A DNA stretch of 64,000 nucleotides, taken from IMG/VR virus record IMGVR_UViG_3300006045_000004, positions 26,180 through 90,179 of that record. The stretch is one strand, 5' to 3'. The stretch comes from a virus. Position numbers and translations under genes: made by a program. The notes under the pieces were generated by a model that saw nothing but the letters and a program-made list of their open reading frames with translations, made no database searches and had not been told where the DNA came from. Shown one piece after another: positions 1-64,000 of the stretch (positions are counted from its first letter, which is position 1; each line of letters begins with the position of its first letter).

Positions 1-297
1 TGCAGTTAAAGTAAATAAATCAGTATTATTTGTATCTTGAACTGTATATTCTGCTTTTGCTACACTTCCACTTCCAACTCTAACTAATCTTAGCCCTTGT
101 CCTCCAACTTTAAAGTATGCTGTTGCATCAAAGTTAAAGATGTCTTTTGCTTGTTCTGGACTTGTTACTAAAACTGGTGTCATTAACGGTCCTTTATTTG
201 TCTCTACACATGTAGCCCAAATTCTATCAGGAAGCACTTCTCCAACTTGTGGGGTATTGAATATACCTATTTTTACTCCTGGTTGTCTTACTACCAT
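1..297 (-). CDS. Tail sheath protein, N-terminal part (runs off the left edge; not in the ORF track)
   Basis: Manual translation from ATG at 297: MVVRQPGVKIGIFNTPQ...KGPLMTPVLVTSPEQAKDIFNFDATAYFKVGGQGLRLVRVG. This fits the sheath N-terminal pattern PGV...GP..TP..V.S...YF..GG..L..VRV, and it lies downstream of the head-tail joining genes. Confidence 0.75.
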   Translation of the reverse strand, partial: MVVRQPGVKIGIFNTPQVGEVLPDRIWATCVETNKGPLMTPVLVTSPEQAKDIFNFDATAYFKVGGQGLRLVRVGSGSVAKAEYTVQDTNNTDLFTLTA

Positions 298-301
298 TGT
301 A

Positions 302-532
302 TCATCTTCTTCCTATAATTTTATTATATAATTCGTTTAGCTTTTTTGTTGTTATTTTAAATCCTGGTTTAAGATTCTCTCTATACATGATGGTATCCAA
401 ATCTGCAAAATGAATGCCCATTGCTTTAGCTAATTCCATACCATCAAACTCTTTCTCTATTTTTTTAGGAGGTGGTGATGGTTTCTTATCTTCAACCTTT
501 TTTGTCTTTTTGACCTTTTCTTTTTTTTCCAT
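302..532 (-). CDS. Small Lys/Pro-rich hypothetical protein in the virion operon
   Basis: 76-aa ORF packed between the neck genes and the sheath. Confidence 0.5.
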   Translation of the reverse strand: MEKKEKVKKTKKVEDKKPSPPPKKIEKEFDGMELAKAMGIHFADLDTIMYRENLKPGFKITTKKLNELYNKIIGRR

Positions 533-539
533 TGTATAA

Positions 540-1304
540 TCATTCCTTAATATTTATTTCTTTAATGATTGGTCCAAGCTTATATTTTCTATGCAATTCA
601 TAAGTTAGTGGAACTTCAAACATAACTCTTTTAACTTCATTTTTTTCAGATTCAGATAAATATCTATATCCATAAGGTTTAGAGTTATATAAATATTTAC
701 TATTAGCAGAAAATCCATCAGGAAATACCATACCATTAAGTATATATTTAATCTTAAGTGTTTGGATATTTTGTTGAGTTTTAATATATAATCCTTTTTT
801 ACCTAAAAACCATGAATTTTCAAATAAATCTTTAAATCTATATACTCTATCTAATGGACATGATTCTACTAATATTTGGCTTATTTTTGAGTTTTCTTTT
901 TTATAGTTTTTGTTGAAATAATAGTCGTTAATGTATTCAGTATCCTCGTCATCATATCCGTATATAATTATTTCTGGGTTTAAGAAATCTATTATTCTGT
1001 TATATAGCTTTTGATAAATTTCATTTACTTGTGATGTGTCTTTTGAGAATATATCTATTTGAAATGTTCCTTGATAAATTTTTCTTTCAAGTTTTATATA
1101 TGGTTTTATTTTTTGTTCAAGCTTTTCTATTTCTGTATCTAATAAAAATGGTGTTATTCTGATTTCTGGGTATTCTACTGGTTCATCTTTGTCTATATAG
1201 TTTGGAACTTCGATATTTTTATCGATTTTCAGATAATATCCGTTTTGTTTTTCTGTTCCGCAGATTTCTCTGAAGAGTTTTATTACTTCGTTTTTAGTTT
1301 CCAT
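540..1304 (-). CDS. Putative tail terminator/completion protein
   Basis: Position after the gp10-like gene and before the sheath; the YQGTFQIDIFS segment resembles tail terminators. Confidence 0.45.
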   Translation of the reverse strand: METKNEVIKLFREICGTEKQNGYYLKIDKNIEVPNYIDKDEPVEYPEIRITPFLLDTEIEKLEQKIKPYIKLERKIYQGTFQIDIFSKDTSQVNEIYQKLYNRIIDFLNPEIIIYGYDDEDTEYINDYYFNKNYKKENSKISQILVESCPLDRVYRFKDLFENSWFLGKKGLYIKTQQNIQTLKIKYILNGMVFPDGFSANSKYLYNSKPYGYRYLSESEKNEVKRVMFEVPLTYELHRKYKLGPIIKEINIKE

Positions 1305-1318
1305 ATTATCTTTAAAAA

Positions 1319-2017
1319 TTACATAAAGTCTGATACACTTTTTCCGTAGTGTCTTATGCTAAATCCACCCATTGCTTTGGTATTTACACTTTCCATACCT
1401 TTTAAATTAAGGTTTCTTACTTTCAATGTTTGTCTTTGTGCCATTTTGAAAGTTGTTGCTTGCCATCCACCAAATCTACTACCTGTTTGCCATCTACCAA
1501 ATTGACCTATATTACCAAGATTACCGCTTCCTATACCGAAACTCATAAATCCACTTTCTATTCCTCCAGCACCATGATTTTTAGCCATATAATCTTGCAT
1601 TATTTCGTTTCCAAATTCTCCTCTTATATGGTTAATAGATAACATTATTGCTGGTCTTAAAAATGGTTTTGCACCAAAAAATGTTCCATTACGAAGTACA
1701 TGTCCATATTCTATTGCTCCTCCATAAGCATATCCACTTCTTGGGTTTCTTGCATCTGCTAAAAGTTGTAAACTTCCATTATGTATTTCTGCATGTGTAC
1801 TGTTATAAAGAGCTCCTGTATCATAAGATTCATTTTCTACTAAAAATCCTTTAGCTCGTTGAACTATTTCTTGTCCTACTCTTGTCCAAACCTTTTGAGC
1901 TATATGTCCTTTCTCAGCAGAATTAGCTGAATGTAAAAATATTGCTAAACTTTTTTCTGGTTTAACTGGAAAATATTCAGCAATTACTTCCCCATATTCG
2001 TTATAATCGCATTCCAT
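1319..2017 (-). CDS. HK97 gp10-like tail-completion (neck) protein
   Basis: DTGALYNS, AIEYGH and AKPFLRPA motifs; synteny. Confidence 0.6.
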   Translation of the reverse strand: MECDYNEYGEVIAEYFPVKPEKSLAIFLHSANSAEKGHIAQKVWTRVGQEIVQRAKGFLVENESYDTGALYNSTHAEIHNGSLQLLADARNPRSGYAYGGAIEYGHVLRNGTFFGAKPFLRPAIMLSINHIRGEFGNEIMQDYMAKNHGAGGIESGFMSFGIGSGNLGNIGQFGRWQTGSRFGGWQATTFKMAQRQTLKVRNLNLKGMESVNTKAMGGFSIRHYGKSVSDFM

Positions 2018-2397
2018 TTTCTATCCTCTTCTAATTCCATTTCTATATGGTTTCTATTTAGTCTTATGAATAGGTTTGGGTCAAATGATTTTATCTTTAG
2101 TACAATGGTTTCGTAATCGCTTTTGAATTTTATCCTGTAATCTTCAAATTTGTTTTTTGGTATTAAAAGGTTGTCTGTTGGTAAGAACATTCCGAAGTAT
2201 GCTATTTGACTTTCTGAACCACTAAAATCAATTTCTTGATTTTGTTTTCTTTGAATTACTCCTCTTATTGATTCTATCTCTTTCCATTTGATTTTTTGGT
2301 CTCCTATTTTATTTTTTTCATAGGATTTTTTTCTTTTTAAAAGAGTTATTTCAATTTCAGGATTTTCAAGTAATGGTAAAGTATTAATAAAAGCCAC
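1984..2397 (-). CDS. Putative head closure/stopper protein
   Basis: Size and position after the adaptor; beta-rich sequence ending HIEMELEE. Confidence 0.5.
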   Translation of the reverse strand: MAFINTLPLLENPEIEITLLKRKKSYEKNKIGDQKIKWKEIESIRGVIQRKQNQEIDFSGSESQIAYFGMFLPTDNLLIPKNKFEDYRIKFKSDYETIVLKIKSFDPNLFIRLNRNHIEMELEEDRKWNAIITNMGK

Positions 2398-2788
2398 GCT
2401 TTTCCCTCGCTCCTTGTCGTGTTAATGCTTTAAATCCATATGCTTTTTGGATATATGCTATTATATCATCCAATGAATCAGCATACATTTCACACCATGT
2501 TGGGTCTCTGTTTACATCAGCTCTTGAGCGTGTTTCTTCTTCGTAATATCCAACTTTTACTCTATTTGGTTGTATTATTGAACCTTTATTTGTCATTGAT
2601 AAATTACAAGCTATTCCTTCCATAACTGCATTTTGAAATAAAGGAGTATCTATATCATCTACTCCTGCACCAGTTTTAGCTTGTATTAATTCTGTATAAT
2701 GGTCGATGAGAAAACTGATTTGTTCATCATCAATTACTCTTGGGTCTAACTCTAAAAGTTTTCTGATGTAATCAGTTGTATATATCAT
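2384..2788 (-). CDS. Putative head-tail adaptor protein
   Basis: 134 aa, helical N-terminus, KVGYYEE segment, position after the capsid genes. Confidence 0.55.
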   Translation of the reverse strand: MIYTTDYIRKLLELDPRVIDDEQISFLIDHYTELIQAKTGAGVDDIDTPLFQNAVMEGIACNLSMTNKGSIIQPNRVKVGYYEEETRSRADVNRDPTWCEMYADSLDDIIAYIQKAYGFKALTRQGAREKRGFY

Positions 2789-2790
2789 TT

Positions 2791-3309
2791 TTACTCATCT
2801 ACTTCTACTAATATGTTTTCATATAATTTTGCTATTTTTGATGCTGGAGCTAATCTTTTATCTACACCGTGTTGTTTTGGTATAGCTTTTTCTCCGAGTC
2901 TGAACCTTTCATCTCTTTCTTCTCTTGTTTCAATTATGCCTTCTTTTTTAAGGTCATCATATTGTTCTTTTGTTAGTTTTAAAGGTATATCTCCTTTGTA
3001 TACTGTTAGATATGCTGGTAGACTTTTGTATTTTGGTTCTTTTGTTTTTTGTAATACTCCATCTATTTCAATGTTTTTTGTTACAGTTAGGTCAAAGATT
3101 TTTGTTTGTGTTGCTGAGTTAACTGGTTCGAAGATTGCTTTTTTATAGTAATTTTTTTCTTTTTTTGGCTCTTCTTTTTCTTTTGGAGCTTTTTTTGTTT
3201 CGTTTTCTTTAACTATTTTTGCATCTTCTTTAATTTTAGCTTCTTCGGCTACTTTTGCCTCTGCTTCTTTTTCAGTTTTTGTTTTTCCTTTTGGTTTTCC
3301 TGCCATCAT
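2791..3309 (-). CDS. Hypothetical virion-operon protein with Lys/Glu-rich N-terminus
   Basis: ORF with a GGTGA RBS directly after the capsid gene. Confidence 0.5.
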   Translation of the reverse strand: MMAGKPKGKTKTEKEAEAKVAEEAKIKEDAKIVKENETKKAPKEKEEPKKEKNYYKKAIFEPVNSATQTKIFDLTVTKNIEIDGVLQKTKEPKYKSLPAYLTVYKGDIPLKLTKEQYDDLKKEGIIETREERDERFRLGEKAIPKQHGVDKRLAPASKIAKLYENILVEVDE

Positions 3310-3359
3310 ATCACCGTCTTTTCTGATTTAAAATAATAAAATATGATTAGTTAATAAGA

Positions 3360-4208
3360 TTAAGGTCCTATTACTAATCTTCCAATTGCATCAATTCTTA
3401 CAACAACTGGTTTTTCGTATATTGTTATGTCGAGTACATCTTCTCTTGTTTCATCAAGGAAGTATTTGTATACATTTGCTTGACCCATTTGGACTAACCA
3501 TAATGGTTCTAAAGTTTGGTCGATTAAGTAAACTGAATCTCCTACTTCTGGTATGATGTAGATAGTCATGTCTGCTACTTTTCTTCCTACTTGTCCACTT
3601 TCTAAGACTCCACCAATTCCACTTTGTGAGTAGTCACGGAACATTGGGTCTTTTACTAAGTCGTTGTATCTGAATGGACTCATTAATATAATACCTGGTT
3701 CTACCATGTATTCTTGGTCTTCCATTTCAGCTTTGAAATCTACGATGTCTTCCCATAATAGTAATCCACCTGATATATTTTTCTCGATACCTGCTCCAGC
3801 CATTAAAACTTCTGCAATATCTTTGTTTTCTTTCTTCAAGATTCTTCTCATTGCAGCTGTTGCTTCTTTTTGGAAGTAATCAGGTTCCCATGCCATTAAT
3901 AACTGTTCTTCTTCAGTCATTCTGATACCAGTACCATTTTGTATAACATTAACTGTGATTTTGTCGTATACATCTCTGAATTTTGGTATTTCTGCACCTT
4001 CAACAACTTCTACTGCTATACCAGCTTCGTATTTTACTGGTATTGTGTATGAAAATGTGTTTTGAATAGTTACAGTTTTAGCGAATTTTCTGAAATCTGA
4101 TTCTCTTTCTAAGTATTGGATAAGAGTTGTTGCTAATTGTGGGTCCCATCTGTCATCAGATGTAGTTACTCCACCAGCTGCGAATTGTCCTATGTTTGTA
4201 TTTGCCAT
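3360..4208 (-). CDS. Major capsid protein (HK97 fold)
   Basis: About 282 aa; AVEVVEGAEIP and GTGIRMTEE segments, C-terminal KPVVVRIDAIGRL; follows the protease and decoration genes; start placed at ATG 4208 behind an AAGGA RBS. Confidence 0.85.
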   Translation of the reverse strand: MANTNIGQFAAGGVTTSDDRWDPQLATTLIQYLERESDFRKFAKTVTIQNTFSYTIPVKYEAGIAVEVVEGAEIPKFRDVYDKITVNVIQNGTGIRMTEEEQLLMAWEPDYFQKEATAAMRRILKKENKDIAEVLMAGAGIEKNISGGLLLWEDIVDFKAEMEDQEYMVEPGIILMSPFRYNDLVKDPMFRDYSQSGIGGVLESGQVGRKVADMTIYIIPEVGDSVYLIDQTLEPLWLVQMGQANVYKYFLDETREDVLDITIYEKPVVVRIDAIGRLVIGP

Positions 4209-4238
4209 AAATATCAATTTCCTTCTTTTTTATTTTGT

Positions 4239-4703
4239 TTATTGTGCAGCACTTATGTACGCCATTATAGGTTGTCCATCTTCCCCTTCTTCGTATGCTC
4301 TTCCTACTACATCGTCACCTGATGCTGCTGCTTGGAAAGTTCCGTTGTCGCCTAATTTTAATTCGCCATTTGCGTCTACATCGCTTGATAATAATACTAC
4401 TGTTTCGCAATTTCTTTCTACTGATGCTGATACATTTGTTGGGCAGTTTACATCTCCGATGTTATAAGGCATTGAACAGTCTCTTACTTGTTCTCCGCTT
4501 ACTGCTTTAATTACGCCTGCAAATTTTGCTTCGTCGCCTTCGTTAGCTTCTTTCATACCAGGATTATTTCTGATAGTTGTGTCTCCGAAGATAACAGCTT
4601 TTCCGACTGTTTGTCTTTTAGCTTTTGCACCGATAGCTTGTTTTGCTTTTAATATATCTTCTTCAGCAGTCATTGTGATTGCATCTGCTTTTCTATTTGC
4701 CAT
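4239..4703 (-). CDS. Capsid decoration/cement protein
   Basis: Small Gly/Ala/Asp-rich ORF between protease and capsid (LKLGDNGTFQAAASGDDVVGRA). Confidence 0.55.
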   Translation of the reverse strand: MANRKADAITMTAEEDILKAKQAIGAKAKRQTVGKAVIFGDTTIRNNPGMKEANEGDEAKFAGVIKAVSGEQVRDCSMPYNIGDVNCPTNVSASVERNCETVVLLSSDVDANGELKLGDNGTFQAAASGDDVVGRAYEEGEDGQPIMAYISAAQ

Positions 4704-4728
4704 TTTATCGTTACTCCGTTAAGGTTAT

Positions 4729-6018
4729 TTATTTTTTGAATTTGCTTCCGATAAATTCTTCTAAACTTAAAGCTTCTTCACCATCTTCTGGAGGTTGTGC
4801 TTGTTGTTTGAATGGGTTGTGTACTTGTTTATTGGTAAATCTTTTTACTACACCTTGATTTTCTTTAATTTTTTGTAGCATAGTAATTTGTTTGTCAATA
4901 AATGTTTCATCCATTTCATCTAATCCATCAAATTCTTCTTCTTTGGTTAGCTCTTTATGTAATGCTAATAATTCTGCTTTTTTATCAGATAATCTTGCTT
5001 GGTCGATTTCTGCAAGTTTGTCTTCGTAATTAGATATAGTTTCTTTATATCCATCTATTTCTTCTTGTAATGCTTCAAGAGCATTTTGTGCTTCTATAGC
5101 TTTACCTTTTTCTTCAACGATTTGGTCTTGTAAGCTTTCAACTGCCTCATTCTTTTCTGTTTCAAAATCTGTTTTTAATTGTGAGACTTTGTTATCATGA
5201 GCTTCAGTTAATTCTGTGATTTTATCGTTAGCTGTTGTTAATTTTTCTTGTAATTCAAGAATTTTTTTATTTTCTTCTGCCATTTTATCACTTTTTATAT
5301 TTTCTTTTTCAAATGCCTCTTTTAGCATCTTATTAATTTCTTCCTTCAAATCAATTTTATCTTCTAATATATCTCCTACAAAAATTTGTTCTTTTGTTAG
5401 GGTATTTTGATTTAATGGAACATCTCCTTTATGAGCTTTAAATTTATAACTAAATTGGTTTTCTAAATCTTCCATAAATTTGTTCTTTGAAAATGCCATT
5501 GCTTCTACTGTTGCATCTTTGTCTGCTGGTATTCCTACTACTGATAGTTCTAATACATTTACATTTCTTGCTATTATGTAGAATCCTTCATCCCATATGA
5601 AATGATGACATTCTTTTAAAGGTTTTCCACAAATTCCGCATTCTGGTTCAAATTCAAATCCTATACTGGTTGAATCTAATAATCCGTTTTCGACTTTGTA
5701 GATAATTTTTTCTTCGTTTTTATCGATATATCCATTGTATGTTACTGCCATTTTGCTATTGTATGGGTCTAATTCAGCATTGGTACTTAGTATTTTTCCT
5801 AATACATCATCGGTATCGTATTCATGGTTTTTGAATATTTTTCTACCGTTTAATGTATTTGCTGCATTTTGTATTTCACTTTCTGGTATTTCAATTATGC
5901 CGTGAAACCTTCCTGTGTGTATAGCATATCCTTTAACACTTAAATGCTGTTTATTTGCATTTCCTTCATCGTTAAATGAAAACAGTTGCACATCATGAAA
6001 CTTAACTTTATCAGCCAT
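4729..6018 (-). CDS. Prohead protease fused to coiled-coil scaffold
   Basis: N-terminal protease pattern (GYAIH, IFKNHE, STSIGF, LELSVVGIPADKDA) and an acidic coiled-coil C-terminal half. Confidence 0.8.
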   Translation of the reverse strand: MADKVKFHDVQLFSFNDEGNANKQHLSVKGYAIHTGRFHGIIEIPESEIQNAANTLNGRKIFKNHEYDTDDVLGKILSTNAELDPYNSKMAVTYNGYIDKNEEKIIYKVENGLLDSTSIGFEFEPECGICGKPLKECHHFIWDEGFYIIARNVNVLELSVVGIPADKDATVEAMAFSKNKFMEDLENQFSYKFKAHKGDVPLNQNTLTKEQIFVGDILEDKIDLKEEINKMLKEAFEKENIKSDKMAEENKKILELQEKLTTANDKITELTEAHDNKVSQLKTDFETEKNEAVESLQDQIVEEKGKAIEAQNALEALQEEIDGYKETISNYEDKLAEIDQARLSDKKAELLALHKELTKEEEFDGLDEMDETFIDKQITMLQKIKENQGVVKRFTNKQVHNPFKQQAQPPEDGEEALSLEEFIGSKFKK

Positions 6019-6131
6019 ATATCTGACTCCTAAAAAATAGTTTATATTATTTTAATATTAATTAATATTACTATTATTATTTATGTTCGGTGTTTGTATA
6101 TAAAGATAGGAGCGTGGTTTACAAAAATGGT
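6019..6131 (-). promoter_or_regulatory. Putative promoter for the head operon
   Basis: TTTATATA on the minus strand near 6096-6103 in an intergenic gap, and a GGAG RBS before the protease. Confidence 0.4.
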
Positions 6132-6353
6132 TTAATCTTTATATTTAAAAATTAAAACTTTGTTCTTATCCTTTTTTCCTGACGAAAAAGGTCTCAGATA
6201 TGATGATACTTTTTTTGGACTAATTCTAACCCTACTTATTGTATATTCATCATTTATTTCTGAATAAACTTCCTTAGCTGTAGCTACACCTTTATTTTTT
6301 AATATTTCTTCTGATATTTGTTTTAATTGTTTATAATTATTTATCTTTTTCAC
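6132..6353 (-). CDS. Small basic protein, possible winged helix-turn-helix
   Basis: 73 aa, basic; segment ILKNKGVATAKEVYSEI...ISPKKVSSYLR. Confidence 0.45.
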   Translation of the reverse strand: MKKINNYKQLKQISEEILKNKGVATAKEVYSEINDEYTISRVRISPKKVSSYLRPFSSGKKDKNKVLIFKYKD

Positions 6354-6359
6354 TAATTA

Positions 6360-6512
6360 TCACACTTCGCTCAATATAATCTGCACAGTATCTCTCGGAA
6401 TTCCTGCAATGATAGAACTACCACACGCTGGACATGTGGTTAATTCATCTTCATCTAAGAATCGTCTATTACACTCAGTACAGTAAAATATTTTCACCTT
6501 ATTAATTTCCAT
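6360..6512 (-). CDS. Zinc-ribbon protein
   Basis: CTEC...CPAC motif; likely ATG at 6512 overlapping the portal stop. Confidence 0.6.
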   Translation of the reverse strand: MEINKVKIFYCTECNRRFLDEDELTTCPACGSSIIAGIPRDTVQIILSEV

Positions 6513-7815
6513 TATTATCACCTGAATTTTGACTTGGCTCATTATTAGGGTCGCCACCCCTTCCATCTTTATTTTGAGGAGCTTGGACTTGTAATTGTGT
6601 TATTTCAATTTCATCTATAGGAACTGGAACACCACGAAGACCAATATCACTTCTTGCTTCCTCTCTATCCATTAAACCAGCTTGAACAGCAGGAATAATA
6701 GCTTTAATACTCTCACTTGGAGTTTCAATTGTAATTCTTGGGAAGTTAATATAAATATTCTGATAATCAAGACCAGATTCTTTACCTAATGATGTTAAAA
6801 ATGGTTTATATAAATTTCTAACAAGCCCATCAGAAACAATACTCTGATAATCACCAATTTGTTGTAAATAAGTTTTCAATTGCACAGTAGAACTTGATAA
6901 ATTATCTGCTTTCCCACCTAAAATCTGGAAAGGAACAGTCATAATACCTAATGTTTCTTTAAGCTCATGTAAAATTGGAACAAGGTCAAATTGTGACTGT
7001 GCAGCACCTATAACTTCAGTAGATATATCTCCTGCTAAAATTATATCATCACCTTGTTGATATTGGTTCATTATACTATTCGCTAATTGAGTAAGTTTTT
7101 GGTCATTTACACTCTCATCTTTTACAATCCAAGATAAAATTGGTATAACGAATTTATCTACAATTTCTGATAAATTTAATTCTGTGTTTAAAAATAAGTG
7201 GAGAATGTGTATAATTGGTCCTAACATACTTCGACCAAATATTTCTCCTGTTAAAGGGTCTAATGCAAAAAACATTATTTGTTCTGGTGGTATTTCTATT
7301 TCATTATCACCGTCATTATATACCCATGCATCTATAGTTCCTTCTGATGTATTTATTTTTGGTTCTACATTCTGGATATCGAGGTTAAATGGTTCTTGTA
7401 ATACTCCGTCTTGAAAATCACCAATATATGTGCATGTACTTCCGTATTTTAACATATCTCTAAAAATATATCTTAAATTTTGTCTGGTAAGGTTTGCATG
7501 CATTACTCTACATTCTTGTTCTAAATCTGTTAATCTATTTCCATCTACATCTACTATTTGTATTGTATACATATCTGGTATAGCATCACTTGCTATTTTG
7601 TTTAACAATCTATTAAATATTGTACTATCATATAGTCCATCTATAATATCTATTGATATTGATTGTTGTCCTGCTATGTTTCTATAATTAACGAATTGTT
7701 GTGAGTATGATTCTTTTGTATATTGTCTAACATTTTGAGCAAATTTTACACTCATTTTTGGTTCTTCATTTGCTTCTTTGTTTTTTATTATCATTTGGTT
7801 TTCTATTTTTTCCAT
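6502..7815 (-). CDS. Portal protein
   Basis: 437 aa directly after TerL; FGRSMLGPI and MLKYGS segments; C-terminal REEARSDIGL. Confidence 0.8.
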   Translation of the reverse strand: MEKIENQMIIKNKEANEEPKMSVKFAQNVRQYTKESYSQQFVNYRNIAGQQSISIDIIDGLYDSTIFNRLLNKIASDAIPDMYTIQIVDVDGNRLTDLEQECRVMHANLTRQNLRYIFRDMLKYGSTCTYIGDFQDGVLQEPFNLDIQNVEPKINTSEGTIDAWVYNDGDNEIEIPPEQIMFFALDPLTGEIFGRSMLGPIIHILHLFLNTELNLSEIVDKFVIPILSWIVKDESVNDQKLTQLANSIMNQYQQGDDIILAGDISTEVIGAAQSQFDLVPILHELKETLGIMTVPFQILGGKADNLSSSTVQLKTYLQQIGDYQSIVSDGLVRNLYKPFLTSLGKESGLDYQNIYINFPRITIETPSESIKAIIPAVQAGLMDREEARSDIGLRGVPVPIDEIEITQLQVQAPQNKDGRGGDPNNEPSQNSGDNNGN

Positions 7816-7821
7816 ATAAAT

Positions 7822-9342
7822 TTACACCCTGATTCTTCTATTTTTATATAAATTTTGGTTATTGTTTCTTTGTAATTTTGGTGGTTGGTTTATGTTTACT
7901 TTGTTTCCTAATAAGTTTGAGCCGATTTGTATTACTTGTGGGTCTACTGGTATTTCTGCTGTTGTTCCTGCTCTTACACATAACACATAAGCATCTACAT
8001 AATCGTCACTTTCTCCTTTTACATATTTTATTAAGTTATTTTTTCCTATTTCCCTCATGTATTGACTCATTTCCATTTGGAATCTTTTATGATATGGATA
8101 TGATATTTTATTTGCTTCCATCATTGCTACTGTATTTTCTACTAAATCTATTTTTGAGCGTTGTGAAAACATTATTGGTTCTACTTCGTATGTTGTAAAT
8201 CCATCAAAGTGTTCTAATACACCTTGTCCTACTCCTGTTATATCTGCTGATAATTTTATTAGTTTTGGGTAATGTTTTGGGATAGTGTTTTTCATGAAAT
8301 CTGTTACTTCTGTGTATTTTGTTCCAAGTTCCCATTCGTGCATGTATTTTATTTCTAAGTTTTTGTATTTGTCAAATTCTGCTATGAATAGTACACTATT
8401 GTTATTTATTTTTCCAAAATCTAATCCTGCTACACATGGTTTTAAACTTCCAAATTCTAATGGGTCGTTTGATTCACATTCTTCTATGAGTTTTGTTGGA
8501 AATACTTTTCCTAATGTATCAAGGAATTGTAATGCGTATTCTTGCTTGAATTCCATTAGTGATAATGCTATTTTTTCTTCTTCCATTTCATCTATTGTTA
8601 TACGAGGTGTTCCTGTACTTATTATGTTATCTTCTTCGTCCAAGAATACTGTTGGTTTTCTGTGTAATGAGTATATTCCTTCTGGGTTTTGTGTTACTTG
8701 ATTATCTTCATATATTCTGTATGCATTATTTATACTGTTATAAAAGAATCCTTGCCTTGCTCTTGGTGTTCCTGAAAATACGATTTTTGGGTCACCCAAT
8801 ATCTGTCCACGAAGTATAGGTCTTATTTTACTGTATAGGATTTCTGATAAGTCTTGTGCTTCGTCCATGAATACATAGTTTGCTCCTCCACCAATAAGTC
8901 CTGATGTTGTGTCTTTTCCTGCTGTACTTAGTTGTATTTTGCTTCTGTTTACAAGGTGTTTCTTTTTTTGGATATCTTTGGTGAATAGACTTATTATACC
9001 GTCTGAGCGATGTATGATATCACTCATTTGTTCTGATAGTCTTTCTGCTTGATTTGCGAATGGTGTTATAGCAAATATGCTGTAATTGGGTGTGAAAATC
9101 GTTTTGTGCATCATATCGATGATTACGATTTCTGATTTTCCCATACGACGACCCCAGAATAATACTCTGTTACTTGCTTCGTCTCTTAGAAATGCTTTTT
9201 GATGTGGTTCGAGTTGGTATAGCTCTCCTGCATCGTTTCTAAAAAATGATTCAGCGAATAAAACTGGGTCACGGTAGCATCGTCCTAAAAAGTCTAATGA
9301 CTCTTGGTCTTCTGCGTAAAATATATCTTCGAAATCTTGCAT
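7822..9342 (-). CDS. terL: Terminase large subunit
   Basis: Walker A WGRRMGKS, Walker B YVFMDEA, SGTP motif, RNase H-like GLDFG and DDYVDA. Confidence 0.92.
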   Translation of the reverse strand: MQDFEDIFYAEDQESLDFLGRCYRDPVLFAESFFRNDAGELYQLEPHQKAFLRDEASNRVLFWGRRMGKSEIVIIDMMHKTIFTPNYSIFAITPFANQAERLSEQMSDIIHRSDGIISLFTKDIQKKKHLVNRSKIQLSTAGKDTTSGLIGGGANYVFMDEAQDLSEILYSKIRPILRGQILGDPKIVFSGTPRARQGFFYNSINNAYRIYEDNQVTQNPEGIYSLHRKPTVFLDEEDNIISTGTPRITIDEMEEEKIALSLMEFKQEYALQFLDTLGKVFPTKLIEECESNDPLEFGSLKPCVAGLDFGKINNNSVLFIAEFDKYKNLEIKYMHEWELGTKYTEVTDFMKNTIPKHYPKLIKLSADITGVGQGVLEHFDGFTTYEVEPIMFSQRSKIDLVENTVAMMEANKISYPYHKRFQMEMSQYMREIGKNNLIKYVKGESDDYVDAYVLCVRAGTTAEIPVDPQVIQIGSNLLGNKVNINQPPKLQRNNNQNLYKNRRIRV

Positions 9343-9462
9343 AATTTTGTTCTCATATTTAAATGTTTAGTAAAACTTATATATTATAATATGTTATTCA
9401 TAGTATTTAAAAGAATCTGAAAATTTACAAATTTTTGAAAATAATGGAAACATTTATATAAG
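9343..9462. promoter_or_regulatory. Divergent promoter region between the virion module and the plus-strand arm
   Basis: Strand switch; GAAACATTTATATA at about 9447-9460 on plus; TATA-like tracts on minus. Confidence 0.55.
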
Positions 9463-10145
9463 ATGAAGTATAATGTTATAATTGTGATTTTAATGACAGT
9501 TTATGATTTAAGCAAAGAAGATATATTGAGTCAAGAGCCAGTTGTATTTATTGATTTGAATGATATTGCTGGTGTAAATGGTGTAGATTTTAAAGTTATG
9601 ATTAGAAAACAAAGTATTTTTAATCCTAATGAAAAAATAGACCAAGAAGTTGAACATAGTGAATTTCAGAACGATAATGCTATTGAATTAATCAATGAGA
9701 TTATATTTAATTGTAAAATCTATAATTATGCCTATATTATTTATAATGGACAACAAATAGATGAAGGTGACCTTGTTCTTAATTTCTTTGCTAAGAATGA
9801 TTTAACATTGGGATAGTTATGACCAGATTAAAGTATGATATTAAAGTTCATAGTCCGAAATTACAAATAGCTGATGTTAAAGAAGTTGATTTTTGTTGTG
9901 ACCATTTTAAGAAATGGTTCAATGAATATATAGAGTTTAGTTGGGTTAATGAGTTGCAAGAGTTTTGTTTTTATATTGAAAGTTATAAATATTTTTACAC
10001 TAATGATGAAGATGTTTTTCAACTTAAAATATTCAAATGCCCATTTTGTGGAGAAACATTAGTTAGTCTTCCACAAAAAAGACTGGAAAAAAAGAAAATC
10101 GAAAAAAATGTTAAAATGGTCAGTTATGACTGGGAAGAGATTTAA
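9463..10145 (+). CDS. Two hypothetical proteins (9463-9816 and 9819-10145; the second has CC and CPFC motifs)
   Basis: ORF track; tight packing. Confidence 0.55.
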
Positions 10146-10172
10146 TTTTATGTAGAGGAAAGAAGAGGAGAT

Positions 10173-10261
10173 GGTATTATGATACCAATAGCATATTCGT
10201 ATGAGATTATGATTCTGAACTCAATTTGAAGAGGAGTTTCGGTAAGCGATATGCGATTGGT
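10173..10261 (+). ncRNA. Candidate structured RNA or attenuator
   Basis: About 15-bp stem 10184-10200/10246-10261 enclosing hairpin 10215-10222/10234-10242; competing hairpin 10173-10186. Confidence 0.3.
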
Positions 10262-10325
10262 TCTTTTATAACTAATTTATTCGAAAATTTTTAAAATACA
10301 AAATTAATAGGAGAGTTAGTTATAT

Positions 10326-10856
10326 ATGAATAAATATTTAAAAGTTTTATTAATAATGCTTGCAATAGCATTTATTACATGTGGTGTTGTTTATGCAACA
10401 GCAGAAGCAAATGCCAAAACAGTTAAAGATACTAAAAAAGTATCTAAAGATAAGTTTATTAAGTTTAAAGTTGTTAAGCAGACGAAATCTACTTTAACAA
10501 TTATTGTAGATGGTAAAAATCAAACATTAAAGCGAGTTTATATGCATGGTAGGTATTCGCCGCATACTGTGTATAAAAACAAGTTTTATATTGCTACGAT
10601 TGGTGCAAGAGGCACTAATGGTGGTTCACCTAAACCTGCTGGTTTAAGGGTGTTTGAGAATCGTATAACAAGTAAAAAAACTGGCAAACCAGTTTCTGGT
10701 TGGGGAGATATACAAATAAACCCTAAACGAGTGTCTGATGGTGAATTTACATTTAAACCAAAAGGACATCATATCTATAAAGATGGGGATTATTGCACTC
10801 AAACTGGTCGTGAAAAATGGTATAGTCAGAGAACTTATATGAAAAGAGTTAATTAG
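10326..10856 (+). CDS. Secreted or surface basic protein with signal peptide
   Basis: N-terminus MNKYLKVLLIMLAIAFITCGVVYA; GGAG RBS. Confidence 0.65.
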   Translation: MNKYLKVLLIMLAIAFITCGVVYATAEANAKTVKDTKKVSKDKFIKFKVVKQTKSTLTIIVDGKNQTLKRVYMHGRYSPHTVYKNKFYIATIGARGTNGGSPKPAGLRVFENRITSKKTGKPVSGWGDIQINPKRVSDGEFTFKPKGHHIYKDGDYCTQTGREKWYSQRTYMKRVN

Positions 10857-10895
10857 GTGAATTGTTTTTTTCACCATATTTTTTATTTTTTTTGA
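10856..10895 (+). terminator. Hairpin plus oligo-T terminator
   Basis: GGTGA...TCACC stem followed by T-runs, then a new TATA box at about 10912. Confidence 0.45.
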
Positions 10896-11033
10896 ATTTT
10901 TTATGGAAACCTTTATATAGGATGAGGGATATATAAATATTTATGAAAAGATTGCAAGATTTAAGTAAAAAAGAAATTGCGAAAGCTTTCCAAGATTTGG
11001 AAATTATTTTAACTAAATATGTTGGTGATAATA

Positions 11034-11288
11034 ATGAAGATAACTAAAGCTGATAAAGAACTTATTTTTGATTTAGTAAAAGCTGTTAATGAGAATATGT
11101 CGAGAGAGGTTTTTTTTGACCGTGTAGATAGGTATGTGTTCGAAGAGATGGAAGATGATTATTATACACTTACAGAAGAAACTATAAAAGACATTGAAGA
11201 AGCTCAAAAACAGTTTAAAGAAGGTAGAGGTATTCCTTTTGATATTGATTTGTTTATTAAGGAGTTAGAAGATGAAAAGGATAACTGA
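11034..11288 (+). CDS. Small acidic protein with antitoxin-like C-terminus
   Basis: LTEETIKDIEEAQKQFKEGRGIPF resembles archaeal RelB-type antitoxin C-termini; GGTGA RBS before ATG 11034. Confidence 0.35.
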   Translation: MKITKADKELIFDLVKAVNENMSREVFFDRVDRYVFEEMEDDYYTLTEETIKDIEEAQKQFKEGRGIPFDIDLFIKELEDEKDN

Positions 11289-12392
11289 TGATGAGATAGA
11301 AGCTGGTATTTATGCTAAAATAGAAGAAATACGGTATAACGAACCAGCAAGAAATAAATTCTTACGAGAAGTTGGAAAAGCAATCTGTAAATCTCAAAAA
11401 AACAAAGAAAGCATACTTAATGCTATAAAAGTATTAACTTATATTGCAGAAGATGCAGGTTGGATAGGTATATCTGATAATGATTTAATTGAGGAAGATA
11501 TATGAGTTTTTTAGAAAAAGGTATGGAAATGATTGGTAGTAAAAAAACATCAATTAATACTACTTTATTTAAATATAGTAATGGAGTTGAGACAATTAAA
11601 AGAGGATATGAAATTGAGATTTTGGAAGTGCATGGTAAAACGAAAGTTATGATTATGGCTGAAAATCTTGAAAAAGCAAAAGAAATAGCATTATCTAATG
11701 CTAAAGATTATTGGTATTCAATGCAACCAGAAGAGTATGTTGCTATATGTAATAATTGTAGTAAAGATGAAGAAGGTGAGTGAATATGGAAATGGAATAT
11801 CTTAAAGAGAAACTTAATGAAGAAACTAAATATGATGATTTTGAAATTATGGAGTTACATATAGTTTCTAAAAATCTTCAAACTGGTGAAAAATTAGATA
11901 TTTTTGGTGGGTATGATTATATAGAGAAAGAGCCAATGAAACCTGTTTTTGTTAAACAAGTGCTTGAATCAAAGTCAACTTGTAAAAGTATTGATGATTT
12001 AATTAGAATTTTAGAAAAAATTAAACAGCAATATCCAGATTTAAAACTTGGTGATTCGAGGATTGATGTTGAGGATGAGAATGGTGTTTTGAAGAAGAAG
12101 TTGTATGTTGATAGTATTTGTAATGTCGATAAGTGTGATATGTTTGATATAAGGGATGTTTATTATGAGTAGGGCTTTGGATATTATTCAGGAAAAGTGT
12201 ATTGTTGAGTTTGAGGATGCTGAGACATGTAGTATTAGTTATCGTGTTCCTCCAGGTATGACTGTTTATATTGATAGTGATGTTTATCATGAAAAGGGTT
12301 TGACTATTGACCGTATTACTGATGCTGATTTGACTTTTATTAATGGGAAAGAGTATAATTTAAATAATGTGGATTTTTTTGAAATTAGGTGA
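11272..12392 (+). CDS. Four coupled hypothetical ORFs (11272-11505, 11502-11783, 11780-12172, 12156-12392)
   Basis: Overlapping stop/start junctions and RBSs. Confidence 0.6.
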
Positions 12393-13060
12393 TATATATT
12401 ATTGTTGTAAGTGATATTCATGGAAACTACCCTCTTTATATGAAGTATAAAGAATTATGGGAAGATGAAATAATATTTTTAGGTGATGTGATTGATTGTA
12501 ATGGAGATTATCCAGACCAAAGTACAGAAATACTTGATGACATAAAATCAGAAAAAAAATCAAAAGGTTTTAAGGTTTTATGTGGTAATCATGAGGCATC
12601 TAATTGGGTTGGAGGATATATGTTTGAAAATAATAGTTTGTTAGTTAATCATTTTAAGCAAAATATTCGTGGTCGTAATAGTGGTGTTTTACAACCTTTT
12701 TATGATGAGTATGTTAGTTTGATGCAGGAGTTTCCTTTGTATCATGTTACTTGTAATGGTTGTTTTTTATCTCATGCTGGACCACCAAGAATTGCTCAAG
12801 AATTGGGTTTTTTGAGTTTAACTTGGAATTATATGGATGAAGTTAATGAGGTGGATATTAGTAGTTTTTTAGAAGAAAACAGTCTTAAAACAATGGCTGT
12901 TGGACACAATCATCCAAAAAATTACAAAATTAAACACAAAATGCTAACATTCAACTCAGGAAATGGATATTATTTAGATATAAATGAAGAAGTATTTATG
13001 GATATAATGTATTTAGAAAATTGTGTAAAGAGGTTAGAAGATGTTGAAAGTGTATTTTGA
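12389..13060 (+). CDS. Calcineurin-like metallophosphoesterase
   Basis: SDIHGN, LGDVID, GNHE, SHAG and GHNH motifs. Confidence 0.85.
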   Translation: MIYIIVVSDIHGNYPLYMKYKELWEDEIIFLGDVIDCNGDYPDQSTEILDDIKSEKKSKGFKVLCGNHEASNWVGGYMFENNSLLVNHFKQNIRGRNSGVLQPFYDEYVSLMQEFPLYHVTCNGCFLSHAGPPRIAQELGFLSLTWNYMDEVNEVDISSFLEENSLKTMAVGHNHPKNYKIKHKMLTFNSGNGYYLDINEEVFMDIMYLENCVKRLEDVESVF

Positions 13061-13586
13061 TACGGAATTTACAGGTTTGCAGATGCCTACCACTCTTGTT
13101 AGTATTGGTTGTGTGTCTGAAAATGATTATGAATTTTATGCCGAGTTTTATGATTATGATAAATCTCAAATTGATAAGTGGATTTATGATAATGTTATTT
13201 GTAATCTTAAATATAATGAATTTGAAACATGTTTGAAACAAATGCCACCAGGTCTTGTTACAGAAGAATATTCAATTGAAATGAAGAACAACAAGCAAGG
13301 TGTTATGCTGGAGTTTGGTCGTTGGTTAGGTAGACTTGCTCCTGAAGTTGAATTAATATCAGACGGTTTTATTCCCCATGATAACAAATTGGTGTTAGAT
13401 TTGTTTGAGGGAAATTTACCTGCTGGTATTAGTTTGAGTAATCGTAGTTTAAATGATGAAGTTCTTAGTTTTGTTAATTCTAATGTAGAGTATAATAGAA
13501 TTATGAATGAATGGCAAAGTAGAGAGCATAATGCTCTTTCTGATGCGAGAGGTATAAAGAATATATATGAAAAAATAAATAGGTGA
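13041..13586 (+). CDS. DEDDh 3'-5' exonuclease (RNase AS-like)
   Basis: YFDTEFTGL and HNALSDA motifs. Confidence 0.85.
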   Translation: MLKVYFDTEFTGLQMPTTLVSIGCVSENDYEFYAEFYDYDKSQIDKWIYDNVICNLKYNEFETCLKQMPPGLVTEEYSIEMKNNKQGVMLEFGRWLGRLAPEVELISDGFIPHDNKLVLDLFEGNLPAGISLSNRSLNDEVLSFVNSNVEYNRIMNEWQSREHNALSDARGIKNIYEKINR

Positions 13587-13592
13587 TATGAT

Positions 13593-14204
13593 ATGGCAGA
13601 TAGTGGAGATGTTATAGGGTTTTTAGGTATCCTATTGGTTATTGGTCTTATTGTTGGTGGTGTTGCACTAATGGTAAATGGTTTTGTAAGTGAACAAGAT
13701 AAATATACAAGTTCTGTGAAAGAAGAAGTTATTACAGTTAAATCAATTAGTCCTGCTCCAGGGTTTCATCCTAATGATTTTGGTCAGCTTATGTGTGATA
13801 ATGCTCAGCAGTTAATGTTTTATGATACTAATGGTGTTGGGTATGAGAATACAGAAGATGATTTAATGGGTAAGTATGAGACAAGAGATATTTTGATTAA
13901 TATGAAGATTGGTGGTACTTATAAGATTAAGTATGTTGGTTGGAGAGATGGTCAGAACAGTCGATATCCAAATATTTTAGCTATTGTTGAGGTTGTTAAT
14001 GAAACTGATGCTGTTGGTTTTAGTTGGAATGATTTCCTTGGTGATTGGAATCTTAAAGATACTGGTATTTTTGATATAAGTAATTATAAGCTTGTTGATG
14101 GTAAGATGGTTTATGTTGGTCAGAGTAATGGTGTTGATAGTGATGCTTATAATACTCAGATAACTAATAATAAGAAGATTTCAGATTCTAAGAAGAATAA
14201 TTAA
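13593..14204 (+). CDS. Membrane-anchored extracellular protein (possibly DUF1523-like)
   Basis: N-terminal transmembrane helix; GGTYKIKYVGWR...YPNIL motif. Confidence 0.45.
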   Translation: MADSGDVIGFLGILLVIGLIVGGVALMVNGFVSEQDKYTSSVKEEVITVKSISPAPGFHPNDFGQLMCDNAQQLMFYDTNGVGYENTEDDLMGKYETRDILINMKIGGTYKIKYVGWRDGQNSRYPNILAIVEVVNETDAVGFSWNDFLGDWNLKDTGIFDISNYKLVDGKMVYVGQSNGVDSDAYNTQITNNKKISDSKKNN

Positions 14205-14554
14205 TGGTGGTTTTTTGTATGAAAAGGTATAGTAGTATTTTTAAATATATTATTATACTTTCCATTATTGTTTTTTTATTTAGTGGTATTATGTTGGTAG
14301 CTGATAGTATTACTCATGAAGCTAAGAAACAACAAAAGCTGGAAGACAGTAAAGAAATCCAAAAAACAAGAGATATTATTCTTGAAGTCAACGGTAATAC
14401 TGCTGTTTGTAGTAATGGTAAAGAGTATAAAATTAGTGATGAGGTTAAAAAACAGGTTTTGCTTAAAAAGTGGTCTGATATTTATGTTAATACTACCAGT
14501 AATGAGATTGTAAAGATTGATTTTAATGAAGAAACATCAGGAGTGAGAAGATGA
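14204..14554 (+). CDS. Membrane-anchored hypothetical protein
   Basis: N-terminal hydrophobic helix; coupled to neighbours. Confidence 0.55.
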   Translation: MVVFCMKRYSSIFKYIIILSIIVFLFSGIMLVADSITHEAKKQQKLEDSKEIQKTRDIILEVNGNTAVCSNGKEYKISDEVKKQVLLKKWSDIYVNTTSNEIVKIDFNEETSGVRR

Positions 14555-15069
14555 GTTGGATGGATATTTTGTTAGGTTCTGTTGTTTTTTTTATTATTAG
14601 TTTGATTTGTTTTTTTGTTTTGAGTCGTAGAGAAGTTAGGATTGAAGAGCATGAGACTGAGATGAAAGAGTTATATAGGAATCTTGATATTAATGATGAT
14701 ATTAGTGATTTTATTAAGGTTTTTACTGATAAAAGAGATAAGGTTAAAAATTTAGTTGATAGGAAGTTTCCAGCTGGAAGTGTTACTAATAATAAGTTTA
14801 GTAATATTATTGATTATTGGAATACGGTTTTTAATGAAAATTATGAAATGTTATCTGACTATCTCGGTTTAGAGCCAAGATATGCTATTAAACATAAAGA
14901 TGAAATTGATTATAAAATAAATTTATTAAGAAAAGGTATTGATATGCTTGGTTTCTTAGAGTCTGAGTTAGTTATAAATATGGATAAAAATAAAACTGAT
15001 AATGAAAAAATTAAAGAGATTGTTAAAGAAATGCAAGATTTAATTGAAAGTGTTGAAAGTTATAAATAA
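14551..15069 (+). CDS. XpaC-like membrane-anchored helical protein
   Basis: N-terminal transmembrane helix plus helical body; directly upstream of TelA, as in bacterial xpaC-telA pairs. Confidence 0.5.
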   Translation: MSWMDILLGSVVFFIISLICFFVLSRREVRIEEHETEMKELYRNLDINDDISDFIKVFTDKRDKVKNLVDRKFPAGSVTNNKFSNIIDYWNTVFNENYEMLSDYLGLEPRYAIKHKDEIDYKINLLRKGIDMLGFLESELVINMDKNKTDNEKIKEIVKEMQDLIESVESYK

Positions 15070-15078
15070 TAAGAGGTA

Positions 15079-16113
15079 ATGGATATGTTAGTTACAGAGA
15101 ATATTTTTAGTAAGGATTTTACAAATCCAGCAGAAAAGCAGATTGTGGTTGGTGAGATTGATAATTTTGGAATTTCAGCTATAAATAAATCACAACAGAA
15201 AAACAATTTGTTAAGTACAAGGTTTGTTGATTTTGAGAAGGGTGGTGAGAATGCTGCGAGTGTTGGTAATAGTTTAGCTGACCTTAATTTACAGATAAAG
15301 GATTTAGACCCAAGTGCTATTGATTTTATGAAAACTGGTTTTTTAGGTAGGTTTTTTAATCCTGCTCGTAAATATTTTAATCGCTATCAAAAAGCTGATG
15401 TCGTTATAGCTACAATTCTTAAATCGTTAGATTTAGGTCAAAGGTCATTACAAAACGACAACATTACATTAGCAACAGAAGAAACACAACTAATTCAAAT
15501 AACAGAAAAACTTAAAGATGATGTTGAAGCTGGAATGAAAGCTGATGCCAACATTCAAAGACAAGTTAATGATGCTGAATTAGATGACAATATAACTGAT
15601 GAGCAGGTAGCTTTTGTTAAAGAAGAGGTTTTATTTCCATTAAGACAAAGAGTAATGGATATTGAGCAAATGATTGTGGTAAATCAACAAGGAATTGTTA
15701 GTTTAAATATTATTCAAAAGAATAATAAAGAGTTAATTCGTGGTGTTGACCGTGCAAGAAATGTTACTGTAACTGCTCTTCGTGTTGGTATTATGGTAGC
15801 AAGTGCATTATTTAATCAAAAAATCGTTATTGATAAAATTAATGCTTTAAATGCAACAACAAATGACATCATCGACTCAACTTCTAAAATGTTAAGAGAA
15901 CAAGGTAGTGAGATTCACAGACAAGCAACCGAAGCTACTGTTAATCCAGAAACTTTGAAAAATGCTTTTATGGAGGCAATGATGGCACTTGATGATATAA
16001 GTAAATATAAAGTGGAAGCATTACCAAAAATGCAAGAACAAATAAATATGTTTAACGAACTTTCAAAAGAAGGTCAAAAAGTTGTAGATAAAATTAGTGA
16101 AAATGGAAGTTAA
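15079..16113 (+). CDS. telA: Toxic anion resistance protein TelA family
   Basis: GFLGRFFNPARKYFNRYQKAD, LRQRVMDIEQMIVVNQQGI, NNKELIRGVDRA...TVTALR and NPETLKNAF motifs. Confidence 0.85.
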   Translation: MDMLVTENIFSKDFTNPAEKQIVVGEIDNFGISAINKSQQKNNLLSTRFVDFEKGGENAASVGNSLADLNLQIKDLDPSAIDFMKTGFLGRFFNPARKYFNRYQKADVVIATILKSLDLGQRSLQNDNITLATEETQLIQITEKLKDDVEAGMKADANIQRQVNDAELDDNITDEQVAFVKEEVLFPLRQRVMDIEQMIVVNQQGIVSLNIIQKNNKELIRGVDRARNVTVTALRVGIMVASALFNQKIVIDKINALNATTNDIIDSTSKMLREQGSEIHRQATEATVNPETLKNAFMEAMMALDDISKYKVEALPKMQEQINMFNELSKEGQKVVDKISENGS

Positions 16114-16150
16114 ATACTTCCATATTATTTTTTTTATGAGGTGATTTATT

Positions 16151-16630
16151 ATGAATATGACAAAAAATTTAGGTAAAAAAGCAAAAGATATTGAAAGTGG
16201 AAAAGAAGGTATAATTAGTTGTAGAGGAGAATATTTATACGGCTGTTCACGATATGGTATAGTTCATTTTAATGATAAAAATGAAAAAGAAAACTTATGG
16301 TTATGTGATGCAAAAGTAGAAATACTTAGTGAAGATGTTGATGAGGTTTATAAAAAAGTTCTTGACAAAAAAGAATTTGATGAGCCATTAGAATTAGGTA
16401 TTGAGGTTAAAGACGAAGTTACTGGTTTTGTTGGTATATTAACAGCAAGAAATGTAGATGTTTTTGAGTGCGACAGTTATCAAATAACTCCGAAAGTAAA
16501 TAAAAACGAATATCAAGATAGTGAATGGTTAGATGTTGGAAGATTAAGTCCTACTGGTAAAAATACCATTAAGAAAGAAGAAGTGAGAACTAAAACCCCA
16601 GGTAGTTGTGAGATAAGAACAAGATGGTAA
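16151..16630 (+). CDS. Hypothetical protein with an apparent internal duplication
   Basis: GIISCRGEYLYGC resembles GILTARNVDVFEC. Confidence 0.55.
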   Translation: MNMTKNLGKKAKDIESGKEGIISCRGEYLYGCSRYGIVHFNDKNEKENLWLCDAKVEILSEDVDEVYKKVLDKKEFDEPLELGIEVKDEVTGFVGILTARNVDVFECDSYQITPKVNKNEYQDSEWLDVGRLSPTGKNTIKKEEVRTKTPGSCEIRTRW

Positions 16631-17802
16631 ATACAGAAATAAATATTAAAAAAAAAGGTTTTGACCAACCAAGCAAAGCAGATAGAGTTAATTCTGTAAA
16701 AGGATTCTTTGACACTTTACGAACAGATATTAGAAATGGTACTTTTCAAAGTTTAGGAGCAAATGACCTATATAGTCATTTAATTCTTACTTTTGATTTT
16801 AAAAATAATGATATAAGTTTTGATGGTGTTAGCATTGGTGAAGGAGGAAACTCAAAAACCAAAGACCTTTTTAATGCTATAAAAAGTGGTAATTTTGATA
16901 ATGTTGTGTTGAGAAATAGAGATTTGAAAATGCTTACTGAATGTGAGGATTTTTTGTTTTTAGATTTTAAGCAGTATTGTGTTAGGATGCTTGGTGTTCG
17001 TAGTTTTAGTCTTGAGAGTGTTAAGGATGTTTGGGCTTTTCAGCGAGATAAAGAAGTTATTGTTCGTGGAATTATGAAAGTTCCTAAGAAAAGCGAACAA
17101 GAAATACGGAATCTCAACAGAATAACACCAACATCAAATCGACAAGTATATATACCTGAAGTGGACAAATATATAAGTAATCCTGTTTTCCCTGTTTTGG
17201 TACAAAAAATTCCAGAACATATTCCACGACTTGGTGAAAGATATCAAGTTAAAGAACTTGAAACAGGTAATAATGACAATGGTTTATGTATTACTGATGC
17301 ATATGAAAAAATCATCGACATACTACGAATAAACACTTTCTGGACATACGACTATCCATTAATGAACAGATATAATTTTTTTGGAAGGTTCGGTAGCCAA
17401 TACGAAAGTTTAATCTGCTATAACATAATGGATATTGTTGACGCTGTTAAAACTCTTAGAGGGGGTAGAGATGGTGTTTTAATTCGTAGTCTTGTTGAAC
17501 CTTGTATTGTTAATAAATGTACTTGGTATGAATGGTCTCCAAAATCAATGGTAACTTTTAAAATTTTCAGAGAAAGAGGAAATAGTCAAAAACTCTTACA
17601 AACATCTGACAATCAAATTGTATATGATTATGATATTGATTTAAAAGATATTGACTGGAAATATATTGATATAAGTTTAGATGGAGAAAAAATTCGCAGA
17701 GGTAAAGAAGAAAATTTTTTTATGGATATAGCTGATTTCGACACATGGAGTCGTATTTTGCAATTTGACAGTAGTCGTCAAATTAATTTAGATAAATTTT
17801 AA
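16624..17802 (+). CDS. Hypothetical 392-aa protein, weak resemblance to a degenerate ATP-dependent ligase
   Basis: YPLMNR and DGVLIRSL...WYEWSPK resemble ligase motifs IV-V; no KxDG motif. Confidence 0.3.
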   Translation: MVNTEINIKKKGFDQPSKADRVNSVKGFFDTLRTDIRNGTFQSLGANDLYSHLILTFDFKNNDISFDGVSIGEGGNSKTKDLFNAIKSGNFDNVVLRNRDLKMLTECEDFLFLDFKQYCVRMLGVRSFSLESVKDVWAFQRDKEVIVRGIMKVPKKSEQEIRNLNRITPTSNRQVYIPEVDKYISNPVFPVLVQKIPEHIPRLGERYQVKELETGNNDNGLCITDAYEKIIDILRINTFWTYDYPLMNRYNFFGRFGSQYESLICYNIMDIVDAVKTLRGGRDGVLIRSLVEPCIVNKCTWYEWSPKSMVTFKIFRERGNSQKLLQTSDNQIVYDYDIDLKDIDWKYIDISLDGEKIRRGKEENFFMDIADFDTWSRILQFDSSRQINLDKF

Positions 17803-17817
17803 GGAGAAAAGAGTAAT

Positions 17818-19880
17818 ATGAATATAAGTGAAATTATGATGAAAATCAAAGATGAATATGGAATAGATGTAAATGATACTGAAATAGGTGGATTTGTTGT
17901 TATTTTAAAACATGACGGACCAGAAAATGAATTTACAGCCACTCATGTAGAAGCTTTTGAAGGACAGATGGGTACAATAGAGTTTAATGTTAAAAAAGAA
18001 ACTCAATATCTATCACCTGAACAAGTTGAAATGAAGAAAGCTCAAGAAGCTCAAATAGCAAACATGCAAGCAAATCAAGAAATCGTATTGGAATGATATA
18101 AATGAGTGCTGGAATAAGTATTTTCAGTCAAAATGCCTTAGAACAAATGGATAATGATAAAGTTCGTCTTTGGAGGAGGAAATTAGCAACTTTCTTACAA
18201 AACGGACTAAACATATCCATACGAAAAGGCAGTCGAACAGAAAACAATAGTATTATAGCTTTTAAGGAAGAAAATGATGAGTTTATTCCTTTAAATATAG
18301 AAGATTTAATGGATATTGTTGTTCAGGAAATTGATAATCAATTTAATCCAAATGGCGAGTTATATGTTAGTAAAGCTGATATTTATGAGGCATTGGGTTT
18401 TATTAATTCTTTTGTAGATATAGAATTTAATAATGGGGAGTGGAAATAATGGCTAATCGTGAAAATAGGTTTATTGTTGATGTTGTTAAATGTCGTACAA
18501 AATTTAGGAATAATACTCTTGAAGAAAAAGATATTATTAAGTTGTTAAATTATCATACAAGTATACAAGATAATGATGTAGACGGTATGATTGCTGAAAT
18601 GAATGAAGAAAATAAGGAAAAAATACAAAAAAACAAACAAATCGAACAGGCAATAAAGTCAAAAAGCACACCAGAAAGCAATATTAACAAAATGACTACT
18701 AATACAAGTTGGTAGATTATGAGGTTAGTTAATATGAAGGAAAAAGATATTAAAAAAGGTTTATTATACAATTATTTAATGTATATATTTACCTCAATTG
18801 GATATTTTAGTCTCGGTGTTTTTTTCTTAGGTGCTGCTTTTAGTTATGAAAGTCTTATTAAAATTATCATAGGTGTTTTTGGAATTATTTGTATAATTTT
18901 ATGTATTATTTTCCAGATTTTAGGTCGTAATATTAATTTTAGTTTTAGACAAGCATTAGGTAGAAAAAGATGGAAAATTGATTTTCCAAATTATTTAGAT
19001 TTAATGTTAATATTTCCTCTTGTTGGTGCATTAATTATTTTTAATATGGATAGTGGGATTCTTGTTACTATTGCACTTATTGATTTGGCTATTGGTTTTC
19101 TTAATATTTATGGTGTTGTTAAATCTGGTGGTTATAGAAGTGCTATAAATAATGGTAGTTTTTATGAATGATTCTATATATCCTGTTGGGTCTATTCGTT
19201 TTAGTTATGATGATGTTAGTGAAGATGATTTGAGGAAGATTCATATGTGGAAAAAATTAAGTGATACTGAATGGATAACTACAACTACTACTAATGAAAT
19301 TCCGAGAAGTCACAGGGTTATTTCTCCACCTCATACACATAATATTAATTTAAAAAATAGTGGTGTTATTAGTTTTAATATGCCTTCTACTGTTATTTGT
19401 CCTTTGTTATCTGAAACTCAACGGCTTTATAGGTTTATTTCTAATTTTAAACCTATTTTTTTTAATTATTATCCTGATAAATCTTTTGATTATTTTTTTG
19501 AACCTAATAAGTTTGAAAAAGATAATTATGGTTTAGATGCTTTTGTTGTTAAATTTAATTTTAATATTAATGAGTTACAAATGAAGGATGATAAATTTGT
19601 GTGTGATAAAACTGTTTTTTTGAACACAATATCCAGTTGTTTTGGTATTGATTTTGTTGATAGTGTTATGAAGGATTATGATATTGTTGTTTTTTTGTTG
19701 AGAAATGGCTTTAGAAGAAAGGATAAATATTCTGTTAAGAGTCTTCATGATAAAATTAAGGGGAATTGGAATGTTGGTGATGATATTGTTTCGTCTCAGA
19801 GTATTAGTATTCCTCATGTTTTTCCTACTAATCCTGATAATTTTAGTGTTAGTTTAGAGTGGAAAACTTCTTTGGATTGA
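17818..19880 (+). CDS. Five hypothetical ORFs (17818-18096, 18102-18449, 18440-18715, multi-TM 18719-19171, 19152-19880)
   Basis: Contiguous ORFs ending in a T-rich terminator at about 19881-19900. Confidence 0.6.
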
Positions 19881-20239
19881 TTTTATATATTTTTTTTTGA
19901 TATAATATAAGAAAGGTTTCCATTTAGGAAATGTTTCCAAAATTTTAAAAAATCGAAAATTTATAAACACAACCATCTTTTTTTTAAGATGTATTATATA
20001 TCTTATCCTTATTTTAAAAATATCATTAAAAATTTATTATTATATTAATATATTAAAAATAAAATAATCTTTAAAATATCATTAAATTTTTATTAAATAA
20101 TCTATAAAAATATTTAAAATAATCTTAATATTTTATTAAAAATTATATGTAACATATTTATAACATATAGTACATTTATGTACTTTATAGTACATATTTT
20201 TATAGTAAACTTTATATAAACTTAAAATAAATTATAACT

Positions 20240-20827
20240 ATGAATAACTTTAAAAATTTAAATTTAATGAATAAATCAAGTATTACTAATCAAGTTTTAA
20301 GTAATACTAATATTAAGTATAATAATAAATCTTTGATTTATTTAAATAAACTTAATATATATGATAAATCATTAAATTTAAAAGCTTATAGCTTTTTAAA
20401 TGAATATAAAGCTTTAAATAAAGCTTATAGAATTAAAAAAGGATTATATGTATTCTTTGATACTAAAAGTAATTCTTTTTATTCTTTAAGTAATAAAAAG
20501 CTTGATTTATCAAGTAATAAGATTAAAAATTTAATTTATTCATTATTAAATAAATATACTAAAAGATTTAAAAGAATAGAATATAATAAATCTTTAAATA
20601 TTTATTCTAATAGTATTAGTATTAAAAATTCTAAAAGTAATAAAACTATTTATCAAAGAAAAGCTTTAAATCATAGCTTGTTTTATAGTTTTAAAACTTA
20701 TAAAGAGTGTATAAATACAAGCTTTGATAATATATCTTGTTTACAAGATACAAAGCTTGTTAATTTTTATAATATGATACACTCAAAGAATATTAATAAA
20801 CATATTAAAAAACAACAAAGTTTATAA
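20240..20827 (+). CDS. Highly basic Lys/Asn/Ser-rich protein, probably leaderless
   Basis: 195 stop-free codons in extremely AT-rich DNA; TTTATATA at 20211-20218; no RBS. Confidence 0.55.
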   Translation: MNNFKNLNLMNKSSITNQVLSNTNIKYNNKSLIYLNKLNIYDKSLNLKAYSFLNEYKALNKAYRIKKGLYVFFDTKSNSFYSLSNKKLDLSSNKIKNLIYSLLNKYTKRFKRIEYNKSLNIYSNSISIKNSKSNKTIYQRKALNHSLFYSFKTYKECINTSFDNISCLQDTKLVNFYNMIHSKNINKHIKKQQSL

Positions 20828-21425
20828 TAATTAATCATATTATTATATCTTTAAAGCTTTAAGCTTTTAAATTCATATTATTTATAACTAATAATTAATA
20901 CAAAGATTAATTATAAGCTATTTATTATTAAATACTTATTTTTATATAGTTTTAATTAATCTTGATAGATTTAATTTATTTTTATAGTTATTAAACTTTA
21001 AAATATACTCTAATAAACTTTTTATAACACTTTAATAACTTTTAAATTTAATTAATTAAGATTGTTTAATTATTTTAATCTTTTTAATTATAAGGATAAT
21101 CAATATACAAAGATTACAAGTTTAAATTTAATACTATGAATAAATTAAATACTTTAATAGCAATACATAACTAATAATAACAAAGATTACATTATTTTAT
21201 AGAATTTAAACTATTTTTAATACAATATAGATTATAGCGATAACAGTATCAAAGATTTAAAGAATATACATATATTTAAAGGTTTGAAAAGCTTTTAATA
21301 CTTCTTTAAATCTATTTTATTTATTTTTAAGATACTTAAAAAGTGAAATATCTTTTAATAGATTAGTAACTTTTTAAGCTTAAATATAAAAGTGAAATAT
21401 AGTAACTTTTATAAAAATTTAAAGA

Positions 21426-21451
21426 TTAAATAGCTTTTAAAAGCTATTTAA
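21426..21451. repeat. Perfect 26-bp palindrome TTAAATAGCTTTTAAAAGCTATTTAA
   Basis: Read directly; abuts the AAGGTG RBS of the 21464 gene. Confidence 0.95.
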
Positions 21452-21463
21452 AAAGGTGAAATA

Positions 21464-22579
21464 ATGTATAATAAAGAATTAAACATAGAAAAAGCAATTA
21501 AAAGTTGCTTTACAAGTCAAATAGAAGTTGAACAAGTAAACAAAGTAACAATAGTTACTTTAATAAATAAATCAGAAAAGAGGTTTAAAGATTTATTAGA
21601 GGTTATAGCTTATGATTTAAAAGTAAGCTTTACTTATAATGAGTATGATTACAAAGCTTTAATATATTAAAGGAGTTGTTTTAAGTGTTAAATAGAAATT
21701 ATACAGTATTTAAAAGAAATAATAAAGAATTAGTTGAAATTAAATTAAATCAAAGTGAAATTAAACTTTTAAATGAAATTGAAAGCTTTAAAAATCTTGA
21801 AAGCTTTGAACAAGATATAAATATATGTTTAAATAGGTTTTAAAGGTGTAATAATGTATATAAAAAGGAATGAATATAATAAAGTAAATAGTAAGAATTA
21901 TCAATATATGAAAGGATATAATCCTATATTTAATGATAAAGAACAGATGATAAGAACAATTATTTTAAGAGGTTCTAATCAAGTTATAAAAGAAGTTAAT
22001 GAAGAATTTTTAGAATTAAGAGTAACAGCTATTTAAATGGAGTTGAAAGAATGAAATCAATATTAAAAGATTTAAGAATAAAAAAAGAAGAGCTTAAAGC
22101 TCTTAAAGAGAAAAAAGAAATATTAGAAAACATTATAGAAAGTAATAAAGCTTTCTTTAAAACTTTTGAATTTAAAGAAAATAAAAAAGAAGTAACAGAG
22201 CTTAGAAAAGCTCAAAGGTTACTTAAAAATAAATTGTATAAGCTTAATGAAAAGCTTAACGGTTTAAAATCTGAAATATGGAGCTTAAATATGAGCTTAG
22301 AAGTTTCAAGGCAAAATAAATTAGTTAAATGTAATATAAAGGAAAAAAATGAGCTAAAAACTAATGGTTTATGTTTTGAAGAAATTATAGAGCTTGAACA
22401 TAATATCCAGGATATACCAGGATATAACTATTAAAGGAGCTTTGAATATGGCAAGGTATATAAACGGTGTTAAAATATCTAATACCGTTTATAGAAGCAA
22501 TAGGAGCTATGAAAAAAGAAATAAAAATAATAAGAATTATAAACGGTTTAAAAATGGAGTAACCGTTTATTATGATTAA
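21464..22579 (+). CDS. Small early-type ORFs (21464-21670, about 21685-21843, 21854-22036, 22051-22434, ORF ending 22579)
   Basis: Each has a GGAG or GGTG RBS. Confidence 0.55.
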
Positions 22580-22591
22580 AAGGTGATTTAA

Positions 22592-23422
22592 ATGGCATAT
22601 GACAAAGAAAAATGGAAAAAAGATAAAAAAGAACAAGTTAAAAGCTTAAAAGATAGCTTAAAAAAGCTATCAAATGAACTTATAACAGATACAGACAAAC
22701 TTAAAAAACTTGCTGAAAGTTGGAGCAATCAGCTATATAGTTATTCAGCTCAAAATTTATTTACAGCTAACTTTCAATTGATAGCCAACAAAGGTAGAAT
22801 GGTTTCTGCTCTTGGAAGTTATAAAAGGTGGAAAGATGAGGAAAGATATGTAAATAAAGGTGAAAAAGCATTACATATATTAGCACCAATATTTACAAAG
22901 ATTAAAGATAAAAACGGAGAAGAAGAAAAAGTAATTAGTTTCTTTAAAACTGTTCCAGTCTTTGATATCAGTCAGACCAATGGAAAAGCTTGTAAATATG
23001 TAAGTGAAACAAACAAACTTATAAGTGAAACTGAATTTAAATTTGAGGATTTAAAAGCTAATTGTAAATGTGAAGTTAAGCTTGAAAGTCTTTCTTATGG
23101 TGGTCATACTGATGGTGAAAGTATTACAGTTAATATTGACCATACAAATGAAGGAAAAATAGCTAATATGTTTCACGAATTAGCTCATTTAGAAAGTCAT
23201 TATACTAAGGAAGGAAAAGAATTAGATAGAAGGACAAAAGAGCTTGAAGCTGAGGCAGTCAGTTATTTACTTTGTGAATTAATAGGAATTGAAAATAAAA
23301 AGTCAGCAGTTTATATTAACAGTTGGAAAGGTGGAGCAAAAGAATTAGAAAAGTCAGGACAAAGAGTATTAAAAACAGCTGATAAAATAGCTAAATATGT
23401 ATTTAAAGGTATATTAAATTAA
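22592..23422 (+). CDS. ardC: ArdC-like ssDNA-binding domain plus zincin-like metallopeptidase domain
   Basis: YSAQN, SYKRWK..R.V.KGEKA..ILAP and PVFDISQT.G motifs, then HELAH...ELEAE. Confidence 0.8.
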   Translation: MAYDKEKWKKDKKEQVKSLKDSLKKLSNELITDTDKLKKLAESWSNQLYSYSAQNLFTANFQLIANKGRMVSALGSYKRWKDEERYVNKGEKALHILAPIFTKIKDKNGEEEKVISFFKTVPVFDISQTNGKACKYVSETNKLISETEFKFEDLKANCKCEVKLESLSYGGHTDGESITVNIDHTNEGKIANMFHELAHLESHYTKEGKELDRRTKELEAEAVSYLLCELIGIENKKSAVYINSWKGGAKELEKSGQRVLKTADKIAKYVFKGILN

Positions 23423-23437
23423 ATAAGGAGTGTTAAT

Positions 23438-26400
23438 ATGAATAATGAAAGAAAAATGGAATTAAGAGAAATGGCAATTGAAGAAATTGAAAATGGTAAA
23501 GAAATTGGAGGAGAAATATATCCAGTTTCTAAAAGTCAAGCTCTTGGAGGTTATAAAACAAGTGCTACACAAAGAATTAGATATGGTAAAAGACATATTG
23601 AAGAGCTTAGAGCTGAAAGAAAAGCTATTCTTGAAAATATTAAAAGTATTGAAGAGGAGCTTAAAGAGAAAAGAGAATTAGTTAAAGAGATTAATAAAAT
23701 TAGAAGAGAGCTTTAAAGCTTTCTTCAATTAAAGGAGTTGGAAAATATGACTATATGGAAAAACTTACATAAAACAAGTACAGCTGAAAACGGTGAAGAT
23801 GAAAGAATTATTACTTTAAATGGTGTTGAGATATGGAAAAGACCATTAAAAGTTGAAGGTAGTTTAACAATTACTTACAAACATAAAGGTGAAGTATTAT
23901 ATCAAGGTATTCATTTAGTAGAGTATAAATATAATCATAAAGATTTTGAAAGTGGTTGGAAACATAGATTACCTGTTGAAAGAAAGCTTACAAGCGAAGA
24001 AGAACAAATTAAAGATATGTTGTTAAGTTTGTATGATATGAGGTTAAGAAAAGTTTTTAATGAGTGTTTAAGAGAAGAAGGGATTTTATGATTAAAGGAT
24101 TAATTGAAGTGGTGTTAAGTGAAATAACACCATTAAAATTTTCTTTTGAGGATAAAGGAAATTGGAAAAAAGAATTAAGTAATTTAAATAAAAATTGTGA
24201 AAATATTGAAAAAGGTAGAATATTAAATAAGAGGTTATAAAATGTTAAAAGAAAGTAGATATTTTAAAAGATTTGAAGAGTTAAAATCTGAACAGCAAAA
24301 AGAACTTTTTAAAACAACAATAAAGATAGTTACAAGAAGTGAAAAAATTGTAGAGTTTAAAGCAGTTGAGATTAAAAAAGCAGTATTACAATTTTTAAAG
24401 AATGATTGTTATATTAATTATGAGGGTAATGAGCTTATATGTGGTAATGAACATATCGATGAAGAGATTCTTATCGACCACATACATACAGATTTAGTGT
24501 GGGAAAATTATGATTACTAAAAAAGTTAAAAATCAAAAGATTATTACAAGTAAAATTAAAAAGAATAATCAGTTTAAAAAAGCAAAAGTTAAAGATAGTT
24601 GTTATGGTTTTACTTACAGAAAAGATTATTACTTATAATTCTTTTTGTAATAAATTAGTTTATATAGTAGAACAAACTGATATATGAATAGGAGATAAAA
24701 TATGAATTTAAAAGAATACATAGAAAATGAAGTACCAGAAAATATGGAAGAGGCAGAAGAACAAAATACAATTGAAAATTGGTATCCTCAATATATGACC
24801 GATGAGGAATACAAGCAATATGTAAAAGAATACAATAAATTCTTAGAAGAAACTGAACCAGTCATAACCGATGAAGATTTGGAAAATATGTATAACGAAC
24901 ATTTAATAAATATGTATGGAGCGTAGATAAAATGTTATTCAATGTGGAAGGATATAAAAAAGATGAACCAGAAATTGAGACACAAGCTTTCTTTATAAAT
25001 GAAGAACAGCTAAAAGAATGGCAAAAAGAAAATGTATTAGTTAAATTAGCAGAATTATAAAGGAGTTGAATAATATGAGTTACAAAGACCAAGCAGACAG
25101 ATTAAAAAGATTAATAAAACAAGCAAAAGCCGATAATGACGGCGAATTAGCTATGGAGTATGAAAACGATTTAGCTATGTTAAGAAATAGCTATGAATAT
25201 GAAAACGGATTAAATACAAGCTATGAAGAGTTTTAAATACTCTTCATTAATATTTTAAAGGTGATAATATGAGTTTAGTAGAAATATTAAAAACAGAAAA
25301 CAAAACAAAATTAAAAGAAAGTCAGCCAACATATTTTATAAAATTAAATATTGTTGAAAGTCCATATTTTTTTAATAGCTATAAATTAGAAATAATTATT
25401 AAACAAGACCAGTACAATACAAGATATTTAATTAATAATGATATGAAAAGACCACATAACAACAATTACAAAATACTTAAAAGTGATTATTGTTTAAAAA
25501 ATCTTAAATGGTTACTTAAAAGAAATAATATATCCAGTAGTGGTTTTATTGATAATGACGGTTTATATTATAGGAGTTGTTAAAAAATGTATAAGTATGA
25601 AGATTTTAAAATGATTAGAATGACAGAAGAGTTATTTGAGTTTAATGGTTGTAGTGAATGTATGATGTGTGAAGATTGTCATAATCACGCATCTAAAAGA
25701 ACTATTTATTGTCCTGAGATTGATGAGGATAGGTATAAAAAGCCATATTTGTTTAAAGATGATAAGGAGTTGAATAATAAAATTTTGGATATGAATGGAT
25801 ATATTCCACCAAAAGATTATGAGTATGAGGAGGATTAAATTCCTTTATTACTTATATTCTTTTTTGTAATAAATACATTTAAATAATAGAACAAACTTAT
25901 ATATGAATAGGAGTTAAAAATATGATAACTGAAATAATTAAAGATTTAGAAAATATACAAAATATGAATGACATAACAGATGAAATATATGATAGCTTAA
26001 AAGAAGTTATTGAAAAATTAGATAATGTAAATAGTATTGATAGTGTTGTTAAAAGAAGTATTGGAACAGCTTGTGAAAACATTACTTTAAATTTTGAAGA
26101 TACTAATTTTATGAAAGGTTTTGATGTTAAAAAAGATATTAATTTATTTATAAAAGGTGTTAATGAATGTGGTATAGAAATGTATAATACAAATGAAAAT
26201 ATACAAAAAGCTGATTGTAAAGAGTTTTTAGAATTTAATAAAGAATGTATAATTAGAATTGATGATTGGCAGTTAAAAGAAAAAGGTTATAGTATGGTTG
26301 ACTTGTTTGAAAATAAAGAACAAGTTAAAAGTAATGATATTCAAGATACTGATAGTTTTGAATTAAGTTATTATGAGATTAAAGAAATAGCTGATATTGT

Positions 26401-29400
26401 AGGAGTTGAAGTATATGAGTGATGATAAAAAGCACGAACATTGTTTCGGTGATGATTGTATGCGACCAGAATGTTGGGGAGCAGACGAATGTTTTAAAGA
26501 TAGTATGAAAAGTTTGTTTTGGAGTGATTAAATATGAGTATAGATGTAAACTTTGTAGAAAATGTATATAACGAAGAACTTAAAAAGTGGATTGTTGGCG
26601 ATGTGTGGGAAATTCATTACAACACATTAAAAGAATTTAAAACAGATATAAAAGAAAGGTTAAGAAAAGAATTTAATAGAAAAGATGTAAGAGATATTGA
26701 GTTATCAACAGCTGAAAGAGGTTATCCTGAAAAATTAGTAAGTGAGATTAAAGATGATGATGTTTTAATGTTTAATGTTGAACACGGTACAAGAAAGTAT
26801 TATGTTTGGAATAATAAGCCGTATAAAAATATGTATAGAATTTGTAGTAAAATTATGAGAAAGTTGTAATACTCTTTCATTTTTTTGTAATAACAAAGTA
26901 TAAATAGTAGAACAATCTTATATATGAGTAGGAGTAAAAAATATGACACAAAAATATCCATATAAAAAGTTTGAAGAACATAAAGGTATTGATAAAAAAC
27001 TGATATTAGTAAATTTAAAAGATTATATAAAAAATAATCTATGTGTTGAAGATGAAATTTTTAATAGTGTGGTGGTTGATGTAGCAAGAAATTTTGAAGT
27101 ACAATCTACAAATGTAAAAGATTACAGTTGGAAATATGAAAATGTTTTATTAGATGAATATACTCTTAAATTAAATTGTGTAAGATATTGGATAGCTGTT
27201 GAAAGATTTGGAAATGCTTTAAGAAAGTTAAAAAGATTAGAAGTTATTAAAAAAGAAGTGATTAAAGATATTAAATTGTTAGATGAGGATAAAAACGAGA
27301 GAGAAGAATTTAAGCCATTGTTAAAAGAAGAGTTAGATTATGAAGAATTTTGTATAAACAATGAGATAATAGAATTAGAAATTAAAGTAGAACAAGAAAA
27401 TAAAAGAATAGACCATTATAGAAATATTTTAAGATATGGAGTGTGAAAATTATGATTAAAGTAGAATTAAATTCAATGTATGATAGTAGAAAAAGTTTTT
27501 ATAATAAAGCTTATATTGTAAAGTATGATGATATGAATGTAGAGGCATTAGAAAGTTACGGTACAGAAGTAGCTATTTTTAATACAAAAGAACGATATGT
27601 AAGTGTGAGAGAGTTACCTAAGCATTTATATAGTAATACTACAATTAGACATATTAGGGAATTTTTAAAACAAAATGGTTTTAATGCTGATATGACTAAA
27701 AAAGAATTATTAAAAGAATATGCTGGTGTGATTTTATGAATAAAATGAGTGGAGTTTGTTATAAGTGTATGAGTGATACAGATTTTAAGTTTGTTTCTAA
27801 TGAAATGCTTACTGATAGAGATGTGTTTGAGTGTGTTGTGTGTGGTGCTAAGTTTGAGGTGATTGAATATGAAAAATAGTAGAATTGTTATAGGTTTGAT
27901 TGTGTTTGTTGTAGTTATTTTGTTTATTAGTGTTGTTAGTATTGGTATTCATAATCAAAATAAGCCAACATTAAATAATGAACAAATGAGTAATCTTATG
28001 AAAAATGTAAATGATACCAAAGTACCTGAAATAAGTAAAAGTTATAGTTTAGATGATGTTAGAAGACAGTATAAAGATGGAAATATAACTTATGAGGAGT
28101 ATAAACACGCAATAGATTTGTATAATAAGAGGGTAAAGTTGAGTAATAAGTGATAGTATGATTGATAGAGATATAAAAGAAATTAAAAAACATTTAATTG
28201 AAAAAGCTAAAAAGAATGGTTTGTATGAAAATTTTGGTCAAGCTGAAATAAGATATTTAAGAGATAGATATGGTGAAGGTGGTAGTAATTTTGAAAATTT
28301 GGATAAGATTAATGTGTTTGATAATTGGTGTAATACTTATCAAGAATAAAGTAATAAATACATTTATATACTAAAACAAAAATATATATGAGTAGGAGTT
28401 GATAAATATGTATAAACTATATGAAATAATACAAAGAGCCGATGAAATAAAAGAAGTAAAAGAAGAAGAAGGATATCACTACGAAGAACACTACGAGCCA
28501 ACCGATGACATAAATACAATAAGATATGAATTTGTATGGGAAGAAAATGGAAAAGAAAAGATATTATTAAAAACTGAAAATCAAGAAGAAATGTATCAAG
28601 ATTTAAAAACAATATATCCACATTTTTATAAAGAAATAGTAAGAAGTGATTAAGTATGGAAAAAATAATATTAATAGATACAAACTGTGAAACACCAATA
28701 ATATTAGCACAAGGATACACAAATAAAACACAAGAAGAAATACAAGAAATAGCCAACAAAGTAAAAGAAGAATTTCCAAACAATGCTGAAATATGGTACG
28801 ACACAATAACAGACAGAGTATTTGAGTTACAACCTGAATATTTAAAAGAGATAGGAGTTGATGTATAAATGAAATATTTTTGTGAATTGTTAGAGAGAGA
28901 TACAGATAATTTTATTGAAGATGTTGAGTTTAATATTTGTATGAATAGAGATAGTTTTAATATAGACGAATACATTGAGCAAGTAGAAAGAAAATACAAA
29001 CAAAAAAATACAGATTTTGATATGATTATAACTGATAATAAAAAATATAAAAATACATTTATAAGTAAAATAGACAAAAGTCATTTTAAAAGTTTAATGT
29101 ATATGATAGATGTTGAAAATGTTGAACAAATAAGTTTAAGTATATTTATAAAATAGGAGTGATTAATTATGAACCAATATGGAATATTAAGTATAGAAGA
29201 TATAAGAGAAGAAATTGAAGGAACAGCTGATTTTAATAATAATGGTGAGGATATAATTGATTATGATTTTTATACTCACAAAGATGTAGTTATTGTTATG
29301 GAAAATGGAGCAGTAAATTTAAATAATATTAGTGGTATTAGTTTACATATGGAGGATATGAAAATTAAGTTTTATAGAGATGAAATACCAAATAAAGATA

Positions 29401-29699
29401 ATGGAATGTTAGTTTTAAGTATAAGTGTTTTGTTTTTCAAGCTATTCAAAATAGTTAATACTAAAACAACAATGAGTAATAAATAGATTTAAATACTAAA
29501 AGAAACATATAATAAAAATGGTGATAAAATGAATGAAAATGAAAGAATATTCAACAGATTAATAATTGGATTAGTAACAGAAGGTGAAATATCCACACAA
29601 ATAGAAACAAGCTTAGAATACACAGAAGAAGACTTAAACAAACAAATAAAACAAAACAGAAAAGACATAAAAAAAATATACAAAATACTAAAAAGGTGA
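23438..29699 (+). CDS. Dense array of more than 20 small, mostly acidic hypothetical ORFs, including a zinc ribbon at 27736-27879 and a TM protein near 27863-28153
   Basis: ORF track plus manual reading; strong RBSs; 27736 ORF has CYKC...CVVC. Confidence 0.6.
24647..24701 (+). promoter_or_regulatory. Repeated promoter-RBS cassette, copy 1
   Basis: GTAATAAA..GTTTATATAGTAGAACAAACTGATATATGAATAGGAG, preceded by a T-run. Confidence 0.8.
25866..25921 (+). promoter_or_regulatory. Repeated promoter-RBS cassette, copy 2
   Basis: GTAATAAATACATTTAAATAATAGAACAAACTTATATATGAATAGGAG. Confidence 0.8.
26887..26942 (+). promoter_or_regulatory. Repeated promoter-RBS cassette, copy 3
   Basis: GTAATAACAAAGTATAAATAGTAGAACAATCTTATATATGAGTAGGAG. 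Confidence 0.8.
28351..28407 (+). promoter_or_regulatory. Repeated promoter-RBS cassette, copy 4
   Basis: GTAATAAATACATTTATATACTAAAACAAAAATATATATGAGTAGGAG. Confidence 0.8.
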
Positions 29700-29705
29700 A
29701 TAAAA

Positions 29706-29963
29706 ATGGAAACCATAACAATAAACAACAAAGAAAGAGCAATAAAAAGTGTAAACATACCTGACAATGAAATAAAAAACATAGAAATAATTGTAGAAAT
29801 AAAAAACTATGAAGTAACATACAACACAAATGAAGGATTTAAATGTAACTGTCCAGACCATACATACAGACATACACAATGTAAACACATACTAAAAGTA
29901 ATACCATACATAAACAAACAACTAAAAAAAGCATACATAACAGCACTACAACAAAAAGAATAA
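29706..29963 (+). CDS. SWIM zinc-finger protein
   Basis: YEV...FKCNCPD......CKHI motif. Confidence 0.8.
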   Translation: METITINNKERAIKSVNIPDNEIKNIEIIVEIKNYEVTYNTNEGFKCNCPDHTYRHTQCKHILKVIPYINKQLKKAYITALQQKE

Positions 29964-30068
29964 ACCACAACACCACAAAACACTAAAAAAGACCAAATAA
30001 AGCTTAGCACAAAAAGTGAAATAATAAATGTTAGAATAGTTAAAAAAAGAATAAATTGGAGTTTAAAT

Positions 30069-30936
30069 ATGATTAAAAATAAAAATGAATTAAAAAGCTT
30101 TTATAATACTGTAACCACCACAAAAGCCACCAAATGCTATTATAATGATAGATTAGATACTTATGGTAGAGGATGTGCCTATAACTGTGAGTATTGCTAT
30201 GCTAAAAGCCAATTAGAGTTTAGAAATAGAAAAGATGATAGTTTTAAAATGTGGGATAGCAATAACCCTGCCATAGCTAATATTGATAGAATTAAAAGAA
30301 AAATAAAAACATTAAAACCTTTATCTGTTGTAAGAATGGGTGGTATGACTGATTGTTTTCAACCAAAGGAATTAAAACACAGAGTAAGCTTAGAAACAAT
30401 TAAAGCTTTAAATGAACAGAAAATACACCACATTATAGTAACTAAAAGTGATATAATAGGAAGACCTGAATATGTTGAAGAATTAAGTAAATACAGTCAT
30501 ATACAAGTTAGTTTAAGTCATACAAGTGATTATGTATTAAGTAAATTTGAAAAAGCTCCAAAGTTCCAAAGTAGAATAAACACAATTGAAACATTATATC
30601 AAAATGGATTAGATGTAAGTCTTAGATTAAGTCCTATAATTGTTAATGGATTTGATTTTAATACTATAAATAAAACTGATGTTGATAAATGTTTAATTGA
30701 GTTTTTAAGATACCAACCTAAAATGGAAAATGGATTAAAAGAATTTATTGATACAAATAAATATACAATAAAAGCCAATAATTATAGACATATAACATTA
30801 GAAAATAAATTAAAAGTATTGGATATGTTGAAGTTCAAAGAAATATCTGTATGTGATAGTGTTAAAGAGCATTATGACTATTTTCCATGAAAATGTAAAT
30901 CATAACCCTACTGATTGTTGTAATTTAAGTTTATAA
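30069..30936 (+). CDS. Radical SAM protein (spore photoproduct lyase-like) with an apparent single-base frameshift near the C-terminus
   Basis: CAYNCEYC motif, RMGGMTDCFQP, TKSD, LRLSP; the frame stops at 30890 but removing one T continues it to 30936. Confidence 0.75.
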
Positions 30937-30939
30937 GAG

Positions 30940-33900
30940 GTGTTTAATATGTATAATGGAAAACAAAAATATATAGTAAATGGAGTATTTGAAACTGAAT
31001 TAAAAATGTATAAAGAAAATGGAAAATGGATAACAGATACTGGATATGATGAAAAGTTTTTATATTACAATGTGTTTAATGTTAATACTGGAAATGTAAG
31101 AAAAATTAAAACTACTGAAAAATTAGAAGAGTTTCTTAGTTTACAAGATGATATTAATAATTATTAAAAAAGTAATAAATAGATTTATATAAAATAAAAA
31201 CAAACAATAAATATGGAAGTGTAAACAATGTATGAAAATGAATACAAATTATTAAGACAAATAGGTGCTGATGAAGTAAGTGGCACAGAAAAAGAAAAAT
31301 ACGATGTATATACATTTGGTGAAACTGAAATAAGTATAAATGATGTTGTATTATACGATGTAAGTGAGATAGTATTAGATAATGGTGATGTTAGTTTTAG
31401 TATTGAAACAGAGGAAAATATGAAAGTAATAGCAATAGTGTCAGAAGGTCATAACCCTGAATATAGTATTAAAGTAGGTGGTGTATGGCATGATATAGGA
31501 GCAATTGAAATAGCAATAAACAAATCTAATAAATTAATTGAAATAGCTGATAATATTCATCAATATAAACAAGTTCAATTAACATATTTAGAAGACTATA
31601 AAGCATTTGGAAAAAGTATTTATTTAGATTATAAAATGAGTGATGTATATTATCATGGAATTGATTATACACACTTAAAAAATAGTATAAAAATAGTTGA
31701 AGACCTTATAAACCAAAGGAGTGAATAAATATGAGTAGACATTGCCATACAAGTTTAGAAACATATTATAATAAAGCTAAAATTACTGAAAAAGGTATGT
31801 ATCTTATACCAATAATTGTTAAAAGTGGAAATAAGCATATGTATAAAGGAATACAAATAGTTCCTGATATAGAAACTTTAAACATTCAAAAAAGATTAAT
31901 AAGTAATGTATATAGATGTGATTATAGTAGTGATTATGGTAGATTTGAAGACATTAAAGAAATAGTAACTGATTTTCAAATAATTAATGATAAATTAGAA
32001 GTTTTATTAAAATAAAGGTGTATTTATATGGATATTAAAGAAATTAATGAGAATGATAATTATAGTGTGTGCTTAGTAAAAGTATTAAATAAAAATTGTG
32101 TGTTTATAACTAATAAAGTATGGAAAGATTATGAAAATGATATTAGAAATTGTATTGAATTAGCATTAGAGAGAGAAATGGAAATAGAAGTAACAGAAAA
32201 TTTTGAAGAGTGTTTAGAAGAAGAAATGTATCAATTAGGATATGAGATTGAATTTTTAAATGTAGATGTGGTGATTTAAATGTTAGTATGTGGACAATTT
32301 GTAGAGAATAAACATGAAACTGATGACTTTATGGATAGTGAGTATTATTTAGATTATGAAAAACAAGATAACAGATTAGAGCATTTAAGAAATAAATGTG
32401 GTGGAAAATATTATATTGAACCTACAAATATTGAAGTAGATATACCAACAGAAAATTTATATATGTATGCTATCTGTCATATTGATAGTGATTTAGATAA
32501 TAGTTTCTTTGTAAGATATGTTTATTTTGATGAAAAACAAGCTATTGATAATATGAAATGTTTAAATGAAGAAGTATGGAATGAGGCATTACAAGGATAT
32601 TTGGAAACAGTTGAAGAATATAGAGATTATTATGATGTTAAATATTTAAGTGTTAAAGAAATTGAAGAAAATATTCTAAAAAGAATTGAAGAGGATAATC
32701 AATTAAGTGGTGATAATTTTAATAAATATCCATTTTTATCAAGATACCATTATGTAGAAGGTGAATAAATGTATTTACATGGATATTGTGAGAGTTGTAA
32801 TACAAGTTATGATGATAATAAGGAAACAAAAGAAAAATTTGAAGACTGTATGTTTAATGTAAAAAAAATAACAAAAGATTATGGTATAATATATATATGT
32901 AAAAACTGTGGAGCTGAATATAAAGTTATAAAGGTGAAAAAATGAATAAAATTTATACTGTATTTGAACCTGTATTAATTCAAAGTAATATAGATAGTAA
33001 AAAATCTTATTATAAAATAAGAGTTCATGACAATGAATTTGATGAGGAAAAACCAAATACAACATTCTTAGGATTATCTGATAAGAATTTTAATAATCTT
33101 ATAGTTCATGTAATTGAAAATTATTTATATGGAAAACAAGAATATTATACTGATAGTGTAAAATATGTAAGAGATGATGAAAATCATATAACTGGTGTAG
33201 AAGGATTATTTACATTATTATATGAAGACTTTAAAAGATTAGAGCATATAAATAATGGTGGTGAATAAAATCAATTATGATGACCTATTTATTGAAAAAG
33301 TGAATAATAAAAGTGTACAAAATATAGATAATGAAATAAACCTAAATACAAAAAGGAAAAAATACTATCCAAGAGTAGAAGGTTGGTTTATATTTATATT
33401 TACTATGTTTATAATCTTTATGATTATATTTTGTACAATGACATTATCAAGAATTATATTTGGAGGATAATAATGGAAAAAATAACACACACAATAGAGT
33501 TAATAGATGAAAATGGAAATAATGGTTTACCTAAATTAATAATAAGTTTTCATAATCGTATGAGTGTTGAAAAAATTAAACAATTCTTTGATAAATTAAT
33601 GTTTGATGATAGATATATCATAGGAACACCACTACAAAGAAAAAATTTATTAATAATATCAATAATGAAATTTTTAAATGATGAAGACAAAGAAAATGAT
33701 GTAATGAATAACCTATATATTCACACAAACCAATATACAACAGAAATACCTAAAACAACAGAAAATGACATATTATACACTATACTGAATGGTGGTGTAA
33801 TTATATCAAAATTAATTTATAGACAGGGTGAAATTCAAAGATTTCAAGACTTACGGTGGGATTACCCTATCAAACAAGAAAAACCAATAGTAAGAATAAA

Positions 33901-36900
33901 ACATATAGCAATGTATATAAAAGAAGTAGAGGATTTAAGTGGAATATGGAGTGCAAACCAACTATGTGAAATATGTAACATAGAACCAAGAATGTTAGAC
34001 AGAGTTAAAACTGGTGAGCTTAGAAAAAGATTATTAGATAGAGGATTTGAAGTTGAATTATTATCATTAAGTAAAAGATAAAAAGGAGTAAAATAATATG
34101 AATTTAACAAAAAATATATGTAAAAATGTACCAACAAAAACAAGTATAAGTAAAAATCATAACTTTACATTAAATAAAGGAAAAACACCAACCAATACAA
34201 CAATAACCAAAGAAAAATTAAATTTAACAAAAAATATATGTAAAAATGTACCAACAAAAACAAGTATAACAAATTATGATAATTGGAATTATAGAAGGTT
34301 ATAAAATGATTATACAATTAAAAAATGAAATAACAGAAAGTCATATAGCATTCTTTGAAATAGAAAATTTAAATAAATTTAAAAATGATTGTAAAGAATT
34401 TGTATCTAATTATGGATATAATTGTTTAAGTGAACATGAAGATATTGAGGATATTGAAAATAAGTTAATTCAGTATTTGGTTGATGATTATGTGGCTGGT
34501 GATAGAGTTCAAAGGTGGAAAAGAGTTTATACTGGAAATATAGCAACATGGGAAAAAATAGCTGAAAAAATTGTAGAGGTGTAAGTATGGTTTTAATAAG
34601 ATATAGAGTAGAAGATGTAGAAGAAGGATTAAATAATAATAATTGGAATACAAGCTTATTAATAGAAGAAAGTGAGATACCTGAAATGGAAAAAAAGTTA
34701 AAAAAAGTATTAGAAGATGAAGACTGGTGTTATGATGATGTATGTATGGTTTTAGAAGATTATGACCAAGATATAAATAGCACTAAAATAATTGAAAAAA
34801 CATTTAATGATATTTTAAGAGGTGAATAAATATGTTTTATGAAGTATGGTCAAGGGGATATATTGAATTGGTAACAAAAAGCCAACATAGAGCTGAAAAA
34901 TTAGTTGATTATATTTGGAATTATAGAGGTGATAGTGCGAGTTATAGGGAAAGAGAAACCTTAGAAGAAGGAGCTATGGATTGGTGTAAAGAAAATAAAG
35001 TATTCAAACATCATTGGAAAAATAATAAACAATTGTTTGTATTAAAAGATAATGATACTGATTGTGAAAATGAATATTATTTAAGTAATGCTACAACAAC
35101 ATTAATAAATAAAGCTATGGAAAAATCACAGTATAATGATGACGGTGTAAATGAAATTAGAGATTATTATGGTTATACTGGTGCTATTAAGTATTTCCTT
35201 AGAGAAATGGGATATAGTTTTGATATGGTAAAAGGTCAAGAAGTGATAATATGAGTTGGTTAGAAGATTTAAGTAATATATGTTCTGATAAAATAAGCAA
35301 TAAAAAAATAGATACTGATAATATTGAAGACATTTATCAAAATCCAAATACTCTTCAAGTTATTATTGAATATAAAGATAATTCACAAAATTATATAGAA
35401 TGTTCAAGTCTTATAGAATTAGTTGCTATATGTGGAAAATTAAATAATGAATTTTGAGTGATAATATGTATTATAAAGATGATAAGTTAAAGACAAGTTG
35501 TTTAATTGGAAAACCAAAAATAACATTTGAAATAGAGATACAAGGTGAGCATGACCCTGAACCAAATAAAAAAACATTTGAATGGAGTGATACAATACAT
35601 GGAGAATTTTTAGAAATAATTTGGGGTGGTATATTAGATAGCTTAAAAGGATATGAAGAAGTAAATTTTAAAATAAGTAAACAAGGAAAAGAAAAAACAC
35701 CAGAAGAAGTAAGTAAGTTTCTTGAAAAGGAAATGAAAAAAGAAATAAAAGATTTATGTAAAAGGTATGAGGTATGATATTATGATAGGTTTAGGTTTAA
35801 TATTATTTTGTGTTGGTTTAGTAGTTTTTAGTATTATATGTGGTTTAGGTGATTCATTAGAAGTATTTTTAGTAGTAAATACTATTTTATTCTTTGTTAT
35901 GATTGGATTATGTATTTGGCTTAGTACATTATTATTTGTAGTACCAATAATTCTTATTGTTATACTTGGAGTAATTGCATTAATGATATTAGATTAGAGG
36001 TGATAAGTGTGAATATTAATATTGATAGACAGTTAGAAAATTTAAAAGAAAATAAAACAGAAATTATTGAAATTAAATATAAAGAAAGTAAGTATGAAAT
36101 AACAAAACAAAAAATGACATTCGGAACACCTGATTATATTATTGAGAAATATAATAAGTTTTGTTCAAACTGTAAAAAACCATTTGAAAATAAAATATGT
36201 AAATGTAATTATAAAATAAAGAAGTTTATAAATGATAAAGGAAAACCATATTACAAAACAGAAGAAGAGTTATCAAATGCTTTTAAAGAGTATAAAGTAT
36301 ATAAATATCTTAAAGTTCAAAGAGAAATTTCTAAATTTGAAAATATTACTAAAAATATTGAAAATGAATTATGGGTGTTATTATGAGTGTAGCAGAAAAT
36401 TATACAGAATGGATTGAAAATAGTAAAAATATAATTAATCAAGCAATAGAAAACAATATTATAAAAGAAAAAAATATGTGTGGATTAAAAGAAAAAAAAG
36501 GAGTAAAACATTTTGATTGTAAAGAAGAAATAACTATTAAATATATTAATGATTATGGATGTAAAAAATTAAAAAAATGTAAATCATTGGTATATATGGA
36601 AGAAAATCAAGGAATATTTATAACTGTATCTGATTCAAATATTGAAGGAAGTAGAATAGATACATTTGATTATTTAGCTATGGTGGAGTCAATAGAATGA
36701 ATTTTTTATATTTAATGCTTTTAATTATTATAGTATTATTAATAATGATAGCTTGTATATTTGCTCCTGAATATTAAAAAAGGTGATTAAAATGAGGCAT
36801 AACATTAGAAGAGCAGTTATAATTGCTGATAAAAGAACTAATTATGAAGAAATAGAAAAAGAATTTAAAGAATATAAAGAAAACCTTATAAAAGATTTAA

Positions 36901-39601
36901 ATAAATTAGATTTGTATGAAGATAATATTAAAATGAAAAAAGAGATTAAAAACCTAACAGAAGCTATTAATGATTATGAAGATTTAATATCTGATATTTA
37001 TGGTGATAGATATAAAGTTAAAACAGAAGAAATATATGATAATATTATTCAATTTAGGATAATGCAAAATAGTCGTGATACTGTTTCAATAAGTAATTGG
37101 ATACAACATTTGTTATATTATACAGATGATTATAATATAATAAATAAAGAACATAATATTAGTTATGTAAGAGTTTATGATGAAGGAGAAAATAAATGGG
37201 AAGAATGGAATTTTAATGAAATAGAAAATATAAAAACAAAATATGATATTATTGATTATTTGAATGAAAAAACATTTGATGATTCACATAACTATTTTAT
37301 TAATCAATTTAATATAATTCTTCAAAAAGGTGATTAAATGAGTGAAAAACTTAATGTAAAAGAACTAATTGAAATACTACAAAACAATTATAAACCAGAA
37401 GAGGATATTGAAAGTGTTTATATAGATTTTAAAGATAAAAATATTAGTATTGATACAGAAGAAAAATTTGATTGTATAGTAAGTGATATGGTTGAGAATG
37501 TTTATCTTAAACATGATGATGAAAATCCTTTATATGCAGATATTTATCAAAAACTTCATAACCTTAGAAATATAATGAATGATAACTATGATGAATTTTT
37601 AAATGACTGGTATATAAATATACATGGTAGTTATAGATTTGAAGATGAAAAATATACAAGAACTGGTAAAGTTATGGAAATATTCATAGAAAATGGAACA
37701 GTTAATATAACAAAACCAATATACAAGAAAAAAACAAAAAATGAAATAATTAAAAAATTCAAAGTCCAATGGAGAAAAAAATTATGACAACACAAAAAGA
37801 AATAATACTAAGTATTTTAAACTTTGAACAAGGTCATGAAGAAAAAAACATTATAGTTGAATCTAATAATGGAAATATAAAAATATATAAAATGAAAATA
37901 ACAGAACAACAAAAAGAAGACATCATATCCATAAATGATATTAAGGTTGTAGATGATTTGTTTTTGTTAAAAGAAGAAGATTTTCTTAAAGTTAAAGGAA
38001 TTGGTAAGATTAAAGCAAGAAATATACATTTTTGGCTACAAGAAAATCAGAAAGAATATGAAAGATTTTTTATTCAAAATACTAATTTTAAAGAATATGA
38101 AATATGGAAATAAAAATATATAAAAATTAGCACCAAAATTAAATGTTTTTTCATACAGTAATATAAATAGATGTAAAAAAAATAAACTCCTAAATTTAGG
38201 CATATTTAATATATAAATTTTAGACAATTCATTATTTCAATATATGATATTTTTGAAAGGTGAAAAAATATGAAACAAATAACAAAAAAAGAAATGAGTG
38301 ATTTGATAGAGTGGGTTCAAAAAGACGACGGAGAAGTCATACAAATAAATAATAGAAATTTTATTAATACAGATTATTATGATATTATTCATCAAACAAA
38401 AAATACATTAAAATTAAAACATAAAAATTCAACTAAATGCACCATACTAAACATAATGGATATTAATATTCAGAAATGTGAAATCCAAACAATATCAAAA
38501 ACAGATTTATTTCTTTATTTTCCAGAAGTAAATGATATAAATGAAATATTATCAGACGAAACACATAGTATGTGTGGTGATGTTTATTATAGTAAACTTC
38601 CATTAAGAACTAAAAAAGATAGTGATGGAGATTATATGCAATATCAAGTAAAATATATTAAATATTATACTTCAAAAAATAACACTATTATTTATATATA
38701 TAATACTCAAAATGAATTAGAAGAAATATGTGAGATAAAATATGACAATTAAAAATATCACAAATCATGATGATAAAAGATATATTTATAAAAAATATGT
38801 AGAACCAATAATATGGATGATATTATTCTACAAAACAAAAAAATCAAATGCTCCAATTAATAACAAATATTCTGATAGATATGTAGAACTACCAGAATTT
38901 GAAAAGAAAAGAAAAAGTCCATTAAGTGCATATTATGGTCAAATATTGCATATTATGAATATTCAATATAAATTTACTAAAAAATGGATATTTATAACAG
39001 TTGTTCATCATAAACATAATGATAAAAATTATAAAACAGAATTTAGAATAGGTGATAATGGTAAATTTAAGGTGGTAACATGAACAAAGAAGAAAAAGAT
39101 AAAATAAAAAGTTTTACAGATTTTATGGGAATATTTGGAGATATGGAAATTAAAACAGATATTCAAACAACAGATGTAATGAAAGATATTATGGAAAAAA
39201 CAATTAAAAATTATTTAGATAATAATGTAGCTACTGAAAGCGAAGCTTTGTGGATGACAAGAGAAGCAATAGGCAAACAAGAGTTATACGAGTCATACAT
39301 ATATCCAGTATTGGAAATAATTCAAGAACATAGTAGTGAAGATTATTTTTGGAATCCTGAGAAACAACCAAGAGGTAGTAGAGAGCTTAAATTTAATACA
39401 GAAGAAAATATAACTATACCTTGTGAAAATGGAGAAATTTGTAGTATTGTTTATAGAATTAGGAAAGATTTTATTAAATTAGAGATTAAATTTTTCATTA
39501 ATGTAGCTCAAACTGAAGACCAGAGAAAAATAATTAAGATTGAGTTGGACAAACAAAATATCCATTTTGTTCACCCTAATAAAGTGATGTTGGAGCATTA
39601 A
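30940..39601 (+). CDS. Array of about 25 small hypothetical ORFs; the 33472-34081 protein has a possible C-terminal HTH; 35767-35997 is a multi-TM protein
   Basis: ORF track; coupled starts and stops; GGTGA RBSs. Confidence 0.6.
31172..31227 (+). promoter_or_regulatory. Repeated promoter cassette, copy 5 (diverged)
   Basis: GTAATAAATAGATTTATATAAAATAAAAACAAAC; ATG 56 nt after GTAATAA, as in the other copies. Confidence 0.65.
34101..34269 (+). repeat. 49-bp perfect direct repeat (34101-34149 and 34221-34269) inside a 68-aa ORF (34098-34304)
   Basis: AATTTAACAAAAAATATATGTAAAAATGTACCAACAAAAACAAGTATAA twice, 120 bp apart, with a degenerate middle copy. Confidence 0.95.
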
Positions 39602-39727
39602 TGGATATATTGTTGAGTGTGTGGATTTTTTATTTGTTTTTAATAAAATTATGTGGACCTAAAAATCAAAATAAACTATAAATATTAAGAATAAAGAGAA
39701 ATAGAGGAGAAATTTTTATTATGAAAA

Positions 39728-40046
39728 ACTTTTTTAACTCAATATAACTTTTTTAAAGTTATAATTTGGAGCATTTTCCGTGATTTGTTTTTTTATTTCT
39801 GGTACTTATACTTATTATTATTATTATAACTTTTATAACTATATAATATAACACATATTCCTCACGGGGCTTTTCTTCGTGATGAGGCGAATAGACATAA
39901 AATATAATTTACAGATGATGTGTTATGTTTAGTGGTTATAAAAGTTATAAATTTTTAAAGAAAGAAATGATACTCAAATTTATATATAAAGAACAGAGAA
40001 GTCTTTAATTTCTAACCTTAAAAAAGTTATATTGAGTTAAAAAAGT
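39728..40046. repeat. Three nested perfect inverted repeats centred on 39887; putative replication origin
   Basis: 29 bp at 39728-39756/40018-40046, 16 bp at 39824-39839/39935-39950, 9 bp at 39848-39856/39918-39926. Confidence 0.9.
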
Positions 40047-40226
40047 GTAAAAATAGTTAAAAAAACAAAAAAACATACAATACCTGCACACAAAATATCC
40101 ATTTTTCTTACTCATTAATAATAATAAGACTTTTTTTATTACTATAATAAACTATTTATATGATAAAAGATAATATAAAAATAACACTAAGTTAAGTTAG
40201 TTGTTAAATAAAAAGGAGTTGGTAGA

Positions 40227-41816
40227 ATATCAAATTTTAGACAAAATCTAAGTCCAAACCATAAAAAAAATGGTAATAGATACTATGATATAAGTATAGA
40301 TAATAATGGAATAAGTTTATATAAAAAAATAGAAAAAAAAAGTGAAGAAACCCCAGATGTATTAGAAATATTATTTGTAGAAGAAGAAAAAGTATTAACA
40401 ATAGTTCCAAAATCAATAAACCATTATAAAAACAATGAAACCAAACAACAATATATAAGATTCCACTACTACGACCCCAAATCAACAGAAGATTTAAAAA
40501 TAGATTTTGAAGACTTTTCTCAACTATCTGAGTATGTAAAAAGAATAGGAAGAAGAGTTGGAGGAAGAAGTAAGTGGTTAGAGTATTTAAGTCTTTTAGA
40601 AGTTGATGGTAGTTTAAAAACTTTTACACCAGTCGGAATAACATCAGAAAACCAAATATATAAATACATAGGTGAAGATGAAAACGAAATAATAGACCCT
40701 GAATTTGCAGAAGATAAAATAGAAAGAGGAAAAAAACAATTAAAACATCATGAACAAATATCAAACATTAAAAATAAAAAAAAATTTCGTACCATTATTA
40801 AATGGGGTATTGTTAGTCCTTTCTTTTTTAGTGTTAAAAACGATAATTTTCGTGCTGATGATGATATGATTCCTTATTTGTTTTTAACTGGTCGTCCAAA
40901 AGTTGGAAAAACTGCAATGTTAAAACTAATTGGTGATATTTATGATGTAGAACCTAAAAGCTCTCAGTCAGTAAAAACAGAGTTTTCATCATTAGTAGCT
41001 TTGTCAGAATCAAAAAAACCACTTTTAATTGAAGAAGGTCATAGTTTATTTGAAGGAAATAAAAATAAATATGTAGAATTACTTAAAGCAAATGCTTCTT
41101 CAACAAAAGAAGTAGGAGCAAGAGGTAGACCAACACTTGAAGTTAAATCTTATTATGGTCAAAGAACAGCTTCTTTTACTATGAATTTTAATCCTGATAT
41201 TAGTGATAGTGGTATGAGAAGAAGAATGGTTGGGATTGATTTTTTACAAGAAGATATAGCTTCTGAAGAAGATAAAGAAAAATTTAGAAGACTTAAAGTT
41301 GGTAATTATATTAATCACCTTGAAGAACTGTTTTTTTATTTACATATATGTATTATTAAAGAATTAAATAATTCAAAAGATAGTTTTTTAGATTGTGTTG
41401 ATAGGGTTCTTAAAGAAAATAATTTAGAAGAATATACATTATCAAATATATATTGGTCTGATGATACATTAGAGGCAAGTGAATATGAGGATGAAGATAT
41501 TGAAGAAGAAATGTACTCTATAATTAATTCTGAATTAGCAAGACATAATAAACCTAATGCTCTTCTCCTTGAAGAAGGTTTTATTCCAGGTCTTAGAGGG
41601 CATAATGGTAAGTTTTATATTACTTCTGCTTTTGTTAGTTGGTTTAATTCTAAAACTACTCGTCCGAGTACGAGTTTAACTAAATTAGGTGAAATTATTA
41701 ATAATGAAGCACCAAAAGTAGTTGCTTTTCGTGGTGATAAAAATAGAAAATCTGTTATGATAGACCAAACACAAATTCATTTTACTATAATACCAAATGA
41801 TGAAGATGAGGAATAA
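40227..41816 (+). CDS. Putative replication initiator/helicase (DUF927-like region plus P-loop NTPase), ATA start
   Basis: Frame is open from 40212 with no ATG, GTG or TTG before 40866; GGAG at 40215-40218; Walker A TGRPKVGKT, LLIEEG and RRRMVGIDF. Confidence 0.65.
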   Translation: MSNFRQNLSPNHKKNGNRYYDISIDNNGISLYKKIEKKSEETPDVLEILFVEEEKVLTIVPKSINHYKNNETKQQYIRFHYYDPKSTEDLKIDFEDFSQLSEYVKRIGRRVGGRSKWLEYLSLLEVDGSLKTFTPVGITSENQIYKYIGEDENEIIDPEFAEDKIERGKKQLKHHEQISNIKNKKKFRTIIKWGIVSPFFFSVKNDNFRADDDMIPYLFLTGRPKVGKTAMLKLIGDIYDVEPKSSQSVKTEFSSLVALSESKKPLLIEEGHSLFEGNKNKYVELLKANASSTKEVGARGRPTLEVKSYYGQRTASFTMNFNPDISDSGMRRRMVGIDFLQEDIASEEDKEKFRRLKVGNYINHLEELFFYLHICIIKELNNSKDSFLDCVDRVLKENNLEEYTLSNIYWSDDTLEASEYEDEDIEEEMYSIINSELARHNKPNALLLEEGFIPGLRGHNGKFYITSAFVSWFNSKTTRPSTSLTKLGEIINNEAPKVVAFRGDKNRKSVMIDQTQIHFTIIPNDEDEE

Positions 41817-41818
41817 AT

Positions 41819-44572
41819 ATGTATGAAGAAGATTATCAGGCAATATTTATGACAAATGTTAGTATATGTGAAGATGAAGTATTAGAAATGTTACCATGTG
41901 GTTTTAAAAAAGCAGTAAATTCAATAGAAGAGAATATTGGAAGAGATTATAATTATTGTTGTGCTATTTTATTTTCAATAATAGAAGAAAATAGTATAAT
42001 TAATGATAAAGGTTTTTTAAAGAGGAGATAATATGGAAGGTGAAAGTGAACATAATTTATTACTTATAGCTAATCAATTATGTATAGCAAATAAACTTAA
42101 AGTAATTGAACTTAAAGAAAAAGGTCTGACTGACAGAAATTATGAACGAGTTGAAGAATTAGAAAAACAAGCTGAATATCACAGCACTTATAGTTATACT
42201 CCGTGATTATTATGGTAAGTATGAATGATTATAAAAGCATAAACTATAACCTTGTTACTGCCGATGATGGCACTAAATTTTTAATGGATAAAGGACAAAC
42301 ATCACAACCACTACATTATGTTGATGTAAACCAAGAATGGATGACAGAAGACTATATAAAATTTTGGGATATAATAGACGATTGTGAAAACCAAATATCC
42401 ATTTTGAAACAAGATTTGGAAGACATGGTTAATAAAAATATACAACTGGTTGAAGATAATAATCTTTTAAGTGAAAAAACAGTTCCATTTGATAATATGT
42501 GTGGTATTTTAGGTGATATTGCTACAAATATTAGAACAAATACAGAAGTTTCTATAAGAATGGAACAACATTTTAGAAGTATGGTTGATTTGAAAGGTAG
42601 ACATACAAATACAATTGCTTCTATTCCTTCTGCAATTAGTAGTTTGGGTGAGTATTTAAGTAGGGGGAGGCATGAGTTTAGATGATTAGAAGATTAGTTC
42701 ATAAAAATAGAAGATGGAGGTTTGATGATACACAAGAAAGAAGTATTGATGTGTATAGTAGTTCATCTGCTGAACAAGAAGCTATATGGGTAGGTGTTGA
42801 TAAGTTAGATGATAATGGTGAAGTTAAATCTGACTTTACAGCTATGCATATAGATAGAGATACTGCTTTATTGTTATCACGATTGTTATACTTTTTTTAT
42901 AAACAAGGATATTTACCAAATGAAACTGAATTTATAAGGTATTTATTACATGAGGAGGATTAGATTTTATGCCAAATTTACAGAATGAATATGTTAACCA
43001 TTTATTTGATGGTTGTGACGCTGAAGAACGAGAATGGATGATTAAAGATGTTTTTAAATATATAAAAATAGAAATTATGGAAACTATCATAGGAGCTTAT
43101 AATGAGTTTTTATATTTTGAAAATGATTTTGAAAAAGAAATACCAAGAGAAAAACTTATTGATTTTTTTAAAGAGTTTGTTGATTTGACTGATGAAGATA
43201 AAAAGATTGTTGAAGAATTAATTAAAAACGACTTTTATAGAGAGGATACGAACAATGAATGAAGAATATAAACAGTTATATGATACTGCTACTAATGTAT
43301 TTACTGATTATAAAAAAATAGAAAAAATTGTAGAAAATAAATTTAGTTTAATTGGTGATTACTTAGTAGAAAAATTCCCTTGCATAACTGGATATAATGT
43401 TAGTGTTAAATCTACTCATGTTAATATTAATATTTATACAGAATTTGGAGAAAACCATAGAGCCGAACTTCAAGAATATTTTAAAGGAGAAGGAAAAAAA
43501 GAATTAGGTTTTAATGCTCAATATTATGGTGAAAAAATACAATTTAGGTGATTAATTATGCCAGAAAGAATATGGATGGATGGAATAGAAGGTTTTATAA
43601 AAAAAATAGAAGAAAAAGGATTTATAAAACAAGAAAAAATGGATATAAATAATTTTGTTTGGAAAAATACTAAAAAATGTGATATAAAAATTATACCTCG
43701 TTGGTACAGAGAGGATTTTGATATGACTATTATTCATTGTAATAAGATTTGGATTAACAATTCACCAACATATCCATTGGCTCATTTTTTTTGTGATGGT
43801 ATGGGTTTGTGTTCTGTTGATTTGAGTTGTTTGAGGAATGTTTTTGTTGATGATATGTTGTTGGTTAATCGTATTGAAGAGTTTTATGCTGAAAAATCGA
43901 AAGATTTATAAGGGAGTAAATTATAATATTACATATTGGGAGGTTTTAAATGAAAAAAGGTATTCCACAACATATAAAAGAATTAATAAATGATGTGCAG
44001 TTTGTATGTCCGAATTTGAGTTTTGATGAAATTCATGACGAGTTTGAATGTTTTATAAACAAATGTAAAGAATTAAATAAATTAAAGGATTGTGAAGAAG
44101 TTTTAAAGAAACATGGTATAAGAGTTCAAAAAGAGGATAGAAAATGAAAATACATCCATTAGTATCAAACCAAATGCTAATACAAAAATACTATAAATAT
44201 AAAAAATGGTATAGTAGTCGTGATAAGTTTAATTTTATACAATCTGAAATGTATAGAAGAATAATAAACAGAAATAGTATTTTATATAAAGACAAAAATA
44301 ATGAATTATTAAAAACATTTCTTACATCAAAATATGATTTTTGTGCCGAAGAGTTGTTTGCTGTAATAAGATGGATTGATAATAATTTTGATAAAATAAA
44401 AGAAATTGAAGGTTTTTTAGATAATATTAAAATTTTAGATGAAAGTGAATTTGCAGAAAGTTGTAAATATGGTGATATAATAATGTATGTAGGAAAACCA
44501 AACCCATTTTCAACATATATATTAGCTAATGGTCAATTATTAAAAGAAGAAAATGAAAAAGAGGCATTCTAA
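41819..44572 (+). CDS. About nine small hypothetical ORFs
   Basis: ORF track; coupled. Confidence 0.55.
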
Positions 44573-46311
44573 TGAAGATTAAATGTAGAGAATTAAGTGA
44601 TGGTAGATTTGATTTAAGTTTTCCTTATGACGAACAGTTTAAGGATAATATTAAAGCACTTCCATACAGAGAATGGAATCCTGATAAAAAAGCATGGACT
44701 GTAAATAAAGAAGGTTTACAAGTATTGCAAAATGCTTTTCAAGTACATGAATATGATATAATAGAAAGTAAAACAGAAAATAAAGGATTAGAATTATCAC
44801 TAATAGATAATGAGGAAGAAGAAACATTTAAATTAGATACTGAAAATCTTCCATTTATAAATAATAAATCTTATCAAAGATTAAAATATATAGCAAATCC
44901 AAGTGGATTATTTAGAATAAAAGAAATACTTGAAGAAAATGGTTTTAAAGTAAAAGAATTTGGTGAATGTAGTAGAGAAAAAACAATTCAACTACAACCA
45001 AATATCCAATTATATCCATATCAAGAAGAATGTGTTGAATTTTTCAGAGAACATAATTGGTCTGGTATAAATGCTATGAGCATGGGTCTTGGCAAAACAT
45101 TCACCAGTTTGATGTGTTTTTTTGAATCTGATGCAAAAAACCTTATGGTTGTTGCTCCTGCTGGATTATTACAACAATGGGCTGATGTAATTGAAGAAAG
45201 TTTTGGTACAAAAGCTGTAATAGTTAGTAGCAAAACTAAAAAGTCTGATAGAAAGTATTTATTACAAACAGAGCCATTAGTAATAACAAGTTTTGATATA
45301 CTATGGAGAGAAGACTATAATATTAATATCCAAGTAGATATGCTTATAATTGATGAAGCAAGTCGTATAAAAAATTGGAAAACAAGAAGAGCCCAAGCAC
45401 TTCATAATATAATCAGCAAATATCGTATAGCACTTACTGGAACACCAATAGAAAATAGATTATCAGAATTGTTTAATATAGCTGATAATACAGTTCCAGC
45501 TTTTTATGGAAGTCTTGGACAATTTTATCAAGAATACACAGAAGAAGATATAACAGGAAAACAACTTCCATTAGAATCTCTTTATGAAAAAAATAAAGAA
45601 TTAGTATTTAGAAAAACCGAACAAGATGTACCAGACCAATTACCAGAAAAAAGAGTAATGGAAATGTATACAAATCTATCAAGAAAAGAATTAAACTGTG
45701 CAGATAAAATTAAAGAATCTGATAAAGAAGCTATTGGTAAGTTAGCAATGTTAAAAGTGCATTCAAGTAATCCTGCAATATATATGGAAGACCTTGAAAA
45801 AAGTTCAAAAGAAGAATTACTTGAAGATATACTTGTAAATAATCTTGAAGGTAGAAAAATAGTTGTTTTTACTCAATATACTTCTAATATGCCACGATTT
45901 GAAAAAATAGCAGATGACAACAATATCCATGCACTTTATTTAAGTGGTAAGAATAGTAATAAGTTGGACGAAATTCGTGATAAGTTTGTTAATGAGGATT
46001 ATGGTGTTTTGTTTTTGTCTGAAGTTGGTGAGTTTGGTTTGGATAAATTGCAAGTTGCTGATGTTTTGATTAACTTTGATTTACCGTGGAATCCTTCTAA
46101 GTTACATCAAAGGGCTGGTCGTATTCATCGTTTAGGTTCTGAACATAGTAGTGTGTTAATTATAAACCTTGTAAGTAATGGAACATTAGATGAATATTTG
46201 ATTAAAGTTTTAAATGGTAAAATAGAGATTTCTACAAAAGCTTTAAAAGGTATTAAACAGTATATTATAGATGAATTAGAATTAGAAAATAGAGATTTGA
46301 AAATACAATAG
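44572..46311 (+). CDS. SNF2-family (SF2) helicase/ATPase with an N-terminal extension
   Basis: LYPYQ, MGLGKT, IIDEASRIKN, LTGTPIENRLSEL, FDLPWNP and QRAGRIHRLG motifs. Confidence 0.92.
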   Translation: MKIKCRELSDGRFDLSFPYDEQFKDNIKALPYREWNPDKKAWTVNKEGLQVLQNAFQVHEYDIIESKTENKGLELSLIDNEEEETFKLDTENLPFINNKSYQRLKYIANPSGLFRIKEILEENGFKVKEFGECSREKTIQLQPNIQLYPYQEECVEFFREHNWSGINAMSMGLGKTFTSLMCFFESDAKNLMVVAPAGLLQQWADVIEESFGTKAVIVSSKTKKSDRKYLLQTEPLVITSFDILWREDYNINIQVDMLIIDEASRIKNWKTRRAQALHNIISKYRIALTGTPIENRLSELFNIADNTVPAFYGSLGQFYQEYTEEDITGKQLPLESLYEKNKELVFRKTEQDVPDQLPEKRVMEMYTNLSRKELNCADKIKESDKEAIGKLAMLKVHSSNPAIYMEDLEKSSKEELLEDILVNNLEGRKIVVFTQYTSNMPRFEKIADDNNIHALYLSGKNSNKLDEIRDKFVNEDYGVLFLSEVGEFGLDKLQVADVLINFDLPWNPSKLHQRAGRIHRLGSEHSSVLIINLVSNGTLDEYLIKVLNGKIEISTKALKGIKQYIIDELELENRDLKIQ

Positions 46312-47908
46312 GTGTATAAGTATGAAGTTTAGAGTTGATGTTATTATTTTTGTGTTAGTGTTGGTTTTTGTTATTGCTATGTTGAGTTCTGCTTTTAGTT
46401 TAGCTCCAAACGAACAAAATATTGAACAAAATAACGAAGCCAAAGCAATAGTTATTTTCCATTTTAATGATGAAGACCATACATTAGAAGAATGTAACTT
46501 ATCATCAAGTAAAAAAAGGGTAGCTGAAATGAAAGAAACGGTGTAAATATGAGACAAAATACTTTTTATAGAAGAACTTTAATTTTCTTAGAGTTTGTTG
46601 GAGTTATTGTTGGAGTTTTAAGTGGAAACACAATATTAACTTATTTAAGTATTGGTAGTTTTATTGGAGGATGTTTATTAGGATTAGCACAATCATTAGA
46701 TGAGGGATAGATTATGAATATGGACGACTATACTAATAAAAGAGTAGAACTTCATAAAAAACTTGTTAAAGCAAAAGAAATTCTTGATAATACCAGAAAG
46801 TTGTTAGAAGAAAATCCTGGTGATTATGGATTAGAAATTGATGAGATTCAATGGTTTGGAATAGTTTCTGGTATTGAACAAGAAATTAGGTTTAATGAAG
46901 AAAATATAAAAAAAGAAAAAGAATTTAAAATGGCAAAAGAAAAAGCTGATTTAAGTCAAAAAATGTTAATAGATAGTTTAGATGGTAAATTTAAACAAAG
47001 TGATTATTGGAGGGATATAGATGGTTAAAGAAAGAAGGGTTGTACCAGATAATGTAGAGATAAAGAATGTTTTAGTTGAAACTGCAAGAGTTGGTCTTAC
47101 TTACAATAGTTTAAAACAAAGCTTAGGTTGTGAATTAATTTGGAATCAAGACGGTTTAGTTGGTAGAGAATTTATTAATATATGGGAGTTGCCTGATTTA
47201 CTTGATAAGTTAGATGTTGAGTATTTTGAAGATTTGGAAGGTCAACCACTTCGTATGGAGGGAGTTTTTAGTTTAGGCAGTCGTTCTGATATGATTCGTA
47301 TTGGTCAAATAGTAAAAGAAAAATGGTGGGTTAAACCAACAGAACAACCACAAGAATTATTAGATGCTTTTAATGATTATTTAGGAATAAGAAGGAGAAA
47401 TAAAAATGAAGATTGAAACCATAGGAAAAAGACATAAAAGTTTGTGGAGTTTATTATTTGGAGTATCAAGTATCTTATATATTTCACAACCAAAGTATAA
47501 CGAAGAAAAAGATAAATATTGTTTTAAGATAGAATGTTCATCAGGAGGAGTTGGAAGTTCTGGTAAAAATGAATATTCTTTATTTTATGTAAAAGATACT
47601 GCTGAATTTATAGCAGATATTAAAGAATATATGAAAAATCAAAGACCATTTGTAATACATTTAGATAAAAGAAGTCATACAATATTTGGAGATAAACTTG
47701 AAAGTTATGGAAGTATATTTATAAGTGATTCTAAAAGAGAATTACTTCAAAGATTAGAAGAAAACAAAGATAAAGATATTATGGAAGTGTTTAGCGATTC
47801 TAATTATGAAAAATATAGAAAGTGGTGTTAATTATGAATTTTATGATGTTTGTTGGTTTTGTTTTAATTATTCTTGGTGTTATTGGTTTAGGTATTAAAT
47901 TATTCTAA

Positions 47909-47929
47909 AAAAACCAAAACATTTATATA
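47909..47929 (+). promoter_or_regulatory. Second promoter class AAAAACCAAAACATTTATATA
   Basis: Identical 21-mer at 51643-51663; both intergenic and ending in a TATA box. Confidence 0.75.
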
Positions 47930-48202
47930 CTAAGAAAACTAATAGTTATTGTGAGGGTCAAAAAAACATGAATCATAAAGAAAATGTTAATTATAGAAAA
48001 GCCAAATGTTGTGGAACATGTAAATATTGTGTTTCAGATTACGATGGTGGTTTTGCTATTTGTTTAAAAGACCCAGACGGTGCAGAAGCACTAAGAAAAA
48101 AAGAAAGCGACATATATGAAGAATGGATAGATTGGGATAAAGATTTCGATACTTATTCTGAAATGTATGTTTGTGATAAATTTAAATGGAGGTAATAAAA
48201 TT

Positions 48203-48646
48203 ATGAAAATTGCAGATGCTTTAATACTCAGAAAAGAGTATAAAACTGTAAAAAACAACCTTGAAAGAAGAATAAGAAGAAATGCTAAGGTTGAAAAAGG
48301 TGGAACTCCTAATGAAGATGTTCTTAAACTTGTTGACGAATGGTCAGAAGTTGAAGAAAAACTTCGTAAATTAATCATCAAAATTAATCATAATAATCTT
48401 AATACTACATTAGAAAGTGGTATGATTGTTGCTGATGCTATCGCATACAAAAATAGTCTTATGAATAAGAAAAATATGTTAGACAATCTTATGCATGAGA
48501 GTATGGGTAGTTCTTATAGAGATGACCCAATAGAGCCATGTGTGGATATTGGTGACATCCAAAAAAAGATTTCCTTAATCTCAAAAGAGTACAGGGAAAT
48601 CAATAGTCAAATTCAGTTGTCAAATTGGCAAACTGAACTTGTTTAA
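48203..48646 (+). CDS. DIP1984-family helical protein
   Basis: MKIADALILRK...NAKVEKG.TPNED...KINHNN...IQLSNWQTEL pattern. Confidence 0.75.
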   Translation: MKIADALILRKEYKTVKNNLERRIRRNAKVEKGGTPNEDVLKLVDEWSEVEEKLRKLIIKINHNNLNTTLESGMIVADAIAYKNSLMNKKNMLDNLMHESMGSSYRDDPIEPCVDIGDIQKKISLISKEYREINSQIQLSNWQTELV

Positions 48647-48690
48647 ATAATATGTCGGTAGCTTTGATTATATAGTTAATGGGATACAAA

Positions 48691-48746
48691 CAACCGTGAA
48701 AAAGGACCTCTACAATTCAGTTGGTCACTATTCGTTGGTTCGGTTG
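48691..48746 (+). ncRNA. Weak candidate structured RNA
   Basis: CAACCG/CGGTTG stem enclosing GACC/GGTC, in a GC-elevated gap of about 200 bp. Confidence 0.2.
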
Positions 48747-48854
48747 ATGAGCCATAATACAATTTATGTGTTTACAATTTACTACCAGTATCATAATTAT
48801 ATGTTAAAGTGAGGGTTGGGAACTTGGGGATTATATTATTTATGGGGTTTTTAA

Positions 48855-48986
48855 TTGAAATGCAAAAATTGCAAAAAAACTATATCAGATAATTATTTTA
48901 ATGGATATTGTTTTTCATGCTATTATGAGAACAAAATATCCATTTCTGATATGGTTGTTAAAAAGATGACTGAAGTTTGGTGGTGA
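48855..48986 (+). CDS. 43-aa zinc-finger protein (not in the ORF track)
   Basis: TTG start; MKCKNCKK...YCFSCYY. Confidence 0.6.
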   Translation: MKCKNCKKTISDNYFNGYCFSCYYENKISISDMVVKKMTEVWW

Positions 48987-49867
48987 TAAATATGCCAAGA
49001 TATGATTTAGAAGATAGAATTTTTGTTTGTCCGTCTTGTAGGGTTGAGTTTAATCCTGTAATTGATTTAAGAGATGATTTGTCTAAAACAGAGTTTAGGA
49101 TTAGTGGTCTTTGTCAGAGATGTCAGGATAAGGTCTTTCAAGATATGGGAGGCAGAGCATGAGTTTTGTTGATTTTTTTAAAAGAAAAAATGTAGAGGAA
49201 AAAATAAAATTTAGAGAACCTGATGTTGATGAAGATATGCCAGGAGAGTTTGTAAGTAATACTTTTAATGAAGAAGAATTAAAAAAAATAGAAAAAGCAA
49301 AAATTCTAAAAGAAAGAAAAAAACAAGAATATGAAAAAAAAGAAATTTTATATGAAGATTATTATGAACCATTAAAAAAATATTTTATTCAAAAAATTGG
49401 TGATAGATTAAAATTTTGTAATCATGATTTCACTACATATAAAAGTGATGATTATATAAAGCTTAGGGTAAATGGAAAAGTTGTTATAACAAATGATTGT
49501 GGATTCATAGATGAATATGGATATTCTGATAAAAAACCCACATATTATAGATTTTTTTATACGGATGTTGATGGTAACTATGAAAGTTTTGATATTAAAA
49601 CACCAAATTCTTTAAAACTTTTTATTTTTGATTAAAGTGGTGTTTTTTTATGAATGGTTTTTATAAAATTTGTTCTGATGGAGTAAAATGGATTTCTTGT
49701 GAACTTGAAATACAAACACCAGAAACTTGTAATTTTGAACCAATTTATGAAGAAAGTTTAGATAAGACTTTTTGCCCTTGTTGTGATGAGGAAATGGTTA
49801 TGACAAGTACACCAGGTTTTAGTGAAGCTATAATGCAATGTACTTGGTGTGATTATATTTATAGTTA

Positions 49868-51644
49868 TTGATTTGTATGTTGGCTTATACAATACCACAA
49901 TATTTTGATATAGCAGTAAGAGAACTTATTTATCAACGAGAATATCTTGTTAAGACCAAAGAATCTCTTAAATTAATTCTTGATTCTAATTATGAAGATA
50001 ATTTTTGGTATCATTGTAGTATGATATCACTTTCATGTGACAAAGAATCTAAAAAAAAGAGTTTAATGACTATTAGATTAAATATATTTGGTTCTTATAG
50101 AATTAAATTTGATATTTTTCCACTTTATATTAAGTATACTGAATTTGAAGCTGATGGTGGTAGATTTAAAGTTATAAATAAAGGTAATTTTGATAGGTGA
50201 TTTTTGATGACTAAAAGAAGTAGTGAAGGATTGATTTTTGTTCTTACTGAATCAATTATAGCTTTAAAAAAAGAAAATTTAGACCAATATAATACTTCTG
50301 ATAATTATATATCAATAGAAAAACCTTTTACTAATTTTGGATTTTGGAAAGTATATAAAAAAATAACTTTTTCATCACAAAATTTTACATCAACATCAAA
50401 TTCTGCTGTTCCAATTCCTAATAAAAATTTTAAAATTAAAACCTATATAAGAAACAATAATCAAAAATATGTATTTATTATTACAAACTTTAGAATTTTT
50501 TATAAAGTTTATGAAGGAATGAGTACGGTTTTAGAAGAAGGTGTTCTTGTTGGGTGATGGTTATTTAACAGGAGAAGAATTAAGATATGCCCAAAAAGTA
50601 AGAAGAATGGAAATACTTCACAATAGAGCTATGTTTGTTTTTAAAGTTTTTTTATCAATAATGAATTGTGAGTGTTTCATACACCATTCAAAATATAATA
50701 TTTATTATTTTCCTGATAATATAACTAATGCTTATTTTTTTGAAAATTCAAGAACAAATTTTTTAGGTGCAAAGTTAAATATAAAAAAATCAGGAATTTC
50801 AATAGATATTTGGGATATTAATTCAGAATATTATTATTTAATTGCTAATAAAGATTTTGGTTATGGAGAAATTTATTATCAATATTTTGACCCAAGATTT
50901 AGTAATGAAAAAATTTTAGGAAATTTTTCAAAAAGTGATTTAAATGAGTGAATATCCGAAAGAAGATGTTATGGAGTTTTTTAAAGCTTGTATTGCAACT
51001 ATTACAAGAGGAACAGAACCTACACGACATAGATTTGATGGAGTAGATTTTTTATCATATTATAATCCATCAGCATATCCATATTTAGATGTTGTAAGGT
51101 TATATAAAATAAAAGGTTCTCAAATGCTTGTTGAATTTATAGGTAAAGGAAAAGATAATATAAGAAATATAAGTATTAAATATCTTTGTAATGCTAATTT
51201 TGATTGGGTAACTTATATAATAGAACTTCCAAATGGTACTGAAAAAGAAGGAAACTTTCAAAGGTCTGAATTATGAAAGAATATGAGGTGTATTTTGTGG
51301 ATATAGATAGAAAAATTTCTGATTTATTTTTTGACTGTTATAACATTGTTAAAACAGAACCAACAAAAAAGAACATCTCATATCTTTCTTTTAAAAAAGC
51401 TGATTTTATTGACAAATATCCTTATGTTTCACCAATAATACCAAATGTTATAGAAGTAACATTATCAAAAAGTTCAGGTTTTTTTGTTATAAATGTTTAT
51501 TATACAGTACAAGGTGGTACAATAGAAAGTGGTTTATTTGGTGCTGTATCATATAAAATAAAGAACACAGGGATTACATATGAAAGTATGGACGAAACTG
51601 GAAGAATGCATAGAGGAACTTTATCAAATGATATGTTATGGTAA
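49868..51644 (+). CDS. Tandem array of five roughly 110-135 aa probable paralogs
   Basis: C-termini KGNF, EGVL, LGNF, EGNF and RGTL; 50944 and 51273 share FF..C...TEPT...LS...YPY. Confidence 0.55.
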
Positions 51645-51663
51645 AAACCAAAACATTTATATA
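51643..51663 (+). promoter_or_regulatory. Second promoter class, copy 2
   Basis: Identical to 47909-47929. Confidence 0.75.
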
Positions 51664-51689
51664 GTATATATGATAAATAGGTAGTTTGT

Positions 51690-52407
51690 ATGAGTGTTGA
51701 AAATATGTATTTAAAAGAAGGAATGAACCTTGATTTTCGCAATATTTATGATTATATTAAAGAAAATCATGAAAGTTTTCATACATATAATGAAGATGAT
51801 ATTGAACTTTTAGATTATACTCCAACAGTAGATTTAAAAATACGAGGAATGCCAGAAATACAATTAGCTCATGTATTAATATTTAATAGACATAGAATAG
51901 GTATTCAAGCAAGATATGTTGATTTAGGTATTATATGGGATTTATATCATAAGTTTACATTTGTATTTTTTCATAATACTGATAATAATCCTGTAAAAGA
52001 TAATATATTAAATTTGGGTTTTACTCATTATCATGAATTTGAGAGGTTAAAAAATGATGGCAGATGAATTTAAGTATGGATATAAAAAATCAGAATTGAT
52101 TAATGGTTTTGATGAACTTGCTAATTTTATAAAAGAACACCATAATAATTTTGAAGTCCAAGATGATGGGTTATGTTATTCAACAGTATTTAATGGTACA
52201 CAAATAAGATTAAATATAAATGATAAAGAATTTTTTGTTGATTCTGTTGTTATTTCAACTGGAATGATAATTGGAGTTTCTTTTGTAAATACAGATTTTA
52301 TTATATTATTTAAACCATTAAGTAAAGAAACAATAGTAGTTTTCAATACAACACAAAGTTCTAATATAGATTTTTTTGAAAGATTAGGTTTTAGTGATAG
52401 ACAATGA
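51690..52407 (+). CDS. Pair of probable paralogs (51690-52067 and 52054-52407)
   Basis: FRNIYDYIKENHESF versus FDELANFIKEHHNNF; both end LGF. Confidence 0.55.
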
Positions 52408-54592
52408 GGTAGAGAAAGATGAAAATTGAGGATTTAATTTATAAAGTTAGAGATAAAGAAACAAATGAAGTTTTTGAATTAGATGAAATTGATTTTGAAG
52501 AAAAGTATTGTTTAAAGAAAGGTGAAAGTAGAGAAAATTTAACTTGGAATAGAGGTAAACTTTTTGATAAATATGAATTAATACCACCAGTAGTGTTTAA
52601 TAAAGTTATTGTTGGTACTGATGAGGGTTATAATCGTGCTTATAGTTTAAAATGTATTGGTTATAATGATAATACTGTTGTTTTAAGATGGGGTTCTTTG
52701 CCATTTTGGACTAAATCAGAAAGAGTAGTTGAGTTAATAGAACCTCGTGTTCCTGTAATGAAGAAGTTAGACAATTCTACACAAGATAAAATTAGGGATA
52801 TTTTGAAAGAATTGGGTTATAAAAACTTTAATGTAAATGGTGGTGGTTTTGAGATTAAAAGAAAAACTAATCTTAGTGCCAAACATTTACAAAAAATATC
52901 AAATATTTTAGGTGCTAAAATTACTCCTATTCCTCTTAGAACAAGAAAAAGTTTTGGTTGGTATTTTGAGGTTGTTATGAATCGTTATAAAAGAGTTGCA
53001 CCTTTTAATGAATTAAAAGTGGTGGAAGAATGAATAAAGAAGATGTTAAAAAAATAGCAAAAGAAAATTTAGAATTTGATGAATTACATGATTTATATGA
53101 AGAAAAGATAGATGAATATGAAAAAGAATATAAAAGCACTATTTATAATGTTATAAGTTCAAAAAATGATGATGATATAATTTTGTCTTATATAAATGAT
53201 GGTCATAATACAAAAATACTTTATCTTAAACCTGAATTATTAGTTCAATTCACAACTAATTTATTAAATAAATTAGAAAAACAATATCATTATTGTATGA
53301 GAGCATTAGCCCAAGATGGTATTGATAGAGTTGCTATTCCTTATTTTGAACATATGCATGTTGTGGTGAAAAAATGATAAATGATAGAATTGACCCTCGT
53401 TTTCGTGATTTAATGACAAAAGAATATTTAGTTTTTAATGAATATAAAAAAAGTTTAAGACTTTTAAATAAAACATTAAAGATAGCAAAAGAGTATTTAA
53501 TAGAGAATTATAAAGAACAACTTCGTTTTAGAGAAATTAAAACTGAGGTTAAAAAAACTAAAATAAATATAAAATTAATGGGAATGCATATTACTGATGA
53601 ACCTGATGAGAGGTCTCATTATATTACAAGAGAAGAAGCAACTGACCTTAAAACAAGATTAGGTGCAAGAGAAATAAGTAATCCATCATATCCATATTCT
53701 CATATTCGTCTTGGTTTTTGGTAATTTTTTAGAAAGATTTATATATGATGAATTATAATATAATATTTGTGTGAGTTTTATGAAGTTAAGCACCAGATTA
53801 GATTTAGAAGGACAATTAATATCCAGTATTGATACTGTTAGTGATATTGAGGATGTTATTAATTATTTTTTTAATCCTTTTTGTCTGGAAATGTTTCTTG
53901 ATTTCTTGAAAGCAACTAAATATGAAATAAGAAGAGCAATGGATAGACTTTCAGGAAGACATATTAACACATTAGAAATATCAAAAATGGAAGAAGAAAT
54001 AATAAACAGACTTGAAGATGAATTTCCTTCTATTAATTTTGAATATATTGAGTTTAAAATAGGTGTTGATGAAGATATGATTGGTAATCAGCTCACATAT
54101 AGTTTTAATCATGTAAAAATGATTAAAAGTTTGTTAGATAGTGATTTAAGTATTAATAATTTAAGGTGATATATGATGAAGAAATATAAATTTAAAAATT
54201 GTGAACACTCATATGACGAAACATGCGATGCCATATTTATATTTTTTGATAAAGACGGTGAATACGAAGTTTCAGAGGATATAGGAACAAGACAAACATT
54301 TTGTGTTATAGATGTTGATAAAAAAAATAATCCTCTTTCTATTGAGTTTTTGGACTTTTCAAAAATAATAAAAAGAGACATAGACGATATCCATAAAAGC
54401 TTAGTAGTTAAAGAAGTTATTTTAGAACCAGTTATTGGATATACTATTGTAACATTAGATATTATTGTTAATAAAAAGGAATTTGTTGTTAAATTGTTTG
54501 ATTGGAGTGATGATGATGTTTGATTGGGGAAGTTTTAGTATAGGAATGATGGTTGGTGTTATTTGGGTAATGTTTTTAAGGATGGTTTTTAG

Positions 54593-55846
54593 ATGATAAT
54601 TGAAGGAAAGTATAATAGTGCAAAGGTTTTTACAGATAACATAGATGAAACTACAAAACAGCAAATTAAATCACTATGTAATCAAAAACAATATGTAGAT
54701 AGCAAAATAAGGATAGCTCCTGACTGTCATGCTGGTGCTGGTTGTGTTATTGGCACTACAATGACAATAAATGATAAAATAACACCAAATTTGTTGGGTG
54801 TTGATATTGGTTGTGGAGTTACTGCTATAAAGTTTGATAATGTTGATATTGTTCCTGAAATGCTTGATGAAGTTATTAGAGAACATATTCCAAGTGGTTT
54901 TAATGTTGGAAGAGGTTCAAGGCAAAAATTGCTTGAAAAATATGATATACATTTAGATAAATTAAGATGTGAATATGACCCAAAAGTAAATATTATTAAA
55001 GGATATAAAGCTGTTGGCTCTCTTGGTGGAGGTAATCATTTTATTGAATTAAATAAATCTAATTTGGATGGGAATTTAATATTAGCTGTTCACTCAGGTT
55101 CTCGAGGAATAGGATTACAAGTTGCTACACATTATCAAAAATGTGCAGAAAAATACTGTAAAGAACTATATGATAGTAAATATAAAGAAGGTGTAAATTT
55201 AATAATTGAAGAGGCAGATGATAATACAATGATTGGTGAAAGTATAAATATTTATAAAGAAAGTTTTTATAGACCATCAAAAGATTTATCATACTTAGAT
55301 AATCAACTTATGGAAGATTATTTACATGATGTTGACATTATGCAAAAATATGCAAGTATGAATCGTAATGTAATTCTTGCTGATATTGTTTATAATTATA
55401 TTAATAAAGAAGAAAAGTTTTATGATGTTCTTGATACTGTTATTAATGCTATGAGCAGAATTGAATCTGTTCACAATTATATTAGTATTGATGAAATGAT
55501 TCTTCGTAAAGGGGCAATTTCAGCTCATAAAGATGAAACTTTGATTATTCCTATTAATATGAGAGATGGAAGTATTATTGGAAGAGGTAAAGGTAGTATT
55601 GATTGGAATTGTTCTGCTCCTCACGGTGCAGGAAGGATATTATCAAGAAAACAAGCAAAACAAAAAATCCAGTTAGATACTGTTAAGGAACAAATGAAAG
55701 GTATTTATACTACTTCATTAAATAATAAAACATTAGATGAAGCTCCTGATAGTTATAAACCAATTGATGATATTTTAGATAATATAGGAGATAGTGTTGA
55801 GATAATTGATATTGTAAAACCAATTTATAATTTTAAAGCTGATTAA
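54593..55846 (+). CDS. rtcB: RtcB RNA ligase
   Basis: PDCHAG, GVDIGCG, GGGNHFIE, VHSGSRG, HNY, RKGA, SAPHGAGR and DEAPDSYK motifs. Confidence 0.95.
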   Translation: MIIEGKYNSAKVFTDNIDETTKQQIKSLCNQKQYVDSKIRIAPDCHAGAGCVIGTTMTINDKITPNLLGVDIGCGVTAIKFDNVDIVPEMLDEVIREHIPSGFNVGRGSRQKLLEKYDIHLDKLRCEYDPKVNIIKGYKAVGSLGGGNHFIELNKSNLDGNLILAVHSGSRGIGLQVATHYQKCAEKYCKELYDSKYKEGVNLIIEEADDNTMIGESINIYKESFYRPSKDLSYLDNQLMEDYLHDVDIMQKYASMNRNVILADIVYNYINKEEKFYDVLDTVINAMSRIESVHNYISIDEMILRKGAISAHKDETLIIPINMRDGSIIGRGKGSIDWNCSAPHGAGRILSRKQAKQKIQLDTVKEQMKGIYTTSLNNKTLDEAPDSYKPIDDILDNIGDSVEIIDIVKPIYNFKAD

Positions 55847-55847
55847 T

Positions 55848-57501
55848 ATGTGTGAAGATTGTATTCATTATTCAGAAGGTTCTTTACATCGTGATGGTAG
55901 CATAGTTACTCATTGTGATGTATTTGGTGTTCTTTATTTTAATACAAATAACTACCATAAAGGTTATTCTAATTGTGAAGCTTTTAAATTAAGAAATTAT
56001 GAAATGAAATATCCAATTAAAATATATGTCAAAATACTTAAACAATGTTTAAATATTATAAATAATTATCCACCATTTATTAGTTTAATTAATAGTGAAA
56101 ATTTAGAATTAGCTGAAAGTAGTGAATCAAAAGCTTTTGAATATGAAAGAACAATAAATGTTGATGATAATATATTTATAATGAAAAATATTCTTACTAA
56201 AACTATTAATAGTATTACTGATTATGTGATTCATGTTGCTGAAAATGATAATAATTGTAGTATTATTAGATTTTATGTAAGTGGTGATGATAAATTAACT
56301 ATAAGAGTTAATACAGAGTCAGCACCAAATACTTTCGATTTAAAACAAAAGTGGTTAGACAATGTGTATTGATTGTAAGCATTTTAAACAATATGATAGG
56401 ATTACACTTAATAATCCATCAAATTACTCATGCGACAAAATAGGATACTTTAGTAATATTCCTGAATCATATCTTGGTTGTCAATTTTACCAAATGAAAG
56501 ATAAACAAATGGCTTATTCACTAAAACAATATATCCATATACTTCAAATGAGTGTGGCTGTTATTGATAAGTATGATATGAATGAGTTTTCTGATAGTGG
56601 TCATGCTTTATATGATAAGATTGGTTTTATGGTTGATGATTGTGTTTTCTTTTTTTATGAGATTTCAAGAGTTGAAGATTATTGGATTATTTTTGTAAAA
56701 GAGAAAGATGATAATCATCAGATGATTGGTAATGGTATTCGTTTTTTTGTATTTGATGATAAAATAGAGTGCGATACTGGTTTTGGAGGTCAAAGTAGTA
56801 GATTTTTAATAGATTTGCCAAGATATAATGATTTATTTTTAGAGGAGGTTTCTTTATGACTTTTATTACAAGAAAAAATCCAGTATTATATGCTACTATA
56901 TTATTATTAGTAAGACAAATTATTGATAGAATAGATTATCGAGATATATCAAGATATCCAAAAGTTACACATTATTTGTATGATGATGTCGGTATGATGG
57001 TTGAAGGTGAACAGTATTATTTTAATGAGATTGCTAAGCAAAATGATAATTCATCTTTTAGTATTTTTGTGAAAAGATATATTAATTATAATGAAAAAGA
57101 TAATTATGAGATAATTAGGTTTGGTATAAAACCAAATCAAAGAATTTTGGTTGACTTACAAGGTAAGGGGCAGTTTTATATTGGTGAACAAGATTTAAAG
57201 GAGGCATATTATGAAAGAACATAAAGTGGAATTATTTACAAAAGAATATAAGGATTTGTATAGCACTATTATGGAGTATATTGGTGAAAAAGAACCTGAT
57301 TTTGTTGATGATTTTATAATTGTATGGGAAGAACCTATGATTTATTTTGATTGGCGATATTATAAGAAATTATCAATTACTGAATTAGGAGTATTATTAA
57401 AAGTTGTTATGTTATCAAGTGATGATGGTTTTATTTCTTTTGGTGTTATACCTAATGAAAAACCTATGGTGATTAATACTTTTAGGAATGGAGGTCTTTA
57501 A
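55848..57501 (+). CDS. Tandem array of four probable paralogs (the first two have an N-terminal CxxCxH module)
   Basis: Shared Y..IL...I..Y helix and C-terminal I(R/S)F.(V/I) strand. Confidence 0.6.
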
Positions 57502-57991
57502 TTTGAGATATAGTGATAAGAGTAAGAAAATAATATGGAAAAGTTTAAACTCTGATTATCGTTCAAAACAAAATGAAATGGTTAAAAAGATTAGTGATGA
57601 TATTATTTTAGAATTAGGGATGAATGGTGTTCCAATTGATAAAATAAAGTTTATTGGTGATTATTTAATGTCGTGTGGTGATGATTATTGTGGTGGGTTG
57701 ATAAGAGGTAATTTTGTTAGTAAAAGAAAAGATAATTGTGAGATGTGTGGTTCTACTAAAAAACTAACAAATCACCATATAAAACCAAAAAGAAGTCATA
57801 GGTGGTTACAATATAACCCTTCAAATTCTATGACCCTGTGCGAGTCGTGTCACAGAATAATACATACGACTAAACCTGAAAATATTTATAAAAAGAAAAA
57901 GAAAAAAATAAAAAAAACATTAAAAAATAGACAAACACATAAAAAATTTAAAACAAATAAACTAAAAAAAATAGCAAAGGTGAAAAAATGA
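57488..57991 (+). CDS. HNH endonuclease with a Lys-rich tail
   Basis: CEMCG...NHHIKP...NSMTLCESCH. Confidence 0.85.
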   Translation: MEVFNLRYSDKSKKIIWKSLNSDYRSKQNEMVKKISDDIILELGMNGVPIDKIKFIGDYLMSCGDDYCGGLIRGNFVSKRKDNCEMCGSTKKLTNHHIKPKRSHRWLQYNPSNSMTLCESCHRIIHTTKPENIYKKKKKKIKKTLKNRQTHKKFKTNKLKKIAKVKK

Positions 57992-59214
57992 TTAAAATTA
58001 ATGGTATTGAAGTTGATAAAAGTGTTTTAAATCCTATGTTTACAGATGAAGAACTGAACCAATTAATAAATGAAAAAACATATATTGAGTTAATTACAGA
58101 TGATGAACCAATTGGTAATGTTGTTTATATTGGAGGTCATCAAACCGTAGCTGTAAATGGTTCTGAATTTGCTCATCAAAAATTCACACCACAAGAATTT
58201 GAAGAAACAATGGCAAGATTACCATATCCAAACCAAGAAAGTGATTATAGTGGTAATAATATGGATGGAAGTGGAATGAGTCAAATGAGATTGTTTACTG
58301 ATATTATGAAAGCTTTAAATCCTAATTGTTCTGATGAAATGGATGAGTTTTTAAGAAAACTTAAAGAAGGTGAATAAATTGGAAGAAAAGTTTGGCTTTG
58401 AAGATTTTATTATAGTTTTTCTTATGTTTGGGATTAGTCTTGGAGGATTTGCATTATTAATATTAATAAAAATTGTATCAGGTGTATAAAATGAGTAGAA
58501 TGACTTTTAAACATAATGAAATTGAAAGAAAAGATGGTAAAATCACAATACCAATAGATTATCTTAGACAAATAGGTGAATTTATTGAAGGAGCAAATAG
58601 AGAAGATAATGTTTTTAGAGAAGTCGATATTGATAGTATAAATAGGGGTTTAATGTTTTTAGCTGGAATTAAAAAATATGGTGAATGGAGTGATTTAGAT
58701 GATAAATGAGGATTATAAAGCATGTAAAACAATGTATCCAAAAATAAATATGAGAACTGAAATAGCTAATGCTATTTGTAAAGAATATTGGAATAATACT
58801 GCAACTGTTGTTCAAAGAATAAGGTATAATGGTGAAGATAATGCTATAAGGGTTAAATATAAAAAGAATTTTGATATGATTAAGGTTCTTCAAAAACATA
58901 TGGGAAAAGCAACCGTTCAACTTGTTGACGAACATATAAATCCTTATCAAATTGTAGATGGTGTTTTAGATGAAGAAAATGGTTCTTATTGGATTTATGT
59001 TATTAAGTGTATAGATTGGGAGTTATTAAGTGAAGATAATGGATATTTAGATGATGTTGATAAAACTATAAATGTTAATATAGAATATCATCATAAAAAG
59101 AAAACCAACAGAAATATCGAAACACTTAAATATGATTAGAAATATATAGATTATTGGTGATTCAATAAATTTTTGAAGAACTAAAAATAAATAGATAAAA
59201 AAAGGTGTTAAATT

Positions 59215-59736
59215 ATGCCAAGAGAATATGAAGACCAAATAACTGACCGTGTTAAAGAATTAAGAGGCAAAACACAAAATATTGCTTTAAGATTTAGTAT
59301 AGCATGGAATGAATGTATGTTACTTGATAATAATGATTTGGATGCACATTGTCAAGAACCAAATGGAAACACTATATATTATAGTAATATGAGAAGTTCT
59401 ACTGGTGGTAGTTTAGATGTTGATATTATTACACCATCTGATTATAACAAATATGCAGTAGAAAACATTGTATATCCTAAAACTACAAGAATGCCAGAAG
59501 GTAATTACAGATTTCTTGTTCATTGTTATTCTTGTAGAGATGGTAAAGGAGGTTTTAGAGCTGAAATTGAGTTTGAAAATAAAAGGTATGAATTTATTTA
59601 TACTGAAATATTAACACAAAATGAAAAAGTTGTTGTTGCTGATGTTATGTTTAAAGGTGGTCGTTTTGCTTTAAGTGAGAAATTAAAACCAGTTAGAATT
59701 ATGGATTTAGAAAGAGGAGAGTTAATAGATGCCTAA
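59215..59736 (+). CDS. YfaP/DUF2135-like protein
   Basis: DLDAHCQEPNG.TIYY, GGSLDVD, ENIVYP and GNYRFLVH motifs. Confidence 0.6.
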   Translation: MPREYEDQITDRVKELRGKTQNIALRFSIAWNECMLLDNNDLDAHCQEPNGNTIYYSNMRSSTGGSLDVDIITPSDYNKYAVENIVYPKTTRMPEGNYRFLVHCYSCRDGKGGFRAEIEFENKRYEFIYTEILTQNEKVVVADVMFKGGRFALSEKLKPVRIMDLERGELIDA

Positions 59737-59887
59737 GTTAATTATTAAAAATTTTGGTGGTATTAATGAAGCTGAATTTGAAGGTGCTGAATTAACTATC
59801 ACAGCAGGAAATAATAATAGTGATAAATCTTTAATTCATAAAGTTTTTTATTGTTTATTATGTGAAGCAAGAAACCTTTCCGAATAG
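59729..59887 (+). pseudogene. 52-aa N-terminal fragment of an ABC-type (AAA_15/AAA_21-like) ATPase with a broken Walker A
   Basis: MPKLIIKNFGGINEAEF...LTITAGNNNSDKSLIHKVFYCLL; GAGGAG RBS; Walker A reads G.NNSDKS instead of G.NNSGKS. Confidence 0.65.
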
Positions 59888-59972
59888 AGATTTAAATTTT
59901 CATCAGAAAAAGACACAAAAAACAAAAGATTTATATATGATAAAAAATAATAGATAACTGGAGGTCAAAAAA

Positions 59973-60581
59973 TTGAAAAATAGATTTTCAGATTACATAG
60001 TTGATTTCAACCAACAAGACAAAGCAAAATCTGTTGAAAAAATATTTGACGACTTTTCAAAAGTTGTTATAGAAAAAAAGAATGGTGGAGTAGACAATTT
60101 TTCTTTTGAAGACATGATGAGATTAACAATGAAAAAAATAAAAAAAGAAAGTAATGTAGATATAAATGTTCCTGAAAATATAACATTTGATGGTGTATTC
60201 AATTGCTTAGTCAAATATCCAGTTGAAATGACTAATAGATGTCCAGAAAATGTTGGTGGTGCTTATTTCCCACCAGGAAGAAAAGTTTACATAAATCAAA
60301 ATGCAAGAGAAATAGACAAGCTTCATTCATTAATACATGAATTGTGTCACTATCTTTTTAAGCACGATATTGGGGAGTATGTTCCTCGTTGTGAACTTGA
60401 AGCTGAATTTACTACTTATGTTGTTGAAAAAATGATGGGAATTGAAAATCATCATTCAAAATTTTATATATTTTTTGTTGCTCAAGATATAGATAATATT
60501 GAACAAACAATTAATATTTGTAAAGATGATATTCTTAGAACATCAAAACAATTACTACAAAATTTGGATTGTTACTTATGA
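59973..60581 (+). CDS. Zincin-like metallopeptidase (ImmA/IrrE or ArdC C-terminal type)
   Basis: GGAYFP...HELCHYLF...ELEAE; own TATA box at about 59930. Confidence 0.75.
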   Translation: MKNRFSDYIVDFNQQDKAKSVEKIFDDFSKVVIEKKNGGVDNFSFEDMMRLTMKKIKKESNVDINVPENITFDGVFNCLVKYPVEMTNRCPENVGGAYFPPGRKVYINQNAREIDKLHSLIHELCHYLFKHDIGEYVPRCELEAEFTTYVVEKMMGIENHHSKFYIFFVAQDIDNIEQTINICKDDILRTSKQLLQNLDCYL

Positions 60582-61368
60582 GAAAAGATGACATAATGAT
60601 GGCAAGAGCATTTATGAAAAGAGAAGAAGGTTCTCAATTAGTATTTGATACTGGTGACGACCAAGTTTTCTTAAAAGACCCCAGTAAATTGTTCTTTACC
60701 GATGATTTTTTGGTAATAAATGAGTTTCCAAAAGTGAGGTTAAAATATCACCATGTAGAGAAAATACTACTATCATATGAATCAGATTTATTTATAGAAT
60801 ATGATAGATTAGTTAATGTTGTAAAAGATTCATGGATAAACAACTTTGAATCTTATATCTATATACTTTATGAGGATATGTACTATTATATTAAAAGGGG
60901 TATGCTTATAAGTAGCAGTAATAATGGTATGACTTGTTTATTAGATGGTGAAGAAACATACATGAAGTATCAAGATATTGATGAATTAAAAATTAATATT
61001 ATGTTTTTAGAAGATAATATTATAGAAGTGGAGGATTAAAAATGGTTGTTCCTCAAAATGAAAAAGATATATTTTTAGATATAGAAAAAACAAAATTACA
61101 TAAAAAAATATTAGAATTTAGAAATGATTGGATAGCAATGTCTACTGATGATATTGTGGCTTCTAATGAGTTTGGTAGTGCTTTATATAATATTAAGCAC
61201 GGTCTTGCAGAAAATAATAATATGAATATAAGTATTATAATGAAAGATATAAAAGATATAAATATACAAAATTTAAAAAATACAAGAAATATTAATATAA
61301 GTGAAAGAGCATTTAATGATGCAATTAATGAAGCAAATGAATATTTTAATACAATAAAGGTGTAAATT

Positions 61369-62571
61369 ATGGCATTCGATGAACAAATTGAAGATTTAGA
61401 AAAGATTTTAGAAAGTCACGGTATCACTCCAAGTGGGTTTAGACAAAACGAAGCAGGTGAGGATAATGCTCCTGCTATTGATGATAATCATGGTGAAAGA
61501 GATGCTCCTCAGACACCACAAACTTGTGAAGCAGAAAATCCAGAAGATATTTGTAATGGATGTAAAAAAGCATTATCCGCCGTAGCTTTACAAGGACTAA
61601 GCGAAGAAGAATTACAAGCTGTTCGTGATGAATTAAATAGGTCTAAGGAAGATTTTGTTAAAGAAGCAGCCAAAGAAGCCAAAGCATCTTTAAGAAATAC
61701 TGTAAAAACAACTGTAGAGGATATTGATAAGCTAATTACAGAAAGAGTTCTTGAAACTGAAAGAACAGTAAGAACTATTATTGTTAATGATGAAGAACTT
61801 CCTATCCCAGAAGAAATTATTACTCACGAAAAGTTTGATAAGATTTTGACTTATGTTCAAAATAGAAAACCTGTATTTCTTGTTTCTAAGTCTGGTGTTG
61901 GTAAAACACATTTAGCAAAAGATATTGCTGGTGTTATGGGTTTAGAGTTCTATCCTACTTCTCAAATTACAGATGAATATCAATTACTTGGATGGAAGAA
62001 TGCAGAAGGTGAGTATCAACCAACAGGATTCTTCAAAGCATTTACAGAAGGTGGATTATTCTTATTTGATGAAATGGATGCTTCCGTTCCAGAAGCTGTT
62101 GTTAAAGTTAATATGGCTTTATCTAATGGTATATTAGAGTTTCCACATGGTATTTTTGAAGCACATGCTGATTTCCGTGTAATTGCAGCTGGAAACACTA
62201 TTGGTGGAGCAAATTCTACATATACAGCAAGAGGTAGACTTGATTTTGCTACATTAAATAGGTTTATTACAGTTAAAATGGATTACGATGCACAAATGGA
62301 AAGACATCTTGTAAGTAAAGATACAGCAATTTTATTCAATGGATTAAGAGAATATGCTGATAATACTATAAATATAGAAGTTGATTTTACAACAAGAGCA
62401 GCTATGTACTTTGATGAGATGAAAGAAACTAATATTCCAATGAATGATTTAATTACTGATATTCTTCTTCCACATGCTGATGTTGGTGATTTTGTTTCTT
62501 TTGGTGCTGAAAGTGATAATGATTTAGTTAAAGATGTAAGAAAAGGCATTAAAGAACTATCTGAAATGTAA
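61369..62571 (+). CDS. MoxR/CbbQ/CobS-like AAA+ ATPase
   Basis: SKSGVGKT, LFLFDEMDA, IAAGNT.G and LDFATLNRF motifs. Confidence 0.85.
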   Translation: MAFDEQIEDLEKILESHGITPSGFRQNEAGEDNAPAIDDNHGERDAPQTPQTCEAENPEDICNGCKKALSAVALQGLSEEELQAVRDELNRSKEDFVKEAAKEAKASLRNTVKTTVEDIDKLITERVLETERTVRTIIVNDEELPIPEEIITHEKFDKILTYVQNRKPVFLVSKSGVGKTHLAKDIAGVMGLEFYPTSQITDEYQLLGWKNAEGEYQPTGFFKAFTEGGLFLFDEMDASVPEAVVKVNMALSNGILEFPHGIFEAHADFRVIAAGNTIGGANSTYTARGRLDFATLNRFITVKMDYDAQMERHLVSKDTAILFNGLREYADNTINIEVDFTTRAAMYFDEMKETNIPMNDLITDILLPHADVGDFVSFGAESDNDLVKDVRKGIKELSEM

Positions 62572-62583
62572 TTGTGATACTTT

Positions 62584-63051
62584 ATGGTTATTAAAACTAA
62601 GTTTGGTAATGCTGGTATTAATGATAGAGGATATTATCGAATAGTTTCTTCGAAAGAAGGAAATTGCAATAAAAAACTTCATATTCTTAATTGGGAAGAC
62701 CATTATGGAATAAAAGTGCCAAAGGGATATGTAATACACCATATAGACCACAATCCACTAAATTGGAACATAAACAACCTACAATGTGTAAAAAGAAGTA
62801 TGCACTCGAGGTATCATCAAATTAATGTTAAAAGAACAGAAAAAAGCAAACAAAAACAAAGTAAAAAACAAAATAAAACTGGTTATTTTAGAGTTTATAA
62901 AGTAAAAGCTATAAGATATAAACAAGGTTTTATATATGTTTATCAGTATTATGATGAAAATAAAAAAAGAAAAAGTATTTCATCTGTTAATATTAAAAAG
63001 TTAGAACAAAAAGTTAAAGAAAAAGATTTAAAATGGATAAAATTCGAGTGA
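62584..63051 (+). mobile_element. Free-standing HNH homing endonuclease gene
   Basis: IHHIDHNPLNWNINNL..H motif plus C-terminal NKTGYFRV DNA-binding-type tail; sits between ATPase and partner. Confidence 0.8.
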
Positions 63052-63055
63052 TAAT

Positions 63056-63904
63056 ATGAAAAGAGTTGAAAAAGATGGTGATGTTTATTATTTCTTTGGT
63101 TCTATGGAAGATTTTACTCAATATATGGTTAAAATGGAAGACTATCATCCTTTTTTAAATAAAAATGAATGTATATCTATAAGAGAAAAAAGAGATAATG
63201 GATTCCATTCAATTAAGACATGGAAAAAATTTATAACAGCATTAAAAGGTGGTATGAGAGGTGCAGAAAAAGATAAAAACATTTTTCATACTGATACTTA
63301 TATGCATAAATTTAATATTGAAAAACATGTTAATGGACAGCCAGTAATTCCAAGAGTATTAAAAAATATCCCTAAAGCTTATAATAGATTAAAGAAAAAT
63401 AAAAAAACAGGTTTTTATAATATCTTTATTAATATTGGTGAGTATTGGGGTATAAAAGATAATAAAGTTAAAGAGTATAGAAATTATATTTATAATAAAA
63501 TTTATACTTTAATTAAAGAAGCAAATACTGTTGAGTTAAATATTTATGCTAAGATTATTTCAACTAAAACTGATAATTCTATGTCTATGGTTATTAAACT
63601 TAAACCTGCTATGTATGAAGTTAATATTGATAGGTTGATGTTTTTTGTTACTAATTCAGATATTTTAAGAAGAGGTATGTTTAGGTTAATGGAAGTTGAC
63701 CCTTTAATGTATAAAGATTGTAGGTTTGCTTATGGTAGACCTGCTAAATCTCGTGACCAAGATATTGAAAAACAGTTAAGAGGTATTCTTGTTCATAATT
63801 TAACTTCTTTTGATGGTCTTGATGAAGATGGTCATAGAGTTGATGAGTTTAAAGAAGCTGTTAAAGATGTTGAAGAAAGATTACTTGAAACTCAAACTAA
63901 TTAG
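63056..63904 (+). CDS. VWA-like partner of the MoxR ATPase (CobT-like), degenerate MIDAS
   Basis: Adjacent to the ATPase; IFINIGEYW, LRRGMFRLME and YGRP segments. Confidence 0.6.
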   Translation: MKRVEKDGDVYYFFGSMEDFTQYMVKMEDYHPFLNKNECISIREKRDNGFHSIKTWKKFITALKGGMRGAEKDKNIFHTDTYMHKFNIEKHVNGQPVIPRVLKNIPKAYNRLKKNKKTGFYNIFINIGEYWGIKDNKVKEYRNYIYNKIYTLIKEANTVELNIYAKIISTKTDNSMSMVIKLKPAMYEVNIDRLMFFVTNSDILRRGMFRLMEVDPLMYKDCRFAYGRPAKSRDQDIEKQLRGILVHNLTSFDGLDEDGHRVDEFKEAVKDVEERLLETQTN

Positions 63905-64000
63905 GTGATTATTTATGGATAGAGAGAATAAAGATGAAAACTATTATTATAGTGAAGAAGCTGGATTCGATTTATTTGGGTTTATGGAAAGAGGTTTATT

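Follow-up and report, generated by a model that had tools for sequence, protein, structure and literature searches.

An AGCT-dense island at the head of the early anti-restriction block of a 136-kb methanogen virus

The 64-kb window (the whole stretch of DNA analysed here) is part of a 135,897-bp IMG/VR record that is linear, has no end repeats and is 85% complete, and its terminase, portal, protease and capsid genes are those of a tailed virus. A DNA similarity search against phages and plasmids gave no match, and the nearest named relative is Methanobacterium virus PhiF1 (MK994522.1). Contigs from two termite-gut runs (X1 and X2) contain all of 19000–24000. The features of the early region are collected in Table 1. 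The first early gene has no Shine–Dalgarno sequence and its mRNA is probably leaderless. Its homologue, 43–45% identical and at the matching position in the nearest relative (L218), indicates that this is a real gene, and the relative carries the same TTTATATA box 23 nt upstream of the homologous start codon. The product matched no Pfam or PHROG family, word-indexed and exhaustive HMM searches returned its own lineage only, and its fold model was unusable (pLDDT 37.6). No family match was found in Pfam or PHROG for the first four small ORFs either (68, 52, 60 and 127 aa). The ArdC-like protein exceeds the curated Pfam cut-offs for both of its domains (ArdcN, 28.8 bits against 22.6; Peptidase_M78, 23.6 bits against 22), its FHELAH motif is conserved in the alignment, and it matches phrog_7245 at 4.9e-17; through this gene the early block belongs with those that carry anti-restriction or host-takeover genes.

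Table 1. Features of the early region, in coordinates of the window
Feature	Position	Strand	Basis or remark
Domain of extra palindrome avoidance, opened by the island	19072..33952	none	largest TGCA, CATG and TCGA gaps genome-wide
AT-rich leader, from upstream operon end to first early gene	19880..20239	+	sequence, repeats, GC 0.13
Small hairpin and T-run in leader	~19974-19991	+	sequence
Direct repeats in leader	20011-20145	+	repeat search
Three GTAC in leader, exact 10-bp steps	20170, 20180, 20190	+	sequence
TTTATATA box (TATA box)	20211-20218	+	21 nt upstream of first-gene ATG
First early gene, 195-aa Asn/Lys/Ser-rich basic protein	20240..20827	+	homologue at same position in nearest relative
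AGCT island	20383..23988	none	59 AGCT; 47 of 59 with AAGCT on at least one strand; 23 are AAGCTT
AT-rich non-coding spacer	20828..21463	none	7 AGCT sites
Perfect 22-bp palindrome	21428-21449		in spacer, directly before ribosome-binding site of next gene; fold z-score -6.3 (window from 21426)
Four small early ORFs (68, 52, 60, 127 aa)	21464..22434	+	each after GGTG/GGAG ribosome-binding site
ArdC-like anti-restriction gene	22592..23422	+	N-terminal ArdcN and C-terminal HExxH zincin domain
Two small early ORFs (92, 117 aa)	23438..24091	+	island end inside 117-aa ORF

The first-pass annotation had reported about 59 AGCT sites in about 3.6 kb (about 16 per kb), and our recount was identical: 59 sites at 20380–24000, or 16.3 per kb. 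The remainder of the 135.9-kb record holds 432 sites (3.3 per kb) and the window outside the island 167 (2.8 per kb), and hence AGCT is by no means equally dense across the window. The frequent extension to AAGCTT or AAAGCTTT noted at the same time was also borne out, with 23 and 9 occurrences, respectively. The edge of the island is sharp, with zero AGCT between 19001 and 20382; observed/expected ratios per kb are 15.5, 7.6, 10.8 and 8.7 across 20–24 kb and 1.2–4.0 across 24–32 kb, and the whole genome has 491 sites against 509 expected from a second-order Markov model. Nine sites lie in the first early gene and 15 (18 per kb) in the ArdC-like gene, and the 127-aa ORF realises 11 of its 13 possible sites.

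Depending on the control, 6–27 AGCT sites would be expected in the island; the prediction from composition or codon use is exceeded about 4–10-fold. Dinucleotide-preserving shuffles gave 22.3 ± 3.7 sites (maximum 35 in 1000 shuffles) against 59; permuting synonymous codons within nine ORFs gave 26.8 ± 2.9 against 50 observed coding sites, and resampling from genome codon usage gave 13.8 ± 3.1. The enrichment therefore outlasts the codon- and dinucleotide-controlled shuffles under which it could have vanished. All three codon phases are used (23/16/11), and the density in the non-coding DNA of the island is 12.2 per kb. Because the excess survives these controls, occurs in three phases and extends to non-coding sequence, it acts on the DNA and not on the protein, as the first-pass annotation had proposed. 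Synonymous opportunities for AGCT are realised at 49% over eight island ORFs (52% in the 3-kb bin) and at 17% elsewhere, and the opportunities themselves number 10.8 per 100 aa in the island versus 6.0 elsewhere, so that amino-acid choice and codon choice are both bent toward AGCT. With its 3.6 kb, 80% of which is coding, the island is not a short, non-coding regulatory tract.

Among all words of their length in the island, AGCT (4-mers), AAGCT (5-mers) and AAAGCT and AAGCTT (6-mers) show the strongest enrichment. Moreover, every NAGCTN hexamer is enriched 10–16-fold, indicating that the selected core is AGCT itself. The spacing of the sites has no helical periodicity (3, 7, 10, 10.5, 11 and 12 bp were tested), which rules out histone-type helical phasing. 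No tandem repeat or iteron array was found in the island, where the repeat search returned weak 15–47-nt families of 69–93% identity only, and tandem repeats are thus ruled out as its source.

The island stands out in a genome that otherwise avoids such words. The purge of GATC and CTAG claimed in the first-pass annotation is complete in both the window and the whole record and includes five more palindromes: GATC, CTAG, ACGT, CCGG, CGCG and GCGC each occur zero times in the record and GGCC four times. G+C palindromes other than AGCT range from 0 to 0.8 of expectation genome-wide, and AGCT is the sole G+C-containing 4-bp palindrome that the virus does not avoid. The early block, in addition, lacks restriction words that are present elsewhere in the genome. 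TGCA, with a mean spacing of 449 bp, is absent for 14,880 bp (19072–33952), CATG (mean 596 bp) for 11,071 bp (19815–30886) and TCGA (mean 1,359 bp) for 19,423 bp (24474–43897), each being the largest gap of its word in the genome. These deserts start at 19.1–24.5 kb, no more than about 5 kb from the composition break near 19.9 kb, and their right ends are ragged. The island thus heads a block in which additional sites are avoided, as they would be in DNA that enters first, and the asymmetry of the deserts suggests that this block is probably exposed in the host before the rest of the genome. The earlier description of a putative leading region including ardC holds for the ArdC-like gene, which does lie in the island, and a leading position would follow from the asymmetric deserts. 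A long terminal repeat, suggested by the independent contig L009 (19992–32897), was dropped as a candidate; a collapsed terminal repeat would not break the assembly graph, and the limits of this contig are uninformative on the genome end because both breaks fall in low-complexity AT-rich DNA.

Conservation in relatives, which had been named as a check, was found at the level of density. In the nearest relative, whose terminase is 66% identical and whose contigs (L218, L222, L223) stop at the AT-rich break, the same order is seen (AT-rich break, homologous first gene, small ORFs, ArdC-like gene), and its leading 4.78 kb holds 28 AGCT (5.9 per kb) versus 1.62 per kb in 11.7 kb of late genes. The positions mostly differ, with one AGCT column common to the two first genes, indicating that density is conserved and not individual sites. 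Two ArdC homologues at 51% identity have 5 and 7 AGCT, each sharing 2 of the 15 site columns of the virus, and closer ArdC homologues retain the amino acids (e.g. ELEAEA) without the AGCT sites. Contig L003, part of another ArdC-bearing contig of 130 kb, has just 12 AGCT over 20.9 kb, and its ardC gene is free of the word; to judge from this purge, AGCT is a live recognition word in the virus group. ArdC and terminase peptides found no relatives in IMG/VR, and a terminase alignment against genome contigs gave no match. In a comparison of triple-AAGCTT clusters in IMG/VR, a small sample of loci and not a survey, the best 2-kb window of any of the 107 loci among the matches listed did not exceed 5 times expectation, compared with about 10 times in the virus. 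Two rumen Methanobrevibacter genomes have 13–20 dispersed AGCT triplet clusters each and no large AGCT island.

We tentatively propose, at somewhat less than an even chance, that the island offers an array of recognition sites to an AGCT-specific factor acting on first-entering DNA. AGCT sites in double-stranded DNA would be positively selected, with density kept rather than single sites, and the array would fill those 3.6 kb of the early anti-defence block that lie nearest its promoter. The putative host is a pseudomurein-walled, Methanobrevibacter-like methanogen of the termite gut, in which the early block is probably exposed first. A protein would read AGCT there, and the effect may be protection or the timing of early expression. 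As the factor we would first suspect an orphan methyltransferase of the host, which would convert AGCT to AG(m4C)T, so that the leading DNA would arrive, or soon become, densely marked. Enzymes of this type have been retained in several archaeal lineages, with orphan m4C methyltransferases for AGCT persisting in both Methanomicrobiales and Nitrososphaerota (PMC10609329), and they are the only known candidates for the AGCT factor; in a REBASE survey, persistent AGCT methyltransferases were known from other methanogen orders and none was listed for Methanobacteria. The record itself (85% complete) gave no match to PF00145, PF01555 or PF02086, the C5, N4/N6 and Dam-type methyltransferase families. 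The second candidate is a sequence-specific protein coat that would come from the virion or the first early gene; our searches yielded no candidate AGCT-binding protein, the first-gene product being without informative fold or family.

Nucleic-acid structure could also select self-complementary words, if these fold early mRNA, or transiently single-stranded or supercoiled DNA, into hairpins or cruciforms; such structures could slow nucleases, stabilise transcripts, or act in hairpin form as promoters or terminators. In sliding 150-nt windows the mean fold z-score is -1.6 to -1.8 within the island versus -0.5, -0.45 and +0.2 in flanks, 30 of the 59 sites have a neighbour within 13 bp (20.3 ± 4.5 expected, p = 0.025; favoured spacings 7, 10 and 12), and the perfect 22-bp palindrome is joined by several AAGCT-loop-AGCTT pairs. 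However, excess self-complementarity is an automatic result of enriching any palindrome, roughly half of the sites stand alone, where a single 4-mer is unable to form a stem, and the positions are not kept in the relative. Hairpin arms need no palindromic tetramer, and thus structure alone cannot explain AGCT specifically; we regard this explanation as unlikely.

Less likely again, and in our view improbable, is that the island has no function, its AGCT having come in with a module from an AGCT-rich donor, through mutation that is biased locally, or as a consequence of avoiding other words. Its composition is unusual (GC 0.13–0.28), viral early modules are mosaic, and the early block is somewhat poor in two-G+C tetramers that a single mutation would turn into a purged palindrome (0.92–1.02 versus 1.29–1.34 in late regions). 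Nevertheless, recoding with 11 palindromes forbidden gave 13 ± 3 AGCT against 49 observed, and the purge runs 7–10 kb past the island without AGCT enrichment; in the 7 kb that follow (24–31 kb) the purge is shared and AGCT observed/expected is just 2.3. A by-product of palindrome avoidance is thus ruled out, and avoidance of 'star' sites one mutation from the purged words, visible as a slight depletion (0.92 versus 0.95–1.03), cannot yield a 10-fold AGCT excess. Against import or mutational bias, the island shares the genome-wide loss of six palindromes and the ribosome-binding-site style, the AGCT bias recurs at other positions in a relative with so diverged a first-gene product, and both levels of coding choice are bent toward the word.

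Some other two-strand role in cis, such as a zone of primase starts beside the AT-rich stretch or a Chi-like element that modulates end processing by a host nuclease, has little to recommend it. An easily melted stretch of 13–17% GC adjoins the island, a genome end may be near, and a palindrome functions on either strand, but Chi sites are oriented and not palindromic, and we know of no archaeal Chi. Use of the island to soak up an AGCT-specific restriction enzyme as a decoy or sponge, or to deal with AGCT restriction on first-entering DNA in some other way, is the least probable of all and a very slim prospect: AGCT restriction evidently exists among hosts of related elements, as contig L003 attests, and the island is placed in an anti-restriction module, but cuts inside the earliest genes would kill the virus, 59 sites cannot titrate a turnover enzyme, and the 432 sites elsewhere, with a whole-genome count near expectation, indicate that the host exerts no effective AGCT restriction, so that a decoy fits poorly.

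The recognition-site array that we favour has partial counterparts. In the T7-type early-injected region, restriction sites are avoided in first-entering phage DNA (PMC12455610), and the T5 record annotates a 10.2-kb terminal repeat as first-entering DNA. The virus resembles these first-step-transfer and T7-type regions in having an early block with an anti-restriction gene and without sites tolerated elsewhere in the genome, and in deserts that have one abrupt edge and thin out with distance. However, those regions show depletions only, whereas the virus adds one palindrome, enriched 5–10-fold, atop the depletion, and first entry is annotated for T5 and suggested by the deserts for the virus. 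T5 was rejected as a parallel for word enrichment, because GCGC rises in its first-entering region together with all CpG-containing words, which points to composition and not to a specific word.

Sites of orphan methyltransferases are clustered at E. coli oriC and the P1 pac site (GATC), and known methylation-site clusters cover ~0.1–0.3 kb (a few hundred bp) of non-coding DNA and have an identified methyltransferase and reader. In Halobacteria, the orc6/cdc1 origin-binding genes are preceded by clusters of CTAG (PMC10609329). Like all of these, the virus locally concentrates a short palindromic methylation word amid constrained palindromes, and AGCT itself is a target of persistent archaeal orphan m4C methyltransferases; unlike them, its island is 3.6 kb long and mostly coding, and the likeness is one of sequence. 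The leading regions of conjugative plasmids carry ardA/ardC/ssb/psiB with single-strand hairpin promoters. An ArdC-type gene in presumed first-entering DNA and unusually self-complementary local DNA recall these regions, but a tailed virus should deliver double-stranded DNA, and our search for long Frpo/ssi-like hairpins in the early region found none, only the dispersed 4-mer. A parallel with another palindrome may be the left end of PhiF1, where CCGG occurs 58 times in the initial 7 kb of the linear record, about 14–17 being expected from the remainder (CCCGG, 50 against about 8), next to a putative C5-methyltransferase gene. There, however, the word is CCGG, the excess is smaller and partly in annotated repeats, other unrelated words are enriched as well, and the counts are without codon controls.

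We found no described system that explains the AGCT island of this 136-kb methanogen virus. Selection against short palindromes is well known in phage and archaeal-virus genomics; for strong local selection in favour of one palindrome, working through coding sequence at the amino-acid and codon levels, we found no description. Moreover, the island opens the early anti-restriction block, exactly the place in the genome where a virus has the greatest exposure. It is conceivable, though we think it doubtful, that a kilobase-scale, coding-overlapping array of one 'safe' palindrome constitutes a previously undescribed class of cis-acting element, carried on the viral DNA that enters first, and that it would load an AGCT factor, either a dense m4C mark from the previous host or a protein coat, before viral protein synthesis and thereby protect or time the early anti-defence genes. 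The signal is easily sought in other viruses by a per-palindrome observed/expected profile relative to the first early promoter. If a methyl-mark or protein-loading array is the true reading, the island would be a DNA-encoded counter-defence or entry device, and it would offer a concrete starting point for explaining why archaea have orphan AGCT methylation.

The 59 AGCT, 23 AAGCTT and 9 AAAGCTTT that the first-pass annotation had counted by hand between 20380 and 24000 proved exact, and its observation of an AGCT island was confirmed and strengthened. AGCT occurs at 16.3/kb in the island compared with 3.3/kb in the remaining genome, despite the lower G+C of the island, and it is not equally dense along the sequence, observed/expected per kb being 8–16 at 20–24 kb, 1.2–4 at 24–32 kb and about 1.2 elsewhere. 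The edges of the island are sharp, and no AGCT lies between 19001 and 20382. Dinucleotide shuffles of the island gave 22.3 ± 3.7 sites (maximum 35, n = 1000) against the 59 observed, whereas the 50 coding sites compare with 26.8 ± 2.9 after synonymous codon permutation in nine ORFs and with 13.8 ± 3.1 after resampling from genome codon usage. Non-coding DNA carries AGCT too (12/kb), and within ORFs each of the three codon phases is used, in line with the different phases claimed earlier. Moreover, AGCT is realised at 49% of the protein-permitted places in eight island ORFs (52% in a 3-kb bin) versus 17% elsewhere, and such places are themselves more frequent in island proteins (10.8 per 100 residues versus 6.0), thus codon choice and amino-acid choice are both bent toward AGCT. 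An unbiased k-mer comparison put AGCT, AAGCT, AAAGCT and AAGCTT at the top of the lists, and NAGCTN hexamers are all raised 10–16 fold in the island, indicating that the selected core is the tetramer AGCT. That this selection acts at the DNA level is well supported. A second small cluster 1 kb past the island packs 7 AGCT into about 400 bp.

A repeat search ruled out a tandem repeat or iteron array, and the AGCT sites show no helical phasing in the island. An assembly artefact was also rejected, because contigs of other assemblies (possibly from related samples) cover the island at 100% identity; the independent Logan contig L009 equals 19992–32897 at 100% identity, both of its ends breaking in AT-rich or TA-repeat sequence.

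The island heads a doubly purged early block (table below). It starts 165 bp past the TATA box and ends within an ORF, the run of small early ORFs continuing beyond; as first described, it includes an ArdC-like gene, whose ArdcN and zincin domains both exceed Pfam cut-offs and which matches phrog_7245. A TATA box close to an ATG without a ribosome-binding site is typical of archaeal leaderless messages. Three GTAC exactly 10 bp apart, each in TATAGTACAT-like or ATGTAC repeats, lie 20–40 bp upstream of this box, with very few other GTAC near the island, and look like a candidate operator. Between a 127-aa ORF and ardC, overlapping a doubtful 43-aa ORF, two perfect inverted repeats with 10-bp arms and the common core AAACGGT/ACCGTTT (fold z-scores −3.2 to −4.9; six AACGGT versus 0.4 expected) could be an attenuator or operator.

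Features of the early block and its surroundings (window positions)
Feature	Position	Strand	Remarks
Upstream operon	end at 19880		
AT-rich leader			after upstream operon; TTTATATA box at 20211–20218, 21 nt 5' of first-gene ATG
GTAC triplet	20170–20193		GTAC at 20170, 20180, 20190
First gene	20240–20827	+	195-aa basic protein; without ribosome-binding site
AGCT island	20383–23988		
AT-rich spacer			636 bp, after first gene
Small ORFs after spacer			GGTG/GGAG ribosome-binding sites
Inverted repeats	22459–22493; 22539–22570		
ArdC-like gene	22592–23422	+	
Two further small ORFs			3' of ArdC-like gene
ORF containing island end	23738–24091		
Second AGCT cluster	24985–25377		
TGCA desert	19072–33952		largest TGCA gap in genome by far
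CATG desert	19815–30886		largest CATG gap in genome by far
TCGA desert	24474–43897		19.4 kb, well beyond the other two deserts; largest TCGA gap in genome by far
GTAC gap	52615–60880		8.3 kb, separate

The purge of GATC and CTAG suspected from the sequence is complete, with none of either in the whole record; ACGT, CCGG, CGCG and GCGC are also absent and GGCC occurs four times, where base composition predicts about 48–334 of each. Among G+C-containing 4-bp palindromes, only AGCT matches its genome-wide expectation (491 copies versus 509 under a second-order Markov model), the remaining ones reaching 0–0.8 of expectation. The block with its TGCA, CATG and TCGA deserts starts at a compositional break near 19.9 kb, and the deserts have left limits close together and ragged right limits, the pattern expected if restriction exposure drops with distance from the entering end, similar to T5 first-step-transfer DNA and T7-type early regions (PMC12455610). 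The early block would thus be the part that enters the host first. The AGCT excess is not a by-product of palindrome avoidance: island proteins recoded with genome-wide or early-block codon usage and eleven palindromes forbidden gave 13 ± 3 sites against 49 observed, and the next 7 kb is as purged as the island, yet just mildly enriched in AGCT. A side effect of avoiding words one mutation from purged sites was also rejected, such avoidance being weak.

The window spans bases 26180–90179 of one IMG/VR virus record, which is linear, 135,897 bp, about 85% complete and 27.6% G+C, and belongs to a tailed virus with terminase, portal, protease and capsid genes at 3.3–9.3 kb on the minus strand. Its host is most likely a Methanobrevibacter-like methanogen, because the closest named phage by terminase is Methanobacterium virus PhiF1 (36% identity), a 345-aa open frame outside the window carries a pseudomurein-binding repeat (G000:C1:8346–8432; 26.9 bits, above the Pfam cut-off), which we take to mark a pseudomurein-walled (Methanobacteriales-type) host, all sequencing runs containing the stretch come from termite-gut metagenomes, and Methanobrevibacter genomes are among the best cellular ArdC matches.

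The nearest relative found, with a terminase 66% identical, was followed along Logan contigs L218, L222 and L223, and shows the same order of late operon, AT-rich break, TATA-to-ATG arrangement, first-gene homologue (43–45% identity), small ORFs and ArdC-like gene (38%). Its contigs likewise break at the equivalent AT-rich leader. Its leading 4.78 kb holds 28 AGCT (5.9/kb) versus 1.62/kb in 11.7 kb of late genes, and the two first genes have only one AGCT column in common. The 15 AGCT of the ArdC-like gene here compare with 5 and 7 in two further ArdC homologues (51% identity), each of which has two columns in common with it, even at identical amino acids. In contrast, a separate ArdC-bearing contig, L003 (ENA contig k119_1093675, 130 kb; ArdC, PCNA, ERCC4), has the opposite regime, with AGCT purged to 12 copies in 20.9 kb (about 55 expected) and to none in ardC, GATC and CTAG absent, and TGCA and CATG normal. 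These comparisons indicate that AGCT is a word read by host systems in this virus group, and that in this lineage selection maintains how densely it occurs where the early block begins, with individual sites turning over.

Enrichment could instead serve self-complementary folding, and the island is indeed more self-complementary than its flanks (z-scores −1.6 to −1.8 versus −0.5 to +0.2), with AGCT sites pairing up somewhat; however, enriching any palindrome produces both effects automatically, and half of the sites stand alone. A restriction decoy fits poorly with 432 more AGCT outside the island and a whole-genome count at expectation, as does a neutral origin with a density conserved in the relative and a bias that reaches the amino-acid level.

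The AGCT facts call for something recognising AGCT in DNA, and we infer a molecular reader. The island may be an array presenting many sites to an AGCT-specific factor on the DNA exposed first, a reading we hold at somewhat less than an even chance; the first candidate for the factor is a dense methyl mark, the second a protein coat that either the virion or the first early gene would supply. Against the array, a search for three common families found no recognisable virus methyltransferase, and no AGCT binder was found, the first-gene product having no family or fold and no relatives beyond its lineage. Known site clusters, moreover, are much shorter and non-coding. Known archaeal AGCT-specific activities are m4C methyltransferases, several of them persistent orphans; according to a REBASE survey, AGCT methylation occurs together with GATC methylation across Methanomicrobiales and Nitrososphaerota, and in Halobacteria CTAG clusters lie upstream of orc6/cdc1 origin-binding genes (PMC10609329). 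For Methanobacteria the survey contains no persistent AGCT enzyme, a further point against the array.

In T5 (NC_005859) the first-step-transfer repeat (1–10219) holds 54 GCGC in about 10 kb versus 35 in the next 40 kb, a sixfold difference in density, and the CpG-containing words CGCC, AGCG, CCGC and CGCG all rise with it, thus the contrast reflects composition rather than one specific word. The left 7 kb of PhiF1 (MK994522.1, 1–7000), with 58 CCGG where the remaining genome predicts about 14–17, a raw count in which codons and repeats are uncontrolled, may be a genuine counterpart that uses a different palindrome; the same 7 kb contain 50 CCCGG (about 8 expected) and strongly repeated GTATTA and GTAATA, and a putative C5-methyltransferase gene (8483–9679) adjoins. 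An IMG/VR scan for AAGCTT triplets gave none of comparable amplitude among the matches listed, and our literature search found no paper describing such an AGCT island. The island is akin to known site-cluster elements and leading-region adaptations, and there is a fair chance that it represents something new.

Follow-up and report, generated by a model that had tools for sequence, protein, structure and literature searches.

The origins of SV40/polyomavirus and papillomavirus contain palindromic initiator sites on which two hexamers assemble head to head, and in these SF3 systems the initiator (large T antigen or E1) doubles as the replicative helicase. Their core measures ∼64 bp and is made up of pairs of pentanucleotides or of E1-binding sites, together with flanking AT tracts, and their origin-binding domain is of a different fold from that considered below. 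In the ORB and mini-ORB origins of archaeal chromosomes, inverted initiator sites flank an unwinding element beside the initiator gene (orc1/cdc6). Satellite phage P4, whose alpha primase-helicase recognizes short repeated words, has these in the form of direct octamers at two separated loci (ori and crr). Inverted-repeat-flanked segments upstream of a gene are also the geometry of invertons of the fimS and Bacteroides types. The SaPI origins consist of 6–12 penta- or hexanucleotide iterons beside rep, half of them to either side of an AT-rich center, where each side has two or more and the two sides point in opposite directions (PMC9371898). The same account describes the C-terminal winged helix of the SaPI Rep protein as binding the iterons, and two hexamers as probably being self-loaded, one per side (PMC9371898).

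The locus described here is found in a window of 64,000 nucleotides (the whole stretch of DNA that was analyzed, and the one to which coordinates refer), corresponding to bases 26180–90179 of the 135,897-bp IMG/VR virus record IMGVR_UViG_3300006045_000004. The first and last 158 nucleotides of the record are identical at 156 positions, so that the map self-closes at ∼135.74 kb and a complete genome is probable. The flag carried by the record in IMG/VR is ‘linear, 85%’. The two public runs that contain the sequence are termite-gut metagenomes. The minus strand encodes a terminase, a portal protein and a prohead protease; among 50,697 phage records, Methanobacterium virus PhiF1 is the best match both for the terminase (36% identity, E = 2e-81) and for a split DnaE-type polymerase (32%, E = 3e-98), and a tblastx comparison with PhiF1 found the structural and replication modules in a common order. 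Cassettes of small ORFs upstream of the element are preceded by GTAATAAAT-N4-TTTATATA boxes of the archaeal BRE/TATA type. A methanogen host, as had been suggested before any database was searched, is supported because of the homology and module order shared with PhiF1 and because of these archaeal-type cassette promoters; the habitat and a GC content of 27% would point to Methanobrevibacter as the host genus.

The element spans 319 bp, with its center at 39887, and sits in a 616-bp non-coding gap (39602–40217). This gap and one of 636 bp at 20828–21463 (13.8% GC) are the two largest in a tightly packed genome. The three nested perfect inverted repeats of 29, 16 and 9 nt from which the element had been recognized were confirmed to share one center, with all coordinate sums equal to 79774 (Table 1). 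They belong to one long imperfect inverted repeat with 129-nt arms that are 71% identical and free of indels: the left arm (39728–39856) matches the reverse complement of 39918–40046 at 92 of 129 positions in a gapless alignment, and BLAST on the same pair of arms returned 71% identity with an E-value of 3e-13. When every center in the 135,897-bp genome was scanned, that of the element came top, with 92 of 130 positions paired (mean 37.8, standard deviation 5.9, z ∼9); the runners-up scored at most 70, and all of them lie within a tract of 15% GC. The genome holds a single copy of the element, and two further assemblies, from other samples, carry it in identical form. Weaker inverted similarity is found outside its borders in a pair of flank modules, with ∼74 extra bases on the left, and part of that similarity comes from a dispersed 14-mer.

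Table 1. Coordinates of the features in and around the symmetric element (positions in the window).
Feature	Position	Strand	Description
Outer left flank module	39600–39645		Inverted similarity to 40057–40103
Copy of dispersed 14-mer ACAAAATATCCATT	39600–39613	−	Within the outer left flank module
Outer left block	39728–39756	+	29 nt, perfect against 40018–40046; two AACTTTTTTAA words 19 nt apart, one TATAAC and one TTAACT
Left spacer	39757–39823		67 nt, gapless against 39951–40017; length kept, sequence drifted
Middle left block	39824–39839	+	16 nt, TTATAACTTTTATAAC; two TATAAC 9 nt apart; perfect against 39935–39950
Inner left block	39848–39856	+	9 nt, ATAACACAT; perfect against 39918–39926
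Asymmetric core	39857–39917		61 nt; G+C-rich imperfect hairpin at 39860–39887 with an 8-bp stem, then a tract of ordinary A+T content
Inner right block	39918–39926	−	9 nt, exact reverse complement of 39848–39856
Middle right block	39935–39950	−	16 nt, exact reverse complement of 39824–39839
Outer right block	40018–40046	−	29 nt, exact reverse complement of 39728–39756
Outer right flank module	40057–40103		Inverted counterpart of 39600–39645; exact ACAAAATATCCATT at 40090–40103
Candidate archaeal-type helicase promoter	40144–40162	+	ATAATAAAC, 2 nt, TTTATATG; read from the sequence
Gene for Rep/Cch-like self-loading helicase, putative initiator	40218–41816	+	529–532 aa

The preliminary description had taken the common center to mean that distance from it, and not just sequence, is conserved. 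The sharing of a center by the three blocks is automatic, since they are parts of one long inverted repeat without indels; what stands of that claim is a block-wise clustering of matches beyond that expected from uniform decay. The runs of 29, 16 and 9 sit among spacers that match at 38–52%, and under uniform decay the chance of a run of at least 29 is 5e-4, falling to 1e-5 when a second run of at least 16 is included. Given this clustering, the discrete blocks and the exact lengths between them look maintained, and perfect blocks separated by drifted, indel-free spacers would be expected if selection acts both on binding sites and on the distances between them. The accompanying statement that the spacers are not complementary went too far: their pairing is weak, but the 67-nt spacer pairs at 35 of 67 positions (52%), which is above chance (p = 5e-4; shuffled sequences give 23.6 ± 3.4); of the 13 registers tested, register 0 was the best.

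The 61-nt core, by contrast with the 71% identity of the arms, is asymmetric, with 10 of 30 positions paired. The GC-rich hairpin that had been noted in the core is present, but taken alone, as RNA, it is not significant (z = −0.74). The AT-rich tract that had been noted alongside it does not provide a center of melting: the A+T content of the tract is ordinary, and AT-richness is lowest at the center, with 50–65% AT in 40-nt windows at 39840–39880, the minimum of the 616-bp gap (the genome average is 73%). We count this against an origin at this position. The most AT-rich tracts (85–90%) are found between the outer and middle blocks. A protelomerase site for the resolution of hairpin telomeres was considered and set aside on the pairing of the same 61 nt, since such a site needs a palindromic center. 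An Rfam search of the element region returned no family, a terminator scan of it returned no terminator, and promoter-like sites there are fewer than in shuffles.

The short repeats in the arms had been likened to iterons, and facing short repeats are indeed present: (T)ATAAC words face one another, four per arm, in a cluster that is unique in the genome. ATAAC and TATAAC are the most enriched words of the arms. ATAAC occurs in 4 + 4 copies versus an expectation of 0.47 (p = 4e-8), on the plus strand in the left arm and on the minus strand in the right, with one extra reversed copy at 39758; TATAAC occurs eight times in 350 bp (0.45 expected), and any other 350-bp stretch of the genome holds at most four copies. 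Longer forms of the words, AACTTTT(T/A)TAA, are present three times per arm, and four of the six genomic copies of TATAACTTTT are in the arms. The spacing of the words within an arm is irregular (9, 13 and 82 nt). A separate dispersed motif, ATATCCATT, was examined as a DnaA box and rejected; it fits only 6 of 9 positions of the consensus.

The element ends 172–181 nt before the adjacent helicase gene, which agrees with its earlier placement directly upstream of a replication-type gene, and the gene after the helicase begins 3 nt past the helicase stop codon. The helicase reading frame is open from 40212 to 41816, and its first ATG, GTG or TTG is found at 40866. The start of a homologue (P0003), ATG-GGT-AGA, aligns with GTT-GGT-AGA here, with the GTT at 40218; a GGAG is located 8 nt upstream of an ATA at 40227. 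Homologues at 34–48% identity span all 529 residues, and the N-terminal 150 residues are modeled with a confident fold; we therefore conclude that the long form of the protein is real and that its start codon is non-canonical.

Pfam and PHROGs searches with the helicase and eight neighboring ORFs gave nothing significant (two marginal PHROG matches had E-values of ∼0.01), and a PDB search with a sequence profile of the helicase gave insignificant P-loop matches only (E-values of at least 0.027). For an AF2 model of the protein (pLDDT 86, pTM 0.79), the best full-length structural matches were SaPIbov1 Rep (8tch_B, annotated as ‘initiation of replication protein with helicase activity’; Z 13.8, rmsd 8.3, 402 residues aligned, model residues 12–527) and SCCmec Cch (5dgk_B; Z 13.7, rmsd 6.4, 419 residues aligned, model residues 9–521), and Foldseek gave E-values of 2e-10 (5dgk_A) and 4e-9 (8tch_B). 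The next matches, to MCM, poxvirus D5/E5, NrS-1 and SaPI5 PriRep, cover the ATPase core only. The C-terminal domain, when folded alone (pLDDT 76), has weak matches (Z of at most 5.7) that are mostly winged-helix and that include the C-terminal domain of SaPIbov1 Rep (Z 3.8). At the level of its modeled fold, the protein is a three-domain self-loading initiator-helicase of the SaPI Rep/SCCmec Cch kind, in which an N-terminal domain, an ATPase of the pre-sensor-II-insert type and a C-terminal domain follow one another.

Among the genes examined, this helicase is the only candidate for an initiator or replicative helicase. The virus itself encodes a PHP + DnaE polymerase, a PD-(D/E)XK nuclease, a primase-large-subunit-like protein and NrdD. 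An archaeal ORB-type origin was considered, given the archaeal setting and the inverted sites beside an initiator gene, and was rejected: the Pfam models for MCM and Cdc6 (Cdc6_C) have no match in the virus genome, and the locus has no ORB-like sequence and no AT-rich center.

Relatives of the helicase were found in protein databases in only five distant lineages, and scans of IMG/VR and of the JGI metagenomes with the protein or its alignments returned no relatives. The more distant sequence relatives are PrimPol-helicase fusions, and the Walker A loop of one relative (P0002) is interrupted by a LAGLIDADG intein. Six of the ten relative contigs stop 251–555 bp upstream of the helicase gene; the relatives with complete flanks, L015 (with an upstream gap of 720 bp) and L012 (425 bp), are without a comparable palindrome, which we count against an origin. 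Words of their own are found near the helicase gene in three homologue lineages, an observation that we count in favor of an origin. Upstream of the gene in L015, facing TCTTTC and GAAAGA words occur at a level reached in 0 of 200 shuffles; L009 has the same facing words upstream (not significant) and an enrichment of GTAAC and GTTAC at its truncated upstream end; and in L012 a gap of 2 kb that lies downstream of the gene and is free of ORFs contains ATGGTCTTTC in both orientations. A metagenome search for the doubled-iteron pattern found 44 loci, all of them unrelated AT-rich repeats. At one of them (L063), a 12-copy array of the 9-bp word TTTTATAAC/T lies upstream of a gene for a PIF1-like helicase. 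Neither a 21-mer nor a degenerate 30-mer from the terminal block of the element has a match among 185,579 species-representative prokaryote genomes (GTDB), and the 30-mer has none in IMG/VR.

The symmetry of the element and its uniqueness, the facing words, the conservation of blocks at exact spacing, the adjacency of the gene and the modeled fold of its product are established. With these observations in hand, we consider that there is an even chance that the element and its weaker flanks (39600–40103) constitute a replication origin, or at least a cis site for helicase loading, that is recognized by the downstream helicase. The events that we infer for such an origin are binding by the helicase, melting of the DNA, head-to-head loading and a start of replication at the element. 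The helicase would bind the (T)ATAAC and AACTTTT(T/A)TAA words, four per arm and in opposite directions. Because the words are oppositely directed in the two arms, two oligomers would assemble in mirror orientation, flanking the asymmetric 61-nt core. DNA between the oligomers or beside them would open, two forks would depart in opposite directions, and the viral DnaE-type polymerase and the primase-like protein would then take over.

The likeness to the SaPI and Cch systems lies in an adjacent protein with the same three-domain build (a likeness of fold only, the helicase having no detectable sequence similarity to either Rep or Cch), in words of 5–6 nt that face one another from both sides of a center, with 4 + 4 copies where SaPI origins have at least two per side, and in a site of a few hundred basepairs that adjoins the helicase gene. 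The differences are several. SaPI origins are found immediately downstream of rep, whereas the element is upstream of the gene; their center is AT-rich, whereas the one found here is G+C-rich and asymmetric. In place of simple iteron arrays the element has gapless 129-nt mirror arms with three perfect blocks and irregularly spaced words, and it resides in a 136-kb archaeal (methanogen) virus that has its own DnaE polymerase. The element may work like a SaPI-type origin, a proposition that we hold to be about equally balanced; we do not class it as a member of that type, because its center is not AT-rich and its position is not downstream of the gene. The SF3 systems would resemble it in the palindromic arrangement of initiator sites and in an initiator that is also the helicase, and the ATPase core of the protein described here also matches SF3-type D5/E5 helicases; they differ from it in size, given the 319-bp span of the element. 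As a counterpart to the two loci of P4, three TAACTTTT words (of 22 in the genome) cluster at 21036–21410, within the other large gap and 18.5 kb from the element; unlike the direct octamers of P4, this second cluster comprises just three words in one orientation in a tract of 14% GC. The presence of this second candidate site near 21 kb counts against reading the 319-bp element as the origin.

Nucleotide skews were compared with both positions. Whole-genome GC skew tracks the gene strand and has no switch at the element; its minimum is at the divergent point, at ∼9.4 kb of the window. For genes on the plus strand, the A/T skew of four-fold degenerate sites stands at ∼+0.18 between 27 and 41 kb and at −0.19 further on. 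A search for change points in three nested ranges placed the best one at 41138, ∼1.2 kb from the center of the element (t = 8.0, a value reached in 0 of 200 site permutations), and the best change point over the whole plus-strand block is at 20719, at the other large gap. These change points fit a switch in the direction of replication at both sites, and are suggestive only, because a distinct early gene module bounded by two gaps fits them equally well; the point at 41138 coincides with a gene-module boundary, and transcription or gene class could explain the skew. A more elaborate form of the origin reading would have replication start bidirectionally from the element, with the register of two head-to-head oligomers around the G+C-rich asymmetric core dictated by the exact spacing of the three blocks and not by their sequences alone, and would pair it with the TAACTTTT-bearing gap of 14% GC 18.5 kb upstream as an ori/crr-like pair or a fork barrier. 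The 19-kb early module between the two would then be copied opposite to the remaining genome, a pattern in line with the change points of synonymous A/T skew at 20.7 and 41.1 kb. We regard this whole scheme as quite unlikely.

Among the explanations that do without an origin, we weighed a transcription-control region at the junction of the early cassettes of small ORFs with the replication module, where a regulator of viral or host origin (acting as a symmetric oligomer or by DNA looping) would use the blocks as operators or promoter-like boxes to end early transcription and time the helicase operon. The element is found exactly at the boundary of two gene modules, where a change of transcription unit explains the synonymous-skew change point equally well, and the upstream ORF ends in a hairpin that two copies of the dispersed 14-mer ACAAAATATCCATT (39600–39613 and 39553–39566) form across its stop codon. 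In the gene-proximal arm, the repeat AAAAGTTATAAAT is one base off the AAAGTAATAAAT box that precedes the TATA element of five cassette promoters, and a TTTATATA box is present in the right spacer (39979–39986). A promoter-class regulator should nevertheless have several sites, and the TATAAC cluster occurs only once in the genome; a separate candidate promoter, which fits the cassette boxes and is located outside the symmetric element, precedes the helicase gene; promoters in the left arm would face left, where that strand carries no gene; operators are usually short local palindromes and not mirrored blocks over 300 bp; and the terminator scan was negative. Regulation of this kind is, in our estimation, rather unlikely to be what the element is for. 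We also considered that the long palindrome might serve in single-stranded form, as a fold-back hairpin that signals priming or primosome assembly and not as a duplex site of helicase loading. The computed fold of the element as single-stranded DNA is much more stable than those of its shuffles (−49.1 versus −21.3 ± 3.7 kcal/mol, z = −7.6), and the virus encodes the primase-large-subunit-like protein; this fold is, on the other side, the inverted repeat seen differently and is inseparable from it, an unpaired center of 61 nt and spacers paired at 52% make a poor hairpin, and the conservation, as read from a single sequence, is in discrete blocks and not in pairing. We judge a role of this kind very unlikely.

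An origin of the symmetry without any function for the virus, through inverted duplication by template switching or through insertion of a selfish foldback or MITE-like element whose blocks were kept by gene conversion or are simply recent, appears unlikely to us. It would account for spacers that are still complementary and free of indels, as in a duplication of moderate age, for a longest perfect block that sits at the outer ends like terminal inverted repeats, and for the lack of a comparable palindrome in the distant relatives; the perfect termini, AT-rich interior and size of ∼300 bp resemble foldback and MITE elements, and a ribosome-binding site and ATG at 39705–39723 open an 8-codon ORF into the left end that could be the stump of an interrupted gene. 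The alternative of a mobile element, which had been raised at the outset, nonetheless fails on copy number (one), on target-site duplication, on presence in the genome collections (the terminal-block words being absent from the GTDB representatives and, for the 30-mer, from IMG/VR) and on the inverted similarity that runs past the supposed termini. No clean target-site duplication is seen: the left flank reads ...ATGAAAA and the right flank GTAAAAA..., and these flanks (...TTATGAAAA and GTAAAAATAG...) have just an A-run in common. Precise removal of the element, done by hand for the ORF from the ATG at 39721, restores no longer ORF; the identical element in two further assemblies also speaks against such an insertion, and uniform decay would not leave runs of 29, 16 and 9 amid spacers matched at 52% (p ∼1e-5). 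The perfect 29-bp inverted repeats enclose a segment of 261 bp immediately ahead of a gene and might instead be the target of a site-specific recombinase, either as an inverton or as a resolution site, that switches the helicase operon. Such a recombination target, which had likewise been put forward as an alternative, fared worse: the Pfam models for tyrosine (PF00589) and serine (PF00239) recombinases have no match in the virus genome, all three independent assemblies have the segment in one orientation, and inversion would change little because the interior is largely symmetric. We consider it highly improbable.

The reading of the element as an origin, or as a site of helicase loading, decides what the locus means. 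If it is not an origin it is a curiosity only, the largest palindrome of one viral genome. If it is one, and the chances seem to us about equal either way, the design would be a familiar one, a self-loading helicase with an origin of facing iterons, in a group, the tailed viruses of methanogens, none of whose members has to our knowledge had its replication origin mapped. The exact mirror spacing and the drifted spacers offer a ready test of geometry versus sequence. Few genetic tools exist for Methanobrevibacter and its relatives, and an origin of ∼0.3–0.5 kb together with a self-loading helicase encoded by one gene would be a candidate from which to build a minimal replicon or a shuttle vector. 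The same pair would provide an in vitro system for the loader-free loading of a Rep/Cch/MCM-like helicase in archaea.

The 14-mer ACAAAATATCCATT is present in 10 copies genome-wide when at most one mismatch is allowed (versus 0.5 expected), and three of these copies flank the symmetric element, the 319-bp inverted repeat that is the candidate origin. Some of the copies form facing pairs, including one that is recognized once two mismatches are permitted. Identification of this word as a DnaA box was considered and rejected. A well-formed ribosome binding site (GGAG) and ATG at the left edge of the element open a reading frame of only eight codons (MKNFFNSI), which extends into the outer block of the left arm. 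This short frame is either left over from the beginning of a gene or a coincidental match.

Positions of repeated words, intergenic regions and coding features
Feature	Position	Remark
ACAAAATATCCATT copies	window 39553, 39600, 40090, 42390, 48931	further copies elsewhere in genome
ACAAAATATCCATT facing pairs	window 39553/39600; genome 15803/15855
ACAAAATATCCATT facing pair	window 48900/48931	two mismatches permitted
Eight-codon ORF	window 39705-39747	ATG at 39721
Low-GC gap	window 20828-21463 (also 19881-20239)	11-14% GC
TAACTTTT words	window 21036, 21367, 21403	three, in gap 20828-21463
Helicase codons lacking ATG, GTG or TTG	window 40212-40866	213 codons, in frame
GTT-GGT-AGA	window 40218	aligned to homologue's ATG-GGT-AGA
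ATA	window 40227	8 nt after GGAG
L012 gene-free stretch	L012:6549-8540	2 kb
L063 array	L063:12739-12891	twelve tandem units
Replication module	genome 105896-117855	L023-L027, beyond window
Matching record ends	G000:C1:1-158 and 135740-135897	156/158 identical

The helicase gene downstream of the element opens with a long in-frame stretch that is devoid of the usual start codons, is kept in homologues and has a confidently predicted fold (pLDDT 82-93). Given this conservation and folding, and a GTT where a homologue has ATG, the gene therefore has either a non-canonical start or an error in its sequence; an ATA preceded by GGAG lies close by.

One homologue (P0002, in loci L008 and L009; 48% identical) carries a LAGLIDADG/Hom_end intein at residues ~233-620, which splits the Walker A loop between its GK and T. 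Six of the ten public contigs with a homologue of the gene (L007, L008, L009, L014, L016 and L017) stop 251-555 bp upstream of it; such ends would be expected if de Bruijn assembly had failed at repeats or palindromes, which is a conceivable cause. In L012, the stretch without called genes directly follows a 46%-identical homologue. Of the seven GTCTTTC words at that locus, five fall within this stretch; they occur in both orientations and include ATGGTCTTTC/GAAAGACCAT pairs. This stretch may be the origin of that element, and would be positioned downstream of the helicase, as is the origin in SaPIs.

The 9-bp unit of the element's middle block also recurs, as TTTTATAA(C/T), in a tandem array within a divergent gap immediately upstream of a PIF1-like helicase gene on L063, an unrelated 45-kb metagenome contig of 24% GC; the likeness is probably convergent.

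The other large non-coding gap in the window contains TAACTTTT words similar to the symmetric element's repeat, and the genome-wide change point in synonymous A/T skew (20719) also falls there. This gap is a candidate second cis-acting replication site. Between window positions 27000 and 56000, A/T skew at four-fold degenerate sites shifts from ~+0.18 to -0.19 at ~41.1 kb (t = 8.0), and the early module (21-40 kb) differs in composition from the remaining plus-strand genes.

The record begins and ends with nearly identical sequence and the contig therefore closes on itself; although labelled 'linear, 85%', the viral genome (~135.74 kb) is probably complete. Its replication module, syntenic with that of Methanobacterium virus PhiF1, encodes a split PHP plus DnaE-type (bacterial Pol III alpha) polymerase, together with a PD-(D/E)XK nuclease, a primase-large-subunit-like protein and NrdD. 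An archaeal virus would here be using a bacterial-type replicative polymerase.
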